64,000 bases of DNA. Origin: an uncultured virus (IMG/VR IMGVR_UViG_3300022928_000007) (Duplodnaviria; Heunggongvirae; Uroviricota; Caudoviricetes). The stretch is taken from IMG/VR virus record IMGVR_UViG_3300022928_000007, one strand, 5' to 3'. This document shows, piece by piece, positions 1 to 64,000 of the stretch. The notes beneath the pieces are model-generated. The model ran no database searches. It saw nothing but the letters and a program-made list of their open reading frames with translations, and was not told where the DNA came from. Position numbers and translations under genes: made by a program. Numbering within the stretch: position 1 is the first letter of the stretch; every line of letters starts with the position of its first letter.

Positions 1-651
1 ACATTTAGTGTAACAGGATTCACCACGGGTGGAACAGGTACGGATACCTTCTTAACGGGCGGTACTTACACTAACTCAACAGGTACTTTAACTCTTGAAA
101 GAAATGATTCAGGTACTATTGATATAACAGGATTTACGACAGGTACTACTGAGGACACATATGTGACAGGTGTAACGTATAATCAATTAACAAAAGAATT
201 AACTTTAGGTTTAAATGACGGAGTTGATTTTAATGCCACAGGTTTCGCCGCTGAAGTAACAGGTGGAACATATTCAGGAGGTTCTATCACATTGTTTAAA
301 AACGATGGGACAACTTCACAAATAACAGGACTAGAAATATTAACACATATAGGGTTAGTTAATGATACCAATGTATCAGTTAGTGGTACTACTATAGATA
401 CTGTTGATACTACAACATATAAAGGTGCTTTCTTTGACTATGTAATAAATGATGGTACTAATTACAGAGCGGGTACGGTACAATCTGTATGGTCAAGTAC
501 CGATATAGAATTTAATGACTCCTCAACAGTTGACATAGGAACAACTAATAATTTTTCATGGGGTATGGAATTAGATGGTAACAATGCGTTACTAAAAGCC
601 AATATTTTAGGGGGGACCTGGGATATTAGGATAATTAAACACATTATATAA
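1..651 (+). CDS. Tail fibre/adhesin-like protein, 5' truncated by window edge
   Basis: Frame is open from base 1 (TFSVTGFTTGGTGTDTFLTGGTY...). Gly/Thr-rich DT(F/Y)(L/V)TG repeats are shared with downstream paralogues. C-terminal domain FFDY..DGTNYRAGTV. Confidence 0.65.
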   Translation, partial: TFSVTGFTTGGTGTDTFLTGGTYTNSTGTLTLERNDSGTIDITGFTTGTTEDTYVTGVTYNQLTKELTLGLNDGVDFNATGFAAEVTGGTYSGGSITLFKNDGTTSQITGLEILTHIGLVNDTNVSVSGTTIDTVDTTTYKGAFFDYVINDGTNYRAGTVQSVWSSTDIEFNDSSTVDIGTTNNFSWGMELDGNNALLKANILGGTWDIRIIKHII

Positions 652-665
652 AAAAAACAAAAAAA

Positions 666-2105
666 ATGGCACACGAATTAGTAGCAAGAAATGGTTTAAG
701 AGTCTCAGGAAGTACATTCCTTGGTGACGTACAATTAGACCAAACATTATCAGCTACTGTTCTTGCGTTAGACCCGTCAAATAATGAAGTAAACTATTTA
801 TCACTAGCCTCTTTTAGTGGTGATACTTTCATTACAGGTGGAACACTAACAGGAACAGGTAGTAAAGACCTTGAATTAACAAATAATCAAGGAGGTTCAT
901 TCACAATTAGTGATGTGAATATTCACATTACAGGTGGAACATTAAACGGAGGATTAGGAGCGATTACATATACCGCTAATGATGCTTCAACATTTAACGT
1001 AGAAGTTGCGGCGGTAACAGGTCTGACTTATAACAATGATTGGGATATCGCTTTTGAGGGGTATGGAACATTAAGTACAAGTCCTGTTGAATTACCATTT
1101 ATTACAGGTGGTACATTTGCAGCTGGAACTCTTACATTAGGTATAAACGGAGGATTAGAATCAGACATTGAAGTAACAGGTTTCTCAGCTTTAGATACAT
1201 TTGTTACAGGTGGTACAATCAATTCACCAATAGATGGTACATTAAGACTTACATTAAACGATGGTAATAATGTAGACGTTACAGGTTTAGAATTTTTCAC
1301 TACAGGTGACTCAGGAGGTTCAACTTTCTATAATGGAAGTAGAATTAATTTTAGAGGAGGACCAGGTTTAAATGTTGTAGATGATGGTAGTTTAACTATC
1401 ACTACTTTTTTAGACCAAGCATATGTTTCAGGTGGTTCGATAACTAATAATAGTATAACTTTAAATACTTCAGTTGGTACTACAAATATAGGTACAATAT
1501 CTGCGGTAACAGGTGTAACTTACAGTAGTGCATGGGACGTAGCATTTGCAGGGTCAGGTACACTTGGTACAACTCCTGTAGCGTTACCATTTATCACAGG
1601 GGCAACATTAAATGCGGGTACACTTACTTTAGAAATTAATGATGGTTTAGAAACAGATATTGAAGTATCAGGTTTTGGCACATTAACAGGTGATACATTC
1701 GTGACGGGTGCAACTGTTGATTATCCACAGGCGACTTTAGAAAGAAATGATGGTAACACAGTTGTAATTGACTCAGAACAAACACTAAGAGTAACATCAT
1801 CAGGTGTTGGTACACAAGTCTTATTTACTATTGACCCATTACAGTATGGGGCGGTACATGTTGAATATTTCTTAACTGAAAAAGGTGGTGGAAACGGATA
1901 TCGTTCAGGTTTCTTTACTGCAGTATTTGGTAAAAGTCCTGAAAACGTTGATATTGTAGAGTTCGCTGACTGGTCAACTGTTGATTTAGGTACATTTAGT
2001 TCGGGAGTTGAGCTCGATGCATTAGCAACGGGTGAGATAAGAGTTATTGCGGGAGTTGCTCAAAATATGGATTGTATCGCAAATACAAGAGCGGTTAAAT
2101 TATAA
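666..2105 (+). CDS. Tail fibre/adhesin-like repeat protein
   Basis: 479 aa; repeated LPFITG(G/A)T..AGTLTL.IN.GLE.DI.V.GF and DTFVTG units; A-rich leader. Confidence 0.65.
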   Translation: MAHELVARNGLRVSGSTFLGDVQLDQTLSATVLALDPSNNEVNYLSLASFSGDTFITGGTLTGTGSKDLELTNNQGGSFTISDVNIHITGGTLNGGLGAITYTANDASTFNVEVAAVTGLTYNNDWDIAFEGYGTLSTSPVELPFITGGTFAAGTLTLGINGGLESDIEVTGFSALDTFVTGGTINSPIDGTLRLTLNDGNNVDVTGLEFFTTGDSGGSTFYNGSRINFRGGPGLNVVDDGSLTITTFLDQAYVSGGSITNNSITLNTSVGTTNIGTISAVTGVTYSSAWDVAFAGSGTLGTTPVALPFITGATLNAGTLTLEINDGLETDIEVSGFGTLTGDTFVTGATVDYPQATLERNDGNTVVIDSEQTLRVTSSGVGTQVLFTIDPLQYGAVHVEYFLTEKGGGNGYRSGFFTAVFGKSPENVDIVEFADWSTVDLGTFSSGVELDALATGEIRVIAGVAQNMDCIANTRAVKL

Positions 2106-2180
2106 TTAAAATAAAAGTTATAATAACCAATGTTATTACTTAGAATATCTATTTAATAATAAAGAATAATAATTAAAATT

Positions 2181-2210
2181 TTGAGGGGAGTCCCCCTTCC
2201 CTCAATAGCC
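2181..2210 (+). promoter_or_regulatory. 5'-UTR stem-loop followed by TAGCC
   Basis: ttgaggggag-tcccc-cttccctcaa stem, then tagcc and an A-tract before ATG 2229; no U-tract. Confidence 0.4.
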
Positions 2211-2228
2211 TTAAGAAAAAAAAATAAA

Positions 2229-2681
2229 ATGGCAAGAGAGTTTGTAACAAGACATGGTTTATCGGTAAGTGGAAAGACTTTTATATCTACAGTTGACTTA
2301 GATGTAAACGTTAATTCTATCTTGGTACTTGACGGTGCGGAAGTTAAGTATAGAGATGTTTCTACTTTACCTAATACCAATATATATACAGACGATGGTA
2401 CACTTGATAGTGACCGTATTGTCGACCAAGATACTCATCACTTAACATTTAGTGGTGGAACAGGGGTATCTATTGGTACAGGAACTACATCTCCTGTATG
2501 TGCCTTATTAGAATTAGCGAGTGAGAGTCAAGGACTTTTAATTCCAAGAATGACTCAATCACAGAGACTAAATATAACAAATCCTTTACCAGGTTTATTG
2601 GTGTATTGTACAGACAATACTTCAAACGCTAAAGAGGGTATGTTTATGTATAAATCTTTAGGTTGGGTCAGCGTACTATAA
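2229..2681 (+). CDS. Short fibre/surface protein paralogue
   Basis: Likely start ATG 2229 (MAREFVTRHGLSVSG, matching MAHELVARNGLRVSG of 666). C-terminal QG(L/F)L.PRMT..QR..I..P..GL.VY.TD module shared with 2734..4827. Confidence 0.65.
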   Translation: MAREFVTRHGLSVSGKTFISTVDLDVNVNSILVLDGAEVKYRDVSTLPNTNIYTDDGTLDSDRIVDQDTHHLTFSGGTGVSIGTGTTSPVCALLELASESQGLLIPRMTQSQRLNITNPLPGLLVYCTDNTSNAKEGMFMYKSLGWVSVL

Positions 2682-2733
2682 CAGCCTTACTAATTATAAT
2701 GAGGATAAAAAACCAATTTAAAAACAAAAAACA

Positions 2734-4827
2734 ATGGCAACAAATGGTTTAAATTTACAAACTTCAGGTTTAACGTTCGCAACGGGTACAGTAGATAGAA
2801 TGATTATCGACCCAGTGGGTCAATTTGGTTTCGGTACGATAGCACCGAGTACAGATTTTCACGTACTAGCGGCGGGAGTTAGATTTGAAGGGTTACCAGT
2901 GGTTGGCTCAACCAACTTTATGGTAATGGACGGCTCGGGAGTAGTTGGTACACGTAGTGATATCGCTGTTGGTACAGTGGTCACTGCGGTTACGGAAAAC
3001 GCTAACGTAGTCACAGTCGATGATAATCAGGGAGGTTCTTCCACATTTACAATCGACGCATTAACAAGTGTAGCTTATGATACTTCATGGGGTATTGCAC
3101 AATCAGGTACAGGTTCAGTATCAAATAACTTTGAGTTACCTTTTATTACTGGAGGTACTTACAACGCGGGTACAATTACTTTAGCGATAAACGGAGGATT
3201 AGAATCAGACATCACAATCACAGGTATTGATACTGATGATACGTTCGTAACGAGTGGAGCAATCAACTCACCAGCGGATGGTACATTAAGACTTACAAGA
3301 AATGACGGTGCTAACGTAGATATTACAGGATTCGAATGGTTTACTAATGGTGACGCAGGTACCTCAACAATGTATAACGGAGATAGACTTAATATTTTTG
3401 GTGGTACAGGTATTTCAACAGATGATGACGGAGCTTTAACTATGACAATTAATCTTGATGATACGGCAGTAACTGCAGGTTCTTACGGAGCAGCAGATAC
3501 AGTTGCAACATTTACAGTTGATGCACAAGGTAGATTAACTGCGGCGGCAGATGTAACAATTGATATCACTGCATCTCAAGTTTCTGATTTTACATCAGCA
3601 TCTGAAACGGCTATCTTTACGAATGCTAACTTCGTTAATTCAACGGGGGCTTCAGGTATTGATTTCTCAGTAACAGCAGGAGCATCAGTAACAGCATCTT
3701 TAGTTAACTCTTCAATTGGAGTTATTGGTACTGCGGGTAGTAATTCTGATATCTCTTTAGGTAGTGATTTAACAATTACATCTTCTGATGGTTCGATTGT
3801 AGCTACAGGTAATGGTTCAGGTTCTTTAGACTTGACAGTAGACTCATCGGCAAATCCTGATTCATACGTAACAGGTGCTACTTTAAGTTCAGGGACATTA
3901 ACATTAGAGTTAAATAACTCTAAACCCAATGTAACCGCTTCAGGATTTGGGGTTGTAGTTGCAGGTGATGATGATTCCTCAACTGTTAACTTAGGTGGTA
4001 CTGTCTCAGTATTAGGTACAGCACCAATCTCAACAGCACAAAACGCGGGAGCGATAACTGTAAGTCTTGATAATACGGCAGTAACTGCAGGTTCTTACGG
4101 AGCGGCAGATACAGTTGCAACATTTACAGTTGACGCACAAGGTAGATTAACTGCGGCGGCTGATGTATCAATTGATATCACTGCATCTCAAGTTTCTGAC
4201 TTTGATACTGAGGTATTATCTTCAGTATTTGAAGCGGCTAACTTCGTTGATTCATCAGAAATTGATTTCACAGTAACTGCAGGAGCATCAGTAACAGCTG
4301 ACCTAAAAGACGATTCTATTGCAAACGCAAGATTAGTTAATAAAGGATTGACATTCGCAGGAACTGCGGGAACTGATTCAGATTTAGAGTTAGGTGATAC
4401 ATTAACTTTCATATCTTCGGATAGTTCAGTTATCGCAACAGGTAATGGTGCAGGACAAATCGACCTTACAGTTGACGGTTCGGTAACATCTCAAAACATC
4501 TATAATATTGATGGTACTTTGACAGGTGCAAGAACAGTTACTCAATCTGGTAACCTCATGAGGTTTAATGGTGGTGATTTTGCAGCGGCTGGTGGAGAGT
4601 TCTATGTTGATAATGCTAATAATAATGTTGGTATCGGTAATACAACACCAGAAGTATCTGCAAAATTAGAAGTTAATTCAACTACTCAAGGTTTCTTATT
4701 CCCAAGAATGACATCAGCTCAAAGAATAGCAATTAATTCACCAGCAACAGGATTGATGGTTTATCAAACTGATAATAGAGAAGGTGTATACATCTATAAG
4801 TCATTTGGATGGGTACAAGTAATCTAA
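2734..4827 (+). CDS. Tail fibre-like protein
   Basis: 697 aa; VTAGSYG...FTVDAQGRLTAA repeats typical of phage fibres; C-terminal VGIGNTTP..STTQGFLFPRMT module. Confidence 0.7.
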   Translation: MATNGLNLQTSGLTFATGTVDRMIIDPVGQFGFGTIAPSTDFHVLAAGVRFEGLPVVGSTNFMVMDGSGVVGTRSDIAVGTVVTAVTENANVVTVDDNQGGSSTFTIDALTSVAYDTSWGIAQSGTGSVSNNFELPFITGGTYNAGTITLAINGGLESDITITGIDTDDTFVTSGAINSPADGTLRLTRNDGANVDITGFEWFTNGDAGTSTMYNGDRLNIFGGTGISTDDDGALTMTINLDDTAVTAGSYGAADTVATFTVDAQGRLTAAADVTIDITASQVSDFTSASETAIFTNANFVNSTGASGIDFSVTAGASVTASLVNSSIGVIGTAGSNSDISLGSDLTITSSDGSIVATGNGSGSLDLTVDSSANPDSYVTGATLSSGTLTLELNNSKPNVTASGFGVVVAGDDDSSTVNLGGTVSVLGTAPISTAQNAGAITVSLDNTAVTAGSYGAADTVATFTVDAQGRLTAAADVSIDITASQVSDFDTEVLSSVFEAANFVDSSEIDFTVTAGASVTADLKDDSIANARLVNKGLTFAGTAGTDSDLELGDTLTFISSDSSVIATGNGAGQIDLTVDGSVTSQNIYNIDGTLTGARTVTQSGNLMRFNGGDFAAAGGEFYVDNANNNVGIGNTTPEVSAKLEVNSTTQGFLFPRMTSAQRIAINSPATGLMVYQTDNREGVYIYKSFGWVQVI
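3454..4203 (+). repeat. Intragenic near-identical duplication (~138 bp at 3454-3591 and 4066-4203)
   Basis: Both copies encode TAVTAGSYGAADTVATFTVDAQGRLTAAADV(T/S)IDITASQVSDF with few nucleotide differences. Confidence 0.9.
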
Positions 4828-4892
4828 TAAATGGGATTATTAATTTTAAGATAAATTGTATTGAAACTATTTATCATTAAACTATAATTAAC

Positions 4893-4920
4893 GGGAGAGA
4901 TTAATTTCTCTCCCATAGCC
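4893..4920 (+). promoter_or_regulatory. 5'-UTR stem-loop followed by TAGCC
   Basis: gggagaga-ttaatt-tctctccc, then atagcc and an A-tract before ATG 4939; same layout as 2181-2210. Confidence 0.4.
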
Positions 4921-4938
4921 AAAACAAAAAAAAATAAC

Positions 4939-6012
4939 ATGGCCGACAACGGATTATATTATGACAGTACATTAGGATTAGAGTTATCCTCAGGAGGTTC
5001 GGAGAGAATACAAATCACTCCGAGTGGAGATATAACTTTCCTTGAGGAATATACTTTCCCTGATGCTGACGGTGGTACTAATGAAGTTATGATAACCGAT
5101 GGATTAGGAAACATAACTTTTGATAGAGTTCCAAATGACGGTTTAGTTAACTCTAGCTTTAGTGTTACTGCGGGTGTCGGTTTATCAACATCAACAGCAA
5201 CTGTATCATTAGGAGGTACTTTAAATTTGTCTGTTGACTTAGATGAGTTAACCACTACCTCCACTGCGGGTAATGCTGATTTCTTCCCAATTGTAAACTC
5301 TTCGGGTTCACAATTTAAAATTGCGCCAGGAAATATTAATATTTCTACCTTTAATAATGATTCAGGATTTATTACTAAATCTATATATAATACCGATAGT
5401 AATTTACTTGCAAATAGAACTGTAAGTCAAAACCTAAAGAACTTATTCTTTCGTTCAAGTTCAGATGAAAGATTAGACATTTATATTGATAATAATAATC
5501 CAATTGACGTTCCAAGACTTAGAGTACAGGGTAATGAAAATTATAGTGAAGTCCTTGCGTTAAGAACAACAGATGCATCAACATATTTAGTAAAAGGATA
5601 TGACCCCGCAGGTAAGATAGCATTTAGTGTAAGAGCAGATGGAGCATTATTTGCGACATCTAAATCATTCTTAATACCTCATCCATCTAAAGAAGGTCAT
5701 AATTTAAGATATGGTTCATTAGAGGGACCTGAACACGGTGTATATGTCAGAGGTAAATTAGAAGGGGGTAAAGTAATTGAATTACCTGACTATTGGTTAG
5801 ATTTAGTTGATGAAAGTACAATAACGGTACAATTAACACCAATAGGGTCACATCAAAATCTATATGTAAAAGATATCATCGACAACACAGTGGTTGTTGG
5901 TAATTCTAATATTCTTAGTTCTAAAATTAAGTGTTTTTACTTTATACAGGCTGAAAGAAAAGATATTGATAAGATGACAGTAGAATATCCACAAGGAACT
6001 AATCCCGTCTAA
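4939..6012 (+). CDS. Tail fibre-associated protein
   Basis: C-terminal KSFLIPHP...LRYGSLEGPEHGVYVRG..IELPDYW..LVD..TITVQLTPIG...AERKD domain, commonly seen at the end of phage fibre proteins. Confidence 0.65.
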   Translation: MADNGLYYDSTLGLELSSGGSERIQITPSGDITFLEEYTFPDADGGTNEVMITDGLGNITFDRVPNDGLVNSSFSVTAGVGLSTSTATVSLGGTLNLSVDLDELTTTSTAGNADFFPIVNSSGSQFKIAPGNINISTFNNDSGFITKSIYNTDSNLLANRTVSQNLKNLFFRSSSDERLDIYIDNNNPIDVPRLRVQGNENYSEVLALRTTDASTYLVKGYDPAGKIAFSVRADGALFATSKSFLIPHPSKEGHNLRYGSLEGPEHGVYVRGKLEGGKVIELPDYWLDLVDESTITVQLTPIGSHQNLYVKDIIDNTVVVGNSNILSSKIKCFYFIQAERKDIDKMTVEYPQGTNPV

Positions 6013-6039
6013 AGATAAAGACTATTAGAATTAAAAAAC

Positions 6040-6062
6040 AGAGGAGTTAATCCTCTTTTTTT
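6040..6062 (+). terminator. Intrinsic terminator
   Basis: agagga-gttaa-tcctct followed by a T run, after the fibre cluster. Confidence 0.6.
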
Positions 6063-6214
6063 ATGCTTTTGTAAATCTCTAATAATCTAAGACTTTCTTC
6101 TAGTTTGGATTCTAAAATCTCCAACTCTTTTGGGTCATTAGTTTCTGAGGTAGCTTTGTAATAATTATTTTCAGCTTCCTTTACTAATCGTGTTATTGTT
6201 CTTAATAGTTTCAT
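6047..6214 (-). CDS. Small hypothetical protein (55 aa), not in ORF track
   Basis: MKLLRTITRLVKEAENNYYKATSETNDPKELEILESKLEESLRLLEIYKSIKKED*; TATTTATA motif just upstream on the minus strand (6221-6228). Confidence 0.6.
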   Translation of the reverse strand: MKLLRTITRLVKEAENNYYKATSETNDPKELEILESKLEESLRLLEIYKSIKKED

Positions 6215-6322
6215 CTTAATTATAAATATCTGAAAATGGTGTTTAGTTCTTTACTATTCATTATTTTGTATGATTTTTTAATATGAGAATAAAAATATAA
6301 ACTTTTAAAGAAATTAAGAATA

Positions 6323-7591
6323 ATGGCGCGTAAACCACAAACAATTTTTGTACAAATAGCCTCTTATCGAGACCCTGAGTTAGTAAATACTATTGAAAAT
6401 ATGATAGAGAATGCTAAGAGACCTCAGAACTTAGTATTAGGTATTTGTCGTCAATACCACCCTGAAGATGGGTTTGACAACTTAGATAAATACAGAGATG
6501 ACGAGAGATTCCGTATTAGTGATGTATTATATACTGAAGCTAAAGGGGTATGTTGGGCTCGTAATCAAGTTCAACAATTATATGGAGGGGAGATGTACAC
6601 CCTTCAAATCGATTCACATATGAGATTTGCACCTAATTGGGATGATGAATTAATAAAAATGGTTAAACAACTACAAGGGATGGGTATTCCAAAACCTTTA
6701 TTAACTGGTTATGTATCATCCTTTGACCCTGATAATGACCCTGAAGGTCGTGTACAAGAACCATGGAGAATGGTTTTTGATAGGTTTATACCTGAAGGGG
6801 CAGTATTCTTTTTACCTGAAACTATACCTAATTGGAAAGATTTAGATACACCTGTTCCTGCAAGATTCTATTCTGCACATATGTGTTTTACATTGGGAGA
6901 GTTTTCGGAAGAAGTACAACACAATCCTGAGTATTATTTTCACGGGGAAGAAATTTCAATTGCGGTTAGAGCGTTTACTTGGGGATATGACTTATTTCAC
7001 CCACATAAAACTTTAATATGGCACGAATATACTCGCAAGGGTAGAACAAAACAGTGGGATGACGATAGTACGTGGGGAGAAAAAAATAGTCATTCACACT
7101 TAACTAATAGAAAGTTATTTGGTATGGATGGAGAAGAACAAGAAGGTCATGAAGGTATATATGGTTTTGGTACTGAAAGAACTCTAAGACAATATGAAGA
7201 ATATGCGGGATTATTATTCTCTAAAAGAGCAATCCAACAACACACTATCGATAAACAATACCCACCTAATCCAGGTATTGAGGAATTTGGTAATGAAGAA
7301 GAGTGGTTAAATAGTTTCTCTTCAATATTTAAACATTGTATAGATGTTGGTTTTGACAAAGTCCCTGAGAAAGATTATGAATATTGGGTAGTGGCATTCC
7401 ATGGACAAGATGATAAGACATTGTTTAGAAAAGACGCAGATAAAAATGAAATAAATAGAATGTTAAATGACCCAGCTGGATACTGTAAGGTATGGAGAGA
7501 ATTTCCAACTGCTGAGAAACCTAAATATTGGGTTGTTTGGCCATACTCAACATCTAAAGGATGGTGTGACAGAATAACGGGTAATTTATAA
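6323..7591 (+). CDS. GT60-like polypeptide/hydroxyproline alpha-GlcNAc transferase (Gnt1/Gnt2-like)
   Basis: TIFVQIASYRDPEL, AKGVCWAR, LQIDSHMRF (DxH motif), FHGEEISIAVRAFTWGYDLFHP and WHEY match GT60 hallmarks. Confidence 0.85.
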   Translation: MARKPQTIFVQIASYRDPELVNTIENMIENAKRPQNLVLGICRQYHPEDGFDNLDKYRDDERFRISDVLYTEAKGVCWARNQVQQLYGGEMYTLQIDSHMRFAPNWDDELIKMVKQLQGMGIPKPLLTGYVSSFDPDNDPEGRVQEPWRMVFDRFIPEGAVFFLPETIPNWKDLDTPVPARFYSAHMCFTLGEFSEEVQHNPEYYFHGEEISIAVRAFTWGYDLFHPHKTLIWHEYTRKGRTKQWDDDSTWGEKNSHSHLTNRKLFGMDGEEQEGHEGIYGFGTERTLRQYEEYAGLLFSKRAIQQHTIDKQYPPNPGIEEFGNEEEWLNSFSSIFKHCIDVGFDKVPEKDYEYWVVAFHGQDDKTLFRKDADKNEINRMLNDPAGYCKVWREFPTAEKPKYWVVWPYSTSKGWCDRITGNL

Positions 7592-7599
7592 TAAGTAGT

Positions 7600-9171
7600 A
7601 TGGCAAATATATCATTTTATGGTTCACATAATGCTACTGTAGCTGTAGAAAAAGACGGAAAAGTAATAACGGTAATCGAAGTTGAAAGGTTTTTAACTAT
7701 GAAAAATGCTGGATACGCTCAGTATCTAATATCATATACTAGACCCTATTTACTAAAACATATTTTAAAATATATTGAAGACGAATACGGAATTTCAGAA
7801 TATGAAAATTGTTATTACTTAAATACAGATACTTTGGAAAATGGTACCAAAGTACATTATGAAAAATTAATACCCGCTAAACATTACCATAACTCACTAC
7901 ACCATTTAAGTCACGCCGCTTGTGGTCTTTATCAAACTGATTATAACGAAGCGTTGATTATTTCATTTGATGGAGGAGGTAATGATGGTTTTTTTAATGT
8001 GTATTTGGCTAAAGATAGAAATAATATTGAGTTATTGGATAAGTATAACTTAGATTTAGGTTTTCCTTATATGTCATTTGGTGATTATTTAGGTGACATA
8101 CGTAAAGAACCTGCACTTAATATTGGTAATTTGGTTTATGCGGGTAAAATAATGGGATTATGTTCTTATGGTAATGTAAATGAGGAGTGGTTACCTCATT
8201 TTGAAAATTATTATAGAAAAAAACCTGATGGTTTAAATTATAAAGATTATTTAAAAGATTTAAGTAAAGAAACGGGATTAGTCTTTGACATTAGTAATAG
8301 GATAACAGGTCAAACCGCTTGGGATTTAAGTAAAACCTCTCAAATTGCATTTGAGAATGTCTTTATGGAAATGGCACAACCTTTCTTAGACAAATATCCT
8401 AATTTACCGTTAATAACCGTAGGAGGATGCGCATTAAATATATTACTTAATACAAAATTAGAGAAAACATTAGACAGAGATGTTTTTGTACCACCAAATC
8501 CAAACGACTGCGGAATTGCTGCGGGTATGATATTAAATCATATTAAACCTAAAACTGCGATTGATTTAACATATGCAGGAACCGAAGTTTTAGATAAACA
8601 TACACTTATGTCTCATGTAGAAGAAAGAAGAGCTAAAGAATTGGATATAAAAACTTTGTCTCAAGACTTATCTGACGGAAGAATAGTTGGTGTTGTTAGA
8701 GGTACATCTGAACATGGACCAAGAGCTTTAGGTAATCGTAGTATTATTTGTAACCCTGCGTATCCTGATATGAAAGATATTTTAAATGCTAAAGTTAAAA
8801 ATAGAGAATGGTACAGACCATTCGCACCAGTTTGTAGACTTGAAGACGTTGAAAAATACTTCAACTTTTCAGGTGAAAGTAAGTGGATGAGTTTCTGTCC
8901 TACAGTTAAAGAAGAATGGAGAGAAAAACTAACTTCAATTACACACGTAGACGGTACCGCTAGAGTACAAACAGTAACTTATGAACAGAATCCTTGGTTA
9001 TATAATTTAATTGGAGAGTTTGAAAAAATATCAGGTATTGGAGTTCTGTTAAATACTTCTTTTAATGTAAACGGTAAACCTATATTAAGTAGATATACAG
9101 ACGCGTTACAAGTCTATGATAAAACTAAAATGGACGGTTTAGTCCTATCAGATTATTATTTTAAAAAATGA
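7600..9171 (+). CDS. O-carbamoyltransferase, NodU/CmcH family
   Basis: EVERF, HHLSHAA, DGGG, GKIMGL, GGCALN, PNDCG, EHGPRALGNRSI, KNREWYRPFAP, HVDGTARVQTV, LLNTSFN. Confidence 0.92.
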   Translation: MANISFYGSHNATVAVEKDGKVITVIEVERFLTMKNAGYAQYLISYTRPYLLKHILKYIEDEYGISEYENCYYLNTDTLENGTKVHYEKLIPAKHYHNSLHHLSHAACGLYQTDYNEALIISFDGGGNDGFFNVYLAKDRNNIELLDKYNLDLGFPYMSFGDYLGDIRKEPALNIGNLVYAGKIMGLCSYGNVNEEWLPHFENYYRKKPDGLNYKDYLKDLSKETGLVFDISNRITGQTAWDLSKTSQIAFENVFMEMAQPFLDKYPNLPLITVGGCALNILLNTKLEKTLDRDVFVPPNPNDCGIAAGMILNHIKPKTAIDLTYAGTEVLDKHTLMSHVEERRAKELDIKTLSQDLSDGRIVGVVRGTSEHGPRALGNRSIICNPAYPDMKDILNAKVKNREWYRPFAPVCRLEDVEKYFNFSGESKWMSFCPTVKEEWREKLTSITHVDGTARVQTVTYEQNPWLYNLIGEFEKISGIGVLLNTSFNVNGKPILSRYTDALQVYDKTKMDGLVLSDYYFKK

Positions 9172-10049
9172 AAACAAAGATAGTTACATTTTTATATTTT
9201 GGTATAAATGATTTTCCTTTTTATGGTCATAAAGTACAGGCCAGATGGCATAGGTACCAACACTCACTAGTACAGCTTTCAAAAATGAATATACCTATCG
9301 TATGTTATTGTGGAGGTAACATATATGACGAGTTAAATAAACATTTAATAAACAACGATGTAAAAAACGTTGAATTAAAAGTTAGAGAATTAGAAGATAT
9401 TAGACATAGTAAGGATATGATAAAAATAAAAGAAAAATATCCCGAAAAATTTAAATTTTATTTAGAGGTTGGATGGGCTAAAATTACTCTGATGGAAGAA
9501 GAAATGGAAGAAGATTTAGATTACCTATATTGGGTTGATGTAGGGTTATCTCATGTTGGATTATATCCTCATAGATATAATACTAATCCTGAATTGATAA
9601 CAGGAACTTCAACAAATAAGTATAGATATACTTTTGGTCACATTTTTAATCCTGATACATTTAATAAAATTAATAAATGGGTTGGAGAAAAATTGATTAA
9701 CCTAACTAACACGCAGTTTTTTCATTCTACTTCTGACCTTAACACTACTTTAGAAAAAAATCATAAATATAAATCATTAACTGTTGGAGGAATAATTGGA
9801 GGTCATGTTAGTAAATTAAATAGTTTTTTTAAAAGATTTGAAGATTATACACAGGTTTGTTTGAATAAAGAGTTTTTACTAAATCATGAAGCAATGATGT
9901 CTACAATGTCATACGATAAACCCGAAGATTACCAAACTTTTATATTTGATACATGGTATCACGAAGACACACCTGACCCAGGAGTTGATGAAAATTTCTT
10001 AAAAGGAAAAATAAGTTTTTACACTTTTTTTGAAAAAATAAAAAAATGA
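9168..10049 (+). CDS. HtrL/YibB(WlaTC)-like putative glycosyltransferase
   Basis: KIVT..Y, WAK, YLYWVDVG, GGIIGG, NHE.MM pattern; paralogous to the middle domain of 10573..12945. Confidence 0.6.
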   Translation: MKTKIVTFLYFGINDFPFYGHKVQARWHRYQHSLVQLSKMNIPIVCYCGGNIYDELNKHLINNDVKNVELKVRELEDIRHSKDMIKIKEKYPEKFKFYLEVGWAKITLMEEEMEEDLDYLYWVDVGLSHVGLYPHRYNTNPELITGTSTNKYRYTFGHIFNPDTFNKINKWVGEKLINLTNTQFFHSTSDLNTTLEKNHKYKSLTVGGIIGGHVSKLNSFFKRFEDYTQVCLNKEFLLNHEAMMSTMSYDKPEDYQTFIFDTWYHEDTPDPGVDENFLKGKISFYTFFEKIKK

Positions 10050-10573
10050 AAGATTTAAATAAAATATATCCACAACTAAGAAACCTTGATACTAACCTAA
10101 ATAATTTAGATGGTTGGTCATTATCCATAGAATGTTTTCATTGGATATATAACAATATTGAAAAAGGTTCAAACATTATTGAGATAGGTAGTGGACATGG
10201 TACTATGGAACTATCTAAACATTTCAACACTTACAGTTTAGAACATCAAGAAAGATTTACAAAGTTGGCTCGTAAGGCTAATTACATATTAACAGAATTA
10301 GTAGATGGTTGGTATGAACCTGAAATAGTTTTTAATTCTTTACCTGAAGAATATTCACTAATTATTGTTGATGGACCACCTAATTTAGGTCAAGAAAAAA
10401 CAAGAAATAATATTAAAAAATATTGGGACAGATTTGATACTTCAGTACCTATAATTATGGATGATACTCATAGAAAAGATGAGTATGACTTTGCTATTGA
10501 AACTGCAGAAGAATTAAATAAGGAGTGGACTCAATATGAAGGTTGGCAAAAAAACTTTATAGTTTTAACATAA
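10046..10573 (+). CDS. Class I SAM-dependent methyltransferase
   Basis: IIEIGSGHGT (motif I), SLEH, LIIVDGPP, IIMDD..R. Confidence 0.75.
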   Translation: MKDLNKIYPQLRNLDTNLNNLDGWSLSIECFHWIYNNIEKGSNIIEIGSGHGTMELSKHFNTYSLEHQERFTKLARKANYILTELVDGWYEPEIVFNSLPEEYSLIIVDGPPNLGQEKTRNNIKKYWDRFDTSVPIIMDDTHRKDEYDFAIETAEELNKEWTQYEGWQKNFIVLT

Positions 10574-12945
10574 TGATAGAATTAAAAAAAACAGATTACT
10601 TTAATGATGCATTACATTATTTAGGTAAAAAAGGTAAAAAACTTTTTACACTTAATATTGGTGCTATGGATGGTATAACATTCGATGAAATGTCGGGTTA
10701 CATAAAAATGTATAATTTTAAAGGATTGTATGTTGAACCTATACCGGTCTATTATGATTTATTAAAAGAAAATTATAGTGAGGGAGGTAATTTGTTTGAA
10801 AATTCGGCAATTTCCGATTATGACGGTGAAATAACGATGTTAACCATTGATAAGTCAGTAATTGACCAAGGGTTAGTACATCCAGCTTTTTTAGGTATGA
10901 GTGCAATTTACCCACCAAAGAATGGATTAGGTAGTGAGGGTGACCGTGAAGTTGTTAAAAAATATGGTAAAAAAATTACAGTACCCTGTATCACATTCGA
11001 TAACCTATTAAGTAAACATAATATAGAAAATTTTGATGTGGTTAAGATTGATGCTGAAGGTCATGATTACAATATATTTAAACAGATAGATTTAATAAAA
11101 TATAGACCAAAAGTAGTAAGAGCAGAATGGTCAAGTATTACAGATGAAGAAAAATCACAATTAATTACTCAATTAGATAATGCTAAATACATTTATGGTA
11201 TTGAGGCAGATGATATTGTCGGAATAACTGATGATTTATTTGATGAAATTTATAATAAAAAAGAAAAAATGAATAATAGTGGAGTTACAATAGTTACAGG
11301 TTTATGGGATATAAAAAGAGGAGAATTATCAGAAGGATGGTCACGTAATTATGATTATTACTTAGAAAAATTTTCACAACTATTAGAAATACCTAACAAC
11401 ATGATTATTTTTGGTGATGAAGATTTAAAAGAATTTGTCTTCCAACGAAGAAGTCATGAAAATACTCAATTTATAGTAAGACCTCAGAGTTGGTTTAAAG
11501 GAGAGTTCTATGAGCCGATTCAAAAAATAAGAACCGATGAAAAATGGTTCAATCAAGTAGGATGGTTGGCACATTCAACACAAGCTAAATTAGACTTATA
11601 TAATCCATTAGTTATGTCTAAACCTTACATCTTACATGATGCTAAGATTATGGATAAATTTAAGTCAACACACTTATTTTGGTTAGATGCTGGTATTACA
11701 AATACAGTACATAGTGGATATTTTATCAATGATAAGGTGTTAGATAAAATGAATACTGTTGATAAAATTACATTTATTGCTTTTCCTTATGAGACAAATA
11801 CTGAAATTCATGGGTTTGAATATAAAAAATTAAATGAATTAGCAACCAAAAAGGTTGAGAGAGTTTGTAGAGGAGGTTTTTTCGGTGGTCCAGTTGAAGA
11901 TATTGGTGATTTTAATATGGAGTATTATAATTTAATGAAAAGTACTTTAAATAACGGATATATGGGAACTGAAGAATCACTGTTTTCAATACTATTATAT
12001 AGATATCCTGAAAATTATCAGTACTTCCCAATAGATGGTAATGGTTTAATTAATAAGTTCTTTGAGGAAGTTAAAAATAATACTCACAAACCCCTAAGTG
12101 AATCTAAAATTAAAGTAATTAAGAATAAGTTAGATATTAATAAAACCGCACTTTATATAATAACATTTAATAGTCCTAATCAAGTTAAAACCTTAATTAA
12201 GTCTATGAAAGAATATGACGAGGATTTTATAAAAAAACCACAATGGATTTTATTAGATAATTCTACAGATTTAAGTACGACCCCTGAATATAAAAAAATA
12301 TGTGATGAATATGATATTATTCATGTTAAAAAAGACAATTTAGGTATTTGTGGTGGTAGACAATGGGTTGCGGAACATGCAGATGAGAATGGTTATGATT
12401 ATTATTTCTTTTTTGAGGACGATATGTTCTTTTATCCTAAAAAAGGTGAAGTTGGTAAAAACGGATTTAATAGATATGTTGAAGGTCTGTATTTAAAATC
12501 TTTACAAATAGCAAAGAAAAATAACTTTGATTTTTTAAAGTTATCTTTTACTGAATTCTATGGTGATAATAGAAATCAGTGGGCGTGGTATAACGTACCA
12601 CAAGATTTTAGAGAATCCCATTGGCCTGAGAAACCTAATCTTCCCGTCCAAGGACTAGACCCTAACGCACCTAAGACAAAAATCACTAAAATAGATTCAT
12701 TTGGAGGTATACCTTATGCTCATGGTGAAATTTACTATTGTAATTGGCCTCAAGTGGTTTCTAAACACGGTAATAAAAAAATGTTTTTAACTGAAAAATG
12801 GGTAAGACCTTTTGAACAAACATGGATGTCTTATATGTTTCAAGAAACCGTAAAAGGTAATATTAATCCAGGTATTTTACTACTTACACCAACAGAACAC
12901 GATAGATTTGACCACTATGACGGGAAATTAAGAAAAGAGTCTTAA
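10573..12945 (+). CDS. Fusion: FkbM methyltransferase + HtrL/WlaTC-like domain + GT-A glycosyltransferase
   Basis: NIGAMDG, VEP, KIDAEGHD (FkbM); TIVTGLWDI, FWLDAG, GGFFGG, GTEES (HtrL-like); LLDNS, NLGICGGR, FFEDD (GT2-like). Start ATG 10573. Confidence 0.8.
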   Translation: MIELKKTDYFNDALHYLGKKGKKLFTLNIGAMDGITFDEMSGYIKMYNFKGLYVEPIPVYYDLLKENYSEGGNLFENSAISDYDGEITMLTIDKSVIDQGLVHPAFLGMSAIYPPKNGLGSEGDREVVKKYGKKITVPCITFDNLLSKHNIENFDVVKIDAEGHDYNIFKQIDLIKYRPKVVRAEWSSITDEEKSQLITQLDNAKYIYGIEADDIVGITDDLFDEIYNKKEKMNNSGVTIVTGLWDIKRGELSEGWSRNYDYYLEKFSQLLEIPNNMIIFGDEDLKEFVFQRRSHENTQFIVRPQSWFKGEFYEPIQKIRTDEKWFNQVGWLAHSTQAKLDLYNPLVMSKPYILHDAKIMDKFKSTHLFWLDAGITNTVHSGYFINDKVLDKMNTVDKITFIAFPYETNTEIHGFEYKKLNELATKKVERVCRGGFFGGPVEDIGDFNMEYYNLMKSTLNNGYMGTEESLFSILLYRYPENYQYFPIDGNGLINKFFEEVKNNTHKPLSESKIKVIKNKLDINKTALYIITFNSPNQVKTLIKSMKEYDEDFIKKPQWILLDNSTDLSTTPEYKKICDEYDIIHVKKDNLGICGGRQWVAEHADENGYDYYFFFEDDMFFYPKKGEVGKNGFNRYVEGLYLKSLQIAKKNNFDFLKLSFTEFYGDNRNQWAWYNVPQDFRESHWPEKPNLPVQGLDPNAPKTKITKIDSFGGIPYAHGEIYYCNWPQVVSKHGNKKMFLTEKWVRPFEQTWMSYMFQETVKGNINPGILLLTPTEHDRFDHYDGKLRKES

Positions 12946-12974
12946 TAAAAAAGACACAAAATCGCATATGCGAT

Positions 12975-12982
12975 TATTTATA
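12975..12982 (+). promoter_or_regulatory. TATTTATA candidate late promoter
   Basis: Same 8-mer recurs just upstream of several structural-type genes. Confidence 0.45.
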
Positions 12983-13000
12983 TAGAAAGTATTTTGTTAT

Positions 13001-16000
13001 ATGGTAGGATATAAAGTAGGACAAAAAGTTTTATTACTTGATGGTACCCTTTTGAATATTGAAGATGTTCAAGAAGGTATGTTCCTGCAAACCATTGTTT
13101 TACCAAATGATAAAGACCATAAAGATTCTAAAAATTGGTCAAGTAAGGAAATAGAAGGGTTAGAATTTACATCTTCGGAAGTCAACAAAGTATCGACTGA
13201 AAATCAAGATTATATAACTATTAATGAATTATCTTTAAAGGATAAGGAGATTTTGGTTTATAATACAATAACCGAAGAGTTTCAATTTAAAAATGTTAAT
13301 GATTTATATATCGGTAATGACTATAAGTTAGTTAGAATCACAGATGATAGTATACTATTAGAAAACATTTATAACTACGAACAATCCACAGATGAACAAG
13401 ATTTAATCTCTATAAGTTTACACGGACCCTTTCATTATCTATTAGATGGATATGTAGTACATAATGTTGGTACTATATGTATTCAAAACTGTCAAAATAC
13501 TTCACTCATTGCTTGTATTAATAATACTAATAATTTAATCGCGGGTACTACAGGTTTTGTTGATGGTAATGGTTCTTGTTGGAGAGCAATAAGTGATTGT
13601 TTGAGTTGTACGCCTACACAAAGTTTTATAGGTTCAATCGCTTCCATATGGTTAGGGAATAGTTGCTTTAGTTGTCCTGGTGATTCTGGAACAACTCCTG
13701 TTGATAGTGGTGATATACAAATTCTTAGTGCACCTTGTAGGTTTAGATTACAAAAATGTTCATTGGATATAGGTGCAGGGTGTCCATCAGGTGAAGAACC
13801 TGGTTTATGTAGTTACCCTTTACATAATCAATGGGTAGAGTTGAATTCACCGTCTTTAGTACCATGTCCCCATATTGGTTCAGTGGTAAAAGTAAATAGT
13901 CCGGCACCAAATGACGACTGTTGTTATGTTGTTATCGATGTTGACGATAAGGCCGTACCTGTAGGAACTGTTCAAGTTACTCAAGTTTTTGAGGATTGTA
14001 CTGAATGTTGTGCAGACGGAGAAGTAACACCAACACCAACTGTTACCCCTACTCCTACACCAACGGTTAGTTATGGTAGGTATATTGCAGGCAAATGTTG
14101 TGACGAATCTTTTCTAATTGAAGTTAATGCACCTATAAATGTAGTTGCGGGTGCGACCTTTGTAATTAATGATGAATGTTATGAAATAATACAATCAGGA
14201 GGTAATGGAGGTATTATCGTAAATCCTGATAATGAAGTGGATTGTAAAACATGTGAAAAAGCATTCCCATGTTCTGAAGACCCAACACCGACACCAACGG
14301 TCACACCGACAATTACTCCCGAATCAAGTCCTGCCCCTACTGAAACCCCTACCCATACACCAACTATAACTCAAACTGTAACTCCAACCACAAGTGTTGA
14401 TTATAGAGAACTACAAATAAAAGATTGTTGTACTAATACACTGACTAAAGTAATATTATATCCTGATGCGCTTGCAGATGATGCTATTACTAATGGTCAT
14501 GTTTTCGTTATAGGTGGTTGTTGTTATTACGCAGCTAAGAGAGGTGGTTCAAGTCCTGTTGGTCAGTTTAGTACTTATGACTATGAAGATTGTGAGGAAT
14601 GTTATGAAAAAGAAAATGGTTGTAATAGTTGGGAGTTAGAATTAGAAGATTGTTGTGATTTTTCTACATTAACTATTAGAGTTACAGTGGCGTGTTTACC
14701 TGATGGTATTAAACCGAGTACTCAATACGGTGGTTTTATAACATGGAATGGAGATTGTTATAGAATTACTAATGAAACTGTCACAGCAACAGGTAATGAC
14801 GGTGAAGTTGGTCCTGACGATTTCTTTTCCAGTTGTGAGTCTTGTGGTACGTGTCCAACACCGACAGTTACAGTAACACCAACCGTTACAGTTACCCCTA
14901 CAAATACACCTACCTCTACGGCTGAAGCTACACCAACACCTAAACCTACTAATACTCCACCAAACACCCCACCTGTGACACCAACTAATACTCCAACACA
15001 AACTGCTGAAGTAACATCAACCCCAACTGAAACGCCTACTAATACCCCAACATTTACTCCTACTAACACTCCAACAGTAACCGCAGAGGTAACTGTTACT
15101 CCTACTGAAACTCCAACTAATACTCCTACAGTAACTGCTGAGGTAACGTCTACACCAACGGAGACCCCGACTAATACTCCTAAACCGACTGAAACACCAA
15201 CAGAAACACCAACTAATACTCCTACTCAAACTGCTGAGGTTACAACTACCCCTACAGAAACCCCAACTAATACGCCAACTCAGACGGCGGAAGTTACAAC
15301 TACACCTACAGAAACCCCAACTAATACTCCTACTAATACTCCTAAACCGACTGAAACACCAACAGAAACTCCAACTAATACTCCAACGCAAACTGCGGAA
15401 GTCACTAGTACGCCTACAGAAACCCCAACTAATACGCCAACTCAGACTGCGGAAGTAACATCAACACCTACAGAGACCCCTACTAATACTCCGACACAAA
15501 CTCCACCTGTCACTCCAACTAACACACCAACGAACACACCTACTAATACTCCAACTATAACTGCAGAAGTCACGGTAACTCCGACTGAAACACCTACAGA
15601 AACTCCAACCAATACTCCAACTCAAACTGCTGAGGTTACAACAACGCCAACTGAGACTCCAACTAATACACCTACTCAAACTGCTGAAGTAACATCAACA
15701 CCTACTCAAACTCCTACTAATACCCCAACAGGAACACCACCTGTTACTCCTACTAATACACCAACTGAGACTCCAACTAATACACCTACTCAAACTGCGG
15801 AAGTCACTATAACGCCTACTGTAACTCCAACTAACACTCCAACTGTTACTGCTGAAGTTACTCTTACTCCAACTGAAACACCGACTAATACTCCTACTCA
15901 GACTGCAGAAGTCACTAGTACCCCTACGGAAACTCCAACTAATACTCCAACAGAAACACCACCTGTAACTCCAACTAATACTCCTACTCAGACTGCAGAA

Positions 16001-19000
16001 GTCACTAGTACTCCTACAGAAACTCCTACTAACACACCTACAGGGACTGCTGAGGTTACCACAACGCCTACTGTAACTCCAACTAATACTCCTACTCAGA
16101 CTGCAGAAGTAACTAGTACCCCTACAGAAACTCCTACTAACACACCTACAGAAACTCCGACTAATACACCAACAGGTACACCGGGAACAACTCCTACTAA
16201 CACTCCTACTCAAACAGCTGAAGTAACATCAACCCCAACTGAAACGCCTACTAATACTCCGACACAAACTGCAGAGATTACAACAACACCAACTGAGACT
16301 CCAACTAATACTCCTACAATAACTGCTGAAGTCACAACTACTCCGACTGTAACTCCAACTAATACTCCTACTCAAACAGCAGAAGTTACCACAACTCCAA
16401 CGGTTACTCCTACTAACACCCCTACTCAAACTGCTGAAGTCACAACTACTCCGACTGTAACTCCAACTAATACTCCTACTCAAACAGCAGAAGTTACCAC
16501 AACTCCAACGGTTACTCCTACTAACACCCCTACTCAAACTGCTGAAGTCACAACTACTCCGACTGTAACTCCAACTAATACTCCTACTCAAACTGCAGAG
16601 GTAACATCAACACCAACAGTTACACCTACTAATACTCCAACTCAAACCGCTGAAGTCACATCAACTCCAACTGAAACCCCTACTAATACTCCAACTCAAA
16701 CTGCAGAAATTACAACTACTCCGACAGAAACTCCTACTAATACTCCTACTATTAGTCCAACTTTAACTCCAACAGGTACACCGGGAACCACACCTACTAA
16801 CACGCCAACTGTAACTGCAGAGGTAACTGTTACTCCAACAGAAACCCCAACTAATACGCCAACTCAGACTGCGGAAGTTACTATTACCCCTACGGAAACT
16901 CCAACCAATACTCCAACTCAAACTGCTGAAGTAACATCAACACCAACGGTTACTCCAACCAATACTCCTACAGAGACTCCAACCAATACTCCTACTAGTA
17001 CTCCTGAAGTTACTACTACCCCTACAGGTACACCAGGAACTACACCAACTAATACGCCTACAACAACTGCTGAGGTGACATCCACTCCAACGGTTACTCC
17101 TACTAATACTCCTACTCAGACTGCGGAAGTTACAACTACTCCGACAGAAACTCCTACTAATACTCCTACTCAAACTGCTGAAGTAACATCAACACCAACA
17201 GTTACACCTACTAATACTCCAACTAATACATTGACTTCTACCCCAACGGGTACACCGGGAACCACACCTACTAACACGCCAACTCAGACTGCAGAAATAA
17301 CATCTACTCCAACGGTTACTCCAACTAATACTCCAACTGTTACCGCTGAAGTTACTCTAACACCAACTGAAACGCCTACTAATACTCCGACAGGAACTGC
17401 TGAGGTTACATCAACTCCTACTGTAACTCCAACAAATACCCCTACAAATACTTTGACCAACACTCCTACAGGTACACCAGGAACTACACCAACAAATACA
17501 CCTACAACAACTGCAGAAATTACGTCAACACCAACGGTTACTCCAACTAATACTCCAACTGTTACCGCTGAAGTTACTCTAACCCCAACTGAAACACCAA
17601 CTAATACTCCAACGCAAACTGCGGAAGTAACGAGTACACCTACTGTCACACCGACTAATACTCCTACTAATACTTTGACTAATACTCCTACGAGTACGCC
17701 AGGAACTACACCAACAAATACACCTACAGTAACTGCTGAGGTAACGAGTACACCAACTGTTACGGTAACTAACACTCCTAGTGGTACGGCTCAGGTTTCT
17801 AGTACCCCTACAGTGACTCCAACAAATACTCCAACATTAACTCCGACTATTACTCCTACTGATACTCCAGGGGCAAGTGTTACACCAACACCAACAATAA
17901 CTGATACTCCAACAGAAACACCGACCAACACACCAACACAAACATTAACACCATCACCAACGCCACCAGAACCTTCTTCAGGATGTACTGCAGTTATAAC
18001 AACAGGTACAACTACTACATCAACACCGACACCTACTCCAACATTAACACCAACACCACAGCCAGGTACACCTGTTGGTGGTGAAGTTACATTTATAATT
18101 GATGAGGGTTATTTTGATTGTGGTGAAGTTGCAAAATTAATTAACTGTAACCCCAATGAAAAAGACCAAGAATTTTATGTAACACTTCCAATAAGTTATA
18201 GTGGGGGTACAATAACTTCAGGTACTACATTTAATGGTACTATTGATACTATTGAAAGGTGTTTAACATTTGTGGAGGAAATTGAAGGTTCATCTACCCA
18301 TATATTAACCTCAGTTAATAGTGTTGATGCGGATTGTAATGATTGTCAGACACCTGACCCAACGCCAACACCTAATATAATAAGTGTTTTTGAAAAATGT
18401 GGAGAGATTGGTTGTGTTGAAAATGATATAACATTTGGTGAACTAACTAACCCAGAAGATATTGTGAATAATTGGACACGATTCTCATATTTTGCAAGTC
18501 ATATATTCCCTGGTACAAATCAAGAAAGTGGGTTACAACCTAACGGAACTATAATCACTAATGACCCACAGTATTATTTCTATACGGGAGTAACTAATAC
18601 AAAATATTTAGGTGTTTATAATACAAACATGGTAGAAGGACAAAATACTGGACCTGCCGGATTAGCAGCCCCATTCGGATGTACAGGATGTAATGCAGGG
18701 GGTGATAATGGTAAATTTTATTTTAACACAACGATAAATAAGTTTGTGGTTTGGTGGAATGTTGGTCAACCAGGGTGGGCTTGGACAACATTTAATCCAA
18801 CAGTTAATTTAGGTCAGGCTTTGGGTAACCCAACAGCCTCACAATTATTAACCACGTCAACTAATTGGAATGTACCACTTTTAACTAGTGGAGTAGGACA
18901 AACTAAATATACTGTTTCAGGTTCTTCAAATACAGTAGTCGGGGCTATTGCCAAAATAACTAACGCTGGAGGTGTCCCTAAGATGATTGAGTGTTCACAA

Positions 19001-20182
19001 AACAGTGGGTTAAACAATGGATTTTATTCAACATGTGGATTTAGTAATTATACTCATGAGGTTACAGTCGGAAGTACCGCAAACGATAATGATAATATTG
19101 GAATTGTTTTATCAACTATAAAAGATGATGAAGGTTTATATGGCCCTTCAGGTTCTACACAATCATTATTATTAAACTTTAATTCACAATATGATAGAGC
19201 GACTATAACCTATAATAGTAATGATAAAACATTGGCGTTTACTGATGGTACTGACTTTTCTTCATCAGTATGGCAAGGAACATCACCTTTCTCAGGTGAC
19301 TCAAATAATTTAGGAACCCCAACGTACAATTTTTATTCAAAACAAGGTGATGTAAGAGTTAAGATTATTAAAACGGGAACAACAATAACTATATTTACCA
19401 CTAAAATGATGGGTGATACTAGTACTATATTACCTCAGTGTACTGATTGTGTGGAGCCTGGAGACCCTAACCCATATACTCAGTTAGTTTCTATAGACCT
19501 AAATGATGTAAATACTTGGACCGCGGCACCTGCTTACGCCACAGGTAATGAATTAATTAAATTTGCGAATAAAGGTAAGATTGGATATCATACATATTCT
19601 CAACCAAAAACCCAATTTTATGATATTATATTCTCAGGTTCACAATTAACAAATACAGATACATTATACGGAATAAATGTTAATAATCCTGGAGCTAATA
19701 ACGTATCTACATTTAATGAGGTACCGGGATGTTGGGAATATATACAAGATATCACGGGATACACTGGTAGTACATATTCATTAACATTAGATACGGGTTA
19801 TCCAACATGTACTCAATGTCCAACAGATAATCAACCTTTACCTTCACCAACACCACAACCTTCACCAACACCAACAGTACAGTATTCTTCATTGGGTACT
19901 TTCTTTGGTCTTCATGGGGGTGGTTCATCACAACCATGTGGAGCATTTAATGGTGGAAATGTACCATCTACAGAATATTTTACAGATGTAACCCCAGTCG
20001 CATTTTCAGGATGTCCGACAGGTAATTCTGTATATACTTATAATAGTTTTTCAGGAAATTATCAGTTAATTGGTAATGGAGCCTTTGTTTCAAGTGCGGG
20101 ATGTGCATATAATGTTAGTGGAGGTGTCGTTACATCATTCTCGCCATGTACGAATGGTGATTGTGGTCCGACAAGTTGTTAA
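13001..20182 (+). CDS. Giant mucin-like protein: N-terminal Hint domain, Cys-rich modules, ~1000-aa Thr/Pro stalk, lectin-like C-terminal region
   Basis: 2393 aa; Hint motifs at aa 3-155 ending VVHN; CC/CxxC modules; [18 protein letters not shown] repeats; DNDNIGIVL and [10 protein letters not shown] resemble the thrombospondin C-terminal/ConA-like fold. Confidence 0.75.
14855..18070 (+). repeat. Coding Thr/Pro tandem repeat array (12- and 54-bp based units)
   Basis: Continuous PT(N/E/V/Q)T tetrapeptides and 18-aa [13 protein letters not shown](S/T)TPT(E/V) units. Confidence 0.95.
16321..16593 (+). repeat. Exact 108-bp tandem repeat, ~2.5 copies
   Basis: Unit starting aactgctgaagtcacaactactccgactgt recurs at 16321, 16429 and 16537. 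Confidence 0.9.
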
Positions 20183-20272
20183 AATTTAAACTAAAATGAA
20201 TAAAAAAAGAAAGATACTTATAATAAAATAACATGTTCACTTAACAATCGGAGTGATTATAATATATAAAAT

Positions 20273-22336
20273 ATGACAAATGTAACAATAAATACGGCAT
20301 CAGGAACACCACCATTTAATATATGGATGGCAAATGATTGTACCCCTAATGCGACTACATTATTTGTTGATACAGTTACTGTATTTCCATATACTTTTAC
20401 TGTACCTACACCGTATCAAAATGTACCATTTTGTGTTAAGTTAATTGATAGTGATAATTGTGAGGTTTGTGAATGTTTTGGTTTTGGTCCAACTCCAACA
20501 CCATCAGTTACTGCTACTGTTACTCCTACAAACACTAACACTCCTACACCTACACCAACTGTTACTCCATCAGGTCCATGTCCAACTCCGACCTATTATT
20601 ACGGTTCATTTACAGGAAACGGATTTACAGATAGTGCGACATATACCTTATCTACTATATTACATAACGGAAGAGCTCAATGGGTGTCACCTAATAATGG
20701 GTCTATACAATGGACGGGAAATAGATGGGAAGTAACAGGATGGAATTTGGCTACATTAATATTTTATAATCTTAACCCCACTCCTAATTCACCCGATACG
20801 GTTAATTGGAACTATCAAGGATGTTTCCGAGGATTCACATGTGCAGTATCATTTACCTCAAGTGGATGTGGTTACCCAACACCAACACCAACATCTACTG
20901 CCACAGAGACGCCGACAGTTACACCTACTATAACTGATACTCCTTCTATTACTCCAACTAATACCCCTACTATTACTCAAACTGCAACACCAACTAACAC
21001 TGCAGGTGTAAGTGCAACTCCAACTCCAACTAATACTTTAACACCAACAGTAACAGCTGAGGTTACTCCTACCATAACTTCAACTATTACTGCAACACCG
21101 ACTCAGACTCCTGAATCTACCCCTGGTACCACACCTACTAACACTCCTACAGTAACGGCTGAAGTTACGTCTACACCAACAGAAACACCTACTAATACTC
21201 CTACTCAAACTCCTGAATCTACTCCAGGTGTTACACCTACTAATACACCAACGGTAACTGCTGAGGTAACGTTGACACCGACTCAAACTCCTGATGTTAC
21301 ACCTACTAATACTCCTACAGTAACTGCTGAAATAACACGAACACCAACAGAAACACCTACAAATACACCAACAAGAACCCCTAAAGAAACTCTTACACCT
21401 ACTCCGACTCCTGAGTCTACACCAAATCCTACAGATACGCCAACTAATACACCAGAGGTGACACCGACTAATACTCAAACACAAACGCCTGAAGTCACTT
21501 CAACACCTACTAATACACCTGTAGTAACCCCTACAAGTACTCAAACTCCTACACCTACTAATGCCACTATATCGACATATATTGCATGTGCAGCAGACGC
21601 TACACCTAGTACAGGTGATTTAATGGTTGCACCAACATCTTTCAATACTACAGTAACTGATGCTGATTTTGTCGAGTTTGAATTTACAATTACAAATGTT
21701 CAAAACCAAACATTTACTATTACCGAATGTTACAAAAAAATTGATTATGATGAATCACAATCAATACTCAATCCAACTATAAGTGCTATTAATAGTGACT
21801 GTAGTAATGGTACTAAATGTGAAGTAGTACATGTATTGGCTGAAGGTTGTACTGGTGGAAAAAATATAATAGTACAAATGGGAACGGCTTACGCAGCCAC
21901 ATTAGTGAGTGGTGATACTTTAAGTGCGGCTAGATTAGCGGGAATTGCATCAGTCGCGACTCCGATTATACAGACTCAAGGTACTAATACTTGTTATACT
22001 TTAGGTGGTAAGACTAGTGTTATAACTACTAGTCAAAATAATAATTCTACGGGTGTTGATTGGACTGATACATCAAATAGAACAGCAGTCGTGACTAATT
22101 GTTCAGACAATTATTGCGGTTGTAAAACAGGATTTACAGTTCTAAATTCTAGTAGTTCACCAATAACACTAAACGCTAAAGTTTGTGCGGGTGACACAAT
22201 TCAATTAACTATTCCAGCTTCAGGTGAATTAACTGTTAATGATTGTATAAACATGAATGCTTTTTGGGTGGCAGTATTAAGTAGTGGTAGTACATCGTTT
22301 ATCACTATTGGACCCGGAACTTATAACGACTGTTAA
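20273..22336 (+). CDS. Second mucin-like Thr/Pro, Cys-rich putative virion protein
   Basis: 687 aa; Cys-rich N-terminal module (GTPPFNIW...[10 protein letters not shown]), TPT stalk ~20875-21570, Cys-rich C-terminus. Confidence 0.7.
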
Positions 22337-22352
22337 TTAAAAAATAAATAAA

Positions 22353-24275
22353 ATGGCAACACTATCAGGAAATAATTGTACAATAATAACCATCATACCG
22401 ATGGAGGTTGAATGTAAAATAACAGATGCGTCCTCACCGACAGCGACAGATGGTATTGCAGAAGTTCAAATATTAGGAGGTACTGCTCCATATACTATTC
22501 AATGGAGTAATGGTGGACAAGGTACTACTATAACAAATTTATCACCTGGAACTTATTCTGCAACAGTTACAGATTATTATGGTGATTACGTTGTAACAAC
22601 TTCTTGTGTCGTAGGTTCATCTACAAGTATTTTTTATCAATTTGATGAATGTGATGGAGGTCCGACCGTTTATGTTTCAGGAAGCACATATGACCCTCCA
22701 TTTCCTAATTTTAAACCAATTATTAAATTTAATGAAATTTCAGGTTGTTTTGAATTTATAGGGCCTATTTCGAGTGCGGGACTACCTTACTCAGATTTAA
22801 CAATATCTAATTCTTATACAACTTGTGATGCATGTAATCCGCCAACTCCAACACCATTACCACAAGGAGACCTATGTTTATTTAGTCCTCAACTTGGTGT
22901 ACAATATGATTTTGAAGCAAACGGTACTGATAATAACGGAAACTTCCAATGGATTAATACAGCTAATGGTTTAGTTATGAGTTATAATGTCACTAATGGT
23001 TGGTGGGAAGTTACCCCATGGAGTAATGTGGGTACAGGTACTATGAATTTAATACAGAGTCCACCAAATACTCTACCTATTGGTAGTGATTGGGAAAACA
23101 TGGGAGGTAACCCTAAGTTTACTTGGCAAGTTCAAACGGGACTTTGTGGTTCCTTACCTCTTTCATTAAACTTAAGTGTATCTCAACCTAATTGTGAAGG
23201 GGAAAACGGTAGTGTTATAATGACTGCTTCAGAAGGTGTACCACCATATCAATATAAGATAGATGGAATTACGCCGTATCAAGGTTCAGGAGTGTTTAAT
23301 AATGTGGCGCCAGGTTCCTACACTGCAACAGTTCAAGATAGTGATACACCTCCAAGTACTACAAGTGTGAATTTTGTGATTGATACTGGAGAGTCAGCAA
23401 CAATATATGATGTAATATTAACTAAAACTCCTACAATTACAACGGTTAATGAACCTCAAAATTCTGTTACTATAAGTTATGACTACGCAGTAACTGTTAG
23501 TCCTACTACATTACCTGCAGGAGTTGAAATTAGTCTAAATTTAAGATTTAATCATACAGAAGAAAGAAAGGCACCGATAGATAGTACTTCAGCTATCTTT
23601 ACGACATTTATAGTGGGTAATGCGGATGGGTTCCCTATGACATTTACGCAAAGTGCTCAAGATGTAAATCCTGGAGAAAATTGTCAAGACATTTATATTG
23701 GGGATATTACAACATATACTAGTACGTCAAATACAATATCAATCACTCAGGGTTCTACAGTAACGGGTACTGTTACACAGGCAGTTGATTTAAATACAGT
23801 ATCCCCTAATTGTTATTGTCCGACCGTTGGTATTAATCAAGTTAGCTTTAATGCTGAGAACTTAGTTCTGGCGGGAAGTAACTGTGGTACTTTAGGTAAT
23901 ATTAAAAGTAACACCATAACAGAATCAGTCACAAGAAGTGGATGTGGAGGTCAACCATCAGGTGAGTCACCGATATTTGTTTCACAGGGTACTACGATAT
24001 GTAATATTTTCTGTAGTCAAAATTTCTTAGTTAATAGTCAGAAAACTTGTGATGGAGACCCATTACAACCTACATTTATATATGGTATTTCGAATGGTAT
24101 AGAGGGAGGATATTACGCTTATTGGAGTTCATCAACAGAGACACCTAACGGACAATTTAGAATTGCAAAATTACAAACTGCGACATCAGGTCCAAATGTG
24201 GGATTATTTGGTCAAGTGATAGCTCTGTATGGTGGTCAATGTAGTTCAACTACCGGTGAATGTATACCACTATAA
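22353..24275 (+). CDS. SprB-repeat-containing Cys-rich putative virion protein
   Basis: DGIAEVQILGGTAPYTIQWSNG..ITNLSPGTYSATVTD and NGSVIMTASEGVPPYQY..FNNVAPGSYTATVQD resemble SprB repeats. Confidence 0.7.
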   Translation: MATLSGNNCTIITIIPMEVECKITDASSPTATDGIAEVQILGGTAPYTIQWSNGGQGTTITNLSPGTYSATVTDYYGDYVVTTSCVVGSSTSIFYQFDECDGGPTVYVSGSTYDPPFPNFKPIIKFNEISGCFEFIGPISSAGLPYSDLTISNSYTTCDACNPPTPTPLPQGDLCLFSPQLGVQYDFEANGTDNNGNFQWINTANGLVMSYNVTNGWWEVTPWSNVGTGTMNLIQSPPNTLPIGSDWENMGGNPKFTWQVQTGLCGSLPLSLNLSVSQPNCEGENGSVIMTASEGVPPYQYKIDGITPYQGSGVFNNVAPGSYTATVQDSDTPPSTTSVNFVIDTGESATIYDVILTKTPTITTVNEPQNSVTISYDYAVTVSPTTLPAGVEISLNLRFNHTEERKAPIDSTSAIFTTFIVGNADGFPMTFTQSAQDVNPGENCQDIYIGDITTYTSTSNTISITQGSTVTGTVTQAVDLNTVSPNCYCPTVGINQVSFNAENLVLAGSNCGTLGNIKSNTITESVTRSGCGGQPSGESPIFVSQGTTICNIFCSQNFLVNSQKTCDGDPLQPTFIYGISNGIEGGYYAYWSSSTETPNGQFRIAKLQTATSGPNVGLFGQVIALYGGQCSSTTGECIPL

Positions 24276-24324
24276 TAAAATGAATAAAATTAATAAAATT
24301 TAATAATAAAACTATTTATAAAAC

Positions 24325-26571
24325 ATGGGATATATAATTAAAGATACAGCAGCGTTAATTAACAGTAAGTTGACTGATGCTGGAAGGAAAAAAATATCTG
24401 AAGGAGCATTTAATGTTTCTTACTTCCAAGTCGGAGACAGTGAGGTATGTTATGACTGTATACCTAGTTCTAATTTATCAACAGGTATGGTTTTGGATGC
24501 GGAATATAACGCACAAAATCTATCACCATTACCTGAGAAGAATAAAGCAAATGTTAAATATCCGTTACTAGTTACTACACAATCTACTAATACATATGGT
24601 ATTCCTATTCCTGAACCTCAGATTGATAACATTTATAATACTGCAGCCACGTTAGGGTTTTTTACAGGGGAAACATCATTTTCTTTTAGTAACATTAAAG
24701 ACCATAGTTTCACCGCATTTACATCAAGTGCTTATACGATAAACCCTAATTATGTAATACCGATGGGTACTTTAAATTCAGGTAATACAGTTAGTTTAAA
24801 TGCGTCTATAATTAATAGTGGAGTAACAGGAACTGTTATTTCTAATCATATAATGACAGTTTACTTCTCAGATAATAGTACACAACCAATAAGTAATAAC
24901 TATCCTGTATTAACATATAAAGTTATAGATATAACAGGTACAACATCAGGGAATACAGGACCAATAACAGTAAAAGTAGATAGACAATTACCCGACTTAC
25001 AAAGTATGGGATATGTAGGAGATGCTAGAGTTATATTTTATCCAACAGGGATGACAGAAATATACGATACCTATACTCCTGAATTTTATTGGAATCAAGA
25101 CGCAATTAACTTTGAAAGTAATTGTGATATATCTAATTTTTATGTAAAAGTGTGGAATATGAATATTCCGTGGACAGAAAATCCTGCAGGTTTATTCTCT
25201 AACACTTATCAAGGATATGAACAATTTGGTTCTACAGGATATACGGGTACAAAAGAATATTTAGGTTATAATTCAAATACGGGTCAAACTGATACTGATT
25301 CAACTTATTATTATAATTCATTTTCTGAAAAAGTTATTTTATCACCTTCGGACCAAAAATCTATAGCGATTGTACATTATACTAATCAATCAATAGATAA
25401 TTTTTATGGTGAAAAATTTGCCTTAACTTATACTGATACTAATTTTGATATATCAGGACAAACAGGACCCGCAAGACGATTCAGAGTTAATGTACCAACA
25501 TTGATGTGGCATAAATCTAGTGGAGGTACAATGGGACAAACCTTCTATGTTGACCCTGATGGATTTGAAAAAGAAAATTTATTTCAACCACACTATATAG
25601 AATCCAACGTTAATACGGATATGAATAATCCTGGTATTAGATATTATCATTTATGGGACACTAACCCTAATACAAATGGTTTTCCTAATAGGGTTGGTAA
25701 GGTATGGCCTGATTTTAAAATGATAACATTCGATGATGATGAGATTATAGCGTCACTAAGTTACAAGTCTAATAGAAACTGGACATTACCCGCACCTAAA
25801 TTAGGATTAATTGTACCTAACACATTTAATGGTACTACGGGTAGTGATACAGGATTACTATCAGGTACCACAGAGTGTCTTTGGTTAACATATAGATTTA
25901 ATCACTCAGCATTTACAGAATCTTTACACTGTAACTATTATACTCAGATATGTGGAACTGACCCTGATTGTCCACCTGACACTGCAGACGTAACTATTAG
26001 GTTTGGTAATGAGTTTCCGTTTTTAGTTAGCGATGGTAGTCAATCAGGATTCTCTGCTAATGATATTATAATTTTAGCTCAAAAAGTTGTTAATGGTGAA
26101 AAACCTGACCCTACAGAATGGTATGAAATCGATATGACAAGTCAATTAAGTGGAACATCTGTTAGTGGAAACATTACAGTTTCTGGTCTAACAGGTAGTA
26201 CATTAGTACTTAATAAAACTATGTATGATGATGCAGTTTCTAATGGAGACCAATATGATTTATCAAATTATATTGACCTTCCTACAAATAATGAACCTGA
26301 ACCAACTTTAAACTTTGGAGATGAATATTATTTTTATGGTAATATTTCATCAGATATACAAGCCACAATTTATGTGATGAATTATAAATGTAATTTAGGA
26401 CCTACTCAATTCTTAACTTCTCAAAATCCAACATGGTCTACTGCTGATTCACCATATATTACTGAAGTTGGACTTTACGATTCTAATAAAGAACTTATGA
26501 TTATATCTAAGATACAATCCCCTGAAAAAAGACAGGGTATACAACAGTATAGTATAAAGTTAGATTTTTAA
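24325..26571 (+). CDS. Putative tail/baseplate structural protein
   Basis: N-terminal LTDAGRKKI...FQVGDSE and C-terminal YITEVGLYD..ELM..SK motifs resemble tail-collar/baseplate proteins; TATTTATA at 24313-24320. Confidence 0.55.
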   Translation: MGYIIKDTAALINSKLTDAGRKKISEGAFNVSYFQVGDSEVCYDCIPSSNLSTGMVLDAEYNAQNLSPLPEKNKANVKYPLLVTTQSTNTYGIPIPEPQIDNIYNTAATLGFFTGETSFSFSNIKDHSFTAFTSSAYTINPNYVIPMGTLNSGNTVSLNASIINSGVTGTVISNHIMTVYFSDNSTQPISNNYPVLTYKVIDITGTTSGNTGPITVKVDRQLPDLQSMGYVGDARVIFYPTGMTEIYDTYTPEFYWNQDAINFESNCDISNFYVKVWNMNIPWTENPAGLFSNTYQGYEQFGSTGYTGTKEYLGYNSNTGQTDTDSTYYYNSFSEKVILSPSDQKSIAIVHYTNQSIDNFYGEKFALTYTDTNFDISGQTGPARRFRVNVPTLMWHKSSGGTMGQTFYVDPDGFEKENLFQPHYIESNVNTDMNNPGIRYYHLWDTNPNTNGFPNRVGKVWPDFKMITFDDDEIIASLSYKSNRNWTLPAPKLGLIVPNTFNGTTGSDTGLLSGTTECLWLTYRFNHSAFTESLHCNYYTQICGTDPDCPPDTADVTIRFGNEFPFLVSDGSQSGFSANDIIILAQKVVNGEKPDPTEWYEIDMTSQLSGTSVSGNITVSGLTGSTLVLNKTMYDDAVSNGDQYDLSNYIDLPTNNEPEPTLNFGDEYYFYGNISSDIQATIYVMNYKCNLGPTQFLTSQNPTWSTADSPYITEVGLYDSNKELMIISKIQSPEKRQGIQQYSIKLDF

Positions 26572-26580
26572 AATAATCAT

Positions 26581-27183
26581 ATGTCAAAACAAGAATTAAA
26601 TAACACCCCTAAGGTATTAGGGTTGGATATATCTACAAAAACAATCGGATGGGCATTGTTTGATAATAACACTCAAAAATTATTAGAGTTAACACATTTT
26701 TCACCTATTATTAAACCTAAACCTGAAGAAAAAATAGAAGAATTACTTCTTAAAGTGGATGGTTTTAAGGAGAAGATTGAAGGTTACAAAGATTTAAATA
26801 TTGAAAGAGTTGTAATTGAAGAACCACTTTTAAACTCAAATAATATATGGACTGTAGGTACGTTATTGAGATATAATTCAATGATTTCAAGAGTAATATA
26901 TGAAGTATTAGGTATTATACCTAATTACATATCTACATATAATTCACGTAAATTTGCATGGCCTGACTTAGTTAATGATAATGGTAAGGGTAAAAAAGTA
27001 TTATTTGGAGGACTTCCTAAAACTATCGATAAAAAAGAAATAGTTTGGAAAAAAGTTGCAGATGCGGAACCACAAATTGTTTGGTTGTATACTCGAAATA
27101 ATACTTTAAAGAAAGAATGTTTTGACCAGGCGGACGCTTACACATGTGTCCAAGGTTATATGAAACAACAAGGTCTTTGGTAA
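26581..27183 (+). CDS. RuvC-like Holliday junction resolvase
   Basis: VLGLDIST..GWA, VVIEEP, DQADA acidic motifs of the RNase H/RuvC fold. Confidence 0.75.
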   Translation: MSKQELNNTPKVLGLDISTKTIGWALFDNNTQKLLELTHFSPIIKPKPEEKIEELLLKVDGFKEKIEGYKDLNIERVVIEEPLLNSNNIWTVGTLLRYNSMISRVIYEVLGIIPNYISTYNSRKFAWPDLVNDNGKGKKVLFGGLPKTIDKKEIVWKKVADAEPQIVWLYTRNNTLKKECFDQADAYTCVQGYMKQQGLW

Positions 27184-27222
27184 TTTGATTTTTATTTTCT
27201 TTTAAACTATACTTAGTCCTGT

Positions 27223-28152
27223 ATGGACAATCAAGATGATTTATTGGTAGTTGATTTGTTAGTCAACATATTTGGTAACTCCCATTTACATAATGAAATG
27301 AGGGGACAAATATCTTTTGATTGCCCTGTATGTTCACACGATATTAAAGGGTTAGATAAAGGTGATGGTAAAGGTAATTTAGAAATAAACTACTCACAAC
27401 ATGTTTATAAATGTTGGGCTTGTGCGGAAACTCATGGTACCCATGGACATTTAGGTAGACTTATAGATAAATATGGTACCAAAAAAGACAAACAATTCTA
27501 TACTTTAGTAAGACCCGATGAGTTTGTTAGGGATAGTAGAAAGTATAAGGTACTAAAGTTACCAAAAGAATACCAAAGATTTGATGAAGTAAATCCTATA
27601 TATCCTCCAAGAGCACAAGCATATAATTATTTAAAAAGAAGAGGAATTACGGATAGTATCATTAAAAAGTATGATATTGGTTTCGCAAATGGCGGAGATT
27701 ATTCAGGGAGGATTATTGTTCCATCTTTTGACCAAGATGGGATACTTAACTATTTTGTTGCACGTAGTTGGAATAAATATTCTAAACTAAAATACAAAAA
27801 TCCTGAAGCTCCCAAAGAACTGTTAATCTTTAACGAGAGTCGAATTAATTGGGAGGAAGATATATGGATTGTTGAAGGTGTGTTTGATAGTTTTTTTGTA
27901 CCTAATTCTATTCCTCTATTAGGTAAATTTATTTCTGAAAAGTTATGGGAGACTCTTTATGATAAATCTAAAGGGAGAATAAAAATATGTTTAGACCCTG
28001 ATGCTTGGGAGGATGCTAAAGGTTTATATTATAAATTAAGTGGGGGTAAATTATATGGTAAAATAGATATAATTAAACTACCCGATGGTAAAGACTTAGG
28101 TGACTTAAGAGGGGTTATACCTGATGGGTGTTATATAAAATTAGAAAAATGA
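27223..28152 (+). CDS. DNA primase (Zn finger + TOPRIM)
   Basis: CPVC...CWAC, YLKRRGI, RIIVPS, FVAR, KYKNP, IVEGVFD, LDPDA, KDLGD. Confidence 0.85.
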   Translation: MDNQDDLLVVDLLVNIFGNSHLHNEMRGQISFDCPVCSHDIKGLDKGDGKGNLEINYSQHVYKCWACAETHGTHGHLGRLIDKYGTKKDKQFYTLVRPDEFVRDSRKYKVLKLPKEYQRFDEVNPIYPPRAQAYNYLKRRGITDSIIKKYDIGFANGGDYSGRIIVPSFDQDGILNYFVARSWNKYSKLKYKNPEAPKELLIFNESRINWEEDIWIVEGVFDSFFVPNSIPLLGKFISEKLWETLYDKSKGRIKICLDPDAWEDAKGLYYKLSGGKLYGKIDIIKLPDGKDLGDLRGVIPDGCYIKLEK

Positions 28153-29009
28153 TAGAAAATATAGAAAAAGTATCTCAAGAGATTAGAAATATAATTGAGG
28201 ATAAGAAAAAAGAATTAGAACTTTCTTTTATTGAAGAAGACCATATATACTTTATGAAAGATAGAAATGGTAAAGTAAGAAATAATTTCCCTTCAGTATC
28301 TAAAGTTTTAAAACATTTTTATGAACCATTTCCTGCTGAGGATATTGCATATAAAAAAGCTAAAGGGGATAGAGTAGAGATGGAAAGATTGTTAGATGAG
28401 TGGGCTGCGGCAGGTTCATACGCAACTAATATGGGTTCACGTACACACTTTATATTAGAGAAGAAGACTATTGATGATTATGGTGGTTATAAAGATGTGA
28501 GAGAACCTCTTTTCGAGTGTGATTTAGAGCAAGAAATGAGAAGTAATTCTATGATTAAAGGGGGTGAAAAGTTTCTTAAATTGATGAAAGAAAGAGGAGC
28601 GTATCTATTAGATACTGAGATGGTCTTAGGTCATCCCGACTTAGGTTATACTGGTCAGCCTGATAAAGTTTGGTTAATTATGAATAGAGAAAAAACAGGA
28701 TTTGGTTTGGTTATAACTGATTGGAAAACAAACAAAGAAAAAAATTTTAAGACTAATCAATGGACTAAACCAATGAAAGAACCCTTTCAAGATTTACCAG
28801 ATAATGCCTTAGGCCATTATAAATTACAATTACCTTTTTATGGTAGATTAATTTTAAAAATGTTGGAGGGTACAAAGTACGAAAACATTTCACTTTTAGG
28901 ATGTGTTATCGTATTATTAAAAGACAATACAGAGTTTGAAGAATTCAAAGTACCTTCTTCAGTTATTAATAAAGTTATGAGTTTGAAATTATCAGATTAT
29001 GGAATTTAA
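28149..29009 (+). CDS. PD-(D/E)XK nuclease (exonuclease-like)
   Basis: PSVS, G..TH, E...GQPD, ITDWKT, Y.LQL..Y; ATGA overlap with the primase stop. Confidence 0.8.
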   Translation: MIENIEKVSQEIRNIIEDKKKELELSFIEEDHIYFMKDRNGKVRNNFPSVSKVLKHFYEPFPAEDIAYKKAKGDRVEMERLLDEWAAAGSYATNMGSRTHFILEKKTIDDYGGYKDVREPLFECDLEQEMRSNSMIKGGEKFLKLMKERGAYLLDTEMVLGHPDLGYTGQPDKVWLIMNREKTGFGLVITDWKTNKEKNFKTNQWTKPMKEPFQDLPDNALGHYKLQLPFYGRLILKMLEGTKYENISLLGCVIVLLKDNTEFEEFKVPSSVINKVMSLKLSDYGI

Positions 29010-29610
29010 AGAAAGATTTCCTGATTTATTCAATAGTGAAAATATTGATGAATGGAAAAAAAAGAATATTAGAAAAGAATTTTTATCTTACGAATGGGAT
29101 ATGATGGTTCAAGAAGTTGCACCTGATGTTTTTGAATTTCCATTATTTAATAAAGAATTTTGTGACAACTTCGTCAAAGTTTTAAATAGTATTAATTGGG
29201 ACCAAATAAATAGATGGGGAACACCCGTCTACTCAACTAATTTAAGAAAGTTTGATATTGACAAAGTTATGACTCATATCATACATGAGTATATCTTTAG
29301 CATAATTCAGAAAGAATGGAAATTAGAGGGTAAAAAATGGAAATTAGTACAACCTGATAATAATATATTTAAACTCGAAGAGGGTCAAGAAATAAGACTT
29401 CATCATGACTACGTACATATATCATTATATTGTAAATTAGACGGAGACAGTGAAGGTGGGGAGATAGTTTTTGATAAGTACGGTAAAACTATAACCCCTA
29501 AACAGGGCTATGTTTATATGTACCCTGGTCAAATTACCCATAGATATGGGATAAAAAGAATAAATAAAGGTGACAGATATTTTTTAATGTCATATTGTAT
29601 AAGTGATTAG
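28999..29610 (+). CDS. PLOD-type 2OG-Fe(II) oxygenase paralogue, possibly atypical active site
   Basis: VFEFPLFNKEFC, LHHD, EGGEI.F, YPGQITHRYG, RY; Tyr at the distal His position. Confidence 0.7.
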   Translation: MEFKERFPDLFNSENIDEWKKKNIRKEFLSYEWDMMVQEVAPDVFEFPLFNKEFCDNFVKVLNSINWDQINRWGTPVYSTNLRKFDIDKVMTHIIHEYIFSIIQKEWKLEGKKWKLVQPDNNIFKLEEGQEIRLHHDYVHISLYCKLDGDSEGGEIVFDKYGKTITPKQGYVYMYPGQITHRYGIKRINKGDRYFLMSYCISD

Positions 29611-29764
29611 AGTATCGAATAACATATTATTAATTTTAGGTGTAACATTTTTTCTAATTGGTAGGGAAATTGGAGGAATATTTCCTTCATTTATGTTTGG
29701 TTTATGTTTTGGAATGATATATCTAAATTACAGAGAAGATAAAAAAAATAGTAATGGAAAATAA
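29603..29764 (+). CDS. Small membrane protein (53 aa), not in ORF track
   Basis: GTG start; ..NNILLILGVTFFLIGREIGGIFPSFMFGLCFGMIYLNY..; fills the gap between the two oxygenases. Confidence 0.4.
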   Translation: MIRVSNNILLILGVTFFLIGREIGGIFPSFMFGLCFGMIYLNYREDKKNSNGK

Positions 29765-30389
29765 ACACAGTAATTATATTCATCCTGAATTATACACTTA
29801 TTTTGATAATCCTGATGAGTGGGAAAAAAGATTCCTTAAAAATGAAGTTAAATCTAAAAATTGGGAATTATATGTACAAGAAGAATTATTGAACATATAT
29901 ACAATACCTGTATTTACTGATGAGTTTTGTGATTTTATTATAGAAGAGGCCGAATCTTGCAATTGTTGGACTGTAGATAGACACGAAAGTTATCCCACTA
30001 CAGATATGGTTTTAAACACTATAGGTTTAGGTGAAACTTATCATGCTATATTAAAAAAATATATATGGCCTTTAAGTAAAAAATTATTTAAATTGGAAGA
30101 AGAGTCATGGTTAGATATGAGAAGTGAAAACTTTATTGCTAGATATCATCCATATGCTCAGTATCATTTATCACTTCATCATGATGCAAGTCAAATAACT
30201 ACTGTAATTACTTTAAACGAAGATTTTGAAGGGGGAGGTACTTATTTCCCTAATCAAAACGCAAAACTAAAAGGTAAAAAGGGGGATATGTCTATTCATC
30301 CTGGTCAAATAACACATTGGCATGGGGGGTTACCCGTTGAGGCAGGTCAAAGATATATTATAGTCTCTTTTTGTTCATTAAAACGATAA
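29754..30389 (+). CDS. PLOD (lysyl hydroxylase)-like 2OG-Fe(II) dioxygenase
   Basis: YPTTD, NFIARY, LSLHHDAS, LNEDFEGGGTYF, HPGQITHWHGGLP, RYIIVSF closely parallel the PLOD catalytic domain. Confidence 0.8.
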   Translation: MENKHSNYIHPELYTYFDNPDEWEKRFLKNEVKSKNWELYVQEELLNIYTIPVFTDEFCDFIIEEAESCNCWTVDRHESYPTTDMVLNTIGLGETYHAILKKYIWPLSKKLFKLEEESWLDMRSENFIARYHPYAQYHLSLHHDASQITTVITLNEDFEGGGTYFPNQNAKLKGKKGDMSIHPGQITHWHGGLPVEAGQRYIIVSFCSLKR

Positions 30390-30392
30390 CGT

Positions 30393-30620
30393 ATGGATAT
30401 AGGAAATCAAAATCAAATGAGGGTAAATCCATTAGATTTACCAAATGTAAAATGTGAAGAATGTGAAAATATTTTTTATAAAAAAGTGACAATTATAAAA
30501 AAAGTTAGTAAGTTACTAACAGGTTCAGCGACAGACGAGTTAATTCCAATGGAAACCTACATATGTACTGAATGTTCACATATAAATAAAGATTTTAATA
30601 TTATTGGAGATGAAAAGTAG
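30393..30620 (+). CDS. Zn-ribbon protein
   Basis: CEEC...CTEC. Confidence 0.65.
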   Translation: MDIGNQNQMRVNPLDLPNVKCEECENIFYKKVTIIKKVSKLLTGSATDELIPMETYICTECSHINKDFNIIGDEK

Positions 30621-30846
30621 AGATTTTGTAATATGGATTGATGGATTCATACAGGGTAAAATTAATTTAAGTGTTGATGATATTAGACATATTAAAAATA
30701 AGATTGAAGAAGTTAATTTAGATTCAGAAGAAAAAATAATCATCAGAAGAGAAGGACCACCCACTCAACCTATTATTATTCAAGAACCTAATCAAAATGA
30801 AGAAGGATTAGATTTTCCTGGTAAACCACCTAATGTGTATATGTAA
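30610..30846 (+). CDS. Hypothetical phage protein
   Basis: MKSRDFVIWIDGF; overlaps the upstream stop. Confidence 0.6.
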   Translation: MKSRDFVIWIDGFIQGKINLSVDDIRHIKNKIEEVNLDSEEKIIIRREGPPTQPIIIQEPNQNEEGLDFPGKPPNVYM

Positions 30847-30929
30847 CATGAAAAATGAAAAAGAAAATGATTTCTACTTTTGGGATGAAATGTGGAATAT
30901 TCCTGAAGAAAAAACTAAAAAAAATAAAA

Positions 30930-31268
30930 ATGAGAAAATTACTACAAAAAATAGCTTGGAAAACGAACAAGTGGACGACAAAGATAAGTCTATTTAATAT
31001 ATATTTAGGTGGAGACAATCATAAGTTCGGTTTTCAAATACTTAATATTGATAAGGGATTTATATGGTCAGGTTCACTTTTTGAAATTACTTGGTATTTC
31101 CCAACAGTTACACATGCCGGAGAACTAACAATTGATATTTTATACTTATTTGAAAAATGGGACAATTGGTGTATAGATATGACTGATAGAGTTATGTGGG
31201 GTTCAGGACTTAGTCGATGGGAGAGAATAAATAGATTTATTCATACTAAATTCAAATCAATAAGATAA
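30930..31268 (+). CDS. Hypothetical protein
   Basis: Likely start MRKLLQK after an A-rich leader; stop overlaps the next start. Confidence 0.5.
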   Translation: MRKLLQKIAWKTNKWTTKISLFNIYLGGDNHKFGFQILNIDKGFIWSGSLFEITWYFPTVTHAGELTIDILYLFEKWDNWCIDMTDRVMWGSGLSRWERINRFIHTKFKSIR

Positions 31269-32050
31269 TGATAAAAAAAATAGTACATTTTTCTGATTTA
31301 CATTTAAGATTATTTAAAGACCACGATTTATATAGACGTATTGTTCAAGATATGTTAGATAAATTTAAAGAAATAAATCCTGACCGTATTGTCTTTACAG
31401 GTGATTTAGTCCATAGTAAAAATCAAATGACACCAGAATTAATTGAAATTGTTGCGTGGGTTTTAACTGAGTGTACTAAAATTTGTAAAACTATTCTTAT
31501 ACCAGGTAATCATGATTTTCTAAATAATAATCTTAATCGATTGGATGCACTTACACCCATAATCGACTCTTTACAAAATAGTGAAATTGTATATTACAGA
31601 GATAGAGGAGTGTATGAGGACAAAAATATTAGTTGGTGTGTCTACTCACAATTTCAAGGAAATATACCACCTGAAATATCAACAGCTAAAGGGTATAAAA
31701 TAGGTTTATTCCATGACCCAATACAAGGTTTAGTTACGGATACAGGATATGGTTTTGGGGACCACGCATATGATATAAAGAAATTTAAAGGGTTAGATGT
31801 CTTATTATGTGGTGATATACATAAAAGACAAGTTATCGATATACCTAATAAGAAAAAGGCATATATGGTTGGCTCAACCATTCAACAGAATTTTGGAGAA
31901 AGTGTAACAAAACATGGATTTGGTATTTATAGTATAAAAGAAGATACGTATGAGTTTGTCGATTTAATTAATCCTAGGCCATTCCTATCTTTTAAAATAA
32001 CAGATATTGAAGATTTAGAAAAAGGACATGAACAACTCACCAATTATTAA
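31268..32050 (+). CDS. SbcD/Mre11-like metallophosphoesterase (gp47-like)
   Basis: SDLH, TGDLVH, PGNHD, GDIH, GSTIQQNFGE. Confidence 0.85.
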   Translation: MIKKIVHFSDLHLRLFKDHDLYRRIVQDMLDKFKEINPDRIVFTGDLVHSKNQMTPELIEIVAWVLTECTKICKTILIPGNHDFLNNNLNRLDALTPIIDSLQNSEIVYYRDRGVYEDKNISWCVYSQFQGNIPPEISTAKGYKIGLFHDPIQGLVTDTGYGFGDHAYDIKKFKGLDVLLCGDIHKRQVIDIPNKKKAYMVGSTIQQNFGESVTKHGFGIYSIKEDTYEFVDLINPRPFLSFKITDIEDLEKGHEQLTNY

Positions 32051-32831
32051 TTTTACAACAAAAGAGATAAAAGACATTAAAAGTTTTTGTAAACTAAACG
32101 AATTAGATTTTGAAGAGTTTATTAAAATATGTTTTAGTAAGGGGTATCAAATTGAAAAATACGGACTACTAACTACTGATGATGGTGAACAAATAGTTTT
32201 TGAAGAAAAAATAGTTGAAAAAATAATTGAAAAAGAAATAATTAAAGAAATACCAGTAGAAAAGATAGTCGAAAAAGAGGTACCTGTAGAAGTAATTAAA
32301 GAAGTACCTATTGAAGTTATTAGGGAGGTAGAAAAAGAAGTTATTGTCGAGGTAGAGAAGATTGTAGAAGTTGAAAAACCTAAAGAAGTTATAGTAGAGA
32401 AAGAAATTTATATTACAGACGATGAACAAGTGAAAGAACTTGGAGGTAAAATTGCCGAGTTAAAAAAAGAAAAAAAGGAAAGTGATACGAAAATATCCGA
32501 TTATATGAGAACAATAGAAGAAAGTAAAAATGAGAAGAATAAATTGGAAAGAAGGGTATCTGAGTTGGAAATTCTCTTGGAGGAGAAACCCAAAGAAATC
32601 ATCAAGGAGATTGAGGTGGAAAAAATAGTTAAAGAAGAAATTAAAGTTGAGGATAAAGAAAAACTTAAAAAACTACAAAAAACAATTTCTCATATGACTG
32701 ATGAGATACGAAAAAAAGATGAAAAGATTTTACAAATAGAAAAAAATGTTGTAGAATTAGAAAAGATAAAAGGACCTATTAAAGGAAAATTTATGGGGTC
32801 AACAAATTTAAATGATAATTTATATAGATAA
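32028..32831 (+). CDS. Charged repeat/coiled-coil protein with EK(I/V)(V/I)E(V/K)P repeats
   Basis: EKIVEKEVPVEVIKEVPIEVIREVEK low-complexity repeats, then heptads. Confidence 0.65.
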   Translation: MNNSPIINFTTKEIKDIKSFCKLNELDFEEFIKICFSKGYQIEKYGLLTTDDGEQIVFEEKIVEKIIEKEIIKEIPVEKIVEKEVPVEVIKEVPIEVIREVEKEVIVEVEKIVEVEKPKEVIVEKEIYITDDEQVKELGGKIAELKKEKKESDTKISDYMRTIEESKNEKNKLERRVSELEILLEEKPKEIIKEIEVEKIVKEEIKVEDKEKLKKLQKTISHMTDEIRKKDEKILQIEKNVVELEKIKGPIKGKFMGSTNLNDNLYR

Positions 32832-33175
32832 TGGAATTAATAATTTGGTTAATAGCTGCGTATGGAATGAGTCAAATATTAGTATATGGCTCAATTTTTA
32901 ATGGTTTAAGAGACGGTATACATAGATGGGGTGAAAACCCATTAGCTCCACTTAATTTTATGGGAGTATTTTTATCAGGACTAATATCTTGTATGATGTG
33001 TACCTCAACATGGGTTGGTTTTGTAATGAGTTTTGTGTGGTCACCATTTAACAATGTATTAGAGGTACATCAGGCGGTTTCAGTTTTTTTTGATGGAATG
33101 TTAGCGTCAGGTGGAGTATGGTTTATTAATACAATCGTGGAATGGTTTGAAGAAACTAAAGGAAATAATGGATGA
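32831..33175 (+). CDS. Membrane protein, DUF1360-like
   Basis: Hydrophobic helices with LISCMMCTSTWVG. Confidence 0.55.
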   Translation: MELIIWLIAAYGMSQILVYGSIFNGLRDGIHRWGENPLAPLNFMGVFLSGLISCMMCTSTWVGFVMSFVWSPFNNVLEVHQAVSVFFDGMLASGGVWFINTIVEWFEETKGNNG

Positions 33176-33389
33176 CGAAATAAAAGAAGTTAGGTATTAT
33201 CTAATACCCGGTGATTGGAGAATGGCGTTTAAGGTTATTGCAATTCTTGTTAGTTGGTATTTTAATAAATCTTTATTATGGGTAGTTATACACTATCTAT
33301 TTGGATGGATATATTTAGTATATGTAGCTTTTATGGGTGGATTTTCAAATGGGGGACTTACCGATATTATAAATTATTATTTCAGTTAG
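33168..33389 (+). CDS. Small membrane protein
   Basis: Start MDDEIK; SWYFNKSLLWVVIHYLFGWIY hydrophobic segments. Confidence 0.55.
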   Translation: MDDEIKEVRYYLIPGDWRMAFKVIAILVSWYFNKSLLWVVIHYLFGWIYLVYVAFMGGFSNGGLTDIINYYFS

Positions 33390-33811
33390 AACCATTTATT
33401 TTTCTTAAAATAATAAAACATACCGACCACAGTTATTACAGTTAATACTAAGAAAATCCAAAATCCGTGGTCACCTGTCAGTAGAGGAACATCATCAAAG
33501 TTCATTCCCCACATTCCAGTATAAAAAGATAAAGGTAAAAATATCGTAGACCAAACAGTTAACAAATTTAACTTATGGTTCATCTTTTCACTTTGGTCTT
33601 TATCAAAAGCGACATCTAAATTATCCATAAGAGATAATAGAGTATCGATATCTTTATCTTTAGGATTAGACAATTTATAAAGTAACATCTCTTTTTTAAG
33701 ATGGTATAAATCCATCTCATCAAAGTTAGGTCTATTACTTTCTAAACTTATCTCTAGTTCATTTATTTTTTTCTTAAACGATTCTATTTTTTCCATATAT
33801 CCATTATCCAT
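33386..33811 (-). CDS. Truncated CorA-family Mg2+ transporter (C-terminal TM part)
   Basis: MN..L..LT..STIFLPLSF.TG.WGMNF..P, second TM helix and KKNKWF end. Confidence 0.8.
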   Translation of the reverse strand: MDNGYMEKIESFKKKINELEISLESNRPNFDEMDLYHLKKEMLLYKLSNPKDKDIDTLLSLMDNLDVAFDKDQSEKMNHKLNLLTVWSTIFLPLSFYTGMWGMNFDDVPLLTGDHGFWIFLVLTVITVVGMFYYFKKNKWF

Positions 33812-33990
33812 AATAAACTTTCAAGACCGTACATTACACCAACGAACATTAATCCATAATGTGTGTAACCATTGTTGACTCCTACAGTAAAATCTTGTAT
33901 AATTGAAGGTATAGTGGAGACAATAATAGATATTGAAAATAAAAGTTTAACAAATTTATTGGAAAGTATTTTTGTTAGTTGTTCTCTCAT
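33784..33990 (-). CDS. Small membrane protein
   Basis: Likely start MREQLTK (33990); two hydrophobic segments; overlaps the CorA start. Confidence 0.55.
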   Translation of the reverse strand: MREQLTKILSNKFVKLLFSISIIVSTIPSIIQDFTVGVNNGYTHYGLMFVGVMYGLESLLWIMDIWKK

Positions 33991-34017
33991 AATAATAAAT
34001 ACACAATAATTAAAATT

Positions 34018-34230
34018 ATGCCGAAAAGTAAAAACAGAGGAGGGGCTAAGGCTCATCGTAAAAGAGTTCAATCAAGAAACAACAGAATTAGAGGTGTTCA
34101 GAGAAAAATGCAAGAACAATATACTGCTGAAATGACTAAACAATTAGAAGAGTATAGAAAGTCTTTGTCTGCTGAAACTGAAAATAACGAAGTGGTGAGC
34201 GGAGAACAACCACTTAACATTAAATTGTAA
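34018..34230 (+). CDS. Small basic protein
   Basis: MPKSKNRGGAKAHRKRV... Confidence 0.6.
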   Translation: MPKSKNRGGAKAHRKRVQSRNNRIRGVQRKMQEQYTAEMTKQLEEYRKSLSAETENNEVVSGEQPLNIKL

Positions 34231-34238
34231 GTAGTATA

Positions 34239-36614
34239 ATGGATTTGTTTAATCCACCAAAAGAATTAAATTATAGTCATATGAGTCATAAATTAGATGT
34301 TACTACATTAGAAAATCCCTATATCCAAGTGGTGTGGGAAGATACTCCTGATAATTTTACGCAAGAGAGAATTAAAAGAGTTAGGTCTTACTTTGAAAAA
34401 AAGTATAAATCTAAAAATGTTAATGTTGTAACTAAGGTTAAGACTGAGTCTGATGAGATACAATCAGTTGATGTATCTATGAACATATTAGACGAGAATT
34501 TTCAAAAAGAACTTATAAAAAAATATCTTAAGGTTCATGGGTATGAAGAAAGTTTAGATGAAATTCTAAATATAGACAATCTTGTTGAAGATAAGATAGC
34601 TTCAGAAAAGGCAGAAATAACACCTTTTAAAAAGTGGTATATTAAAAATATTGAGTTTTCTAATTTTTTATCTTTTGGTGATAATCAAGTCTTAGATTTT
34701 GAAAAAGTAAAAGGTATTACTGCAGTCGAGTCTAATCCGCCTAATTTTGGTGGTAAAACGGTTCTTACTGTTGACTTACTTTTATTTTTATTCTTTAATA
34801 CTACAACAAAGACCAATAAAGCTGAAGAAATATTTAATAGATTCAGAGATAAAGACAAAGTAGTAGTAAAAGGCGAAATTCAAATTGATGGTGAAGATTA
34901 TGTGATTGTTAGAGAAGTCAAAAGAAAACTAAAAAGAAATAAAATTGATTACACTGTTAGTACTAGTTTAGAGTTTTTTAAAAAATTAGCGGATGGAAGT
35001 TTACAAAACTTTACTGGAGAACAAAGACGAGAAACTGAAGATTTTATTAAGAAATCTATCGGAACTATGGATGATTTTTTAATGACAATACTCACCACAT
35101 CTACTAACTTAGAAGAACTCATTGATTCGAAACCAACTGCTCGAGGACAAGTACTCTCTAGATTTTTAGGGTTAGATTCATTAAAATTAAAAGAGGATGT
35201 TGCAAAAGAAATCACATCTAATTATTCTAAAAGTATGATATCTAACATATACAATATTGAATCTTTAAAAGAGGAGATTGATATTGCAAATATGGATATT
35301 GAGCAGGAAAACAAAAACATATTAACTTATGTTGACGAACTAAATGATGTTAACTCTAGAATTGAAAAGGGACAAGATTATCGTGATGAACTAATCAAGA
35401 AAAAACATACCGGATTAGATGACGAGTTATTAAGGGTTAACCCCGATAAGTTAGAGGTTGAGATAAAAGAATATGGTTCAAAAATAGGTACCACCCTTAA
35501 AGAACTTAGTGATATTAATGTTGTCGAACCCTCAAAGTTTTATCATGAAGATGAACACGATAATATTAAAAATTTACTTTCAGATGAAAGAATTAAAATG
35601 GGTACTATGTCATCTAAGAAAGATGATATCGATGAAGAGTTAAAAACTTTTGAAGGGGGATTAGAATGTCAATATTGTGGTATAGTCTTAGCAAAATCAA
35701 CTTATAACGATAATAGAAAAAAAGAATTAAAAACTTTAAAAGAAGACTTATTAGTTGTCACTAAAAATGTTGAGGATTTAGTAATTAAAGAAAAATCTTT
35801 TGTGGACCTTAAAAAAGATTTTGACCAATACGAGAGAAATAAACTCATAAAAGAAAAGTTTGAAATTCAGTTAGAAACTTTAGAGTTAAAGAAAAATGGA
35901 TTATCGGATAAACTTAAAAGATTTAAAGAAGTACAATTAAAGTTAGAAGAAAATAAAAAAATAGACGAGACTATTTTAAAGGCGGATATGAGATTGGATG
36001 TATTGACTGTTGAAAGAGATGGGGTCAATACAAAAATTAGTGACTCTAAGAATAATATTAAAAATAGAGAGACTAAAATATCCGAAAATAATAATTTCAT
36101 TATTCAGATAAAGGAAGAAGAACAAAGATTAAGACTTTATAAGATATATTTGGAGTTATTTGGTAAGAAAGGTATCACCAAGATGATAATGAGAAGTATG
36201 ACCCCTGTAATTAACTCAGAGTTACAAAGATTATTAGTTGACTCTGCGGAGTTTAAACTTGAGGTTAGAATATCTGAAAAAGATGAGGTAGAGTTTTGGA
36301 TGATAGATAATAATACAGGAATAGAAAAATTAATGAGTTCAGGTTCAGGTTACGAAAGGTCAATAGCTTCATTAGCTTTACGGGCAGTATTGAGTAAAGT
36401 TTGTTCACTACCAAAACCAAATGTGGTTGTATTTGATGAGGTTTTTGGTAAAATCTCTAATGAAAATTTAGAAATGGTTTCTGAATTTTTTCATAAAATA
36501 AAAGATTATTTCGAAAAAATATTTGTAATAACTCATAATCCTTTAGTTAGTCAGTGGGCAGATAGTATAGTAAAAATAAATAAAAGTAATAACGTATCAA
36601 AAGTAGAACAATGA
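34239..36614 (+). CDS. SbcC/Rad50-like ATPase (gp46-like)
   Basis: IEFSNFLSFG, NFGGKT (Walker A), CQYC zinc hook, long coiled coil, SGSGYE signature, VVFDE (Walker B), ITH. Confidence 0.9.
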   Translation: MDLFNPPKELNYSHMSHKLDVTTLENPYIQVVWEDTPDNFTQERIKRVRSYFEKKYKSKNVNVVTKVKTESDEIQSVDVSMNILDENFQKELIKKYLKVHGYEESLDEILNIDNLVEDKIASEKAEITPFKKWYIKNIEFSNFLSFGDNQVLDFEKVKGITAVESNPPNFGGKTVLTVDLLLFLFFNTTTKTNKAEEIFNRFRDKDKVVVKGEIQIDGEDYVIVREVKRKLKRNKIDYTVSTSLEFFKKLADGSLQNFTGEQRRETEDFIKKSIGTMDDFLMTILTTSTNLEELIDSKPTARGQVLSRFLGLDSLKLKEDVAKEITSNYSKSMISNIYNIESLKEEIDIANMDIEQENKNILTYVDELNDVNSRIEKGQDYRDELIKKKHTGLDDELLRVNPDKLEVEIKEYGSKIGTTLKELSDINVVEPSKFYHEDEHDNIKNLLSDERIKMGTMSSKKDDIDEELKTFEGGLECQYCGIVLAKSTYNDNRKKELKTLKEDLLVVTKNVEDLVIKEKSFVDLKKDFDQYERNKLIKEKFEIQLETLELKKNGLSDKLKRFKEVQLKLEENKKIDETILKADMRLDVLTVERDGVNTKISDSKNNIKNRETKISENNNFIIQIKEEEQRLRLYKIYLELFGKKGITKMIMRSMTPVINSELQRLLVDSAEFKLEVRISEKDEVEFWMIDNNTGIEKLMSSGSGYERSIASLALRAVLSKVCSLPKPNVVVFDEVFGKISNENLEMVSEFFHKIKDYFEKIFVITHNPLVSQWADSIVKINKSNNVSKVEQ

Positions 36615-37534
36615 CAAAAATAATAGTTACAGGTGGAATGGGATTTATAGGGTCTCATTTCGTTAATAAATTAAGTGAAAGGTTACCTAATAGTGAAATA
36701 ACGGTAATTGATAAAATGACATATGCTGCGAATATTAATAACGTAAAATGTGATTTTAATTTTATTGAAGAGGATATATGTAACTTAACTGAACTACCTA
36801 ACTGTGACTATATAGTTCACTTTGCCGCCGAGTCTCATGTGGATAATTCTATAGAAAATGGAAGACCATTTGTTCGTACTAATGTTGAGGGTACATTTAA
36901 TTTGGTTGAACTAGCTAAAAATATAAAAGGTTTAAAAAAGTTCATCCATATCTCAACTGATGAGGTTTACGGTGATATGGATTATTATGGTTCAGATTCA
37001 GTAGCTGAGGAAACATTTAATCTTATTGGTTCTTCATATTATTCAGCAACTAAAGCTGCGTCAGACTTAATTGTACAATCCGCAGGAAGAACTTTTGGTT
37101 TACCTTATGTTATTACAAGAACTTGTAATAACTTTGGAGAAAATCAACACGAAGAAAAAATGATACCTAAAATTATAAAGAATATAAAAAATGATATTCC
37201 TATTCCGGTCTATGGTGATGGTAACCAAGTCAGAGAGTGGATACATGCAGATGACAACGCTGAGGCAATAATAAATATTATGTTATCTGAAGACACTATC
37301 AATGAAGTTTTCAACATAGGTAGTAGGTATCGTATAACTAATAATCAATTGATTAATTTAGTTTCTGAAGTTGTTGGTAGAAAAGTTAAATTTGAGTATG
37401 TTGAAGATAGGTTAGGACATGATAGGAGGTACGCCTTGAATATTACAAAATATAATAGTAAGTTTGATAAGATAGACTATATTAATCTTAAAGAGTGGTT
37501 GAGTAAAATTATAACTAAAAATGAAGTGGGATAA
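36611..37534 (+). CDS. rfbB: dTDP-glucose 4,6-dehydratase
   Basis: TGGMGFIGS, HFAAESHVDNSI, ISTDEVYG, YSATKA, YGDGNQVREW, DRLGHDRRYA. Confidence 0.9.
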   Translation: MTKIIVTGGMGFIGSHFVNKLSERLPNSEITVIDKMTYAANINNVKCDFNFIEEDICNLTELPNCDYIVHFAAESHVDNSIENGRPFVRTNVEGTFNLVELAKNIKGLKKFIHISTDEVYGDMDYYGSDSVAEETFNLIGSSYYSATKAASDLIVQSAGRTFGLPYVITRTCNNFGENQHEEKMIPKIIKNIKNDIPIPVYGDGNQVREWIHADDNAEAIINIMLSEDTINEVFNIGSRYRITNNQLINLVSEVVGRKVKFEYVEDRLGHDRRYALNITKYNSKFDKIDYINLKEWLSKIITKNEVG

Positions 37535-37976
37535 ATACTTTTTAAATATTGCAGAAAACGTAAAGTTAAAATCCAAAGACAGAAGGACTCAAATCGGCGC
37601 GGTAATAGTAGGAAAAGATAATGAAATTGTATCTACAGGTTATAATTCATTTCCAAGAGGTATTAATGATAATGTTGAAGAAAGACAAATTAGACCTGAA
37701 AAGTATTATTGGATTGAACATGCCGAGCGTAACGCAATTTATAATGCTGCACGTATTGGTGTTAGTTTAAGAGATACAACAATGTATCTAACCTGTGGAA
37801 TACCATGTAGTGATTGTACTAAGGGTATCATAAGTTCAGGTATAAAAAAGATATACTGTAAAGTTCAGGATACCACAAGAAATAGAGAGCATTGGGATGA
37901 ACACGCTAAAAGAAGTCTGCAAATGTTTAAAGAAAGTAATGTTGAAATAATTTTTTATGATGAGAAAGAAAAGTGA
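37521..37976 (+). CDS. dCMP deaminase
   Basis: GAVIV, TGYN..P, HAERNA, PCSDC. Confidence 0.88.
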   Translation: MKWDKYFLNIAENVKLKSKDRRTQIGAVIVGKDNEIVSTGYNSFPRGINDNVEERQIRPEKYYWIEHAERNAIYNAARIGVSLRDTTMYLTCGIPCSDCTKGIISSGIKKIYCKVQDTTRNREHWDEHAKRSLQMFKESNVEIIFYDEKEK

Positions 37977-38616
37977 TGATACGTGGCAAATTTTAAGAAT
38001 TCAGGGAGAATTCACAAAAGGATTTGATACATTTAATGATTTAGGACCGTGTGTCTCAGTTTTTGGTTCTGCTCGAACTGAAAAAGACACATGGTGGTAT
38101 GATGAAGCTAAGAAATTCGGTAATCTTATCGCATCTAAAGGATTCGGAATTATCACAGGAGGAGGACCTGGTATTATGGAGGCGGCTAATCAAGGAGCTA
38201 AAGAGGTTGGTGCTAATTCCGTAGGAATTGGTATTGAGTTACCTTTTGAGTCTGGAATGAATCCACACGTTACTAAAGGATTGGAATGTAGATACTTCTT
38301 TACTAGAAAGGTAATGTTTTTAAAGTATTCACAGGCATTTGTGGTCTTTCCGGGGGGTTTAGGAACATTAGATGAACTATTCGAAGCGTTAACATTGGCA
38401 CAGACAGGTCATTCACCAAAGTATCCTATAGTATTAGTAGGTAAGAAATATTGGGGAGGTTTAATTGATTGGTTATATGATATGGTTAATCCTACAGGAA
38501 GAATGAGTTTAGATGATTTTGATTTATTTAGAATAGTTGATAATGCTGAGGAGGCGAGTGAGAAAGTTATTGAATTTATGGAAAAATATAGAAAAGAAAA
38601 CACTAATAATTTTTAA
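37957..38616 (+). CDS. LOG family nucleotide phosphoribohydrolase (TIGR00730-like)
   Basis: SVFGSAR, TGGGPGIMEAAN, FFTRK, PGGLGTLDE. Confidence 0.9.
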   Translation: MMRKKSDDTWQILRIQGEFTKGFDTFNDLGPCVSVFGSARTEKDTWWYDEAKKFGNLIASKGFGIITGGGPGIMEAANQGAKEVGANSVGIGIELPFESGMNPHVTKGLECRYFFTRKVMFLKYSQAFVVFPGGLGTLDELFEALTLAQTGHSPKYPIVLVGKKYWGGLIDWLYDMVNPTGRMSLDDFDLFRIVDNAEEASEKVIEFMEKYRKENTNNF

Positions 38617-38658
38617 GTTAAGTTTTTTTTATTATCTTTGTCCTCTAAACTTATAGAT

Positions 38659-38889
38659 ATGAAAAATATAGATTTAAATAAAGAGATGGCTTGGGTTACT
38701 TTCCTTCACGAGGGATGGGAAACTATATGGCATCCTGTAACTGATGTAAGCGGCAACCATCTTGAATTTGATGATGGTATTATGGACCATTGTCGTTCTC
38801 AGTTCAACCGAGAAGGGAATTGGGTAAGTTTTGGAATAGCACCAACTAGCCAAATGATTTTAAAAAATTCTGTAAGAGATAACCTTTAA
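38659..38889 (+). CDS. Hypothetical protein
   Basis: Start MKNIDL; TATCTTTG (-7-like) element at 38633-38640. Confidence 0.55.
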   Translation: MKNIDLNKEMAWVTFLHEGWETIWHPVTDVSGNHLEFDDGIMDHCRSQFNREGNWVSFGIAPTSQMILKNSVRDNL

Positions 38890-39157
38890 AACAAAAGAGA
38901 GTAATATGAAAACAGTTAAAAATAATAGTGAAGACGTAAGAAGAGTTGATGACTCTACTGCAGAAATGTTGGTTAGTAGTGGTTCTTGGTTTTATTGTAG
39001 TAAAGAAGAATATAAGAAAAATAGAAAATCTGTTAAGGTAAAAACTAACAACAAAACCGAAACTAAAGATATTGAAAACAGAGGTTTATCAGATAAAAAA
39101 CTTAGAAGAGAAAGAAAACGAGCTAAATCAAATAGAAACCTTTAAAACAAAAGAGAG
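38881..39157 (+). repeat. 21-bp direct repeat flanking gene 38906..39145
   Basis: aacctttaaaacaaaagagag at 38881-38901 and 39137-39157. Confidence 0.9.
38906..39145 (+). CDS. Small basic hypothetical protein
   Basis: 79 aa with a Lys/Arg-rich C-terminus. Confidence 0.6.
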   Translation: MKTVKNNSEDVRRVDDSTAEMLVSSGSWFYCSKEEYKKNRKSVKVKTNNKTETKDIENRGLSDKKLRRERKRAKSNRNL

Positions 39158-39616
39158 ATGAAAAACGTAATTTTTGACCTTGATGGAACTATTGCTCTTA
39201 TTAATGATAGGAGAAAATTGTCTACAAAAGATAATGGTAAAATTGATTGGGATATTTTTTTTAACCCTGATAATATTAATTTGGACCAACCAAATGATGC
39301 GGTCATTACTATGGTTAGACTTTTTAAAGATGCAGGAAATAGGATTGTAATTCTTTCAGGTAGAAGTAAAGCCACTAAAGATGCTACTAAAGATTGGTTG
39401 AATAAGTTTGATGTACCATTTGACATTTTGAAGATGAGACCCACTTCAAAAGAATTCATGTTTATGCCCGATGACCAACTTAAGCAAATGTGGTTGGATA
39501 AACTGTTTACGGATAAGAATGATATTGTGTGTGTTTTTGACGACAGACAGAAAGTTGTGGATATGTGGAGACGAAATGGTTTAACTTGTATGCAAGTTGA
39601 TAAAGGAGATTTTTAA
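39158..39616 (+). CDS. HAD phosphatase, T4 PNKP phosphatase-like
   Basis: IFDLDGT, LSGR, MRP..D..K, FDDRQKVVDMWR. Confidence 0.85.
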   Translation: MKNVIFDLDGTIALINDRRKLSTKDNGKIDWDIFFNPDNINLDQPNDAVITMVRLFKDAGNRIVILSGRSKATKDATKDWLNKFDVPFDILKMRPTSKEFMFMPDDQLKQMWLDKLFTDKNDIVCVFDDRQKVVDMWRRNGLTCMQVDKGDF

Positions 39617-39618
39617 TT

Positions 39619-39978
39619 ATGATTTGGAGAGTAAAAAGACTTTTTAGAAAAATTAAAAGGGTTTGGGATTTTATACCCATCATTTGGAAGGGTGATGACT
39701 ATGATTATCAATATTCAATTGACCTTTTTAAGTATCAATTGGATAGAACTGCAGATTATATTCAAGATAGAGGATTTATCTCAGATGCGGATAATGTTGC
39801 ATCACGTATTCGTACTGCGACTCGATTGATGGAAAAGGTATATGATGATGGTTATATGTCTGAGGCTTGGTCTTACAAAGGTGATGATAAAATTAAACAG
39901 GCAGTTGAAAAGTCGGATAAGGCTGAAAAGATTCTTTGGAAGTTTATAGGACATAATATTCGTAAATGGTGGGATTAA
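39619..39978 (+). CDS. Hypothetical phage protein
   Basis: PIIWK..DYD and a C-terminal WWD motif. Confidence 0.6.
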   Translation: MIWRVKRLFRKIKRVWDFIPIIWKGDDYDYQYSIDLFKYQLDRTADYIQDRGFISDADNVASRIRTATRLMEKVYDDGYMSEAWSYKGDDKIKQAVEKSDKAEKILWKFIGHNIRKWWD

Positions 39979-39998
39979 TTAATTAATAAATAAAAAAT

Positions 39999-40535
39999 AT
40001 GATAAAAGAACTGACATACAAAAAAAGAGGGACGGATGACTATTATCCTCCGTTAAAGTATTATACTATGAATGATAATACAGTAATTGCGACATACCAA
40101 GGATTCAGAGGTGAAAATCCGGACTTAGACTTTATTGTAAAGTATAGAGAACCAGGGAAGAGACTCAGAACACCAAGTCATACCCATTGGATTGTAGACT
40201 TACTTGTAAAATGTGAATACAATAAAGGTTTGGTAAGAGGATTTATATACCAAATGTTAGACCAATATGATAACATTGAACCATTCAGTACTAAAGAAGA
40301 GAGAGATAATTACCAGTTAATCTTAAGTGAAAACTTAGATGAGGTTTATGACGAGTTAAATGGTCATGGTTATTACAATGTGGATACACTTACTACATTC
40401 ATAGAGTTATTTATAAGATGTGAAAAACAAACCTCAGGTGCCTTTATGTTTAAAGCCTTGTTACAGTTAGTATTAGACTACTGTGACGATAAAAAAGACT
40501 TCTACCAAGTTGTCGGATACTCTAAAAGAGTTTAA
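39999..40535 (+). CDS. Hypothetical protein
   Basis: 178-aa ORF with A-rich leader. Confidence 0.6.
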   Translation: MIKELTYKKRGTDDYYPPLKYYTMNDNTVIATYQGFRGENPDLDFIVKYREPGKRLRTPSHTHWIVDLLVKCEYNKGLVRGFIYQMLDQYDNIEPFSTKEERDNYQLILSENLDEVYDELNGHGYYNVDTLTTFIELFIRCEKQTSGAFMFKALLQLVLDYCDDKKDFYQVVGYSKRV

Positions 40536-40536
40536 A

Positions 40537-41403
40537 ATGAATATATTAGTTACTGGAGGAGCTGGATTTGTTGGTTCTAACCTTATTAAGGAATTGACTA
40601 AGATTTACCCTAAAAGTCGAATAGTAAGTGTAGATAATTACTTCACCGGTAAAAAAAGTAATCATGTTAAAGGGGTGACTTATTTAAACACTTCAGTCAA
40701 TGATTTTATAGAGTTTAATGATGAGTTTAAACCTGATATAGTTTACCATTTTGGTGAATATTCGAGAATTGTAAAATCTTTTGAGGATATAGATTATTTA
40801 ATTGAAACTAATTTATATTCTACATCTAAACTTATTGAAAAATGTATTCAATGGGACTGTAAATTAATTTACTCCGCATCATCTTCTAAATTTGGTAATA
40901 AAGGTAATGATGAAAATTTATCACCTTATTCTTGGGTCAAAGCTAAAATGGTTGAACTTATTAAAAATTATGGTAAGTGGTTTAACTTGAAATATGAAAT
41001 AGTCTATTTTTATAATGTATATGGACCTGGTCAAATTGAAAAAGGTGATTACGCAACTGTTATAGGTATCTTTGAAAGACAATATAGAAATGGTGAAATA
41101 CTAACAGTGGTATCTCCGGGGACTCAGGAAAGAGATTTTACCCATATTGAAGACATTGTAAATGGGACTATACTAATATCCGAACAAAATCTTAATCACG
41201 AATGGTTTCTTAGGAAAGGTGACCCCAAAACAATAATTCAGATAGCTAATTTATTTGATAAAGATAAATGGGTTATGGTTGAACAAAGACGTGGAGAAAG
41301 ACAGACGGCAGATATTGTGGAAAATGACACTAATAAAATTTTAGGTTGGAAACCTAAACATACGATTGAAAAATATATTAACTCATTAAAAAATTTGAAA
41401 TAG
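40537..41403 (+). CDS. NAD-dependent nucleotide-sugar epimerase/dehydratase
   Basis: ILVTGGAGFVGS, ASSS, SPYSWVK (YxxxK), YNVYGP, RDFTH. Confidence 0.88.
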   Translation: MNILVTGGAGFVGSNLIKELTKIYPKSRIVSVDNYFTGKKSNHVKGVTYLNTSVNDFIEFNDEFKPDIVYHFGEYSRIVKSFEDIDYLIETNLYSTSKLIEKCIQWDCKLIYSASSSKFGNKGNDENLSPYSWVKAKMVELIKNYGKWFNLKYEIVYFYNVYGPGQIEKGDYATVIGIFERQYRNGEILTVVSPGTQERDFTHIEDIVNGTILISEQNLNHEWFLRKGDPKTIIQIANLFDKDKWVMVEQRRGERQTADIVENDTNKILGWKPKHTIEKYINSLKNLK

Positions 41404-41406
41404 GGT

Positions 41407-41437
41407 TTTGTGTAAATGGTTTTTTTTCTTATATTTG
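41407..41437 (+). promoter_or_regulatory. Bacteroidota-type sigma-A promoter
   Basis: TTTG (41407-10), 19 nt, TATATTTG (41430-37). Confidence 0.75.
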
Positions 41438-41455
41438 TAAAACAAACAAGGAAAC

Positions 41456-42007
41456 ATGGCAAATAAACACGACATCATTGAAACAACTACTATTGAAAAT
41501 CGTTGGGGAGGATATACCACCAAGAAAAAAATCAAAGACATTTATTTTAAGGATTCTAATGTAATCGCCACTTCTCAAAGTAAACTTGCAAAGTCTGAAC
41601 GTAACGATTGTGTTGTAAGGGCTTTCATGATGTCTTTGGATTTGCCTTACGACAAAGCACATAAATTTGTGTCGGATAAGTTTAACCGAGTTAACCGTAA
41701 AGGAACTTACACATCAGTTTACCTTAAAAATATTTTGGGAAAACAAAAGAACGGTAAAAAAATGAGATTGATGGGGTACCACCCAACAAAGACTTTTGGT
41801 GGTAGAAAAAAACTTATTAATCCTAAATACAAGAAAGAGACGGGGTACACAGTTAAATCTTTTATGGAACAACACCCTGAAGGAAGATACTTTATGATTG
41901 TTAAAGGACACGCACTTGCACTTGTAGATGGAATTCTTTATGGGAACTCTAACGAACAATATGACGGTTTCCGCCGACCAGTTCACTACGTAATTAAATG
42001 TCAATAA
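41456..42007 (+). CDS. Hypothetical phage protein with DCVVRA...GHA motifs
   Basis: Cys/His arrangement reminiscent of papain-like folds. Confidence 0.6.
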   Translation: MANKHDIIETTTIENRWGGYTTKKKIKDIYFKDSNVIATSQSKLAKSERNDCVVRAFMMSLDLPYDKAHKFVSDKFNRVNRKGTYTSVYLKNILGKQKNGKKMRLMGYHPTKTFGGRKKLINPKYKKETGYTVKSFMEQHPEGRYFMIVKGHALALVDGILYGNSNEQYDGFRRPVHYVIKCQ

Positions 42008-42008
42008 G

Positions 42009-42173
42009 TTGATTACTAAAGACCAAATTGAAATAGGTGATATAGTTGAATGGTTAGATTCAACATATATTGTAGTAGAAATTAAAACTAATGGTTTAAT
42101 TCTTAAACAAAACTTTAGTATAGGTGTTATTTTAAATAGTCCTGTTAATTTTAATGAGATAGTTAAAGTTTAG
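42009..42173 (+). CDS. Small hypothetical protein (54 aa), not in ORF track
   Basis: TTG start; ..DQIEIGDIVEWLDSTYIVVEIK..*; fills the gap. Confidence 0.45.
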   Translation: MITKDQIEIGDIVEWLDSTYIVVEIKTNGLILKQNFSIGVILNSPVNFNEIVKV

Positions 42174-42183
42174 TACCAAATAT

Positions 42184-42214
42184 TTTGTGTAAATGAAATA
42201 TTATTGTATCTTTG
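42184..42214 (+). promoter_or_regulatory. Bacteroidota-type sigma-A promoter
   Basis: TTTG (42184-87), 19 nt, TATCTTTG (42207-14). Confidence 0.75.
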
Positions 42215-42253
42215 TAGAACAATAAGGGTTTAACAATATAAAAAAGGAAAGAT

Positions 42254-42718
42254 ATGTATATTAAAGAGTATGACAACGTAATGGGTAAAGGGTTCTCAGT
42301 AGAGCAATCAGTTAATGGTAAAATGTGTAAATTCATGGTAAATGATAATGGATTTGATTCTGAAACTGAGTATGAGTACAGAGCAATCACTAAGTGTGTC
42401 GCAGGATTTCTAACAATTTCAGAGGGTAAAGGTAAACTTTCACAAATTGCCACTCGATGGGAAAAGAATCGACTACATACCCTTGAAGTAAAAAACCAAT
42501 ACGGTAACTATCAAACGGTATTGGCTATGAAAGCTAGTAAATTCTACATAATTGATAAAGTCATTATTGAGAATTTAACAGTTGGAGATATTCACTCTGG
42601 TTTTCCTAAGATGGCTGACTATAATCACTGGAAATCTATCGGTTCTAAAACGTGGGCTGACCCTGCTTACGGGGTGTTAGTGGACAGTTTTAAAAACATG
42701 ACTCTTAAAATGGTTTAA
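42254..42718 (+). CDS. Hypothetical (early-type) protein
   Basis: 154 aa between a promoter and a terminator. Confidence 0.65.
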   Translation: MYIKEYDNVMGKGFSVEQSVNGKMCKFMVNDNGFDSETEYEYRAITKCVAGFLTISEGKGKLSQIATRWEKNRLHTLEVKNQYGNYQTVLAMKASKFYIIDKVIIENLTVGDIHSGFPKMADYNHWKSIGSKTWADPAYGVLVDSFKNMTLKMV

Positions 42719-42723
42719 ACCAT

Positions 42724-42751
42724 AAAAAAACCCACCGATTGGTGGGTTTTT
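42724..42751. terminator. Bidirectional intrinsic terminator
   Basis: A-run, cccacc-gatt-ggtggg, T-run between convergent genes. Confidence 0.85.
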
Positions 42752-42770
42752 AATTTTATAATAATATAAT

Positions 42771-43637
42771 TTAGAAGTCCATATTATCGAATGGGTCTAA
42801 TAAACTTCTTTGTTTAAATCCTACACCACCCACATAAGTCTCTCTATTTTTAATTTGACTTCTGTAAAATTCTAACATTTTTTCTGCTACCTTTCTATCA
42901 TATTCTTTGTCATCAGTTTCAGGTACCATATCATCTATGTAGATAGACCCTCTAAAACGTCTTAAAGGTCCTCTGTAGTTATATATATCCATAATATCAC
43001 CTTCGTCCATTTCAAATTCAAAATCATCTACAGGGTACTTAATACCAACCTCTTCTTCTTCCTCATCTTCATCTTCTAATTGTTCAGAAACTACATTATT
43101 ATGGAAATCTATACCTTCTAAAGACTTAAAAAAGTCTATAAATTCTCCACGTTCATCATCCATCTTCATAATATACTCATCTGTTTCTCTATACGGTTGA
43201 AGTAAATCAGGGTTCTCACAATGAAAATCCACATGTGCTGCATAATCCTCCATTGTTACGACACCATCTTTATCTAAGTCAAAGTGTTTATAAAGTTCTT
43301 GAGGAGTTATAATACCATCATTATTTTCATCTGCGGAACCTTCATTTAAAGATTCAGTTTCATCTTCAATAACCATATCGGTCATATACTCTAACATCTT
43401 AGGACCATAAATGTCCATTAAACGATTAATAACTAATTTAGGATTTTTTCTCATATACCTTACTACATCGGCAGGTATCTCTCCACTATATTTTCCAAAC
43501 ACATTTTCCAACTCCGTTTCTCTTGGAGTTTTATTTATTTGAGGTTCTATAGTAAAATCTTCTCCCATAAGTTTTTTTTCTACGGCTTTTTGTATTATAT
43601 TTGTAAGCTCAGTTTCGGAAACGACAAGTTTTTTCAT
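42771..43637 (-). CDS. Acidic EF-hand protein
   Basis: Start MKKLVVSETEL; DENNDGIITPQE and DLDKDGVVTMED EF-hand loops. Confidence 0.7.
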   Translation of the reverse strand: MKKLVVSETELTNIIQKAVEKKLMGEDFTIEPQINKTPRETELENVFGKYSGEIPADVVRYMRKNPKLVINRLMDIYGPKMLEYMTDMVIEDETESLNEGSADENNDGIITPQELYKHFDLDKDGVVTMEDYAAHVDFHCENPDLLQPYRETDEYIMKMDDERGEFIDFFKSLEGIDFHNNVVSEQLEDEDEEEEEVGIKYPVDDFEFEMDEGDIMDIYNYRGPLRRFRGSIYIDDMVPETDDKEYDRKVAEKMLEFYRSQIKNRETYVGGVGFKQRSLLDPFDNMDF

Positions 43638-43688
43638 AATAATTTGTTTTTTCTTATAAATATAAATAGAATTAAAAAAAAAGTCCAA

Positions 43689-44282
43689 ATGGAAGAAAAG
43701 TCAAAACCTTATTTATTGTTCATCTTCGCAGAATTCACAGAAGGTTCAACAATATTACAAGACTTACCCTTACAACTAACACCGGTAAGTTCATCTAAAT
43801 ATTTTAAATATAATTACAATAATTCAAATGTAATTTGTAACTTTGAATCAAAATTACCGTTTAATGAGTTGAGGGAATTCATAGATAGTACAATTACACC
43901 AATTGTTGACCATTGGTATTTGATTGAACATTCTCAAAATATGGCTGTTCATCTTGAGAGTTCATTGAAATTAAATTTATTTGATTTAAACTCAAAAAAT
44001 GAAGAACCTGACATTATGACAGATAAAGCTGGTGAAGAAGAGATGTATAAGGTAATGGATTACTTTTTGAGTCAGTCAATGAAACAAATTGACCCTAAAG
44101 AATTGGATGAACTATTTTTAGAAAGTGAGGAAGACTCACTTATATCTAAACTGAAATTAAAAAAGAACTCTATCATTTCAAAACCAACTTTAGATAGTTT
44201 ACTTGAAAAGATAAAAGAAAATGGGATAGAAAAATTAACAAAATACGAAAAACAAATATTAGACGAATATGCGAGAAATTAA
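43689..44282 (+). CDS. Hypothetical protein with C-terminal DUF6576-like helix pair
   Basis: Start MEEKSK; LDSLLEKIKENGIEKLTKYEKQIL. Confidence 0.6.
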   Translation: MEEKSKPYLLFIFAEFTEGSTILQDLPLQLTPVSSSKYFKYNYNNSNVICNFESKLPFNELREFIDSTITPIVDHWYLIEHSQNMAVHLESSLKLNLFDLNSKNEEPDIMTDKAGEEEMYKVMDYFLSQSMKQIDPKELDELFLESEEDSLISKLKLKKNSIISKPTLDSLLEKIKENGIEKLTKYEKQILDEYARN

Positions 44283-45078
44283 AGAAAACAACAGTATGTA
44301 CACTTTAAATCAAGATGAGATTCAGATGTATCTTAAAGATTTGAGACAACTTGATGTAATGACACCTGACAGAGAAAAACAATTATCTGAGATTATGTGC
44401 TCAGATAATTGTACTGAGGAACAAAAAGAAAAGATTCATAAAGAACTTTTAGAAGGGAATCTTAGATTTGTTATCACAGTAGCCAAACAGTATCAAAACC
44501 AAGGTTTAGATATGTCTGACTTAATAGCTGAAGGTAATTTAGGTTTAATGAAGGCAATCAAAAATTTTGATTGGACAAAAAAACTAAGATTTATATCATA
44601 TGCTGTATGGTGGATTAAACAATCTATCTTACAATCATTGAATGAAAATTCACGAACGATACGTTTACCAGTTAATGTTGTACAGGATTTACATAAAGCT
44701 AAGAAATTGGCTCAAAAAACCAATACAGAATTGGACGATAAATACACCACCTTACCTAAGACAACATCAGTAGATAACTATATCAATGATGAAGGTGATA
44801 CCCTTATTGATTTAATTGAAAATAAAAATTCAGTACAACCTGATGAAGGGTTTAATACTGAGGGTGAACTAAAAAATAGATTATTAGGTATTATGTCAGT
44901 GCTTGATAATCGTGAAAGAATCATCGTAGAGGAGTATTACGGTTTAACGGGTACACCAAGAACACTTGAGGATATTGGTGGTGATTTTAGTCTCACAAAA
45001 GAAAGAGTTAGACAGATTAAAGAGAAGGCACTACGTAAATTACGTAACGAAAGCTCTACACTTTTTGATTATTTATAA
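44269..45078 (+). CDS. RNA polymerase sigma-70 factor (RpoD-like, lacking region 1.1)
   Basis: YLKDL, NLRFVITVAKQYQNQGL, DLIAEGNLGLMKA, FISYAVWWIKQSI, RTIRLPVN, TLEDIG..LTKERVRQIKEKALRKLR. Confidence 0.92.
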   Translation: MREIKENNSMYTLNQDEIQMYLKDLRQLDVMTPDREKQLSEIMCSDNCTEEQKEKIHKELLEGNLRFVITVAKQYQNQGLDMSDLIAEGNLGLMKAIKNFDWTKKLRFISYAVWWIKQSILQSLNENSRTIRLPVNVVQDLHKAKKLAQKTNTELDDKYTTLPKTTSVDNYINDEGDTLIDLIENKNSVQPDEGFNTEGELKNRLLGIMSVLDNRERIIVEEYYGLTGTPRTLEDIGGDFSLTKERVRQIKEKALRKLRNESSTLFDYL

Positions 45079-45115
45079 GAGTTTTAACTATTTATAGATA
45101 GTTAAGTTTTAAAAT

Positions 45116-46336
45116 ATGTCAGTATTCAACGGAATAAAAAAACGTATATTTCCCACTATAGTGGCACTCTCGGCTTTGTCGGTGAGTGCTTCTGCTGCAT
45201 TTTATTCAGTATCGGGTTTAAGTAAATTATTCGCGGGTGCGACCTTTGAAGTTATTATAATGGCAACTTCTTTAGAAGTGGCTAAATTAGTTATAGCATC
45301 TTTACTATATCAATATTGGGGTCAGTTAAATAAGTTACTAAAATTTTATTTAACATTGGCAACCATAATTTTAGTACTGATAACATCAGCAGGAATTTAC
45401 GGGTTTTTATCTGCAGCTTATCAAGAGACTGCAACTAAATCGGGTATTGTTGATAAACAAGTTGAGGTTTTAGAACTTAAAAAAGAACGATTTGTCGAAA
45501 ATAGAGAATATCTACTAACTGAAAAGAAAGAAATAGATAATAGTATTTCAAGTTTAAGAGATGGGTTATCTAATAATGTTATTCAATATAAGGATAGAGA
45601 AACAGGAGAAATAATTACAACAACATCATCAAGTACTAGAAGAGCATTACAAGGTCAATTAGAAAGTGCAATATCCCAAAGAGACGGAATCTCCATTAAG
45701 TTAGAAGCTACTACCGATTCTATTAATAAATTAGATATTAAAATATTAGATACTGAAAGTTCTGCTGACTTAGCTAGTGAGTTAGGTCCCTTAAAGTATT
45801 TAAGTGAATTAACTGACAAACCTATGAATAGTATAATCAATATTCTTCTATTGATTATAATTTTTGTTTTTGACCCATTAGCGATATCTTTAGTCATTGC
45901 TGCTAATTTTGCGTTTAACCAATTAAGGGGTAAAGATAAAAAAGAACTGATACAAGAAAGTGATAATGATATATCAAGAGGTGCTGGTAAAATAGAAAGA
46001 GAATTAATAAAAAGTGAACCAAAACCTCTACATGTTTCTGATGAATTATTAGATAAATTAGAAAAACATTTAAATTTAAATAATGAATCTAATGAAGAAA
46101 ATCATGTAAAAAAAGGTGAAAATGAAAAAAGTATTTCAGTAACTGATGATTTATTAAAAAAAATTAATAAATTATCTGAAGTGATTGATTTGGAAAGTGA
46201 CGATGAAGAACAATCAGAGAATATAGAAAAAAAAGAAAATACAGAGAAACCTAAAGTCACTCCACAACCTAATAAACGAATTCTAAAATATAGAAGGAGA
46301 GATGGAGGCCAAAATAGAGATACTGACCGACTTTAA
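45116..46336 (+). CDS. Multi-pass membrane protein with coiled coil
   Basis: Three N-terminal TM segments, heptad region, IIFVFDPLA TM, acidic tail. Confidence 0.65.
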   Translation: MSVFNGIKKRIFPTIVALSALSVSASAAFYSVSGLSKLFAGATFEVIIMATSLEVAKLVIASLLYQYWGQLNKLLKFYLTLATIILVLITSAGIYGFLSAAYQETATKSGIVDKQVEVLELKKERFVENREYLLTEKKEIDNSISSLRDGLSNNVIQYKDRETGEIITTTSSSTRRALQGQLESAISQRDGISIKLEATTDSINKLDIKILDTESSADLASELGPLKYLSELTDKPMNSIINILLLIIIFVFDPLAISLVIAANFAFNQLRGKDKKELIQESDNDISRGAGKIERELIKSEPKPLHVSDELLDKLEKHLNLNNESNEENHVKKGENEKSISVTDDLLKKINKLSEVIDLESDDEEQSENIEKKENTEKPKVTPQPNKRILKYRRRDGGQNRDTDRL

Positions 46337-46901
46337 ATCTGTTGGTAATTACAAAAATAAAAAACAAATACTTCTAACTCATACTGCACGTAATATTAAA
46401 GATTATATACGTGGTCTTAAGTATAGATTAAATGGTAATTATAAAAAGTTACCTCATTATATTATTTCAAGAGAGGGAGAAATATATCAAATTATACCAC
46501 CAGAAACTTACAGTAATTATATTGATATTAAGACATATAATAAGTCGGCAATTATAATATCATTAGAAAATTTAGGTTGGTTACGTAAAAACCCACTAAA
46601 GGGAGGTTATATTAACTGGATTGGTAATATTTATAAAGATAGGATATATGAAAGAAAATGGAGAGGATATTTTTTTTGGCAACCATATACTGAGATACAA
46701 ATGGATTCTTTGTCAAAATTAATAAAAAAACTTTGTGTGGACTTTAATATTCCTGAGACCTTTATAGGTCATAATGTTAAAGTGGATAAGATTGAAAAAT
46801 TTCACGGTATTGCTAGTTATAGTAACTATGATGCTGAAAGGACAGATTTAAATCCATCTTTCAACTTTGAAGAAATTATAAAAACAGTAGAAAATGAATA
46901 A
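46302..46901 (+). CDS. N-acetylmuramoyl-L-alanine amidase-like protein (putative endolysin)
   Basis: ILLTHT, PHYIISREGEIYQ, N..AI.ISLEN, YTEIQ..SL..L, IGHN, TD..P (Amidase_2 layout). Confidence 0.7.
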   Translation: MEAKIEILTDFKSVGNYKNKKQILLTHTARNIKDYIRGLKYRLNGNYKKLPHYIISREGEIYQIIPPETYSNYIDIKTYNKSAIIISLENLGWLRKNPLKGGYINWIGNIYKDRIYERKWRGYFFWQPYTEIQMDSLSKLIKKLCVDFNIPETFIGHNVKVDKIEKFHGIASYSNYDAERTDLNPSFNFEEIIKTVENE

Positions 46902-47475
46902 TCAATACGATGAATTAAAAAGCTTATTAGAGGCATCAAGAAATATGTTAGGTAAAAATGACTTGACAGAATCTAAAAACACTTTAATAACTAAAGGTTT
47001 AATAAAAGAACAAGAAGATGGTCCTATAGATATAGAGGCGGACTCTGAAGAAGAGATTGAGATTGAAACGACGCCCGAAGAAGATAAACAAAAATCTTAT
47101 AGAGTTTCTGGTGGACTAATAACCTTACATGGAAAAACTAAACAAGATTTAGAGTTATCAACGGATGAAAAAACTTCATATCAAGAGACTATGGATGAGT
47201 TTGTAAATGAAGTATCTGATTTATCTGATTTTGGAACTTTAAATGTTTACCCTAATAATGTTGACTGGTCAGGTAAAGTTATAGACTATGATGTTGAGTT
47301 TTACTTTTCAATAGGTGAAACTAACGGAGTATACATAAATGGAGATATGATTAAACTTGATGATGGATTAGTTGAATTAATAAATAAATTAACTTCTTAT
47401 TATGATAAGTTTAAGGCTAAATGGGCTAAAGTTTTATCACAAAGAAAGAAAACAAAAAATGTAGATGAAGTATAA
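46894..47475 (+). CDS. Acidic hypothetical protein
   Basis: 193 aa, translationally coupled to neighbours. Confidence 0.6.
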   Translation: MNNQYDELKSLLEASRNMLGKNDLTESKNTLITKGLIKEQEDGPIDIEADSEEEIEIETTPEEDKQKSYRVSGGLITLHGKTKQDLELSTDEKTSYQETMDEFVNEVSDLSDFGTLNVYPNNVDWSGKVIDYDVEFYFSIGETNGVYINGDMIKLDDGLVELINKLTSYYDKFKAKWAKVLSQRKKTKNVDEV

Positions 47476-48365
47476 TGATGACTTCGATTTTAAACATAAT
47501 AAGTAGTGTCTTTGGATTTATTAAAAAGAACCCTAAATTTTTCTTAGGTGTTCTTTTTGCGTTACTAATAGTTTTATTATTTAGACAATGTGAAAGTATT
47601 AAAACTTTAAAACATGAGATTGAAACTAAAGAGGTTGAATATAAAAATGAACAAAATAGATTCTTTAACAATATTCAAAATTTAAAAGACTCGGTTCAGT
47701 TCATTGAAGAAGACAATCTATATGTTAAGTCACTTTTGAGAGTTAAAGATGATGAGTTAAAAGTTTTAGATAGTAAATTAGAATCTGCTAGAGTAAACAT
47801 ACAACAGTTAGCTAATCAAATTGATGAGAACTCAGAAGTTAAAAACATTTATGTTACTGAAGTAAGTTCAGAATTGATTACTGACGATGTTATGACTCAA
47901 TTAAAGAAAGATAGTGTAGGTAATCTTTCGATTGGAATTAAAGATTCTAATCAAATATATAGTTTAGAAACGGAGAGTTGGTTTAAACTGGTACCTTTTC
48001 AGGATTCATTAAAATTACAATTAATTGATAAATTTGGATTTGGTAAATCGTCATTACTAAAACATAAATTAAATTTTTCTCTAACTTTATCTCAGATTGA
48101 GATGGAAAATGGACTTACTAGAGTATTAGTTCAACCAACAGACAATCAGGGTATACCTATTCCGCCAAGTATTCTTGAAATACCATTTATGAATGGTGTT
48201 GAATTCATGGATATAAAACCAAACATTATACCAACACCACCAGTTCGTAAAAGTAGAAGAGGTTTTGGAGTTTTAATTGGCCCATCATATGGTTTATATA
48301 GTATTGACGGCTCATTTCAACCAACATGGGGTATAGGAATAAGTGTAGGTTATAAAATTTTCTAA
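47475..48365 (+). CDS. Membrane-anchored coiled-coil protein with C-terminal amphipathic beta-hairpin (spanin-like candidate)
   Basis: N-terminal TM, heptads, ends GFGVLIGPSYG...WGIGISVGYKIF. Confidence 0.55.
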   Translation: MMTSILNIISSVFGFIKKNPKFFLGVLFALLIVLLFRQCESIKTLKHEIETKEVEYKNEQNRFFNNIQNLKDSVQFIEEDNLYVKSLLRVKDDELKVLDSKLESARVNIQQLANQIDENSEVKNIYVTEVSSELITDDVMTQLKKDSVGNLSIGIKDSNQIYSLETESWFKLVPFQDSLKLQLIDKFGFGKSSLLKHKLNFSLTLSQIEMENGLTRVLVQPTDNQGIPIPPSILEIPFMNGVEFMDIKPNIIPTPPVRKSRRGFGVLIGPSYGLYSIDGSFQPTWGIGISVGYKIF

Positions 48366-48376
48366 TATTTATTAGT

Positions 48377-48625
48377 ATGGCACTGACACAAGCAGATAAA
48401 AACGACATTGAGGTAATGATTAGAAAGGAAATTAAGAGTTTTCTTGAATCTACTACTATTAATCAATTTGAAAAGAAAATAATTGATAAAATACAAGATG
48501 AGATACGTAGAGGTAAAATAACTAAAGACGTTAGTGAAATTGTGGCTAAAGTCATGAAAGAATTTTATAAAATAATGTGGACTAGAAGAAGTTTTTGGGA
48601 GCCAACACTAAAAAATGTTAAGTAA
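48377..48625 (+). CDS. Hypothetical protein
   Basis: 82 aa; TATTTATT upstream. Confidence 0.6.
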   Translation: MALTQADKNDIEVMIRKEIKSFLESTTINQFEKKIIDKIQDEIRRGKITKDVSEIVAKVMKEFYKIMWTRRSFWEPTLKNVK

Positions 48626-49530
48626 TGGATAAAGTATCGACACAATTAAAAAAATCATTAGGGAAAGAGATGGCTAAATCTATGAGTGATAACTATAGTA
48701 GTCATGGTGATAGTGATTCTATTAGTGATTTTATGACCGCAACCGCGAAACTTAAAAAAGAAGTTCAAGAAGATGGGGAACAGGGATACTCACCTCAAAT
48801 AGGTAAAACAGACGGATTGACAAGTGATGTATTAACTAAGATACTAACTAAAATAGCTAAAGATTTAGATGATGAAATGGAATCAACTAAAGAAGAACCA
48901 AATGAAGCCATGGGTGCGGGTTCAGCTGGTGGGTATGTTGGACCATTATTTGGTAAAGTTGAAAAGAAAAAAATTAAAGAGGAAAAACTAAAAGGGGGGT
49001 TAGCTGATGGTATGAGTATTGAATCACTTGCTGACCATCATAATGTTGAAGTTGAAAAGGTAATTGACGCTTTAGAAATAGGTGTTAATGTAGAGTTAGA
49101 ACACACTACTGAAATGATGTTAGCATTTGAAATAGCTATGGACCATATCTATGAAGATTTAGATTACTATAATAAATTAGAAAAAATAGAATCTAAAGAG
49201 GCTACAACATCATCCTCCTCAGGACCATATGATGCTCCATTTGGGGGACCTAAAAGAGACCCATTAAAAATAGACACACCTAAAAGTGTTTATTCTAATT
49301 TAAGGTCAGTACAGGACAAAAACTTCCCAAAGTATGGAGGTAAAGGTGGTACATATGTTAAAATTAAAGATAAGTGTAAAAAATTCCCTTACTGTAATCA
49401 AGGTGATATAAATGCTTTAGAATTCTTTGAAAATAACATAGTAAAAGAAGCCATAAAACGAGTATCTCAAAAATATAACTTAGATAGTTCCTTTATAAAG
49501 GGGGTTATTATGGAGAAGTTAAATAAATAA
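48625..49530 (+). CDS. DUF5661-like domain protein
   Basis: LKGGLAD...G..VELEHT....A.EIAMDH..E...YY.KL. Confidence 0.65.
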   Translation: MDKVSTQLKKSLGKEMAKSMSDNYSSHGDSDSISDFMTATAKLKKEVQEDGEQGYSPQIGKTDGLTSDVLTKILTKIAKDLDDEMESTKEEPNEAMGAGSAGGYVGPLFGKVEKKKIKEEKLKGGLADGMSIESLADHHNVEVEKVIDALEIGVNVELEHTTEMMLAFEIAMDHIYEDLDYYNKLEKIESKEATTSSSSGPYDAPFGGPKRDPLKIDTPKSVYSNLRSVQDKNFPKYGGKGGTYVKIKDKCKKFPYCNQGDINALEFFENNIVKEAIKRVSQKYNLDSSFIKGVIMEKLNK

Positions 49531-49567
49531 TTGATACTTACTATATATTTATAATAAAAATACTGAT

Positions 49568-50653
49568 ATGAAAGATATTGAAAATATGATTGAAAACCTT
49601 GTTGAAAGAGTTCTAAGCGAGGAAGTCAATAAAAAAGTTAAAGATATTACTGAATCTGTTTCGGGTGAAATCGATGAAATGGAAGAGTATTACGAAGTAG
49701 CCAAAAATCGTAAAGAAGATAGAATGGCTAAAAAAGAAGAATCAAAAGAAGGAATGGGTAAAATGCCAGAATTAAGAGACAAATTCGATGGAAGAGACTC
49801 TAAGGTTGTTGGTGTCTATTCTGATATAGATAAGCAACGTGAGGAAATGGAAGAAGAGGAAGTTGAAGAAGGAAATAAATTTAGTGGTGCGAGAGCAGAG
49901 GCTATTAAAAATGGAGAAAAAGAGTTTACTGTTGATGGTGAAACTTACCCTGTTGAAGATGAAGAAGATGAGGTTAAAAGTGAATCTAAAAAACAGACTC
50001 TTCAATTAACTGAAGATGAAATGATTGAACTTATCCAAAGAATAGTAAAAGAACAAAAAATTGAAGGTATTTCATCTGAAAAAAAATCAATGAAAACTTC
50101 TAAAAAAGATAATGAAGATTACATTAAGTCCGTAACTAAAAAAATGACAGAATATCTTAAAGACGCTGATGAAGGAAAGTATGAAGCTAACCCTACAGAG
50201 TTCCCAAAAGGTAATGGAGATAGAAAAGATGATAAGATGATGTACACTGCCTCTAAAGGGGTTGAAGAGTATATAGACCAAATAGCACGTTCAGGGGGTA
50301 TGGAAAACTTAGACTACGACCAAATCAAACCTGACGAAGAATGGTTAGACCTTAACATACTTGGTTCGTCAGAAACAGGTAATAATCCTGAATGGGGCAA
50401 TGCGGTTAAAACAGACACAGGAGAAAAAGTTAAAGATAGAATGGATAAAAACGTTCTTGCTAAACTTAAGAAACAGTCATATAACAAAGCACCTCAACCT
50501 GTTACAGATTTTGCTGGTAAAAAAACACATGATGAAGACATGGCAGGTATTGAAGTAGCTGAATCAAAAACTGAAAACAAAAAGAAAGAAAAAGTAAATG
50601 AGGAAATTGATAAAATGAAAAAATTAATTTCTCACAATTACAAAACTCAGTAA
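49568..50653 (+). CDS. Acidic putative head/scaffold-associated protein
   Basis: Very E/K rich; EGNKF...EFTVDGETYPV, LQLTEDEMIELIQRIVKEQ, EEIDKMKKLI. Confidence 0.55.
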   Translation: MKDIENMIENLVERVLSEEVNKKVKDITESVSGEIDEMEEYYEVAKNRKEDRMAKKEESKEGMGKMPELRDKFDGRDSKVVGVYSDIDKQREEMEEEEVEEGNKFSGARAEAIKNGEKEFTVDGETYPVEDEEDEVKSESKKQTLQLTEDEMIELIQRIVKEQKIEGISSEKKSMKTSKKDNEDYIKSVTKKMTEYLKDADEGKYEANPTEFPKGNGDRKDDKMMYTASKGVEEYIDQIARSGGMENLDYDQIKPDEEWLDLNILGSSETGNNPEWGNAVKTDTGEKVKDRMDKNVLAKLKKQSYNKAPQPVTDFAGKKTHDEDMAGIEVAESKTENKKKEKVNEEIDKMKKLISHNYKTQ

Positions 50654-50697
50654 ACAATAAAACTTTATATTTTTTTGGTCCATTCTATATTTTTAAT

Positions 50698-51183
50698 ATG
50701 AAAAGATATAGTATGGACCAATTTTTTAACTGGCTATCTAAACCTATGAAAAAGGAGGATGTAGAAATATGGAATCGCGCCAACAATATTATTCCTGAAT
50801 ATTGTGATTTATTTGAGGACTTTAGTTTTTCCTTATTTTTTTTAGTTAGTACCACTTATTTAGGTTTTAGTCACGGTGAGAATAATATGACTAAAATTGG
50901 TGTAAGTAATGTTGAAAAAGTAAAACACTTTCAATGGTGTTGGAATAAGACTATCAAAAATTTTAATAAAGAAAATATAGTTTTCGACTTTAATAAAAGT
51001 GATTACGACTATTTCGAATCTTTCTATATGGAAGTATTTTATGACCAACGAGATGAAAAGGTGAGGGACACTATTGAAACTTTCCTAAAGGAGTTATTCA
51101 ATAGGAAAAGAGCGGTTACAAAATCTGATATGGAAATGTTTACTGATTTATATAAGACATTAGAACGTTCACTTAAAATATAA
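50698..51183 (+). CDS. Hypothetical protein
   Basis: 161-aa ORF. Confidence 0.6.
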   Translation: MKRYSMDQFFNWLSKPMKKEDVEIWNRANNIIPEYCDLFEDFSFSLFFLVSTTYLGFSHGENNMTKIGVSNVEKVKHFQWCWNKTIKNFNKENIVFDFNKSDYDYFESFYMEVFYDQRDEKVRDTIETFLKELFNRKRAVTKSDMEMFTDLYKTLERSLKI

Positions 51184-51262
51184 TTTTTTCCTTTTCTATT
51201 TACTATGAGCAATATAAAATTAACTTTTTACTAAAATAAACTAAAATAAGATTTTTAAAAAA

Positions 51263-51433
51263 ATGGAAACATTAGAAACAATTAAAGGACTAGTCGAAGA
51301 ACTTTCAGTGGACACTACTAAGTTCTATGGTGGTAACAAATCTGCCGGTGTAAGGGCTAGAAAAAGCGCACAACAACTAAAAGCACTTTTACAAGATTTA
51401 AGAAAAGAAATTTTGGAAGAAAAAAATAAGTAA
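51263..51433 (+). CDS. Histone H1-like (Hc1 family) small protein, not in ORF track
   Basis: METLETIKGLVEELSVDTTKFYGGNKSAGVRARKSAQQLKALLQDLRKEILEEKNK*; KF..GNK(S/A)AG.RARK is the Hc1-family signature. Confidence 0.8.
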   Translation: METLETIKGLVEELSVDTTKFYGGNKSAGVRARKSAQQLKALLQDLRKEILEEKNK

Positions 51434-51437
51434 GTCT

Positions 51438-51635
51438 ATGTTAGAGAATGTAATGACATATATCACTATTTTTACTGCGGTATTTTCAACATTATCACTA
51501 TTAAGATTAGCTATTAACTTTATTAGAGCTCTCCTCTCCAATCCACCTAAAAAGTTTGAGATTGGCGGGAGAGCAATAATATATTATGGTATTTGTTTAT
51601 CATATTTAATAACACTATCAATAATATCATTATGA
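51438..51635 (+). CDS. Small two-TM membrane protein
   Basis: Two hydrophobic segments. Confidence 0.55.
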   Translation: MLENVMTYITIFTAVFSTLSLLRLAINFIRALLSNPPKKFEIGGRAIIYYGICLSYLITLSIISL

Positions 51636-52093
51636 GTACATATTATAACTTTTTAGAAAAAATACATCCGTATTTAAAGTCAGTCAGAAAACTAAAGACT
51701 CACGTTAGTTATGATTTAATATTTTCAGATAGATGGTCAATACCTAAAAACAAGGCTAAAAATATTGAAATAGTTAAGAACGGTGTGGAAGCGGGGTATA
51801 TACAATTATCTTTTGTTTGTCCGATTAATCGTGATACGGTTGGTGAAGTTGAAAGTTTTATAGACGGTATTATTAAATCTAACCAAGAAAGAGAAGAGAA
51901 AGAAAAACTATTTAGGTCGAAAGTTCAAGAATTAAAAGGTATTTTTGAAAAACAAAAATTAGAAGATTTAAAAGGTTTAAAATTTGATGTTGATGAAATA
52001 ACTAGTTTAATAAATTCAAATGAAGGAGATATCGAATCAGGACATACAGAAGGAGCTGAAGTTACTACAGACGGAACGACTAAAGTCGATTAA
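51632..52093 (+). CDS. Hypothetical protein
   Basis: Start MSTYYN overlapping the upstream stop. Confidence 0.6.
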   Translation: MSTYYNFLEKIHPYLKSVRKLKTHVSYDLIFSDRWSIPKNKAKNIEIVKNGVEAGYIQLSFVCPINRDTVGEVESFIDGIIKSNQEREEKEKLFRSKVQELKGIFEKQKLEDLKGLKFDVDEITSLINSNEGDIESGHTEGAEVTTDGTTKVD

Positions 52094-52229
52094 AGAAATT
52101 GAATCCTCCAAAAACTTATTCATTAAGGAAATAAAATCCTTAAAAAAAGATAGTGTGTCTAATACTATTTTTGTTGAAAAAAAATATACAATATGGGAAA
52201 GGATAAGAAAAGTTTTAGGGATGAGTTAG
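52020..52229 (+). CDS. Hypothetical protein
   Basis: 69 aa, ends TIWERIRKVLGMS. Confidence 0.5.
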   Translation: MKEISNQDIQKELKLLQTERLKSIKEIESSKNLFIKEIKSLKKDSVSNTIFVEKKYTIWERIRKVLGMS

Positions 52230-52420
52230 AAAAGTTAGCTAATATTTCTCAGTTAGTCGACAATTCAATTTTGTCAAAGGGAGATGTTAATATAATAATA
52301 GAGTTAGAATCTAAAGAATATTTAAAAATAATCAAAAATTTTGCGGATATTTATAAAAAGTCAGAAGAATTCGTAATTGAAATCTCTGATACTAAATTTA
52401 CGTTCGTTTTGAAAAAGTAG
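52193..52420 (+). CDS. Hypothetical protein
   Basis: 75 aa. Confidence 0.5.
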   Translation: MGKDKKSFRDELEKLANISQLVDNSILSKGDVNIIIELESKEYLKIIKNFADIYKKSEEFVIEISDTKFTFVLKK

Positions 52421-53042
52421 TAGTCTGTCTATATAACTTCTTTTTATCAAATCCATTTTTAACTAATAAATCATACATCCATTTTCTTTGTGTTGTTGAG
52501 ACATCCTTAACAAATATTGAATCATTTCTATTGTTATCTCTGAAATACTGTTCCATAGTTTCTAAAAGTCTATGAGAATCCTGAATATTTTTTAAACTGA
52601 ATACTCTAAACACATCATTTATTTGTATTACCAATTTGTTATTTAAAGTCGAAATACTTTTCATTTCTTTTTTAATACAATATTTTGATATTAATTTATC
52701 AAATCCGATTCTTTTATTGGTTTGCCAATCAAATACTTTTTCTTCAACTCGATAAGGTTTTATATCTTTTATGATATAGTCTGAATCGTCAGACATAAAA
52801 ATTTCTTCATTACGCCCAATCTCGTCTTCAACGAATAGTGGTATTTGAAATGAGTCTTGATTACTTAATAATGCTAGTTCATATTTAGATTCTTCCGCAT
52901 TTTCGTATCTTACCTCAAAATAACAATTATTATTTTTAATAAGAGATTTAAATTTATCACGAGCACGTTTCTCTGACTGATAACCTTTGATTATCTTTTT
53001 CTTTTTCTTATTCTTAAATAATACAATTATATAATTCTGCAT
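52398..53042 (-). CDS. Hypothetical protein
   Basis: 214-aa ORF whose ATG overlaps the dnaJ ATG (CATG). Confidence 0.65.
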
Positions 53043-53994
53043 GAAGAACTATTATCAAATTTTAGGTGTTAATAAAGACGCTTCTCAATCGGAGATTAAA
53101 AAAGCGTATAGAAAATTAAGTAAACAATATCATCCAGATGTCAACCCTCAAGGGGAAGATAAATTCAAAGAAATTGTTGAAGCTTATGATATTTTAGGTG
53201 ATGAAGGTAAAAGAAAACAGTATGACAACCCAAATCCTTTTGGTGGTGGTAATCCATTTGATGCATTCAGTCAAATGTTTAATAGACAACGTAGACCACA
53301 AAAACCTAAGGTAAAAGATAGGATAATAAAAGTTACCTTAACTCCTGAACAATCCTTTAAGGGTCTTAATAAAGAATTAACATATAAATCTAAAGAATCT
53401 TGTCAAATGTGTGCCGGAACAGGAGGTAACAAAAATGTATGTACATCATGTTCTGGAAGAGGAGTACACCAACAGAAAGTTGGTACGGGATTTTTTACTC
53501 AAATAGTTGAGACACAATGTCCAAGTTGCCAAGGTAGAGGTCAAATAGTGATTGACCCATGTATTAATTGTAATGGAGTAGGTGCAATCGATAAATTTAA
53601 AAACATTAGAGTTGATATACCTAAAGGGGTTGACACAGGAGATTTTTTAAGGGTTAATGGAAAAGGTGATTTTATAAATGGTATACAAGGAGATTTATTA
53701 GTACAAATTAATTTGATAAAAAGTAAGTATGAAAAGGTTGGTAATGATTTGGTATTTCAACTGATAATTAGTCCTATTGACATGATTACTAACCAAACAC
53801 TAATAGTCTCACACCCTGACGGGGACTTACAAATTAACTTACCAAAGGAGTTAAGTACGGAAAAACCCCTTAGAATAAAATCTAAAGGGTTTGTAACTAA
53901 GAGGGGTATTGGTGATTTTTATATCAAAATTTCAGTAATAAATAAACAGATTACTGAAGATGATAAATCTAAACTTAAAGAATTATTTAAGTAA
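53041..53994 (+). CDS. dnaJ: Chaperone DnaJ
   Basis: J domain with HPD, four CxxCxGxG repeats, C-terminal substrate-binding domain. Confidence 0.92.
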
Positions 53995-54162
53995 CGTTCC
54001 AATAAGTTGAATTAATTTTATAGTCCCGTATATTGATGTACCCAACATGTAGAATGAAATTAATACTACAAATTTTTGACTAACATTTAAACCCTTATTA
54101 CAGGTCTTACACTTTTTGTCTTTTTTTATTTCTTCTCCCTTAACTGTATACTCTTTTGACAT
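53983..54162 (-). CDS. Small CxxC + TM protein (59 aa), not in ORF track
   Basis: [59 protein letters not shown]. Confidence 0.5.
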
Positions 54163-54229
54163 AATATTATTTTTAATACGTCTAATTTAAGTAAAAAACA
54201 TTACTTTGTAAATCAATATATAAATAATA

Positions 54230-54586
54230 TTAGTCTTTAGTTGCCACTAAAAAGTTAATATCGGTGATTATCTTAGCTCTTGACTTTAGACCGTTAGAAT
54301 ATGTCACTTCAACATAATCATTATCAAGGTAATGTTTCCACACACCATGTTTTACTCCATTCTTAAACTTACCTATAACTAATAAGTTTCCACTTTTGTC
54401 ATATTGTTTCCATATACCAATATGTTTACCATTTTCATTGTATGTCCCTTCTTCTAATATTATTCCTGTTTCAGATGTTTTTGTATAGACAATATTATTG
54501 TCAAAATCTCTAACATATGTTTTTTGTTCTTGAGACAGTACACTTATTGAAAATAACATAGACATAATTAATAATAAATTTCTCAT
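54230..54586 (-). CDS. Secreted MORN-variant repeat protein (YwqK-like)
   Basis: Signal peptide MRNLLLIMSMLFSISVLSQ; EGTY.NGK..G.WK.Y repeats. Confidence 0.7.
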   Translation of the reverse strand: MRNLLLIMSMLFSISVLSQEQKTYVRDFDNNIVYTKTSETGIILEEGTYNENGKHIGIWKQYDKSGNLLVIGKFKNGVKHGVWKHYLDNDYVEVTYSNGLKSRAKIITDINFLVATKD

Positions 54587-54780
54587 AATTATTGTTATTT
54601 AGATTAGGTTTATTTTATACCACTTCAGTGATAAAATATGTTACTCATTTTAATATTTCAATAACTGTTTGGTAACAGTTTGGTAACATTTAGTTAACAA
54701 TAAATATAGTTAAAATTGATAATATGTCTATAAAATCATTCATTTTAAACTCCTTTGTATATTTATAATAAAAAAATATT

Positions 54781-54993
54781 ATGAAAAAAATTTTAGATTT
54801 TATTAAAAATGTTTACAATTTAGTTAAGAATTGGATTGTTGGAAACGGTATCGAAGGTGTAGTTGGGCTAATTGCAGGTTTATTACTATGGTCATTCGGT
54901 TATAAGATTTATGCAGGTTTCGCATTTGGTGTATTTGCAACCAGAAATTGGGAACTACTTAAATCTTGGGTAATTAAGAAGATTGGTAAATAA
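54781..54993 (+). CDS. Small membrane protein
   Basis: Hydrophobic core; TATTTATA upstream (54760-67) and terminator downstream. Confidence 0.6.
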   Translation: MKKILDFIKNVYNLVKNWIVGNGIEGVVGLIAGLLLWSFGYKIYAGFAFGVFATRNWELLKSWVIKKIGK

Positions 54994-54998
54994 GAAAT

Positions 54999-55027
54999 AA
55001 AAAACCTCACTTCGGTGGGGTTTTTTT
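54999..55027 (+). terminator. Intrinsic terminator
   Basis: cctcac-ttcg-gtgggg stem (cUUCGg loop) and T7. Confidence 0.85.
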
Positions 55028-55037
55028 ATGGTTTACA

Positions 55038-55068
55038 TTTGCTTTTTGAATATTTTTTACTATGTTTG
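55038..55068 (+). promoter_or_regulatory. Bacteroidota-type sigma-A promoter
   Basis: TTTG (55038-41), 19 nt, TATGTTTG (55061-68). Confidence 0.7.
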
Positions 55069-55083
55069 TAAAAAAGAAAAATT

Positions 55084-56001
55084 ATGTTATCATATATCGG
55101 AGGTAAAAGTAGAATAGGTAAATGGATAGTAGAGTACTATCCAACAGACATGGAGGTCTATTTAGAAACATTTGGAGGAATGTTTTGGTGTTTTTATAAT
55201 ATGGACTTAGATTTATATCCTAATCTTAAGAAAGTGGTTTATAATGATTTTAATCCACTAAACTATAATTTGTTTCTTTGTATTCAGAATCCAACAGAAT
55301 TACTTAAAGCTGTTGAAAATATACCTTGTCAACAAAAAGGGGTTTATCCAACGCCACCAATGTATAAAGATTTATTTAATGAGTTTCAGAAAGAAATATT
55401 TGCAGACTCGTATACTACAATCAAAAAACCTAATTATGAATTGGCCGCTAAATATGCTTATGTTCTAACTCAAGTTTTTAGTGGTAGTAAACCTGAAACA
55501 TCAAGTTTCATTGACCTTAAAGGGAAGTATAAATCAAAATACTTAACATTTAGAGATAAATTAAAGAATGATAAGTGGGTTAAAAAATTCTTAGCGGTCA
55601 CTCACGTTGAGAATATGGATTTTGATGACGTAATTGAAAAATATGATTCACCAACAACGTATATATATTTAGACCCACCGTATTGGAAAACTGAAAATTA
55701 TTATTCTAATCATGATTTTGACCGAAATGACCATGAAAGACTTGCCAACACCTTGCAAAATGTAAAAGGTAAATTTTCATTATCTTACTACGACTTTGAC
55801 CTTTTACATACTTGGTTTCCTAAAACTAAATTCGCTTGGGCGGAAAAAGATTTTGCTAAAGCTGCTGCGGCATCTAAAGGTAAAAAACAAAATAAAGGTA
55901 CTGAGTTATTGATTATGAATTATACTATAAAAGGTATAACATCGTTTGAAGTTAAAACAGAAAATGAAATCAATAGAGGTCAACTTTCTTTAGACCTATA
56001 A
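55084..56001 (+). CDS. DNA adenine methyltransferase (Dam/D12 class)
   Basis: YIGGKS, E.FGG, VYND, YLDPPY, ELLIMNY. Confidence 0.88.
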   Translation: MLSYIGGKSRIGKWIVEYYPTDMEVYLETFGGMFWCFYNMDLDLYPNLKKVVYNDFNPLNYNLFLCIQNPTELLKAVENIPCQQKGVYPTPPMYKDLFNEFQKEIFADSYTTIKKPNYELAAKYAYVLTQVFSGSKPETSSFIDLKGKYKSKYLTFRDKLKNDKWVKKFLAVTHVENMDFDDVIEKYDSPTTYIYLDPPYWKTENYYSNHDFDRNDHERLANTLQNVKGKFSLSYYDFDLLHTWFPKTKFAWAEKDFAKAAAASKGKKQNKGTELLIMNYTIKGITSFEVKTENEINRGQLSLDL

Positions 56002-56079
56002 TTACATACACTTCTTATACAATATAAAAAATAGAATATTTTTAATTTATAACATATTTATATGAAAACGAATAGAGAT

Positions 56080-57408
56080 ATGAAGTTTAATAAAATCATT
56101 AAAAGTATTATAGTAGAACAGGGTCGTTATGAGATTCTGAAAAAAACCTATACTCAACCTAAAAAAAAAGGTGAGAAGGTTAAGCCCGCAAAAATGTCAC
56201 TTGAACAACTTAACAAAATAGTTTTAGCTGACCCAACCACTCGAAGAGACGGTGAAAATATTAAAAAGGCAGGAAAATACGTAAATTGGATTATAAAACA
56301 ATTTTTACAGATTGAACCAAAAATAGAGTCTCAATATGGTTCGCCTCAATTCAAAAAAGATTTAAAGGAGAAAACTGATTTGTTTTTTGAGGATTTGTAT
56401 AAAACTACTGAAGATTTAACTAAATTTGATAGATTTAAAGGCCAACTAGATAGTGAATTAAGAGATATAAACAAATTAACTATTGATACTTTATTTAATT
56501 CAGTTAAAGACTTTAGTTTAGAAAAAGCCACGACTACTAAAGCTGAAAGAAAAAAGATGGATGTACATCCAGGGGCTGAACAAGTCTATAGCGGTTCTAA
56601 ATATGATGTTTATATGATTGAAGACCAAGGAGACCTTGGTAAAGAAGCCGCATGTTTCTATGGGGGACAAAATAAAGAAACACGTTGGTGTACATCAGCA
56701 CCTGGTCTCTCATATTTTAACACTTACATTAAGCAAGGTCCTTTATACGTATTAATTGATAAGACTGACACCGAAGTAGGTGATGTGTCAGGATTACCAA
56801 AACATAGATATCAATTCCATTTCCCAAGTAATCAGTTTATGGATATTAATGATAGACAAATTAATCTAGTGGAATTTTTACTTGGAGAAGAGGAAGGGTT
56901 AAGAGAGTTCTTTAAACCTGAATTTATGAAGGGACTATCTAGTGCGGACGGAACAGAGGTTACGGTTGAATACCCAAGAGATGCCGCTTCAAAGTTTATT
57001 GCCTTATATGGGTTTGATAAATTCTTTGAAGATTTACCTAATAATTTAGGTAGGTTAGATTTTATTAAAGGAAGTTCAGGTAGGTATGGTCAACAAGATA
57101 ATAAAGACCTTAACATAAAAATACCAGAAAGTATTGGTAGATTCAAAAATATGTACGCATTACACCTTGACGGTATATTAGATGAGTTACCTTCAAGTAT
57201 ATCAAACTTAGAAGACTTAATGTTTTTATCACTTCCTAATAATAAAAACCTTAAATCATTACCTAAAGAAATGGCGGAAAAGAATGGTGATGATTACAAA
57301 ATGAAAAATTTAGCAGTTATAACTCTGGCAGGAACTAACCCTAATATAGAAATTCCTGAAGAGGTTCAAAAAATGATTGACGAAAAAGGTATCAAAGTTT
57401 TTAAGTAA
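56080..57408 (+). CDS. Phage protein with WCT motif and C-terminal leucine-rich repeats
   Basis: Likely start MKFNKIIKSIIVEQ; TRWCTS..YQFHF; IPESIGRFKNMYALHL, LPSSISNLEDLMFLSL, LKSLPKE. Confidence 0.65.
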   Translation: MKFNKIIKSIIVEQGRYEILKKTYTQPKKKGEKVKPAKMSLEQLNKIVLADPTTRRDGENIKKAGKYVNWIIKQFLQIEPKIESQYGSPQFKKDLKEKTDLFFEDLYKTTEDLTKFDRFKGQLDSELRDINKLTIDTLFNSVKDFSLEKATTTKAERKKMDVHPGAEQVYSGSKYDVYMIEDQGDLGKEAACFYGGQNKETRWCTSAPGLSYFNTYIKQGPLYVLIDKTDTEVGDVSGLPKHRYQFHFPSNQFMDINDRQINLVEFLLGEEEGLREFFKPEFMKGLSSADGTEVTVEYPRDAASKFIALYGFDKFFEDLPNNLGRLDFIKGSSGRYGQQDNKDLNIKIPESIGRFKNMYALHLDGILDELPSSISNLEDLMFLSLPNNKNLKSLPKEMAEKNGDDYKMKNLAVITLAGTNPNIEIPEEVQKMIDEKGIKVFK

Positions 57409-57458
57409 ATCATTGAAATTCTGTTATATTTCATTTAGTTTTATTTAAAATTACTATT

Positions 57459-57746
57459 ATGTCAAACATAGATGTTGAAATATATTTCTCACAATTCAAA
57501 ACTTTTTTTGTTGAAAACCCTAAAGAATTAAGAAAATTAATAGGGAGAGCTTCTGACGAAGAGTTTTTTAATGAAGTTTATCTTGAGATAAATAATAATC
57601 ACGAAAGAGGTGAGGAAGTAGTATTAACACAAAAACAAATAATAGAAATAGTTCTAAAAATTAATAAATCAAAACCTAAAGACATTAATGATACTGTAGA
57701 TAGTATTTTCCAAAAAACTGATTTTGGTTTGATTTGTTTGAATTGA
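57459..57746 (+). CDS. Hypothetical protein
   Basis: 95 aa. Confidence 0.6.
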   Translation: MSNIDVEIYFSQFKTFFVENPKELRKLIGRASDEEFFNEVYLEINNNHERGEEVVLTQKQIIEIVLKINKSKPKDINDTVDSIFQKTDFGLICLN

Positions 57747-57823
57747 TATCTTATCCATACCCTTTATTTATTTTTCTAATTATTTATTTTGAATATATAA
57801 TAAACTAATAATTTATATGATAA

Positions 57824-59257
57824 ATGTACTGTAGAGATAATAGTTATAGTGATGGTATCGACAGATTTATAGTTATTACTGTCGCTACAGAAAATAACAA
57901 AGAATTAGACCGATTTAGAGAATCGTGTCATATTAATAATATACCCTACAAGATTATTGGTTTAGGTCAAGAATGGACAGGAGGTGAGGCTAAAGATGGG
58001 GTATTGTTACAACCTGGAGGAGCACAAAAAATAAATCTTCTTAAGAAAGAATTAGAGGATTATCCTAATTTATCTAATCACATAATTTTATTTACAGATT
58101 CATATGATGTAATAATTAATTCAACACCAAGTGAAATAGTTAGTAAATTTAGGACTATGAAATCACCCGTAGTATTTTCAGCTGAAAAAACTTGTTGGCC
58201 GAAAAAAGATTTACAAAATAAGTACCCACCATCAACTACGGAGTATAAATTTTTAAATTCAGGAGGATTTATTGGTTACGGAGACCACATAATTAAAATT
58301 GTAAATAAAATTGATGTAAGCAATGATTACGATGACCAACTATATTACACTGAAAGATACTTTGAGTCTTTAGCTGAAGATAAGAATATCATTTTAGATA
58401 ATAATCAAAATATATTTCAAACCCTTAATGAATCCTTAGATGATGTTTTGGTGAAGGACGGTAAAGTTTTTAACAGAATAACAAATACGTATCCTTTAAT
58501 AATTCATGGAAATGGTGGTTCGTCAATAAAAAATGTCCTAAATGATTATTACCGCAGGTTATTTGATAAAGATGTTACAACTATAAATTATTTTAAGAAG
58601 GAAGATGACTTGGAGGATTTTGAGGATAATGTTAATATAGGATTATTTCTTGATGAGGAAGTCCCTAACATTAATCAAACTTTCGACCACATTAGATTTT
58701 TAAAATACCCTAAAGATAAAATATCCCTCACAATATATTATTCTGATAACACACACAAGTATGATATTGATTTGTTTGAGAAAAAATATTCACATATTTT
58801 TAAAGAGTTTTATGTAAAATTTAATGACGATGGTAAAATAAAGTCACGAAAAGACTTTTTGATTAATTCTTATGGTCTGTCTGATTATACAGTTTTAATG
58901 GAATCAAATCACATTTTTAGAAATAATAAATCTTTAGGGTTGATTATCAAAGAGTGTGAAGGTATAATAACTCCTATGATTCATAAAGAAGGTAGTGATT
59001 GGGTTAATTTTGATTGTGAAAAGACTAAAAAGGATTCTTACAGGACTTATGAAACTAAAGGAATATGGGAGGTAAATTATCTTTACGGTATACACGTCAT
59101 AAAAAATGATTTAATTCCTTACTGTGTAAATTCTTTATATATTAATTACGATAACTATACAGACCCTAATTGGGACATTATGTTGTGTGATAATTTAAAA
59201 AGTAGAGGGGAAACTCTACAAATTTCAAATACAAACTATTACGGAGGAATTATATAA
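57824..59257 (+). CDS. PLOD-like glycosyltransferase + accessory domain (no hydroxylase domain)
   Basis: VITVATE, LGQEWTGG, GGAQKINLLK, ILFTDSYDV, FSAEKTCWP, FLNSGGFIGY, DDQLYYT, IFQTLN, IHGNG; then LKYPKDKISL. Confidence 0.85.
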   Translation: MYCRDNSYSDGIDRFIVITVATENNKELDRFRESCHINNIPYKIIGLGQEWTGGEAKDGVLLQPGGAQKINLLKKELEDYPNLSNHIILFTDSYDVIINSTPSEIVSKFRTMKSPVVFSAEKTCWPKKDLQNKYPPSTTEYKFLNSGGFIGYGDHIIKIVNKIDVSNDYDDQLYYTERYFESLAEDKNIILDNNQNIFQTLNESLDDVLVKDGKVFNRITNTYPLIIHGNGGSSIKNVLNDYYRRLFDKDVTTINYFKKEDDLEDFEDNVNIGLFLDEEVPNINQTFDHIRFLKYPKDKISLTIYYSDNTHKYDIDLFEKKYSHIFKEFYVKFNDDGKIKSRKDFLINSYGLSDYTVLMESNHIFRNNKSLGLIIKECEGIITPMIHKEGSDWVNFDCEKTKKDSYRTYETKGIWEVNYLYGIHVIKNDLIPYCVNSLYINYDNYTDPNWDIMLCDNLKSRGETLQISNTNYYGGII

Positions 59258-59299
59258 TTCTTCTTTTTTTATTAATTATTTTTTACTATTTTTGTGTTT

Positions 59300-60946
59300 A
59301 TGGATAAACGTGAAAATTTACATTACAAAAAAGTTATAGACTCTTATAGTATTGATTACTTTAGAGGTTATAACCGTATTAATGATAGATTTGAAACATA
59401 TTCTGTACCTAAGTATGGTCATTGGGCTCATATTGATAAAAAGAGTGTCGATGAAAAAGAGTTTAAGGATAATTACGCTAATCAACAAGTTGCAGTTGAA
59501 AGTACAAAATACATAATAGTAATTGAAGAGTTTAGTAATAAAATTTCATTAAAATTATATTCAACATTCCGAGCTCGTTCAGTAGGTGCAAAGTTTTTTA
59601 GAGTTAGAAAGGAATTATTATTTGTTACATACAATTTAAAGTTTAATAATTTTTATACTGGTATTGTAAACAAAAAAAATAAAAAATTAATTAATAAGAG
59701 AGTTCGCGTTAATGATTTTTATAATCATCCTTTTAGTCGTATTGGTTTAGAAATAAGAAAAGTACTAAGAGACAGTTCACTAAAAAATGGTGGTAATATA
59801 GATGTTATACCTAATATGACAAAGATAAATGATTTATCGGATAACATCATGAATATATTTTTAAACGCTATAATGGAAAAATGTGAAGTTAAATGTGATA
59901 TTAGGAGTAAAGACCACGAGGAAAGGTTTTTTCAACTATTTTTAGAATGTAATAAATTTAAGTATCCTAATAATTACAAAGAATACTCAAAATTACGTAT
60001 ACCTAAAAAACTACTTAAAAAACAAATTAATTTAGTTTCATCATTTATGTCTACTAATTCTTTATATGGAAAAAAAGTACGAAAGTTTTTAAATAGTGGT
60101 GATAATATAGATTTTAATAAGTTAGTTAATCTCTATCGGTTGTTAGGAGTAGATTATTTTAACCTCTTAAATGATAGTGTATTTTCAAAAAACGATTTAC
60201 AATACTATGATTCTTTTAAAGTTAACGAATTAGATTTTAGTTTAAATTTATCAAACACAATGAAAACGAGGATAGTGAACGTGATAAATCAAGGACTTAG
60301 ACTTAATTTACTTACAGACCATTTAAGGATGGTTAGTGACTTGAGAGAAAAACATAATTATATATTTAAATGTCATTTTAAAAATATAGATGAATTTAGT
60401 AATGAACATTATGATTTATCAGAGTTATTACAGTCTTATAATACAGGGGTAATTAACAGAAATTATGGTGATGAGGTTAATTCATGTATCGAAAATACGA
60501 TAAGTGATTTAGTTGGTATTGAGTATTATCCAAAAGTATTAACTAATACTAAAGAGTATAATGAAGAATCACAAATTCAAAAAAATTGTGTAAGAACTTA
60601 CTCCGAAAAATCAAATAATATTATAATATCACTTAGATGTGGTAATATTAATAGTAATAATCGTGCAACTATTGAATATCGTTTTACTAAAAACAATATA
60701 GAAAGAGTACAATCTTTAGGAGGTAAAAACCATCAATTAAGTAATATGTGGAAAGTACCTTTAGATATTTTAGATGAGAGAGTTAAAACCTTATATAAAA
60801 ATAAAATATTAAATCCTCCTCATTTGTTTAAAGAATACAAAAGTGGTTTAGTAATTGAAAGACGCGCAGTATTAGATGGTGATTATGTAGTATGGGATAA
60901 CATCGATGATTTACAAGAAAATGAAATTATGGATTTACCATTTTAA
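59300..60946 (+). CDS. PcfJ-like domain protein
   Basis: C-terminal EES..QKNCVRTY...ISLR...RATIE...VQ pattern. Confidence 0.6.
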   Translation: MDKRENLHYKKVIDSYSIDYFRGYNRINDRFETYSVPKYGHWAHIDKKSVDEKEFKDNYANQQVAVESTKYIIVIEEFSNKISLKLYSTFRARSVGAKFFRVRKELLFVTYNLKFNNFYTGIVNKKNKKLINKRVRVNDFYNHPFSRIGLEIRKVLRDSSLKNGGNIDVIPNMTKINDLSDNIMNIFLNAIMEKCEVKCDIRSKDHEERFFQLFLECNKFKYPNNYKEYSKLRIPKKLLKKQINLVSSFMSTNSLYGKKVRKFLNSGDNIDFNKLVNLYRLLGVDYFNLLNDSVFSKNDLQYYDSFKVNELDFSLNLSNTMKTRIVNVINQGLRLNLLTDHLRMVSDLREKHNYIFKCHFKNIDEFSNEHYDLSELLQSYNTGVINRNYGDEVNSCIENTISDLVGIEYYPKVLTNTKEYNEESQIQKNCVRTYSEKSNNIIISLRCGNINSNNRATIEYRFTKNNIERVQSLGGKNHQLSNMWKVPLDILDERVKTLYKNKILNPPHLFKEYKSGLVIERRAVLDGDYVVWDNIDDLQENEIMDLPF

Positions 60947-61018
60947 CTTATTGACATAATAAAAATATTATACTATGTTTACTACAAAATAAATTCTATA
61001 ATTAAATACTAAAAAAAA

Positions 61019-61216
61019 ATGTCAAAATTAAGAAGAAGAGTAATATACACAGATATTAGATGGGAAGAAACAGAACCACTAACTGAAGAGCAAATTAAAA
61101 AATGGAAATCAGACGATGAAGAACTCCAAGAGGAAGTTATGGATGAGGTAGAGTTTGATTTAGTTAACGATAAGGCCTTAGAAGATTCTGATTGGCCCGA
61201 ATTAATAGAAGAATAA
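61019..61216 (+). CDS. Small acidic protein
   Basis: 65 aa. Confidence 0.6.
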   Translation: MSKLRRRVIYTDIRWEETEPLTEEQIKKWKSDDEELQEEVMDEVEFDLVNDKALEDSDWPELIEE

Positions 61217-61226
61217 AAATAAAGAT

Positions 61227-61826
61227 ATGGCAAATAATTTAAAAAGTTTCGTTAAAGTTAATGCTAACGAAAAAACGGTAAAATTTATTGATTCTTTAAT
61301 CGATAAAATTAATGATAATGACAATGATAGTTCTATAACTGCATTCGCAAAGGCATTCTACAACAATGTAGAGTTAGGTGAAAGTGGAGGTGTGATGAAT
61401 TCGTGGTCGTTGGATAATCTTGGTTCTAAATGGACCACTTTGTACGATGTTCAAGATGAGGCTGAGTTCTCAATAGAATCTGCTTGGTATCCACCAAAAG
61501 AATTTTTTATACATCTATATAACTTATGTGTAGAATTAGATGAAAATGTTGAAATTGAAGTTACTTACGAAGATGAAACATATAGTCCAATTGGTGCGAT
61601 TTTAATTAAGAAAGATAATGAAGGAACTCCTTGTATGTGGGTCGAAGAAGATGATGATATTGAGAATCCACTTGAGGATATGGATTGGGACGATGAGGAA
61701 TATGATACAAAATCTGAGGAGTTTTATGATAGTATTTATGAGAATCAACAATCACTATTGGCGTTATGTCATGAATTAGTATTAACAGATGGGGAACCAA
61801 TATTAGAAAAAGAAGAAGTAGAATAA
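61227..61826 (+). CDS. DUF1281/Api92-like protein
   Basis: MANN, W..DN.GSKW, IESAWYPP, YEDE. Confidence 0.55.
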   Translation: MANNLKSFVKVNANEKTVKFIDSLIDKINDNDNDSSITAFAKAFYNNVELGESGGVMNSWSLDNLGSKWTTLYDVQDEAEFSIESAWYPPKEFFIHLYNLCVELDENVEIEVTYEDETYSPIGAILIKKDNEGTPCMWVEEDDDIENPLEDMDWDDEEYDTKSEEFYDSIYENQQSLLALCHELVLTDGEPILEKEEVE

Positions 61827-61827
61827 T

Positions 61828-62964
61828 ATGAAAATTAAATTAGAATATATTTGGTTAGATGGGTATAAACCCGAACCAAATCTTAGAAGTAAAGTAAAGG
61901 TTGTAGATGCACCTACCCATGAAGTTAAGGGTAAAACATTACACGGAATAACATTAAAAGATTGTCCTCAATGGGGATTTGATGGTTCATCAACTAAACA
62001 GGCTGAAGGTAATTTTTCTGATTGTATCTTAAATCCTGTTAGGTTATATCCTAATCCACTTAACAAAGGTATATTAGATTCATACCTTGTTTTTTGTGAA
62101 GTTATGAATCCTGATGGTACTCCACATGAGTCTAATACTCGTAATTTATTAGGTAAGGAAGATGATAAAGACTTATGGTTTGGTTTCGAACAAGAATATA
62201 CCATCATGAAAGACAGTAAACCTATCGGATTCCCAAAAGATGGATTCCCTGAACCTCAAGGTAAGTATTACTGTGGTGTTGGTAATGGTCAAGTAAACGG
62301 TAGATTATTCGTTGAACAACATATGGAAAATTGTATTATGGCAGGTATTGAAGTTACAGGTACTAATGCTGAAGTAATGTTAGGTCAATGGGAATACCAA
62401 GTATTAGGTAAAGGTAAACTAAAATCAGGTGATGACCTTTGGGTATCGAGATATATTTTAAATCAAATGTCAGAGGATTATGGTTTTAAAATAGAATACC
62501 ACCCTAAACCTGTAACTGGTGATTGGAATGGTTCAGGATTACATTGTAACTTTTCTAATATTAAAATGAGAGAAGAAGGGGGTAAAGAATATTTTGATGC
62601 AATATTTAAAACATTTGAGTCAAGACATATTGAACACATAAAATGTTATGGTTCTTCAAATGACATGAGGTTAACTGGTGACCACGAAACTCAATCAATT
62701 CATAAATTTAGTTGGGGAGTATCGGACAGAGGAGCATCAATTAGAGTTCCAATATCCACAGAAAAAGAATGGAAGGGATATGTTGAAGACAGGAGACCTG
62801 CTTCTAACGCAGACCCCTATAAAATCATTAACATTATTAATGAATCTATAAATAACGCAGAAGAACTATACAAAACATTACACAATATGTATAGCGATGT
62901 AAAAGTAAGTGATGAAGTCAAAGAAATGGTTTTGACTGAACCATTAGAAAGAGATACTGAATAA
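61828..62964 (+). CDS. glnII: Glutamine synthetase type II
   Basis: EYIWLDG, LRSK, WGFDGSST.QA, WFGFEQEY, PQGKYYCGVG, NAEVMLGQWEYQ, HPKP..GDWNGSGLHCNFS, RLTG.HET, RGASIRVP, EDRRPASNADPY. Confidence 0.93.
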   Translation: MKIKLEYIWLDGYKPEPNLRSKVKVVDAPTHEVKGKTLHGITLKDCPQWGFDGSSTKQAEGNFSDCILNPVRLYPNPLNKGILDSYLVFCEVMNPDGTPHESNTRNLLGKEDDKDLWFGFEQEYTIMKDSKPIGFPKDGFPEPQGKYYCGVGNGQVNGRLFVEQHMENCIMAGIEVTGTNAEVMLGQWEYQVLGKGKLKSGDDLWVSRYILNQMSEDYGFKIEYHPKPVTGDWNGSGLHCNFSNIKMREEGGKEYFDAIFKTFESRHIEHIKCYGSSNDMRLTGDHETQSIHKFSWGVSDRGASIRVPISTEKEWKGYVEDRRPASNADPYKIINIINESINNAEELYKTLHNMYSDVKVSDEVKEMVLTEPLERDTE

Positions 62965-63338
62965 TGGAAAAAAAAGATAATATAGTTGATAAGGATAGAT
63001 ACCAACTACCTAATGAAATATTAACTTATGTTAGTAAAATTATGGGTGGTACAGGTAATCATTCCTTACCAACTGTTATCGAAACAGAGTTTTATACTAA
63101 AGATGCTTTAGATAGAATTTTAGAGAAAAATAAAATAGTATCATCGTATAAAACTTATGATGGTGATAATATAACCTTAATAGATGGTCTTATACGATTT
63201 TCGGACAGTATTAGTTTTTTATATTTTATAAAAAGAAAAGATGAAAATACTTATAAGTTTTACACCATATGTAAAGAAGAATCTTCTAATGGTATGATAT
63301 TCTTCTTGAATAGTTATAAAAAATTTAAAACAATTTAA
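62964..63338 (+). CDS. Hypothetical protein
   Basis: 124 aa, coupled to glnII. Confidence 0.55.
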   Translation: MEKKDNIVDKDRYQLPNEILTYVSKIMGGTGNHSLPTVIETEFYTKDALDRILEKNKIVSSYKTYDGDNITLIDGLIRFSDSISFLYFIKRKDENTYKFYTICKEESSNGMIFFLNSYKKFKTI

Positions 63339-63341
63339 AAA

Positions 63342-63662
63342 ATGAAAATATTAAATTCTCAAGAACTACAAGAAAAAATTGACAGCGGAGAAAAATTCAT
63401 TGTAGATATGTATGCCGATTGGTGTGGTCCTTGTCGAATGTTATCAAAAGTGATTGATAATGTTGATAAAAAATTAACAGAGGAAAATCATTCAGTCAAT
63501 ATCTACAAATTCAATATTGAATCAGATAAAGATATGTCTGTTAAATTAGGTGTACGTTCAATACCCGTTCTATTAGCGTTTAACGAAGGTAAAAATGTCC
63601 AAACTAAAATAGGATTAGTACAAGAAAACGTGATAGTAGAAATGGCTAATTCCATACTTTAA
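63342..63662 (+). CDS. trxA: Thioredoxin
   Basis: ADWCGPC, VRSIP. Confidence 0.9.
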   Translation: MKILNSQELQEKIDSGEKFIVDMYADWCGPCRMLSKVIDNVDKKLTEENHSVNIYKFNIESDKDMSVKLGVRSIPVLLAFNEGKNVQTKIGLVQENVIVEMANSIL

Positions 63663-63670
63663 ATTTTACA

Positions 63671-63955
63671 ATGAAAAAAGTAGTATTATATACGATGAAA
63701 GGTTGTCCTCACTGTGATGAGATGAAACAAAAATTAATTGAGTCTAAAATAAGATTCACTCAAAGAGATATTCATAAATTTGAAAAAGAATATGATTTGT
63801 TTGTCGAGGCAACCGGTAGTGAGTATATACCTGCATTCATGTTGTTAAACATTGGAAAAAATAATAAGACATCAGACGTAAAATTAATGGTACCTGATGA
63901 TGACTTTGATGATTTAGATGAAGCTTTGTATAAGGTGAGAAGATATTTAGACTAA
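63671..63955 (+). CDS. Glutaredoxin-like protein
   Basis: YT..GCPHC, YIP. Confidence 0.8.
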   Translation: MKKVVLYTMKGCPHCDEMKQKLIESKIRFTQRDIHKFEKEYDLFVEATGSEYIPAFMLLNIGKNNKTSDVKLMVPDDDFDDLDEALYKVRRYLD

Positions 63956-64000
63956 TATCATCTCACCTACTTTATCTTTTATTTTCCATATATTCTCATT

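What the first reader, a model, noticed from the sequence alone, without database searches (positions are those of the whole stretch)
6323..22336. Candidate phage-encoded mucin-type O-glycosylation system: GT60 operon directly upstream of giant Thr/Pro substrates
Seen: five tightly linked genes (GT60-like GlcNAc transferase, NodU/CmcH carbamoyltransferase, HtrL-like protein, SAM methyltransferase, FkbM/HtrL/GT-A fusion) lie inside the structural region. They sit between fibre genes and two proteins carrying hundreds of Thr in PT(V/E/N/Q)T repeats. Known: GT60 enzymes are best characterised in protists, where Dictyostelium Gnt2/ModB adds alpha-GlcNAc to PTVT repeats of PsA/SP29 and Trypanosoma cruzi OGNT initiates mucin O-glycans on Thr. 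NodU carbamoylates GlcNAc of Nod factors. Inference: the phage builds a carbamoylated, methylated O-glycan on mucin-like virion fibres, a viral glycocalyx for stiffening, protease resistance, adhesion or shielding.
Basis: partly seen in the sequence, partly recalled or inferred. Interest (0 to 1): 0.92.

Follow-up and report, generated by a model that had tools for sequence, protein, structure and literature searches.

The report
Phage sugar-coating genes beside mucin-like proteins
An uncultured giant bacteriophage carries a soluble enzyme of the family that starts mucin-type sugar chains, followed by sugar-extending and sugar-decorating enzymes and then two huge threonine/proline-repeat proteins, so it probably sugar-coats its own appendage proteins, although no sugar has been measured.

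Summary
Window 6323-12945 encodes five same-strand, near-abutting genes. They are a GT60/PF11397 transferase, a NodU/CmcH-type carbamoyltransferase, an HtrL-like protein, a 175-aa protein, and an FkbM-HtrL-GT-A fusion. Two proteins follow, with 645 and 176 threonines in TPTxT repeats.

The GT60 model is closest in fold to the animal polypeptide GalNAc-transferases that start mucin O-glycans (Z 18.5-21.3, the top 29 entries). In 49 of 52 assessable related phage contigs, a Thr/Pro-rich gene abuts the cassette. Between the conserved GT60 and HtrL/GT-A genes, relatives carry 1-7 different glycosyl-, fucosyl-, sulfo- and methyl-transferase genes. The island is therefore hypervariable, and carbamoylation is this phage's own version.

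A cultured bacterium, Jiulongibacter sediminis, holds the same cassette around a Thr/Pro protein. Published Schiff staining shows glycoproteins in virions of phage XacN1, a GT60 carrier.

Three things are not shown: any sugar on these proteins, their presence in virions, and a methyltransferase role for the 175-aa protein. Three of five near-complete Thr/Pro-repeat phage genomes lack GT60.

Best reading, at 0.6: a phage-encoded mucin-type O-glycosylation system. This scan reached the same reading on at least eight other genomes.

The parts
666..6012 (+). Four fibre-like genes upstream (666-2105, 2181-2681, 2734-4827, 4939-6012), with internal Gly/Thr-rich repeats and shared C-terminal motifs
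   Evidence: The translations show repeated 'FITGGT..' units. There is no Pfam hit. Residues 235-350 of the last gene are 56% identical to a 'putative tail fiber-like protein' of Flavobacterium phage vB_FspM_immuto. Homologues lie upstream of GT60 in L002, L003, L018 and L036.
6040..6056 (+). Terminator-like hairpin with a T-run after the last fibre gene, at the start of the 310-nt gap before GT60
   Evidence: The total count of such sites is not above shuffles (13 against 10.4), so this is weak evidence. The sequence was read.
6323..7591 (+). GT60-family glycosyltransferase (422 aa), soluble, the proposed initiator. The catalytic domain is about residues 3-336, followed by an unassigned beta-rich C-terminal domain of about 100 aa.
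   Evidence: PF11397 E 3.6e-66 and phrog_24687 2e-165. The AF2 model has pLDDT 91. The top 29 PDB entries are all ppGalNAc-Ts, Z 18.5-21.3. D97-S98-H99 and H234 are invariant in 22 of 22 sequences. There is no hydrophobic segment (maximum KD 0.88).
7600..9171 (+). NodU/CmcH-type O-carbamoyltransferase (523 aa), an accessory decoration gene
   Evidence: PF16861 3e-62 and PF02543 2.1e-21. phrog_1601 1.8e-122. The NodU equivalog model scores 166.8 bits, far below its 1000-bit cut-off. The gene is present in only 6 of 80 close IMG/VR loci and in 8 of 14 XacN1-clade loci.
9168..10049 (+). HtrL-like protein (293 aa), a probable extra GT-A-type transferase
   Evidence: No Pfam hit. BLASTP against the fusion's HtrL domain gives E 1e-6. 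hhalign of A2 against A1 gives probability 99%, E 2.9e-18.
10046..10573 (+). 175-aa protein of a large unnamed family, possibly a divergent class-I methyltransferase-like module linked to glycan genes
   Evidence: No HMM hit. The nearest named ESM Atlas cluster is Methyltransf_24, on 17% of its members, score 0.94. The family has 1000 or more representatives at E<=1e-3. In 17 of 27 long relatives scanned it is fused to glycosyltransferase domains (GT2 in 11). In 3 of 39 proteins scanned the matched region carries a weak methyltransferase hit. hhalign against the positional methyltransferases of relatives gives probability 1.8%.
10543..12945 (+). Three-domain fusion: FkbM methyltransferase (residues 39-216), HtrL_YibB domain (247-494) and GT-A domain (about 530-800). 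The likely true start is the ATG at 10573.
   Evidence: Pfam. The AF2 model of residues 240-800 has pLDDT 89.7. The HtrL domain aligns to GT6 enzymes (BoGT6a, blood-group A/B transferases; Z 12.7-13.2). The C-terminal domain aligns to B4GALNT1, POMGnT1 and GnT-I (Z 14.1-14.8). The HtrL+GT-A part is found in 75 of 80 IMG/VR loci.
13001..20182 (+). Giant modular protein (2393 aa), the proposed acceptor. It has an N-terminal Hint-like domain, Cys-rich modules joined by PT linkers, an 1100-aa [18 protein letters not shown] repeat tract (residues 604-1704) and a 689-aa C-terminal region.
   Evidence: The non-repeat parts have no Pfam family. The C-terminal part has only 4 homologues in 5.8 billion proteins. 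There is a weak phrog_33406 'tail fiber protein' hit, E 0.0055.
20273..22336 (+). Second Thr/Pro-repeat protein (687 aa; repeat tracts at residues 63-124 and 189-445), also a proposed acceptor
   Evidence: phrog_15511 (unknown function) 6e-10.
22353..24275 (+). SprB-repeat protein (640 aa) directly downstream, a likely surface or adhesin-type module
   Evidence: PF13573 4.9e-11.
36611..37534 (+). dTDP-glucose 4,6-dehydratase-like enzyme, a possible supplier of 6-deoxy-sugar nucleotides. A second epimerase/dehydratase lies at 40483-41403.
   Evidence: PF01370 3.5e-54. TIGR01181 6.3e-88, below the equivalog cut-off. The link to the cassette is inference only.

Best explanation
This is a phage-encoded, cytoplasmic, mucin-type protein O-glycosylation island.

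Shown: the GT60 enzyme is soluble, has an intact DxH metal site, and has the fold of the polypeptide GalNAc-transferases.

Inferred from the known activities of family GT60: it uses UDP-GlcNAc to put a first HexNAc on Thr (or Ser) hydroxyls of the TPTxT repeat stalks of the two proteins encoded directly downstream.

Inferred from predicted folds: three further GT-A-type domains extend the sugar. These are the 293-aa HtrL-like protein, the GT6-like HtrL domain and the C-terminal GT-A domain of the fusion.

Inferred from family: the FkbM domain O-methylates a sugar, and the NodU/CmcH-type enzyme O-carbamoylates one, using carbamoyl phosphate and ATP.

The product would be a densely glycosylated, extended, protease-resistant stalk carrying the globular Cys-rich and C-terminal modules of what are probably virion appendages.

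GT60 and the HtrL/GT-A protein form the conserved core. Everything between them is swapped among relatives for fucosyl-, galactosyl-, sulfo- and methyl-transferases. The glycan is therefore under diversifying selection, much as an O-antigen locus is.
For: 1. Family. PF11397 scores 224.5 bits against a cut-off of 21. Passages read in two reviews say GT60 enzymes are polypeptide alpha-GlcNAc-transferases that start mucin-type glycans in Dictyostelium and T. cruzi, and that Gnt1 acts on Skp1 hydroxyproline (PMC8724618; PMC6939170).

2. Fold. The model has pLDDT 91. The top 29 PDB entries by VIA-align are all ppGalNAc-Ts (Z 18.5-21.3, 264-321 residues aligned). Generic GT-A enzymes follow at Z<=17.1.

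3. Adjacency.
- In 49 of 52 assessable IMG/VR loci (33 of 35 clusters at 95% GT60 identity), a Thr/Pro-rich ORF ends or starts within 1 kb of the cassette.
- My rough chance estimate from genome G002 is about 5% (7 such ORFs in 295 kb).
- Thr/Pro-flagged residues reach 101 per kb just upstream of GT60. They fall to 14-18 per kb at -6 to -8 kb, against a genome baseline of 6-9 per kb.
- The adjacent ORFs fall into 16 homology groups by their non-repeat parts.

4. Deep recurrence. Two loci with GT60 at only 39% identity to the window (L139, L141) have a 404-aa Thr/Pro ORF directly upstream. Cultured Jiulongibacter sediminis has GT60 (55%), carbamoyltransferase (73%) and the FkbM/HtrL/GT-A fusion (62%) around a 262-aa Thr/Pro protein, between non-phage genes.

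5. Reverse test. Of 69 contigs picked only by a TPTxTPTxTPTxTPT coding pattern, 9 have GT60 within 10 kb. A further 6 of 15 checked whole have it elsewhere on the contig.

6. The variable region. Of 85 ORFs scanned, 51 have a Pfam hit. Apart from two DUFs, all hits are to glycosyl-, sulfo-, methyl- or nucleotidyl-transferase families.

7. Experiment in a carrier. Schiff staining shows at least two glycoprotein bands in XacN1 virions. The authors propose its two glycosyltransferases, ORF328 and ORF334; ORF334 is the GT60 gene (PMC5852040, passages and Suppl. Fig. S4 legend).

8. None of the five enzymes has a membrane-like segment. This fits action in the cytoplasm, where virions are built.
Against: - No sugar, donor or acceptor has been measured for any member of this phage family.
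- The Thr/Pro proteins are not shown to be in virions. Their non-repeat parts match no family.
- Much of the adjacency is inherited synteny. Of the 71 adjacent Thr/Pro ORFs, 42 belong to one homology group.
- In the complete genome G003, GT60 lies about 100 kb from the Thr/Pro gene cluster.
- In the XacN1 clade, Thr/Pro content near the cassette is modest in most of 14 loci.
- Three of five near-complete genomes chosen for Thr/Pro repeats have no PF11397 gene. One of them (L222) has no recognisable glycosyltransferase within 10 kb of the repeat gene.
- Among low-GC bacterial-assembly loci, only 5 of 16 assessable have a strong Thr/Pro ORF within 1.5 kb. L161, where the ORF lies inside the cassette, is additional.
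- GT25, GT10 and GT11, seen in relatives, are families also used for lipopolysaccharide.
- The XacN1 glycoprotein bands were not identified in the text I could read.
Confidence: 0.6

Rival explanations
1. The island builds a glycan on something other than the Thr/Pro repeats. Candidates are another phage protein (capsid, sheath or the upstream fibres), or a lipid-linked or envelope glycan of the infected cell, as in seroconversion or superinfection exclusion. The Thr/Pro genes would then be neighbours only through inherited gene order in a tail-fibre region.
For: - 42 of the 71 adjacent Thr/Pro ORFs share one homology group.
- GT60 is not adjacent to the Thr/Pro genes in G003.
- Relatives carry GT25, GT10 and GT11. 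HtrL/YibB is named after a gene of the E. coli LPS-core region (family description; the location is recalled).
- XacN1's glycoprotein bands are unidentified.
Against: - All characterised GT60 activities cited are on polypeptides.
- The fold is closest to the mucin-initiating GalNAc-Ts.
- Adjacency recurs with non-homologous Thr/Pro proteins (16 groups), with GT60 at 39% identity and in a bacterial chromosome.
- The reverse test enriches GT60 among Thr/Pro-repeat contigs.
- The enzymes have no membrane segment.
Confidence: 0.2
2. Attachment is to hydroxyproline rather than threonine. The phage's P4H-like 2OG-Fe(II) oxygenases (28999-29610 and 29754-30389) would hydroxylate Pro in the repeats. 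GT60 would then add GlcNAc to Hyp, as PhyA and Gnt1 do on Skp1.
For: - GT60 includes Gnt1, which is soluble like the phage enzyme and acts on Hyp.
- Two 2OG oxygenases with OGFOD2-like and 2OG-FeII_Oxy_3 domains lie 7 kb downstream.
Against: PF13640 is absent from two complete GT60-bearing phage genomes (G003, G007) and from G008, and present in G001 and G002. Hydroxylation therefore cannot be a general requirement. The oxygenases are not part of the cassette in any of the 80 loci examined.
Confidence: 0.1
3. The island glycosylates phage DNA, as a hypermodified-base glycan that protects against restriction.
For: - The C-terminal GT-A domain has weak hits to the TET-associated glycosyltransferase (PF20691, E 1.6e-3, 18.9 bits) and to phrog_842, beta-glucosyl-HMC-alpha-glucosyltransferase (6e-6).
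- Replication genes lie nearby, both here and in XacN1.
- Phage glycosyltransferases that build DNA glycans are cited in PMC12619734 (reference list passage).
Against: - The PF20691 hit is below its 27.5-bit cut-off.
- No ThyA-family hydroxymethylase and no TET/JBP gene is found in G002 (98% complete) or G003 (complete), both of which carry the core cassette.
- The GT60 fold and family are protein-directed.
- Sulfo- and fucosyl-transferases in relatives fit a glycoprotein glycan better.
Confidence: 0.05

Closest known systems
Protist CAZy GT60 polypeptide alpha-GlcNAc-transferases (Dictyostelium, Trypanosoma cruzi) and Gnt1 (the Skp1 hydroxyproline GlcNAc-transferase)
   Same: Same Pfam family (PF11397, 224.5 bits). 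GT-A catalytic domain with a DxH motif. Acceptors rich in Thr/Pro, by analogy. Soluble, as Gnt1 is.
   Different: Viral and bacterial rather than eukaryotic. It carries an extra C-terminal beta-rich domain of about 100 aa that the Pfam model does not cover, and which is duplicated in L125. Donor, linkage and acceptor are untested.
Animal GT27 polypeptide GalNAc-transferases (mucin-type O-glycan initiators)
   Same: Closest solved folds: Z 18.5-21.3 over 264-321 residues, the top 29 entries. Two-domain layout, with a catalytic domain and a C-terminal beta domain.
   Different: Only 10-14% identity. No sequence match to any PDB chain. The C-terminal domain is much smaller than the ricin-type lectin domain, and its fold was not searched on its own.
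Virion glycosylation in mycobacteriophages
   Same: Phage-encoded glycosyltransferases next to structural genes modify the phage's own proteins. I know this only from the passage in PMC12619734 that cites Freeman et al. 2023; the paper itself is not held.
   Different: There the glycans sit on the C-termini of capsid and tail-tube subunits. Here the proposed acceptors are kilobase-long Thr/Pro repeat stalks, the initiator is a GT60, and the island is hypervariable.
Giant-virus self-glycosylation (chlorovirus PBCV-1 Vp54; mimivirus collagen glycosyltransferases such as R699)
   Same: The virus encodes its own multi-enzyme glycan machinery, including fused glycosyltransferase-methyltransferase proteins (PBCV-1 is recalled and is cited in PMC5852040). 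The tandem GT-A model also matches mimivirus R699 and human LH3 in Foldseek.
   Different: A bacterial virus. O-linkage to Thr-rich repeats is proposed instead of N-linked Vp54 glycans or hydroxylysine.
Xanthomonas phage XacN1 ORF334-ORF330 cluster
   Same: Same gene order: GT60 (47.7% identity), carbamoyltransferase, HtrL-like, HtrL/GT-A. Virions stain for glycoprotein.
   Different: XacN1's carbamoyltransferase has a 240-aa C-terminal extension, and there is no FkbM domain. The nearby giant ORF325 carries only short PT linkers. The authors named the gene only 'glycosyltransferase family protein'.

Membership tests
CAZy GT60 / Pfam PF11397 (GlcNAc) | Match to the family HMM above the curated cut-off | tested here: met
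   224.5 bits against a cut-off of 21, E 3.6e-66, profile positions 96-349 plus a second stretch.
CAZy GT60 / Pfam PF11397 (GlcNAc) | GT-A fold related to the GT27 polypeptide GalNAc-transferases | tested here: met
   AF2 model pLDDT 91. ppGalNAc-Ts fill the top 29 entries, Z 18.5-21.3. Foldseek E 3.5e-10.
CAZy GT60 / Pfam PF11397 (GlcNAc) | DxH/DxD-type metal-binding motif with a downstream His | tested here: met
   D97-S98-H99 and H234 are invariant in 22 of 22 aligned phage sequences. That these residues are the metal ligands is an analogy recalled from GT27, not tested.
CAZy GT60 / Pfam PF11397 (GlcNAc) | Transfers alpha-GlcNAc from UDP-GlcNAc to Thr/Ser or Hyp of a polypeptide | not testable with these tools
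   Only indirect evidence: conserved adjacency to Thr/Pro-repeat genes.
NodU/CmcH/TobZ-type O-carbamoyltransferases | Both Carbam_trans_N and Carbam_trans_C domains | tested here: met
   PF02543 77.2 bits and PF16861 209.6 bits, both above their cut-offs.
NodU/CmcH/TobZ-type O-carbamoyltransferases | Orthology to NodU itself (NCBIfam equivalog NF041651) | tested here: not met
   166.8 bits against a cut-off of 1000. It is a family member, not NodU.
HtrL_YibB (PF09612) | HMM match above the cut-off | tested here: met
   The fusion scores 67.8 bits against 24.1. The TIGR02192 equivalog cut-off is not reached (80.7 against 264.9). The 293-aa protein has no direct Pfam hit, but hhalign to the fusion's HtrL family gives probability 99%.
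FkbM methyltransferases (PF05050) | HMM match above the cut-off | tested here: met
   63.6 bits against 22.7, residues 39-216 of the fusion. TIGR01444 scores 49.2 against 37.7.
Class-I SAM methyltransferase (the 175-aa protein) | Match to any methyltransferase profile | tested here: inconclusive
   No hit in Pfam, PHROGs or NCBIfam. hhalign to RMNT_CmcI-type neighbours of relatives gives probability 1.8%. The ESM lead is Methyltransf_24. Weak methyltransferase hits overlie the matched region in 3 of 39 relatives.
Phage DNA glycosyltransferases (TAGT, PF20691) | HMM match above the cut-off, and a hydroxymethyl-base pathway in the genome | tested here: not met
   18.9 bits against 27.5. G002 and G003 have no PF00303 or PF12851 gene. 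G001, which is this genome, has one ThyA-family gene.
Mucin-like acceptor domain | Long tandem repeats rich in Thr/Ser and Pro | tested here: met
   A 1100-aa tract, with 27% Thr and 12% Pro over the whole protein and 190 TPT motifs. An 18-aa repeat unit. Whether it is glycosylated cannot be tested with these tools.

The most novel reading that the evidence does not exclude
Aquatic jumbo phages, and some bacteria, carry a hypervariable 'glycotype' island, the protein-glycan counterpart of an O-antigen locus. A conserved GT60 initiator and a tandem GT-A enzyme bracket swappable fucosyl-, galactosyl-, sulfo-, methyl- and carbamoyl-transferases. Together they write strain-specific mucin-type glycans on kilobase-long Thr/Pro stalks of virion appendages. 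That would give phage particles a true, fast-evolving glycocalyx that governs adhesion, shielding or recognition. With more than 7000 protein clusters of this GT60 in public data, it would be one of the commonest protein-glycosylation systems in viruses.
Probability: 0.35. Interest if true: 0.9.

Novelty: new variant of a known kind. Interest (0 to 1): 0.76.

Why it matters
Glycosylation of a phage's own particle has been shown experimentally only in a few cases. Mucin-type initiation by GT60 enzymes is described as a protist trait. If this island works as proposed, mucin-like glycoproteins and their initiating enzyme are widespread in bacterial viruses: more than 7386 protein clusters at 90% identity match at E<=1e-5. 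The glycan part would also vary like a serotype locus. That bears on how phages stick to surfaces and mucus, on how they resist proteases and recognition, and on where the eukaryotic mucin-type pathway came from. It also offers soluble, single-chain enzymes for glyco-engineering of Thr/Pro peptides. The idea is directly testable: the enzymes are soluble, and a cultured, harmless bacterium (Jiulongibacter sediminis) carries the same cassette next to a small Thr/Pro protein.

Tried and rejected
- Near-identical DNA search in the phage collection found nothing. The window's own assembly is not held. Record G001 is the same genome, but it starts at window base 17048, inside the repeat, so it lacks the cassette.
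- Sequence searches of the PDB with GT60, the fusion and the two HtrL profiles gave no meaningful match.
- Pfam and PHROGs on the non-repeat parts of the two Thr/Pro proteins gave no family, apart from weak PHROG hits. The C-terminal part has only 4 homologues, so I did not fold it.
- The methyltransferase reading of the 175-aa protein was tested by hhalign and failed.
- The hydroxyproline route was tested by co-occurrence and is not general.
- The DNA-modification reading was tested through hydroxymethylase and TET genes and is not supported.
- The Thr/Pro metric is unreliable above about 55% GC, because alternative-frame ORFs score. I therefore left out the 51 high-GC bacterial loci from the counts.
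- Literature searches for this system in print found nothing specific: GT60+phage, GT60+Dictyostelium+GlcNAc (46), carbamoyltransferase+phage+glycosyltransferase+hypermodif (51), HtrL+glycosyltransferase+phage (52), Gnt1+Skp1+bacteriophage (70), and phage+O-glycosylat+threonine-rich+glycosyltransferase+virion (81).
- Freeman et al. 2023 is not held.
- I did not use complex prediction, read mapping or sequencing-run searches.

Full report
WHAT IS THERE

The window is part of an uncultured jumbo phage. It has PHROG hits to primase, exonuclease and a RuvC-like resolvase. It is 100% identical to IMG/VR record G001 from window base 17048 onward. G001 is 169 kb and CheckV rates it 56% complete.

All genes from 666 to 32050 lie on the + strand. 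After four fibre-like genes (666-6012) comes a 310-nt gap that begins with a terminator-like hairpin. Five near-abutting genes follow.

- 6323-7591: PF11397 (GT60), E 3.6e-66.
- 7600-9171: both carbamoyltransferase domains.
- 9168-10049: no Pfam hit.
- 10046-10573: no Pfam hit.
- 10543-12945: FkbM plus HtrL_YibB plus a weak GT-A-type hit. This gene more likely starts at the ATG at 10573.

Two more genes follow. A 2393-aa protein has 645 Thr and an unbroken 1100-aa tract of [22 protein letters not shown] units. A 687-aa protein has 176 Thr. The DNA repeat has a 54-nt period with only 66-72% matching between copies, so the repeats are old and kept at the protein level. In the roughly 186 kb of this genome that I could read, no other ORF comes near this Thr/Pro content.

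THE ENZYMES

GT60.
- The match is full length to phrog_24687 (2e-165).
- An alignment of 22 phage sequences, reaching down to 40% identity, keeps D97-S98-H99 and H234 invariant.
- The AlphaFold model (pLDDT 91) is closest to the polypeptide GalNAc-transferases that start animal mucin O-glycans. All of the top 29 PDB entries by VIA-align belong to them (Z 18.5-21.3, 264-321 residues aligned). Generic GT-A enzymes begin at Z 17.1. Foldseek agrees.
- Passages read in two reviews state that GT60 enzymes are the polypeptide alpha-GlcNAc-transferases that start mucin-type glycans in Dictyostelium and T. cruzi, and that Gnt1 puts GlcNAc on Skp1 hydroxyproline.
- The phage enzyme has no hydrophobic segment.
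- It carries an extra C-terminal beta-rich domain of about 100 aa, outside the Pfam model and duplicated in L125.

The 293-aa protein is an HtrL-like paralogue (hhalign probability 99%, E 2.9e-18).

The fusion. The model of residues 240-800 (pLDDT 89.7) shows two GT-A domains.
- The HtrL domain aligns to GT6 enzymes: BoGT6a and the blood-group A/B transferases, Z 12.7-13.2.
- The C-terminal domain aligns to B4GALNT1, POMGnT1 and GnT-I, Z 14.1-14.8.
- These Z values do not stand clear of other GT-A folds. They show the fold, not a specificity.

The 175-aa protein stays unassigned.
- It belongs to a large family: 1000 or more representatives at E<=1e-3.
- In 17 of the 27 long relatives scanned it is fused to glycosyltransferase domains, GT2 in 11 of them.
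- The methyltransferase idea rests only on a Gly-rich motif, an ESM lead and weak overlapping hits in 3 of 39 relatives.
- hhalign to the methyltransferases that hold the same position in relatives failed.

COMPARATIVE EVIDENCE

Distribution. The GT60 has more than 7386 relatives at E<=1e-5 and 519 confirmed stretches in IMG/VR. The best 80 of those (71-92% identity) were kept.

Which genes travel with it. Among those 80 loci:
- the HtrL/GT-A part is found in 75;
- the 293-aa protein in 46;
- the carbamoyltransferase in 6;
- the 175-aa protein in 2.
Some loci are cut by contig ends, which lowers these counts. GT60 plus HtrL/GT-A is therefore the core, and carbamoylation is an accessory.

The variable region. 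Between the two core genes, relatives carry 1-7 small genes. Of 85 such ORFs from 35 cluster representatives, 51 have a Pfam hit:

| Family | ORFs |
|---|---|
| GT25 | 10 |
| GT10 fucosyltransferase | 8 |
| PLOD-type GT | 4 |
| GT2 | 4 |
| GT7C | 2 |
| GT11 | 1 |
| GT1 | 1 |
| Sulfotransferases | 4 |
| FkbM | 5 |
| CmcI / Methyltransf_24-type methyltransferases | 9 |
| Sugar nucleotidyltransferase | 1 |
| HtrL | 1 |
| DUFs | 2 |

One ORF counts under two families. The other 34 ORFs have no hit. This is a hypervariable glycan-building island.

Adjacency in close relatives.
- A Thr/Pro-rich ORF (60 or more flagged residues) ends or starts within 1 kb of the cassette in 49 of 52 loci with at least 1.5 kb on both sides. 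That is 33 of 35 clusters at 95% GT60 identity.
- Twenty-eight loci were dropped for short flanks or because the HtrL/GT-A gene is not downstream on the same strand. L019 and L069 are among them.
- With a stricter rule (the immediately upstream same-strand ORF), the count is 39 of 67 loci.
- Thr/Pro-flagged residues are 101 per kb just upstream of GT60 and 14-18 per kb at -6 to -8 kb. Whole-genome baselines are 6-9 per kb.
- The adjacent ORFs form 16 homology groups by their non-repeat parts, and one group holds 42 of 71. Much of the signal is therefore shared ancestry.

Adjacency further out.
- Two loci with GT60 at 39% identity to the window have a 404-aa Thr/Pro ORF directly upstream.
- In bacterial assemblies, 388 relatives were found. 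The closest, at 75%, sit in Saprospiraceae bins, which hints at the host.
- Among 16 assessable low-GC loci, 5 have a strong Thr/Pro ORF within 1.5 kb.
- In cultured Jiulongibacter sediminis, a 262-aa Thr/Pro protein lies inside a locus of two GT60 genes, a carbamoyltransferase (73% identical to the window's) and the same three-domain fusion. UDP-glucose dehydrogenase and ordinary chromosomal genes lie beside it.

Reverse test. Of 69 distinct IMG/VR contigs picked only by a TPTx-repeat coding pattern, 9 have GT60 within 10 kb. Of 15 further large ones checked whole, 6 have it elsewhere on the contig.

COUNTER-EVIDENCE

- In complete genome G003, GT60 is about 100 kb from the Thr/Pro gene cluster.
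- In the XacN1 clade, Thr/Pro content near the cassette is mostly modest.
- Three of five near-complete Thr/Pro-repeat genomes lack PF11397. One of them shows no glycosyltransferase within 10 kb of its repeat gene.
- The Thr/Pro proteins are not shown to be virion parts.

EXPERIMENT IN A RELATIVE

Xanthomonas phage XacN1 has the same gene order: GT60 at 47.7% identity, then carbamoyltransferase, HtrL-like and HtrL/GT-A genes. The cluster sits beside a baseplate region and a 3313-aa protein with PT linkers. Its describers saw at least two Schiff-positive bands in virion proteins and proposed the phage's two glycosyltransferases as the cause (PMC5852040: main-text passages and the legend of Suppl. 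Fig. S4). The bands were not identified in any text I could read.

RIVALS

DNA glycosylation is unlikely.
- The TAGT hit is below its cut-off.
- Two near-complete genomes that carry the core cassette have no ThyA-family or TET/JBP gene.

Hydroxyproline attachment is possible here but not general. Two P4H-like oxygenases sit at 28999-30389, but such genes are absent from two complete carriers.

A non-protein or different protein acceptor cannot be excluded.

VERDICT

A phage-encoded mucin-type O-glycosylation island acting on the adjacent Thr/Pro stalks is the best-supported reading (0.6).
- Shown: gene content, family, fold and association.
- Inferred: donor, linkage, acceptor, virion location and the order of steps.

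I found nothing in print that describes this system. Earlier agents of this scan reached the same reading on at least eight other genomes. Their notes are not independent evidence.

Noticed in passing
window 57824-59257; G001 47887-60777 (= just beyond the window end, about 64.9-77.8 kb on the window scale); window 28999-30389: A possible second protein-glycosylation system. A PLOD-type glycosyltransferase domain (PF25342, E 3.6e-75) lies about 6 kb before three large ORFs (1292, 1727 and 1280 aa) with collagen-like G-X-Y runs of 17-25 triplets. The genome also has P4H-like 2OG oxygenases. This resembles the hydroxylysine glycosylation of collagen-like proteins in mimivirus.
   Followed up: partly
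window 13001-13525: The first 175 residues of the giant Thr/Pro protein look like a Hint/intein-type domain that ends in DGYVVHN. Pfam gives no hit. The nearest named ESM Atlas clusters carry PT-HINT, Intein_splicing and Hint (score 0.92, 173 shared features). The motif is kept in the L016 homologue. It could mean self-cleavage of the protein.
   Followed up: partly
window 7280-7588 (GT60 residues about 320-422); L125:10001-11716: GT60 carries a conserved beta-rich C-terminal domain outside the Pfam model. It is present twice in L125. It may bind the acceptor, as the lectin domain of GalNAc-transferases does. Its fold was not searched on its own.
   Followed up: no
L161:6965-7753 (-): The Jiulongibacter Thr/Pro protein starts with an Arg-Arg motif followed by a hydrophobic stretch. 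By eye this looks like a twin-arginine export signal. That would allow export after glycosylation in the cytoplasm.
   Followed up: no
window 17048: The public record of this phage (G001) begins exactly inside the repeat tract of the giant gene. The assembly broke in the repeats, so that record lacks the glycosylation cassette.
   Followed up: yes
L242:12983-20494 (-): A GT60-less phage with a 971-aa Thr/Pro protein (Laminin_G_3 domain) has, directly after it, ten tightly packed ORFs of 137-348 aa. Only one has a hit (GT1, E 1e-6). This may be a different glycan cluster.
   Followed up: partly
window 33386-33811 (-), 44269-45078, 53041-53994, 61828-62964, 55084-56001: Host-like genes in the same window: a CorA C-terminal fragment, a sigma-70 factor, a full DnaJ, a glutamine-synthetase-like gene and a Dam-type methyltransferase.
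   Followed up: no
L001:13412-15709: The carbamoyltransferases of XacN1 and its clade are about 765 aa long, with a 240-aa C-terminal extension that the window's 523-aa enzyme lacks. The extension was not analysed.
   Followed up: no
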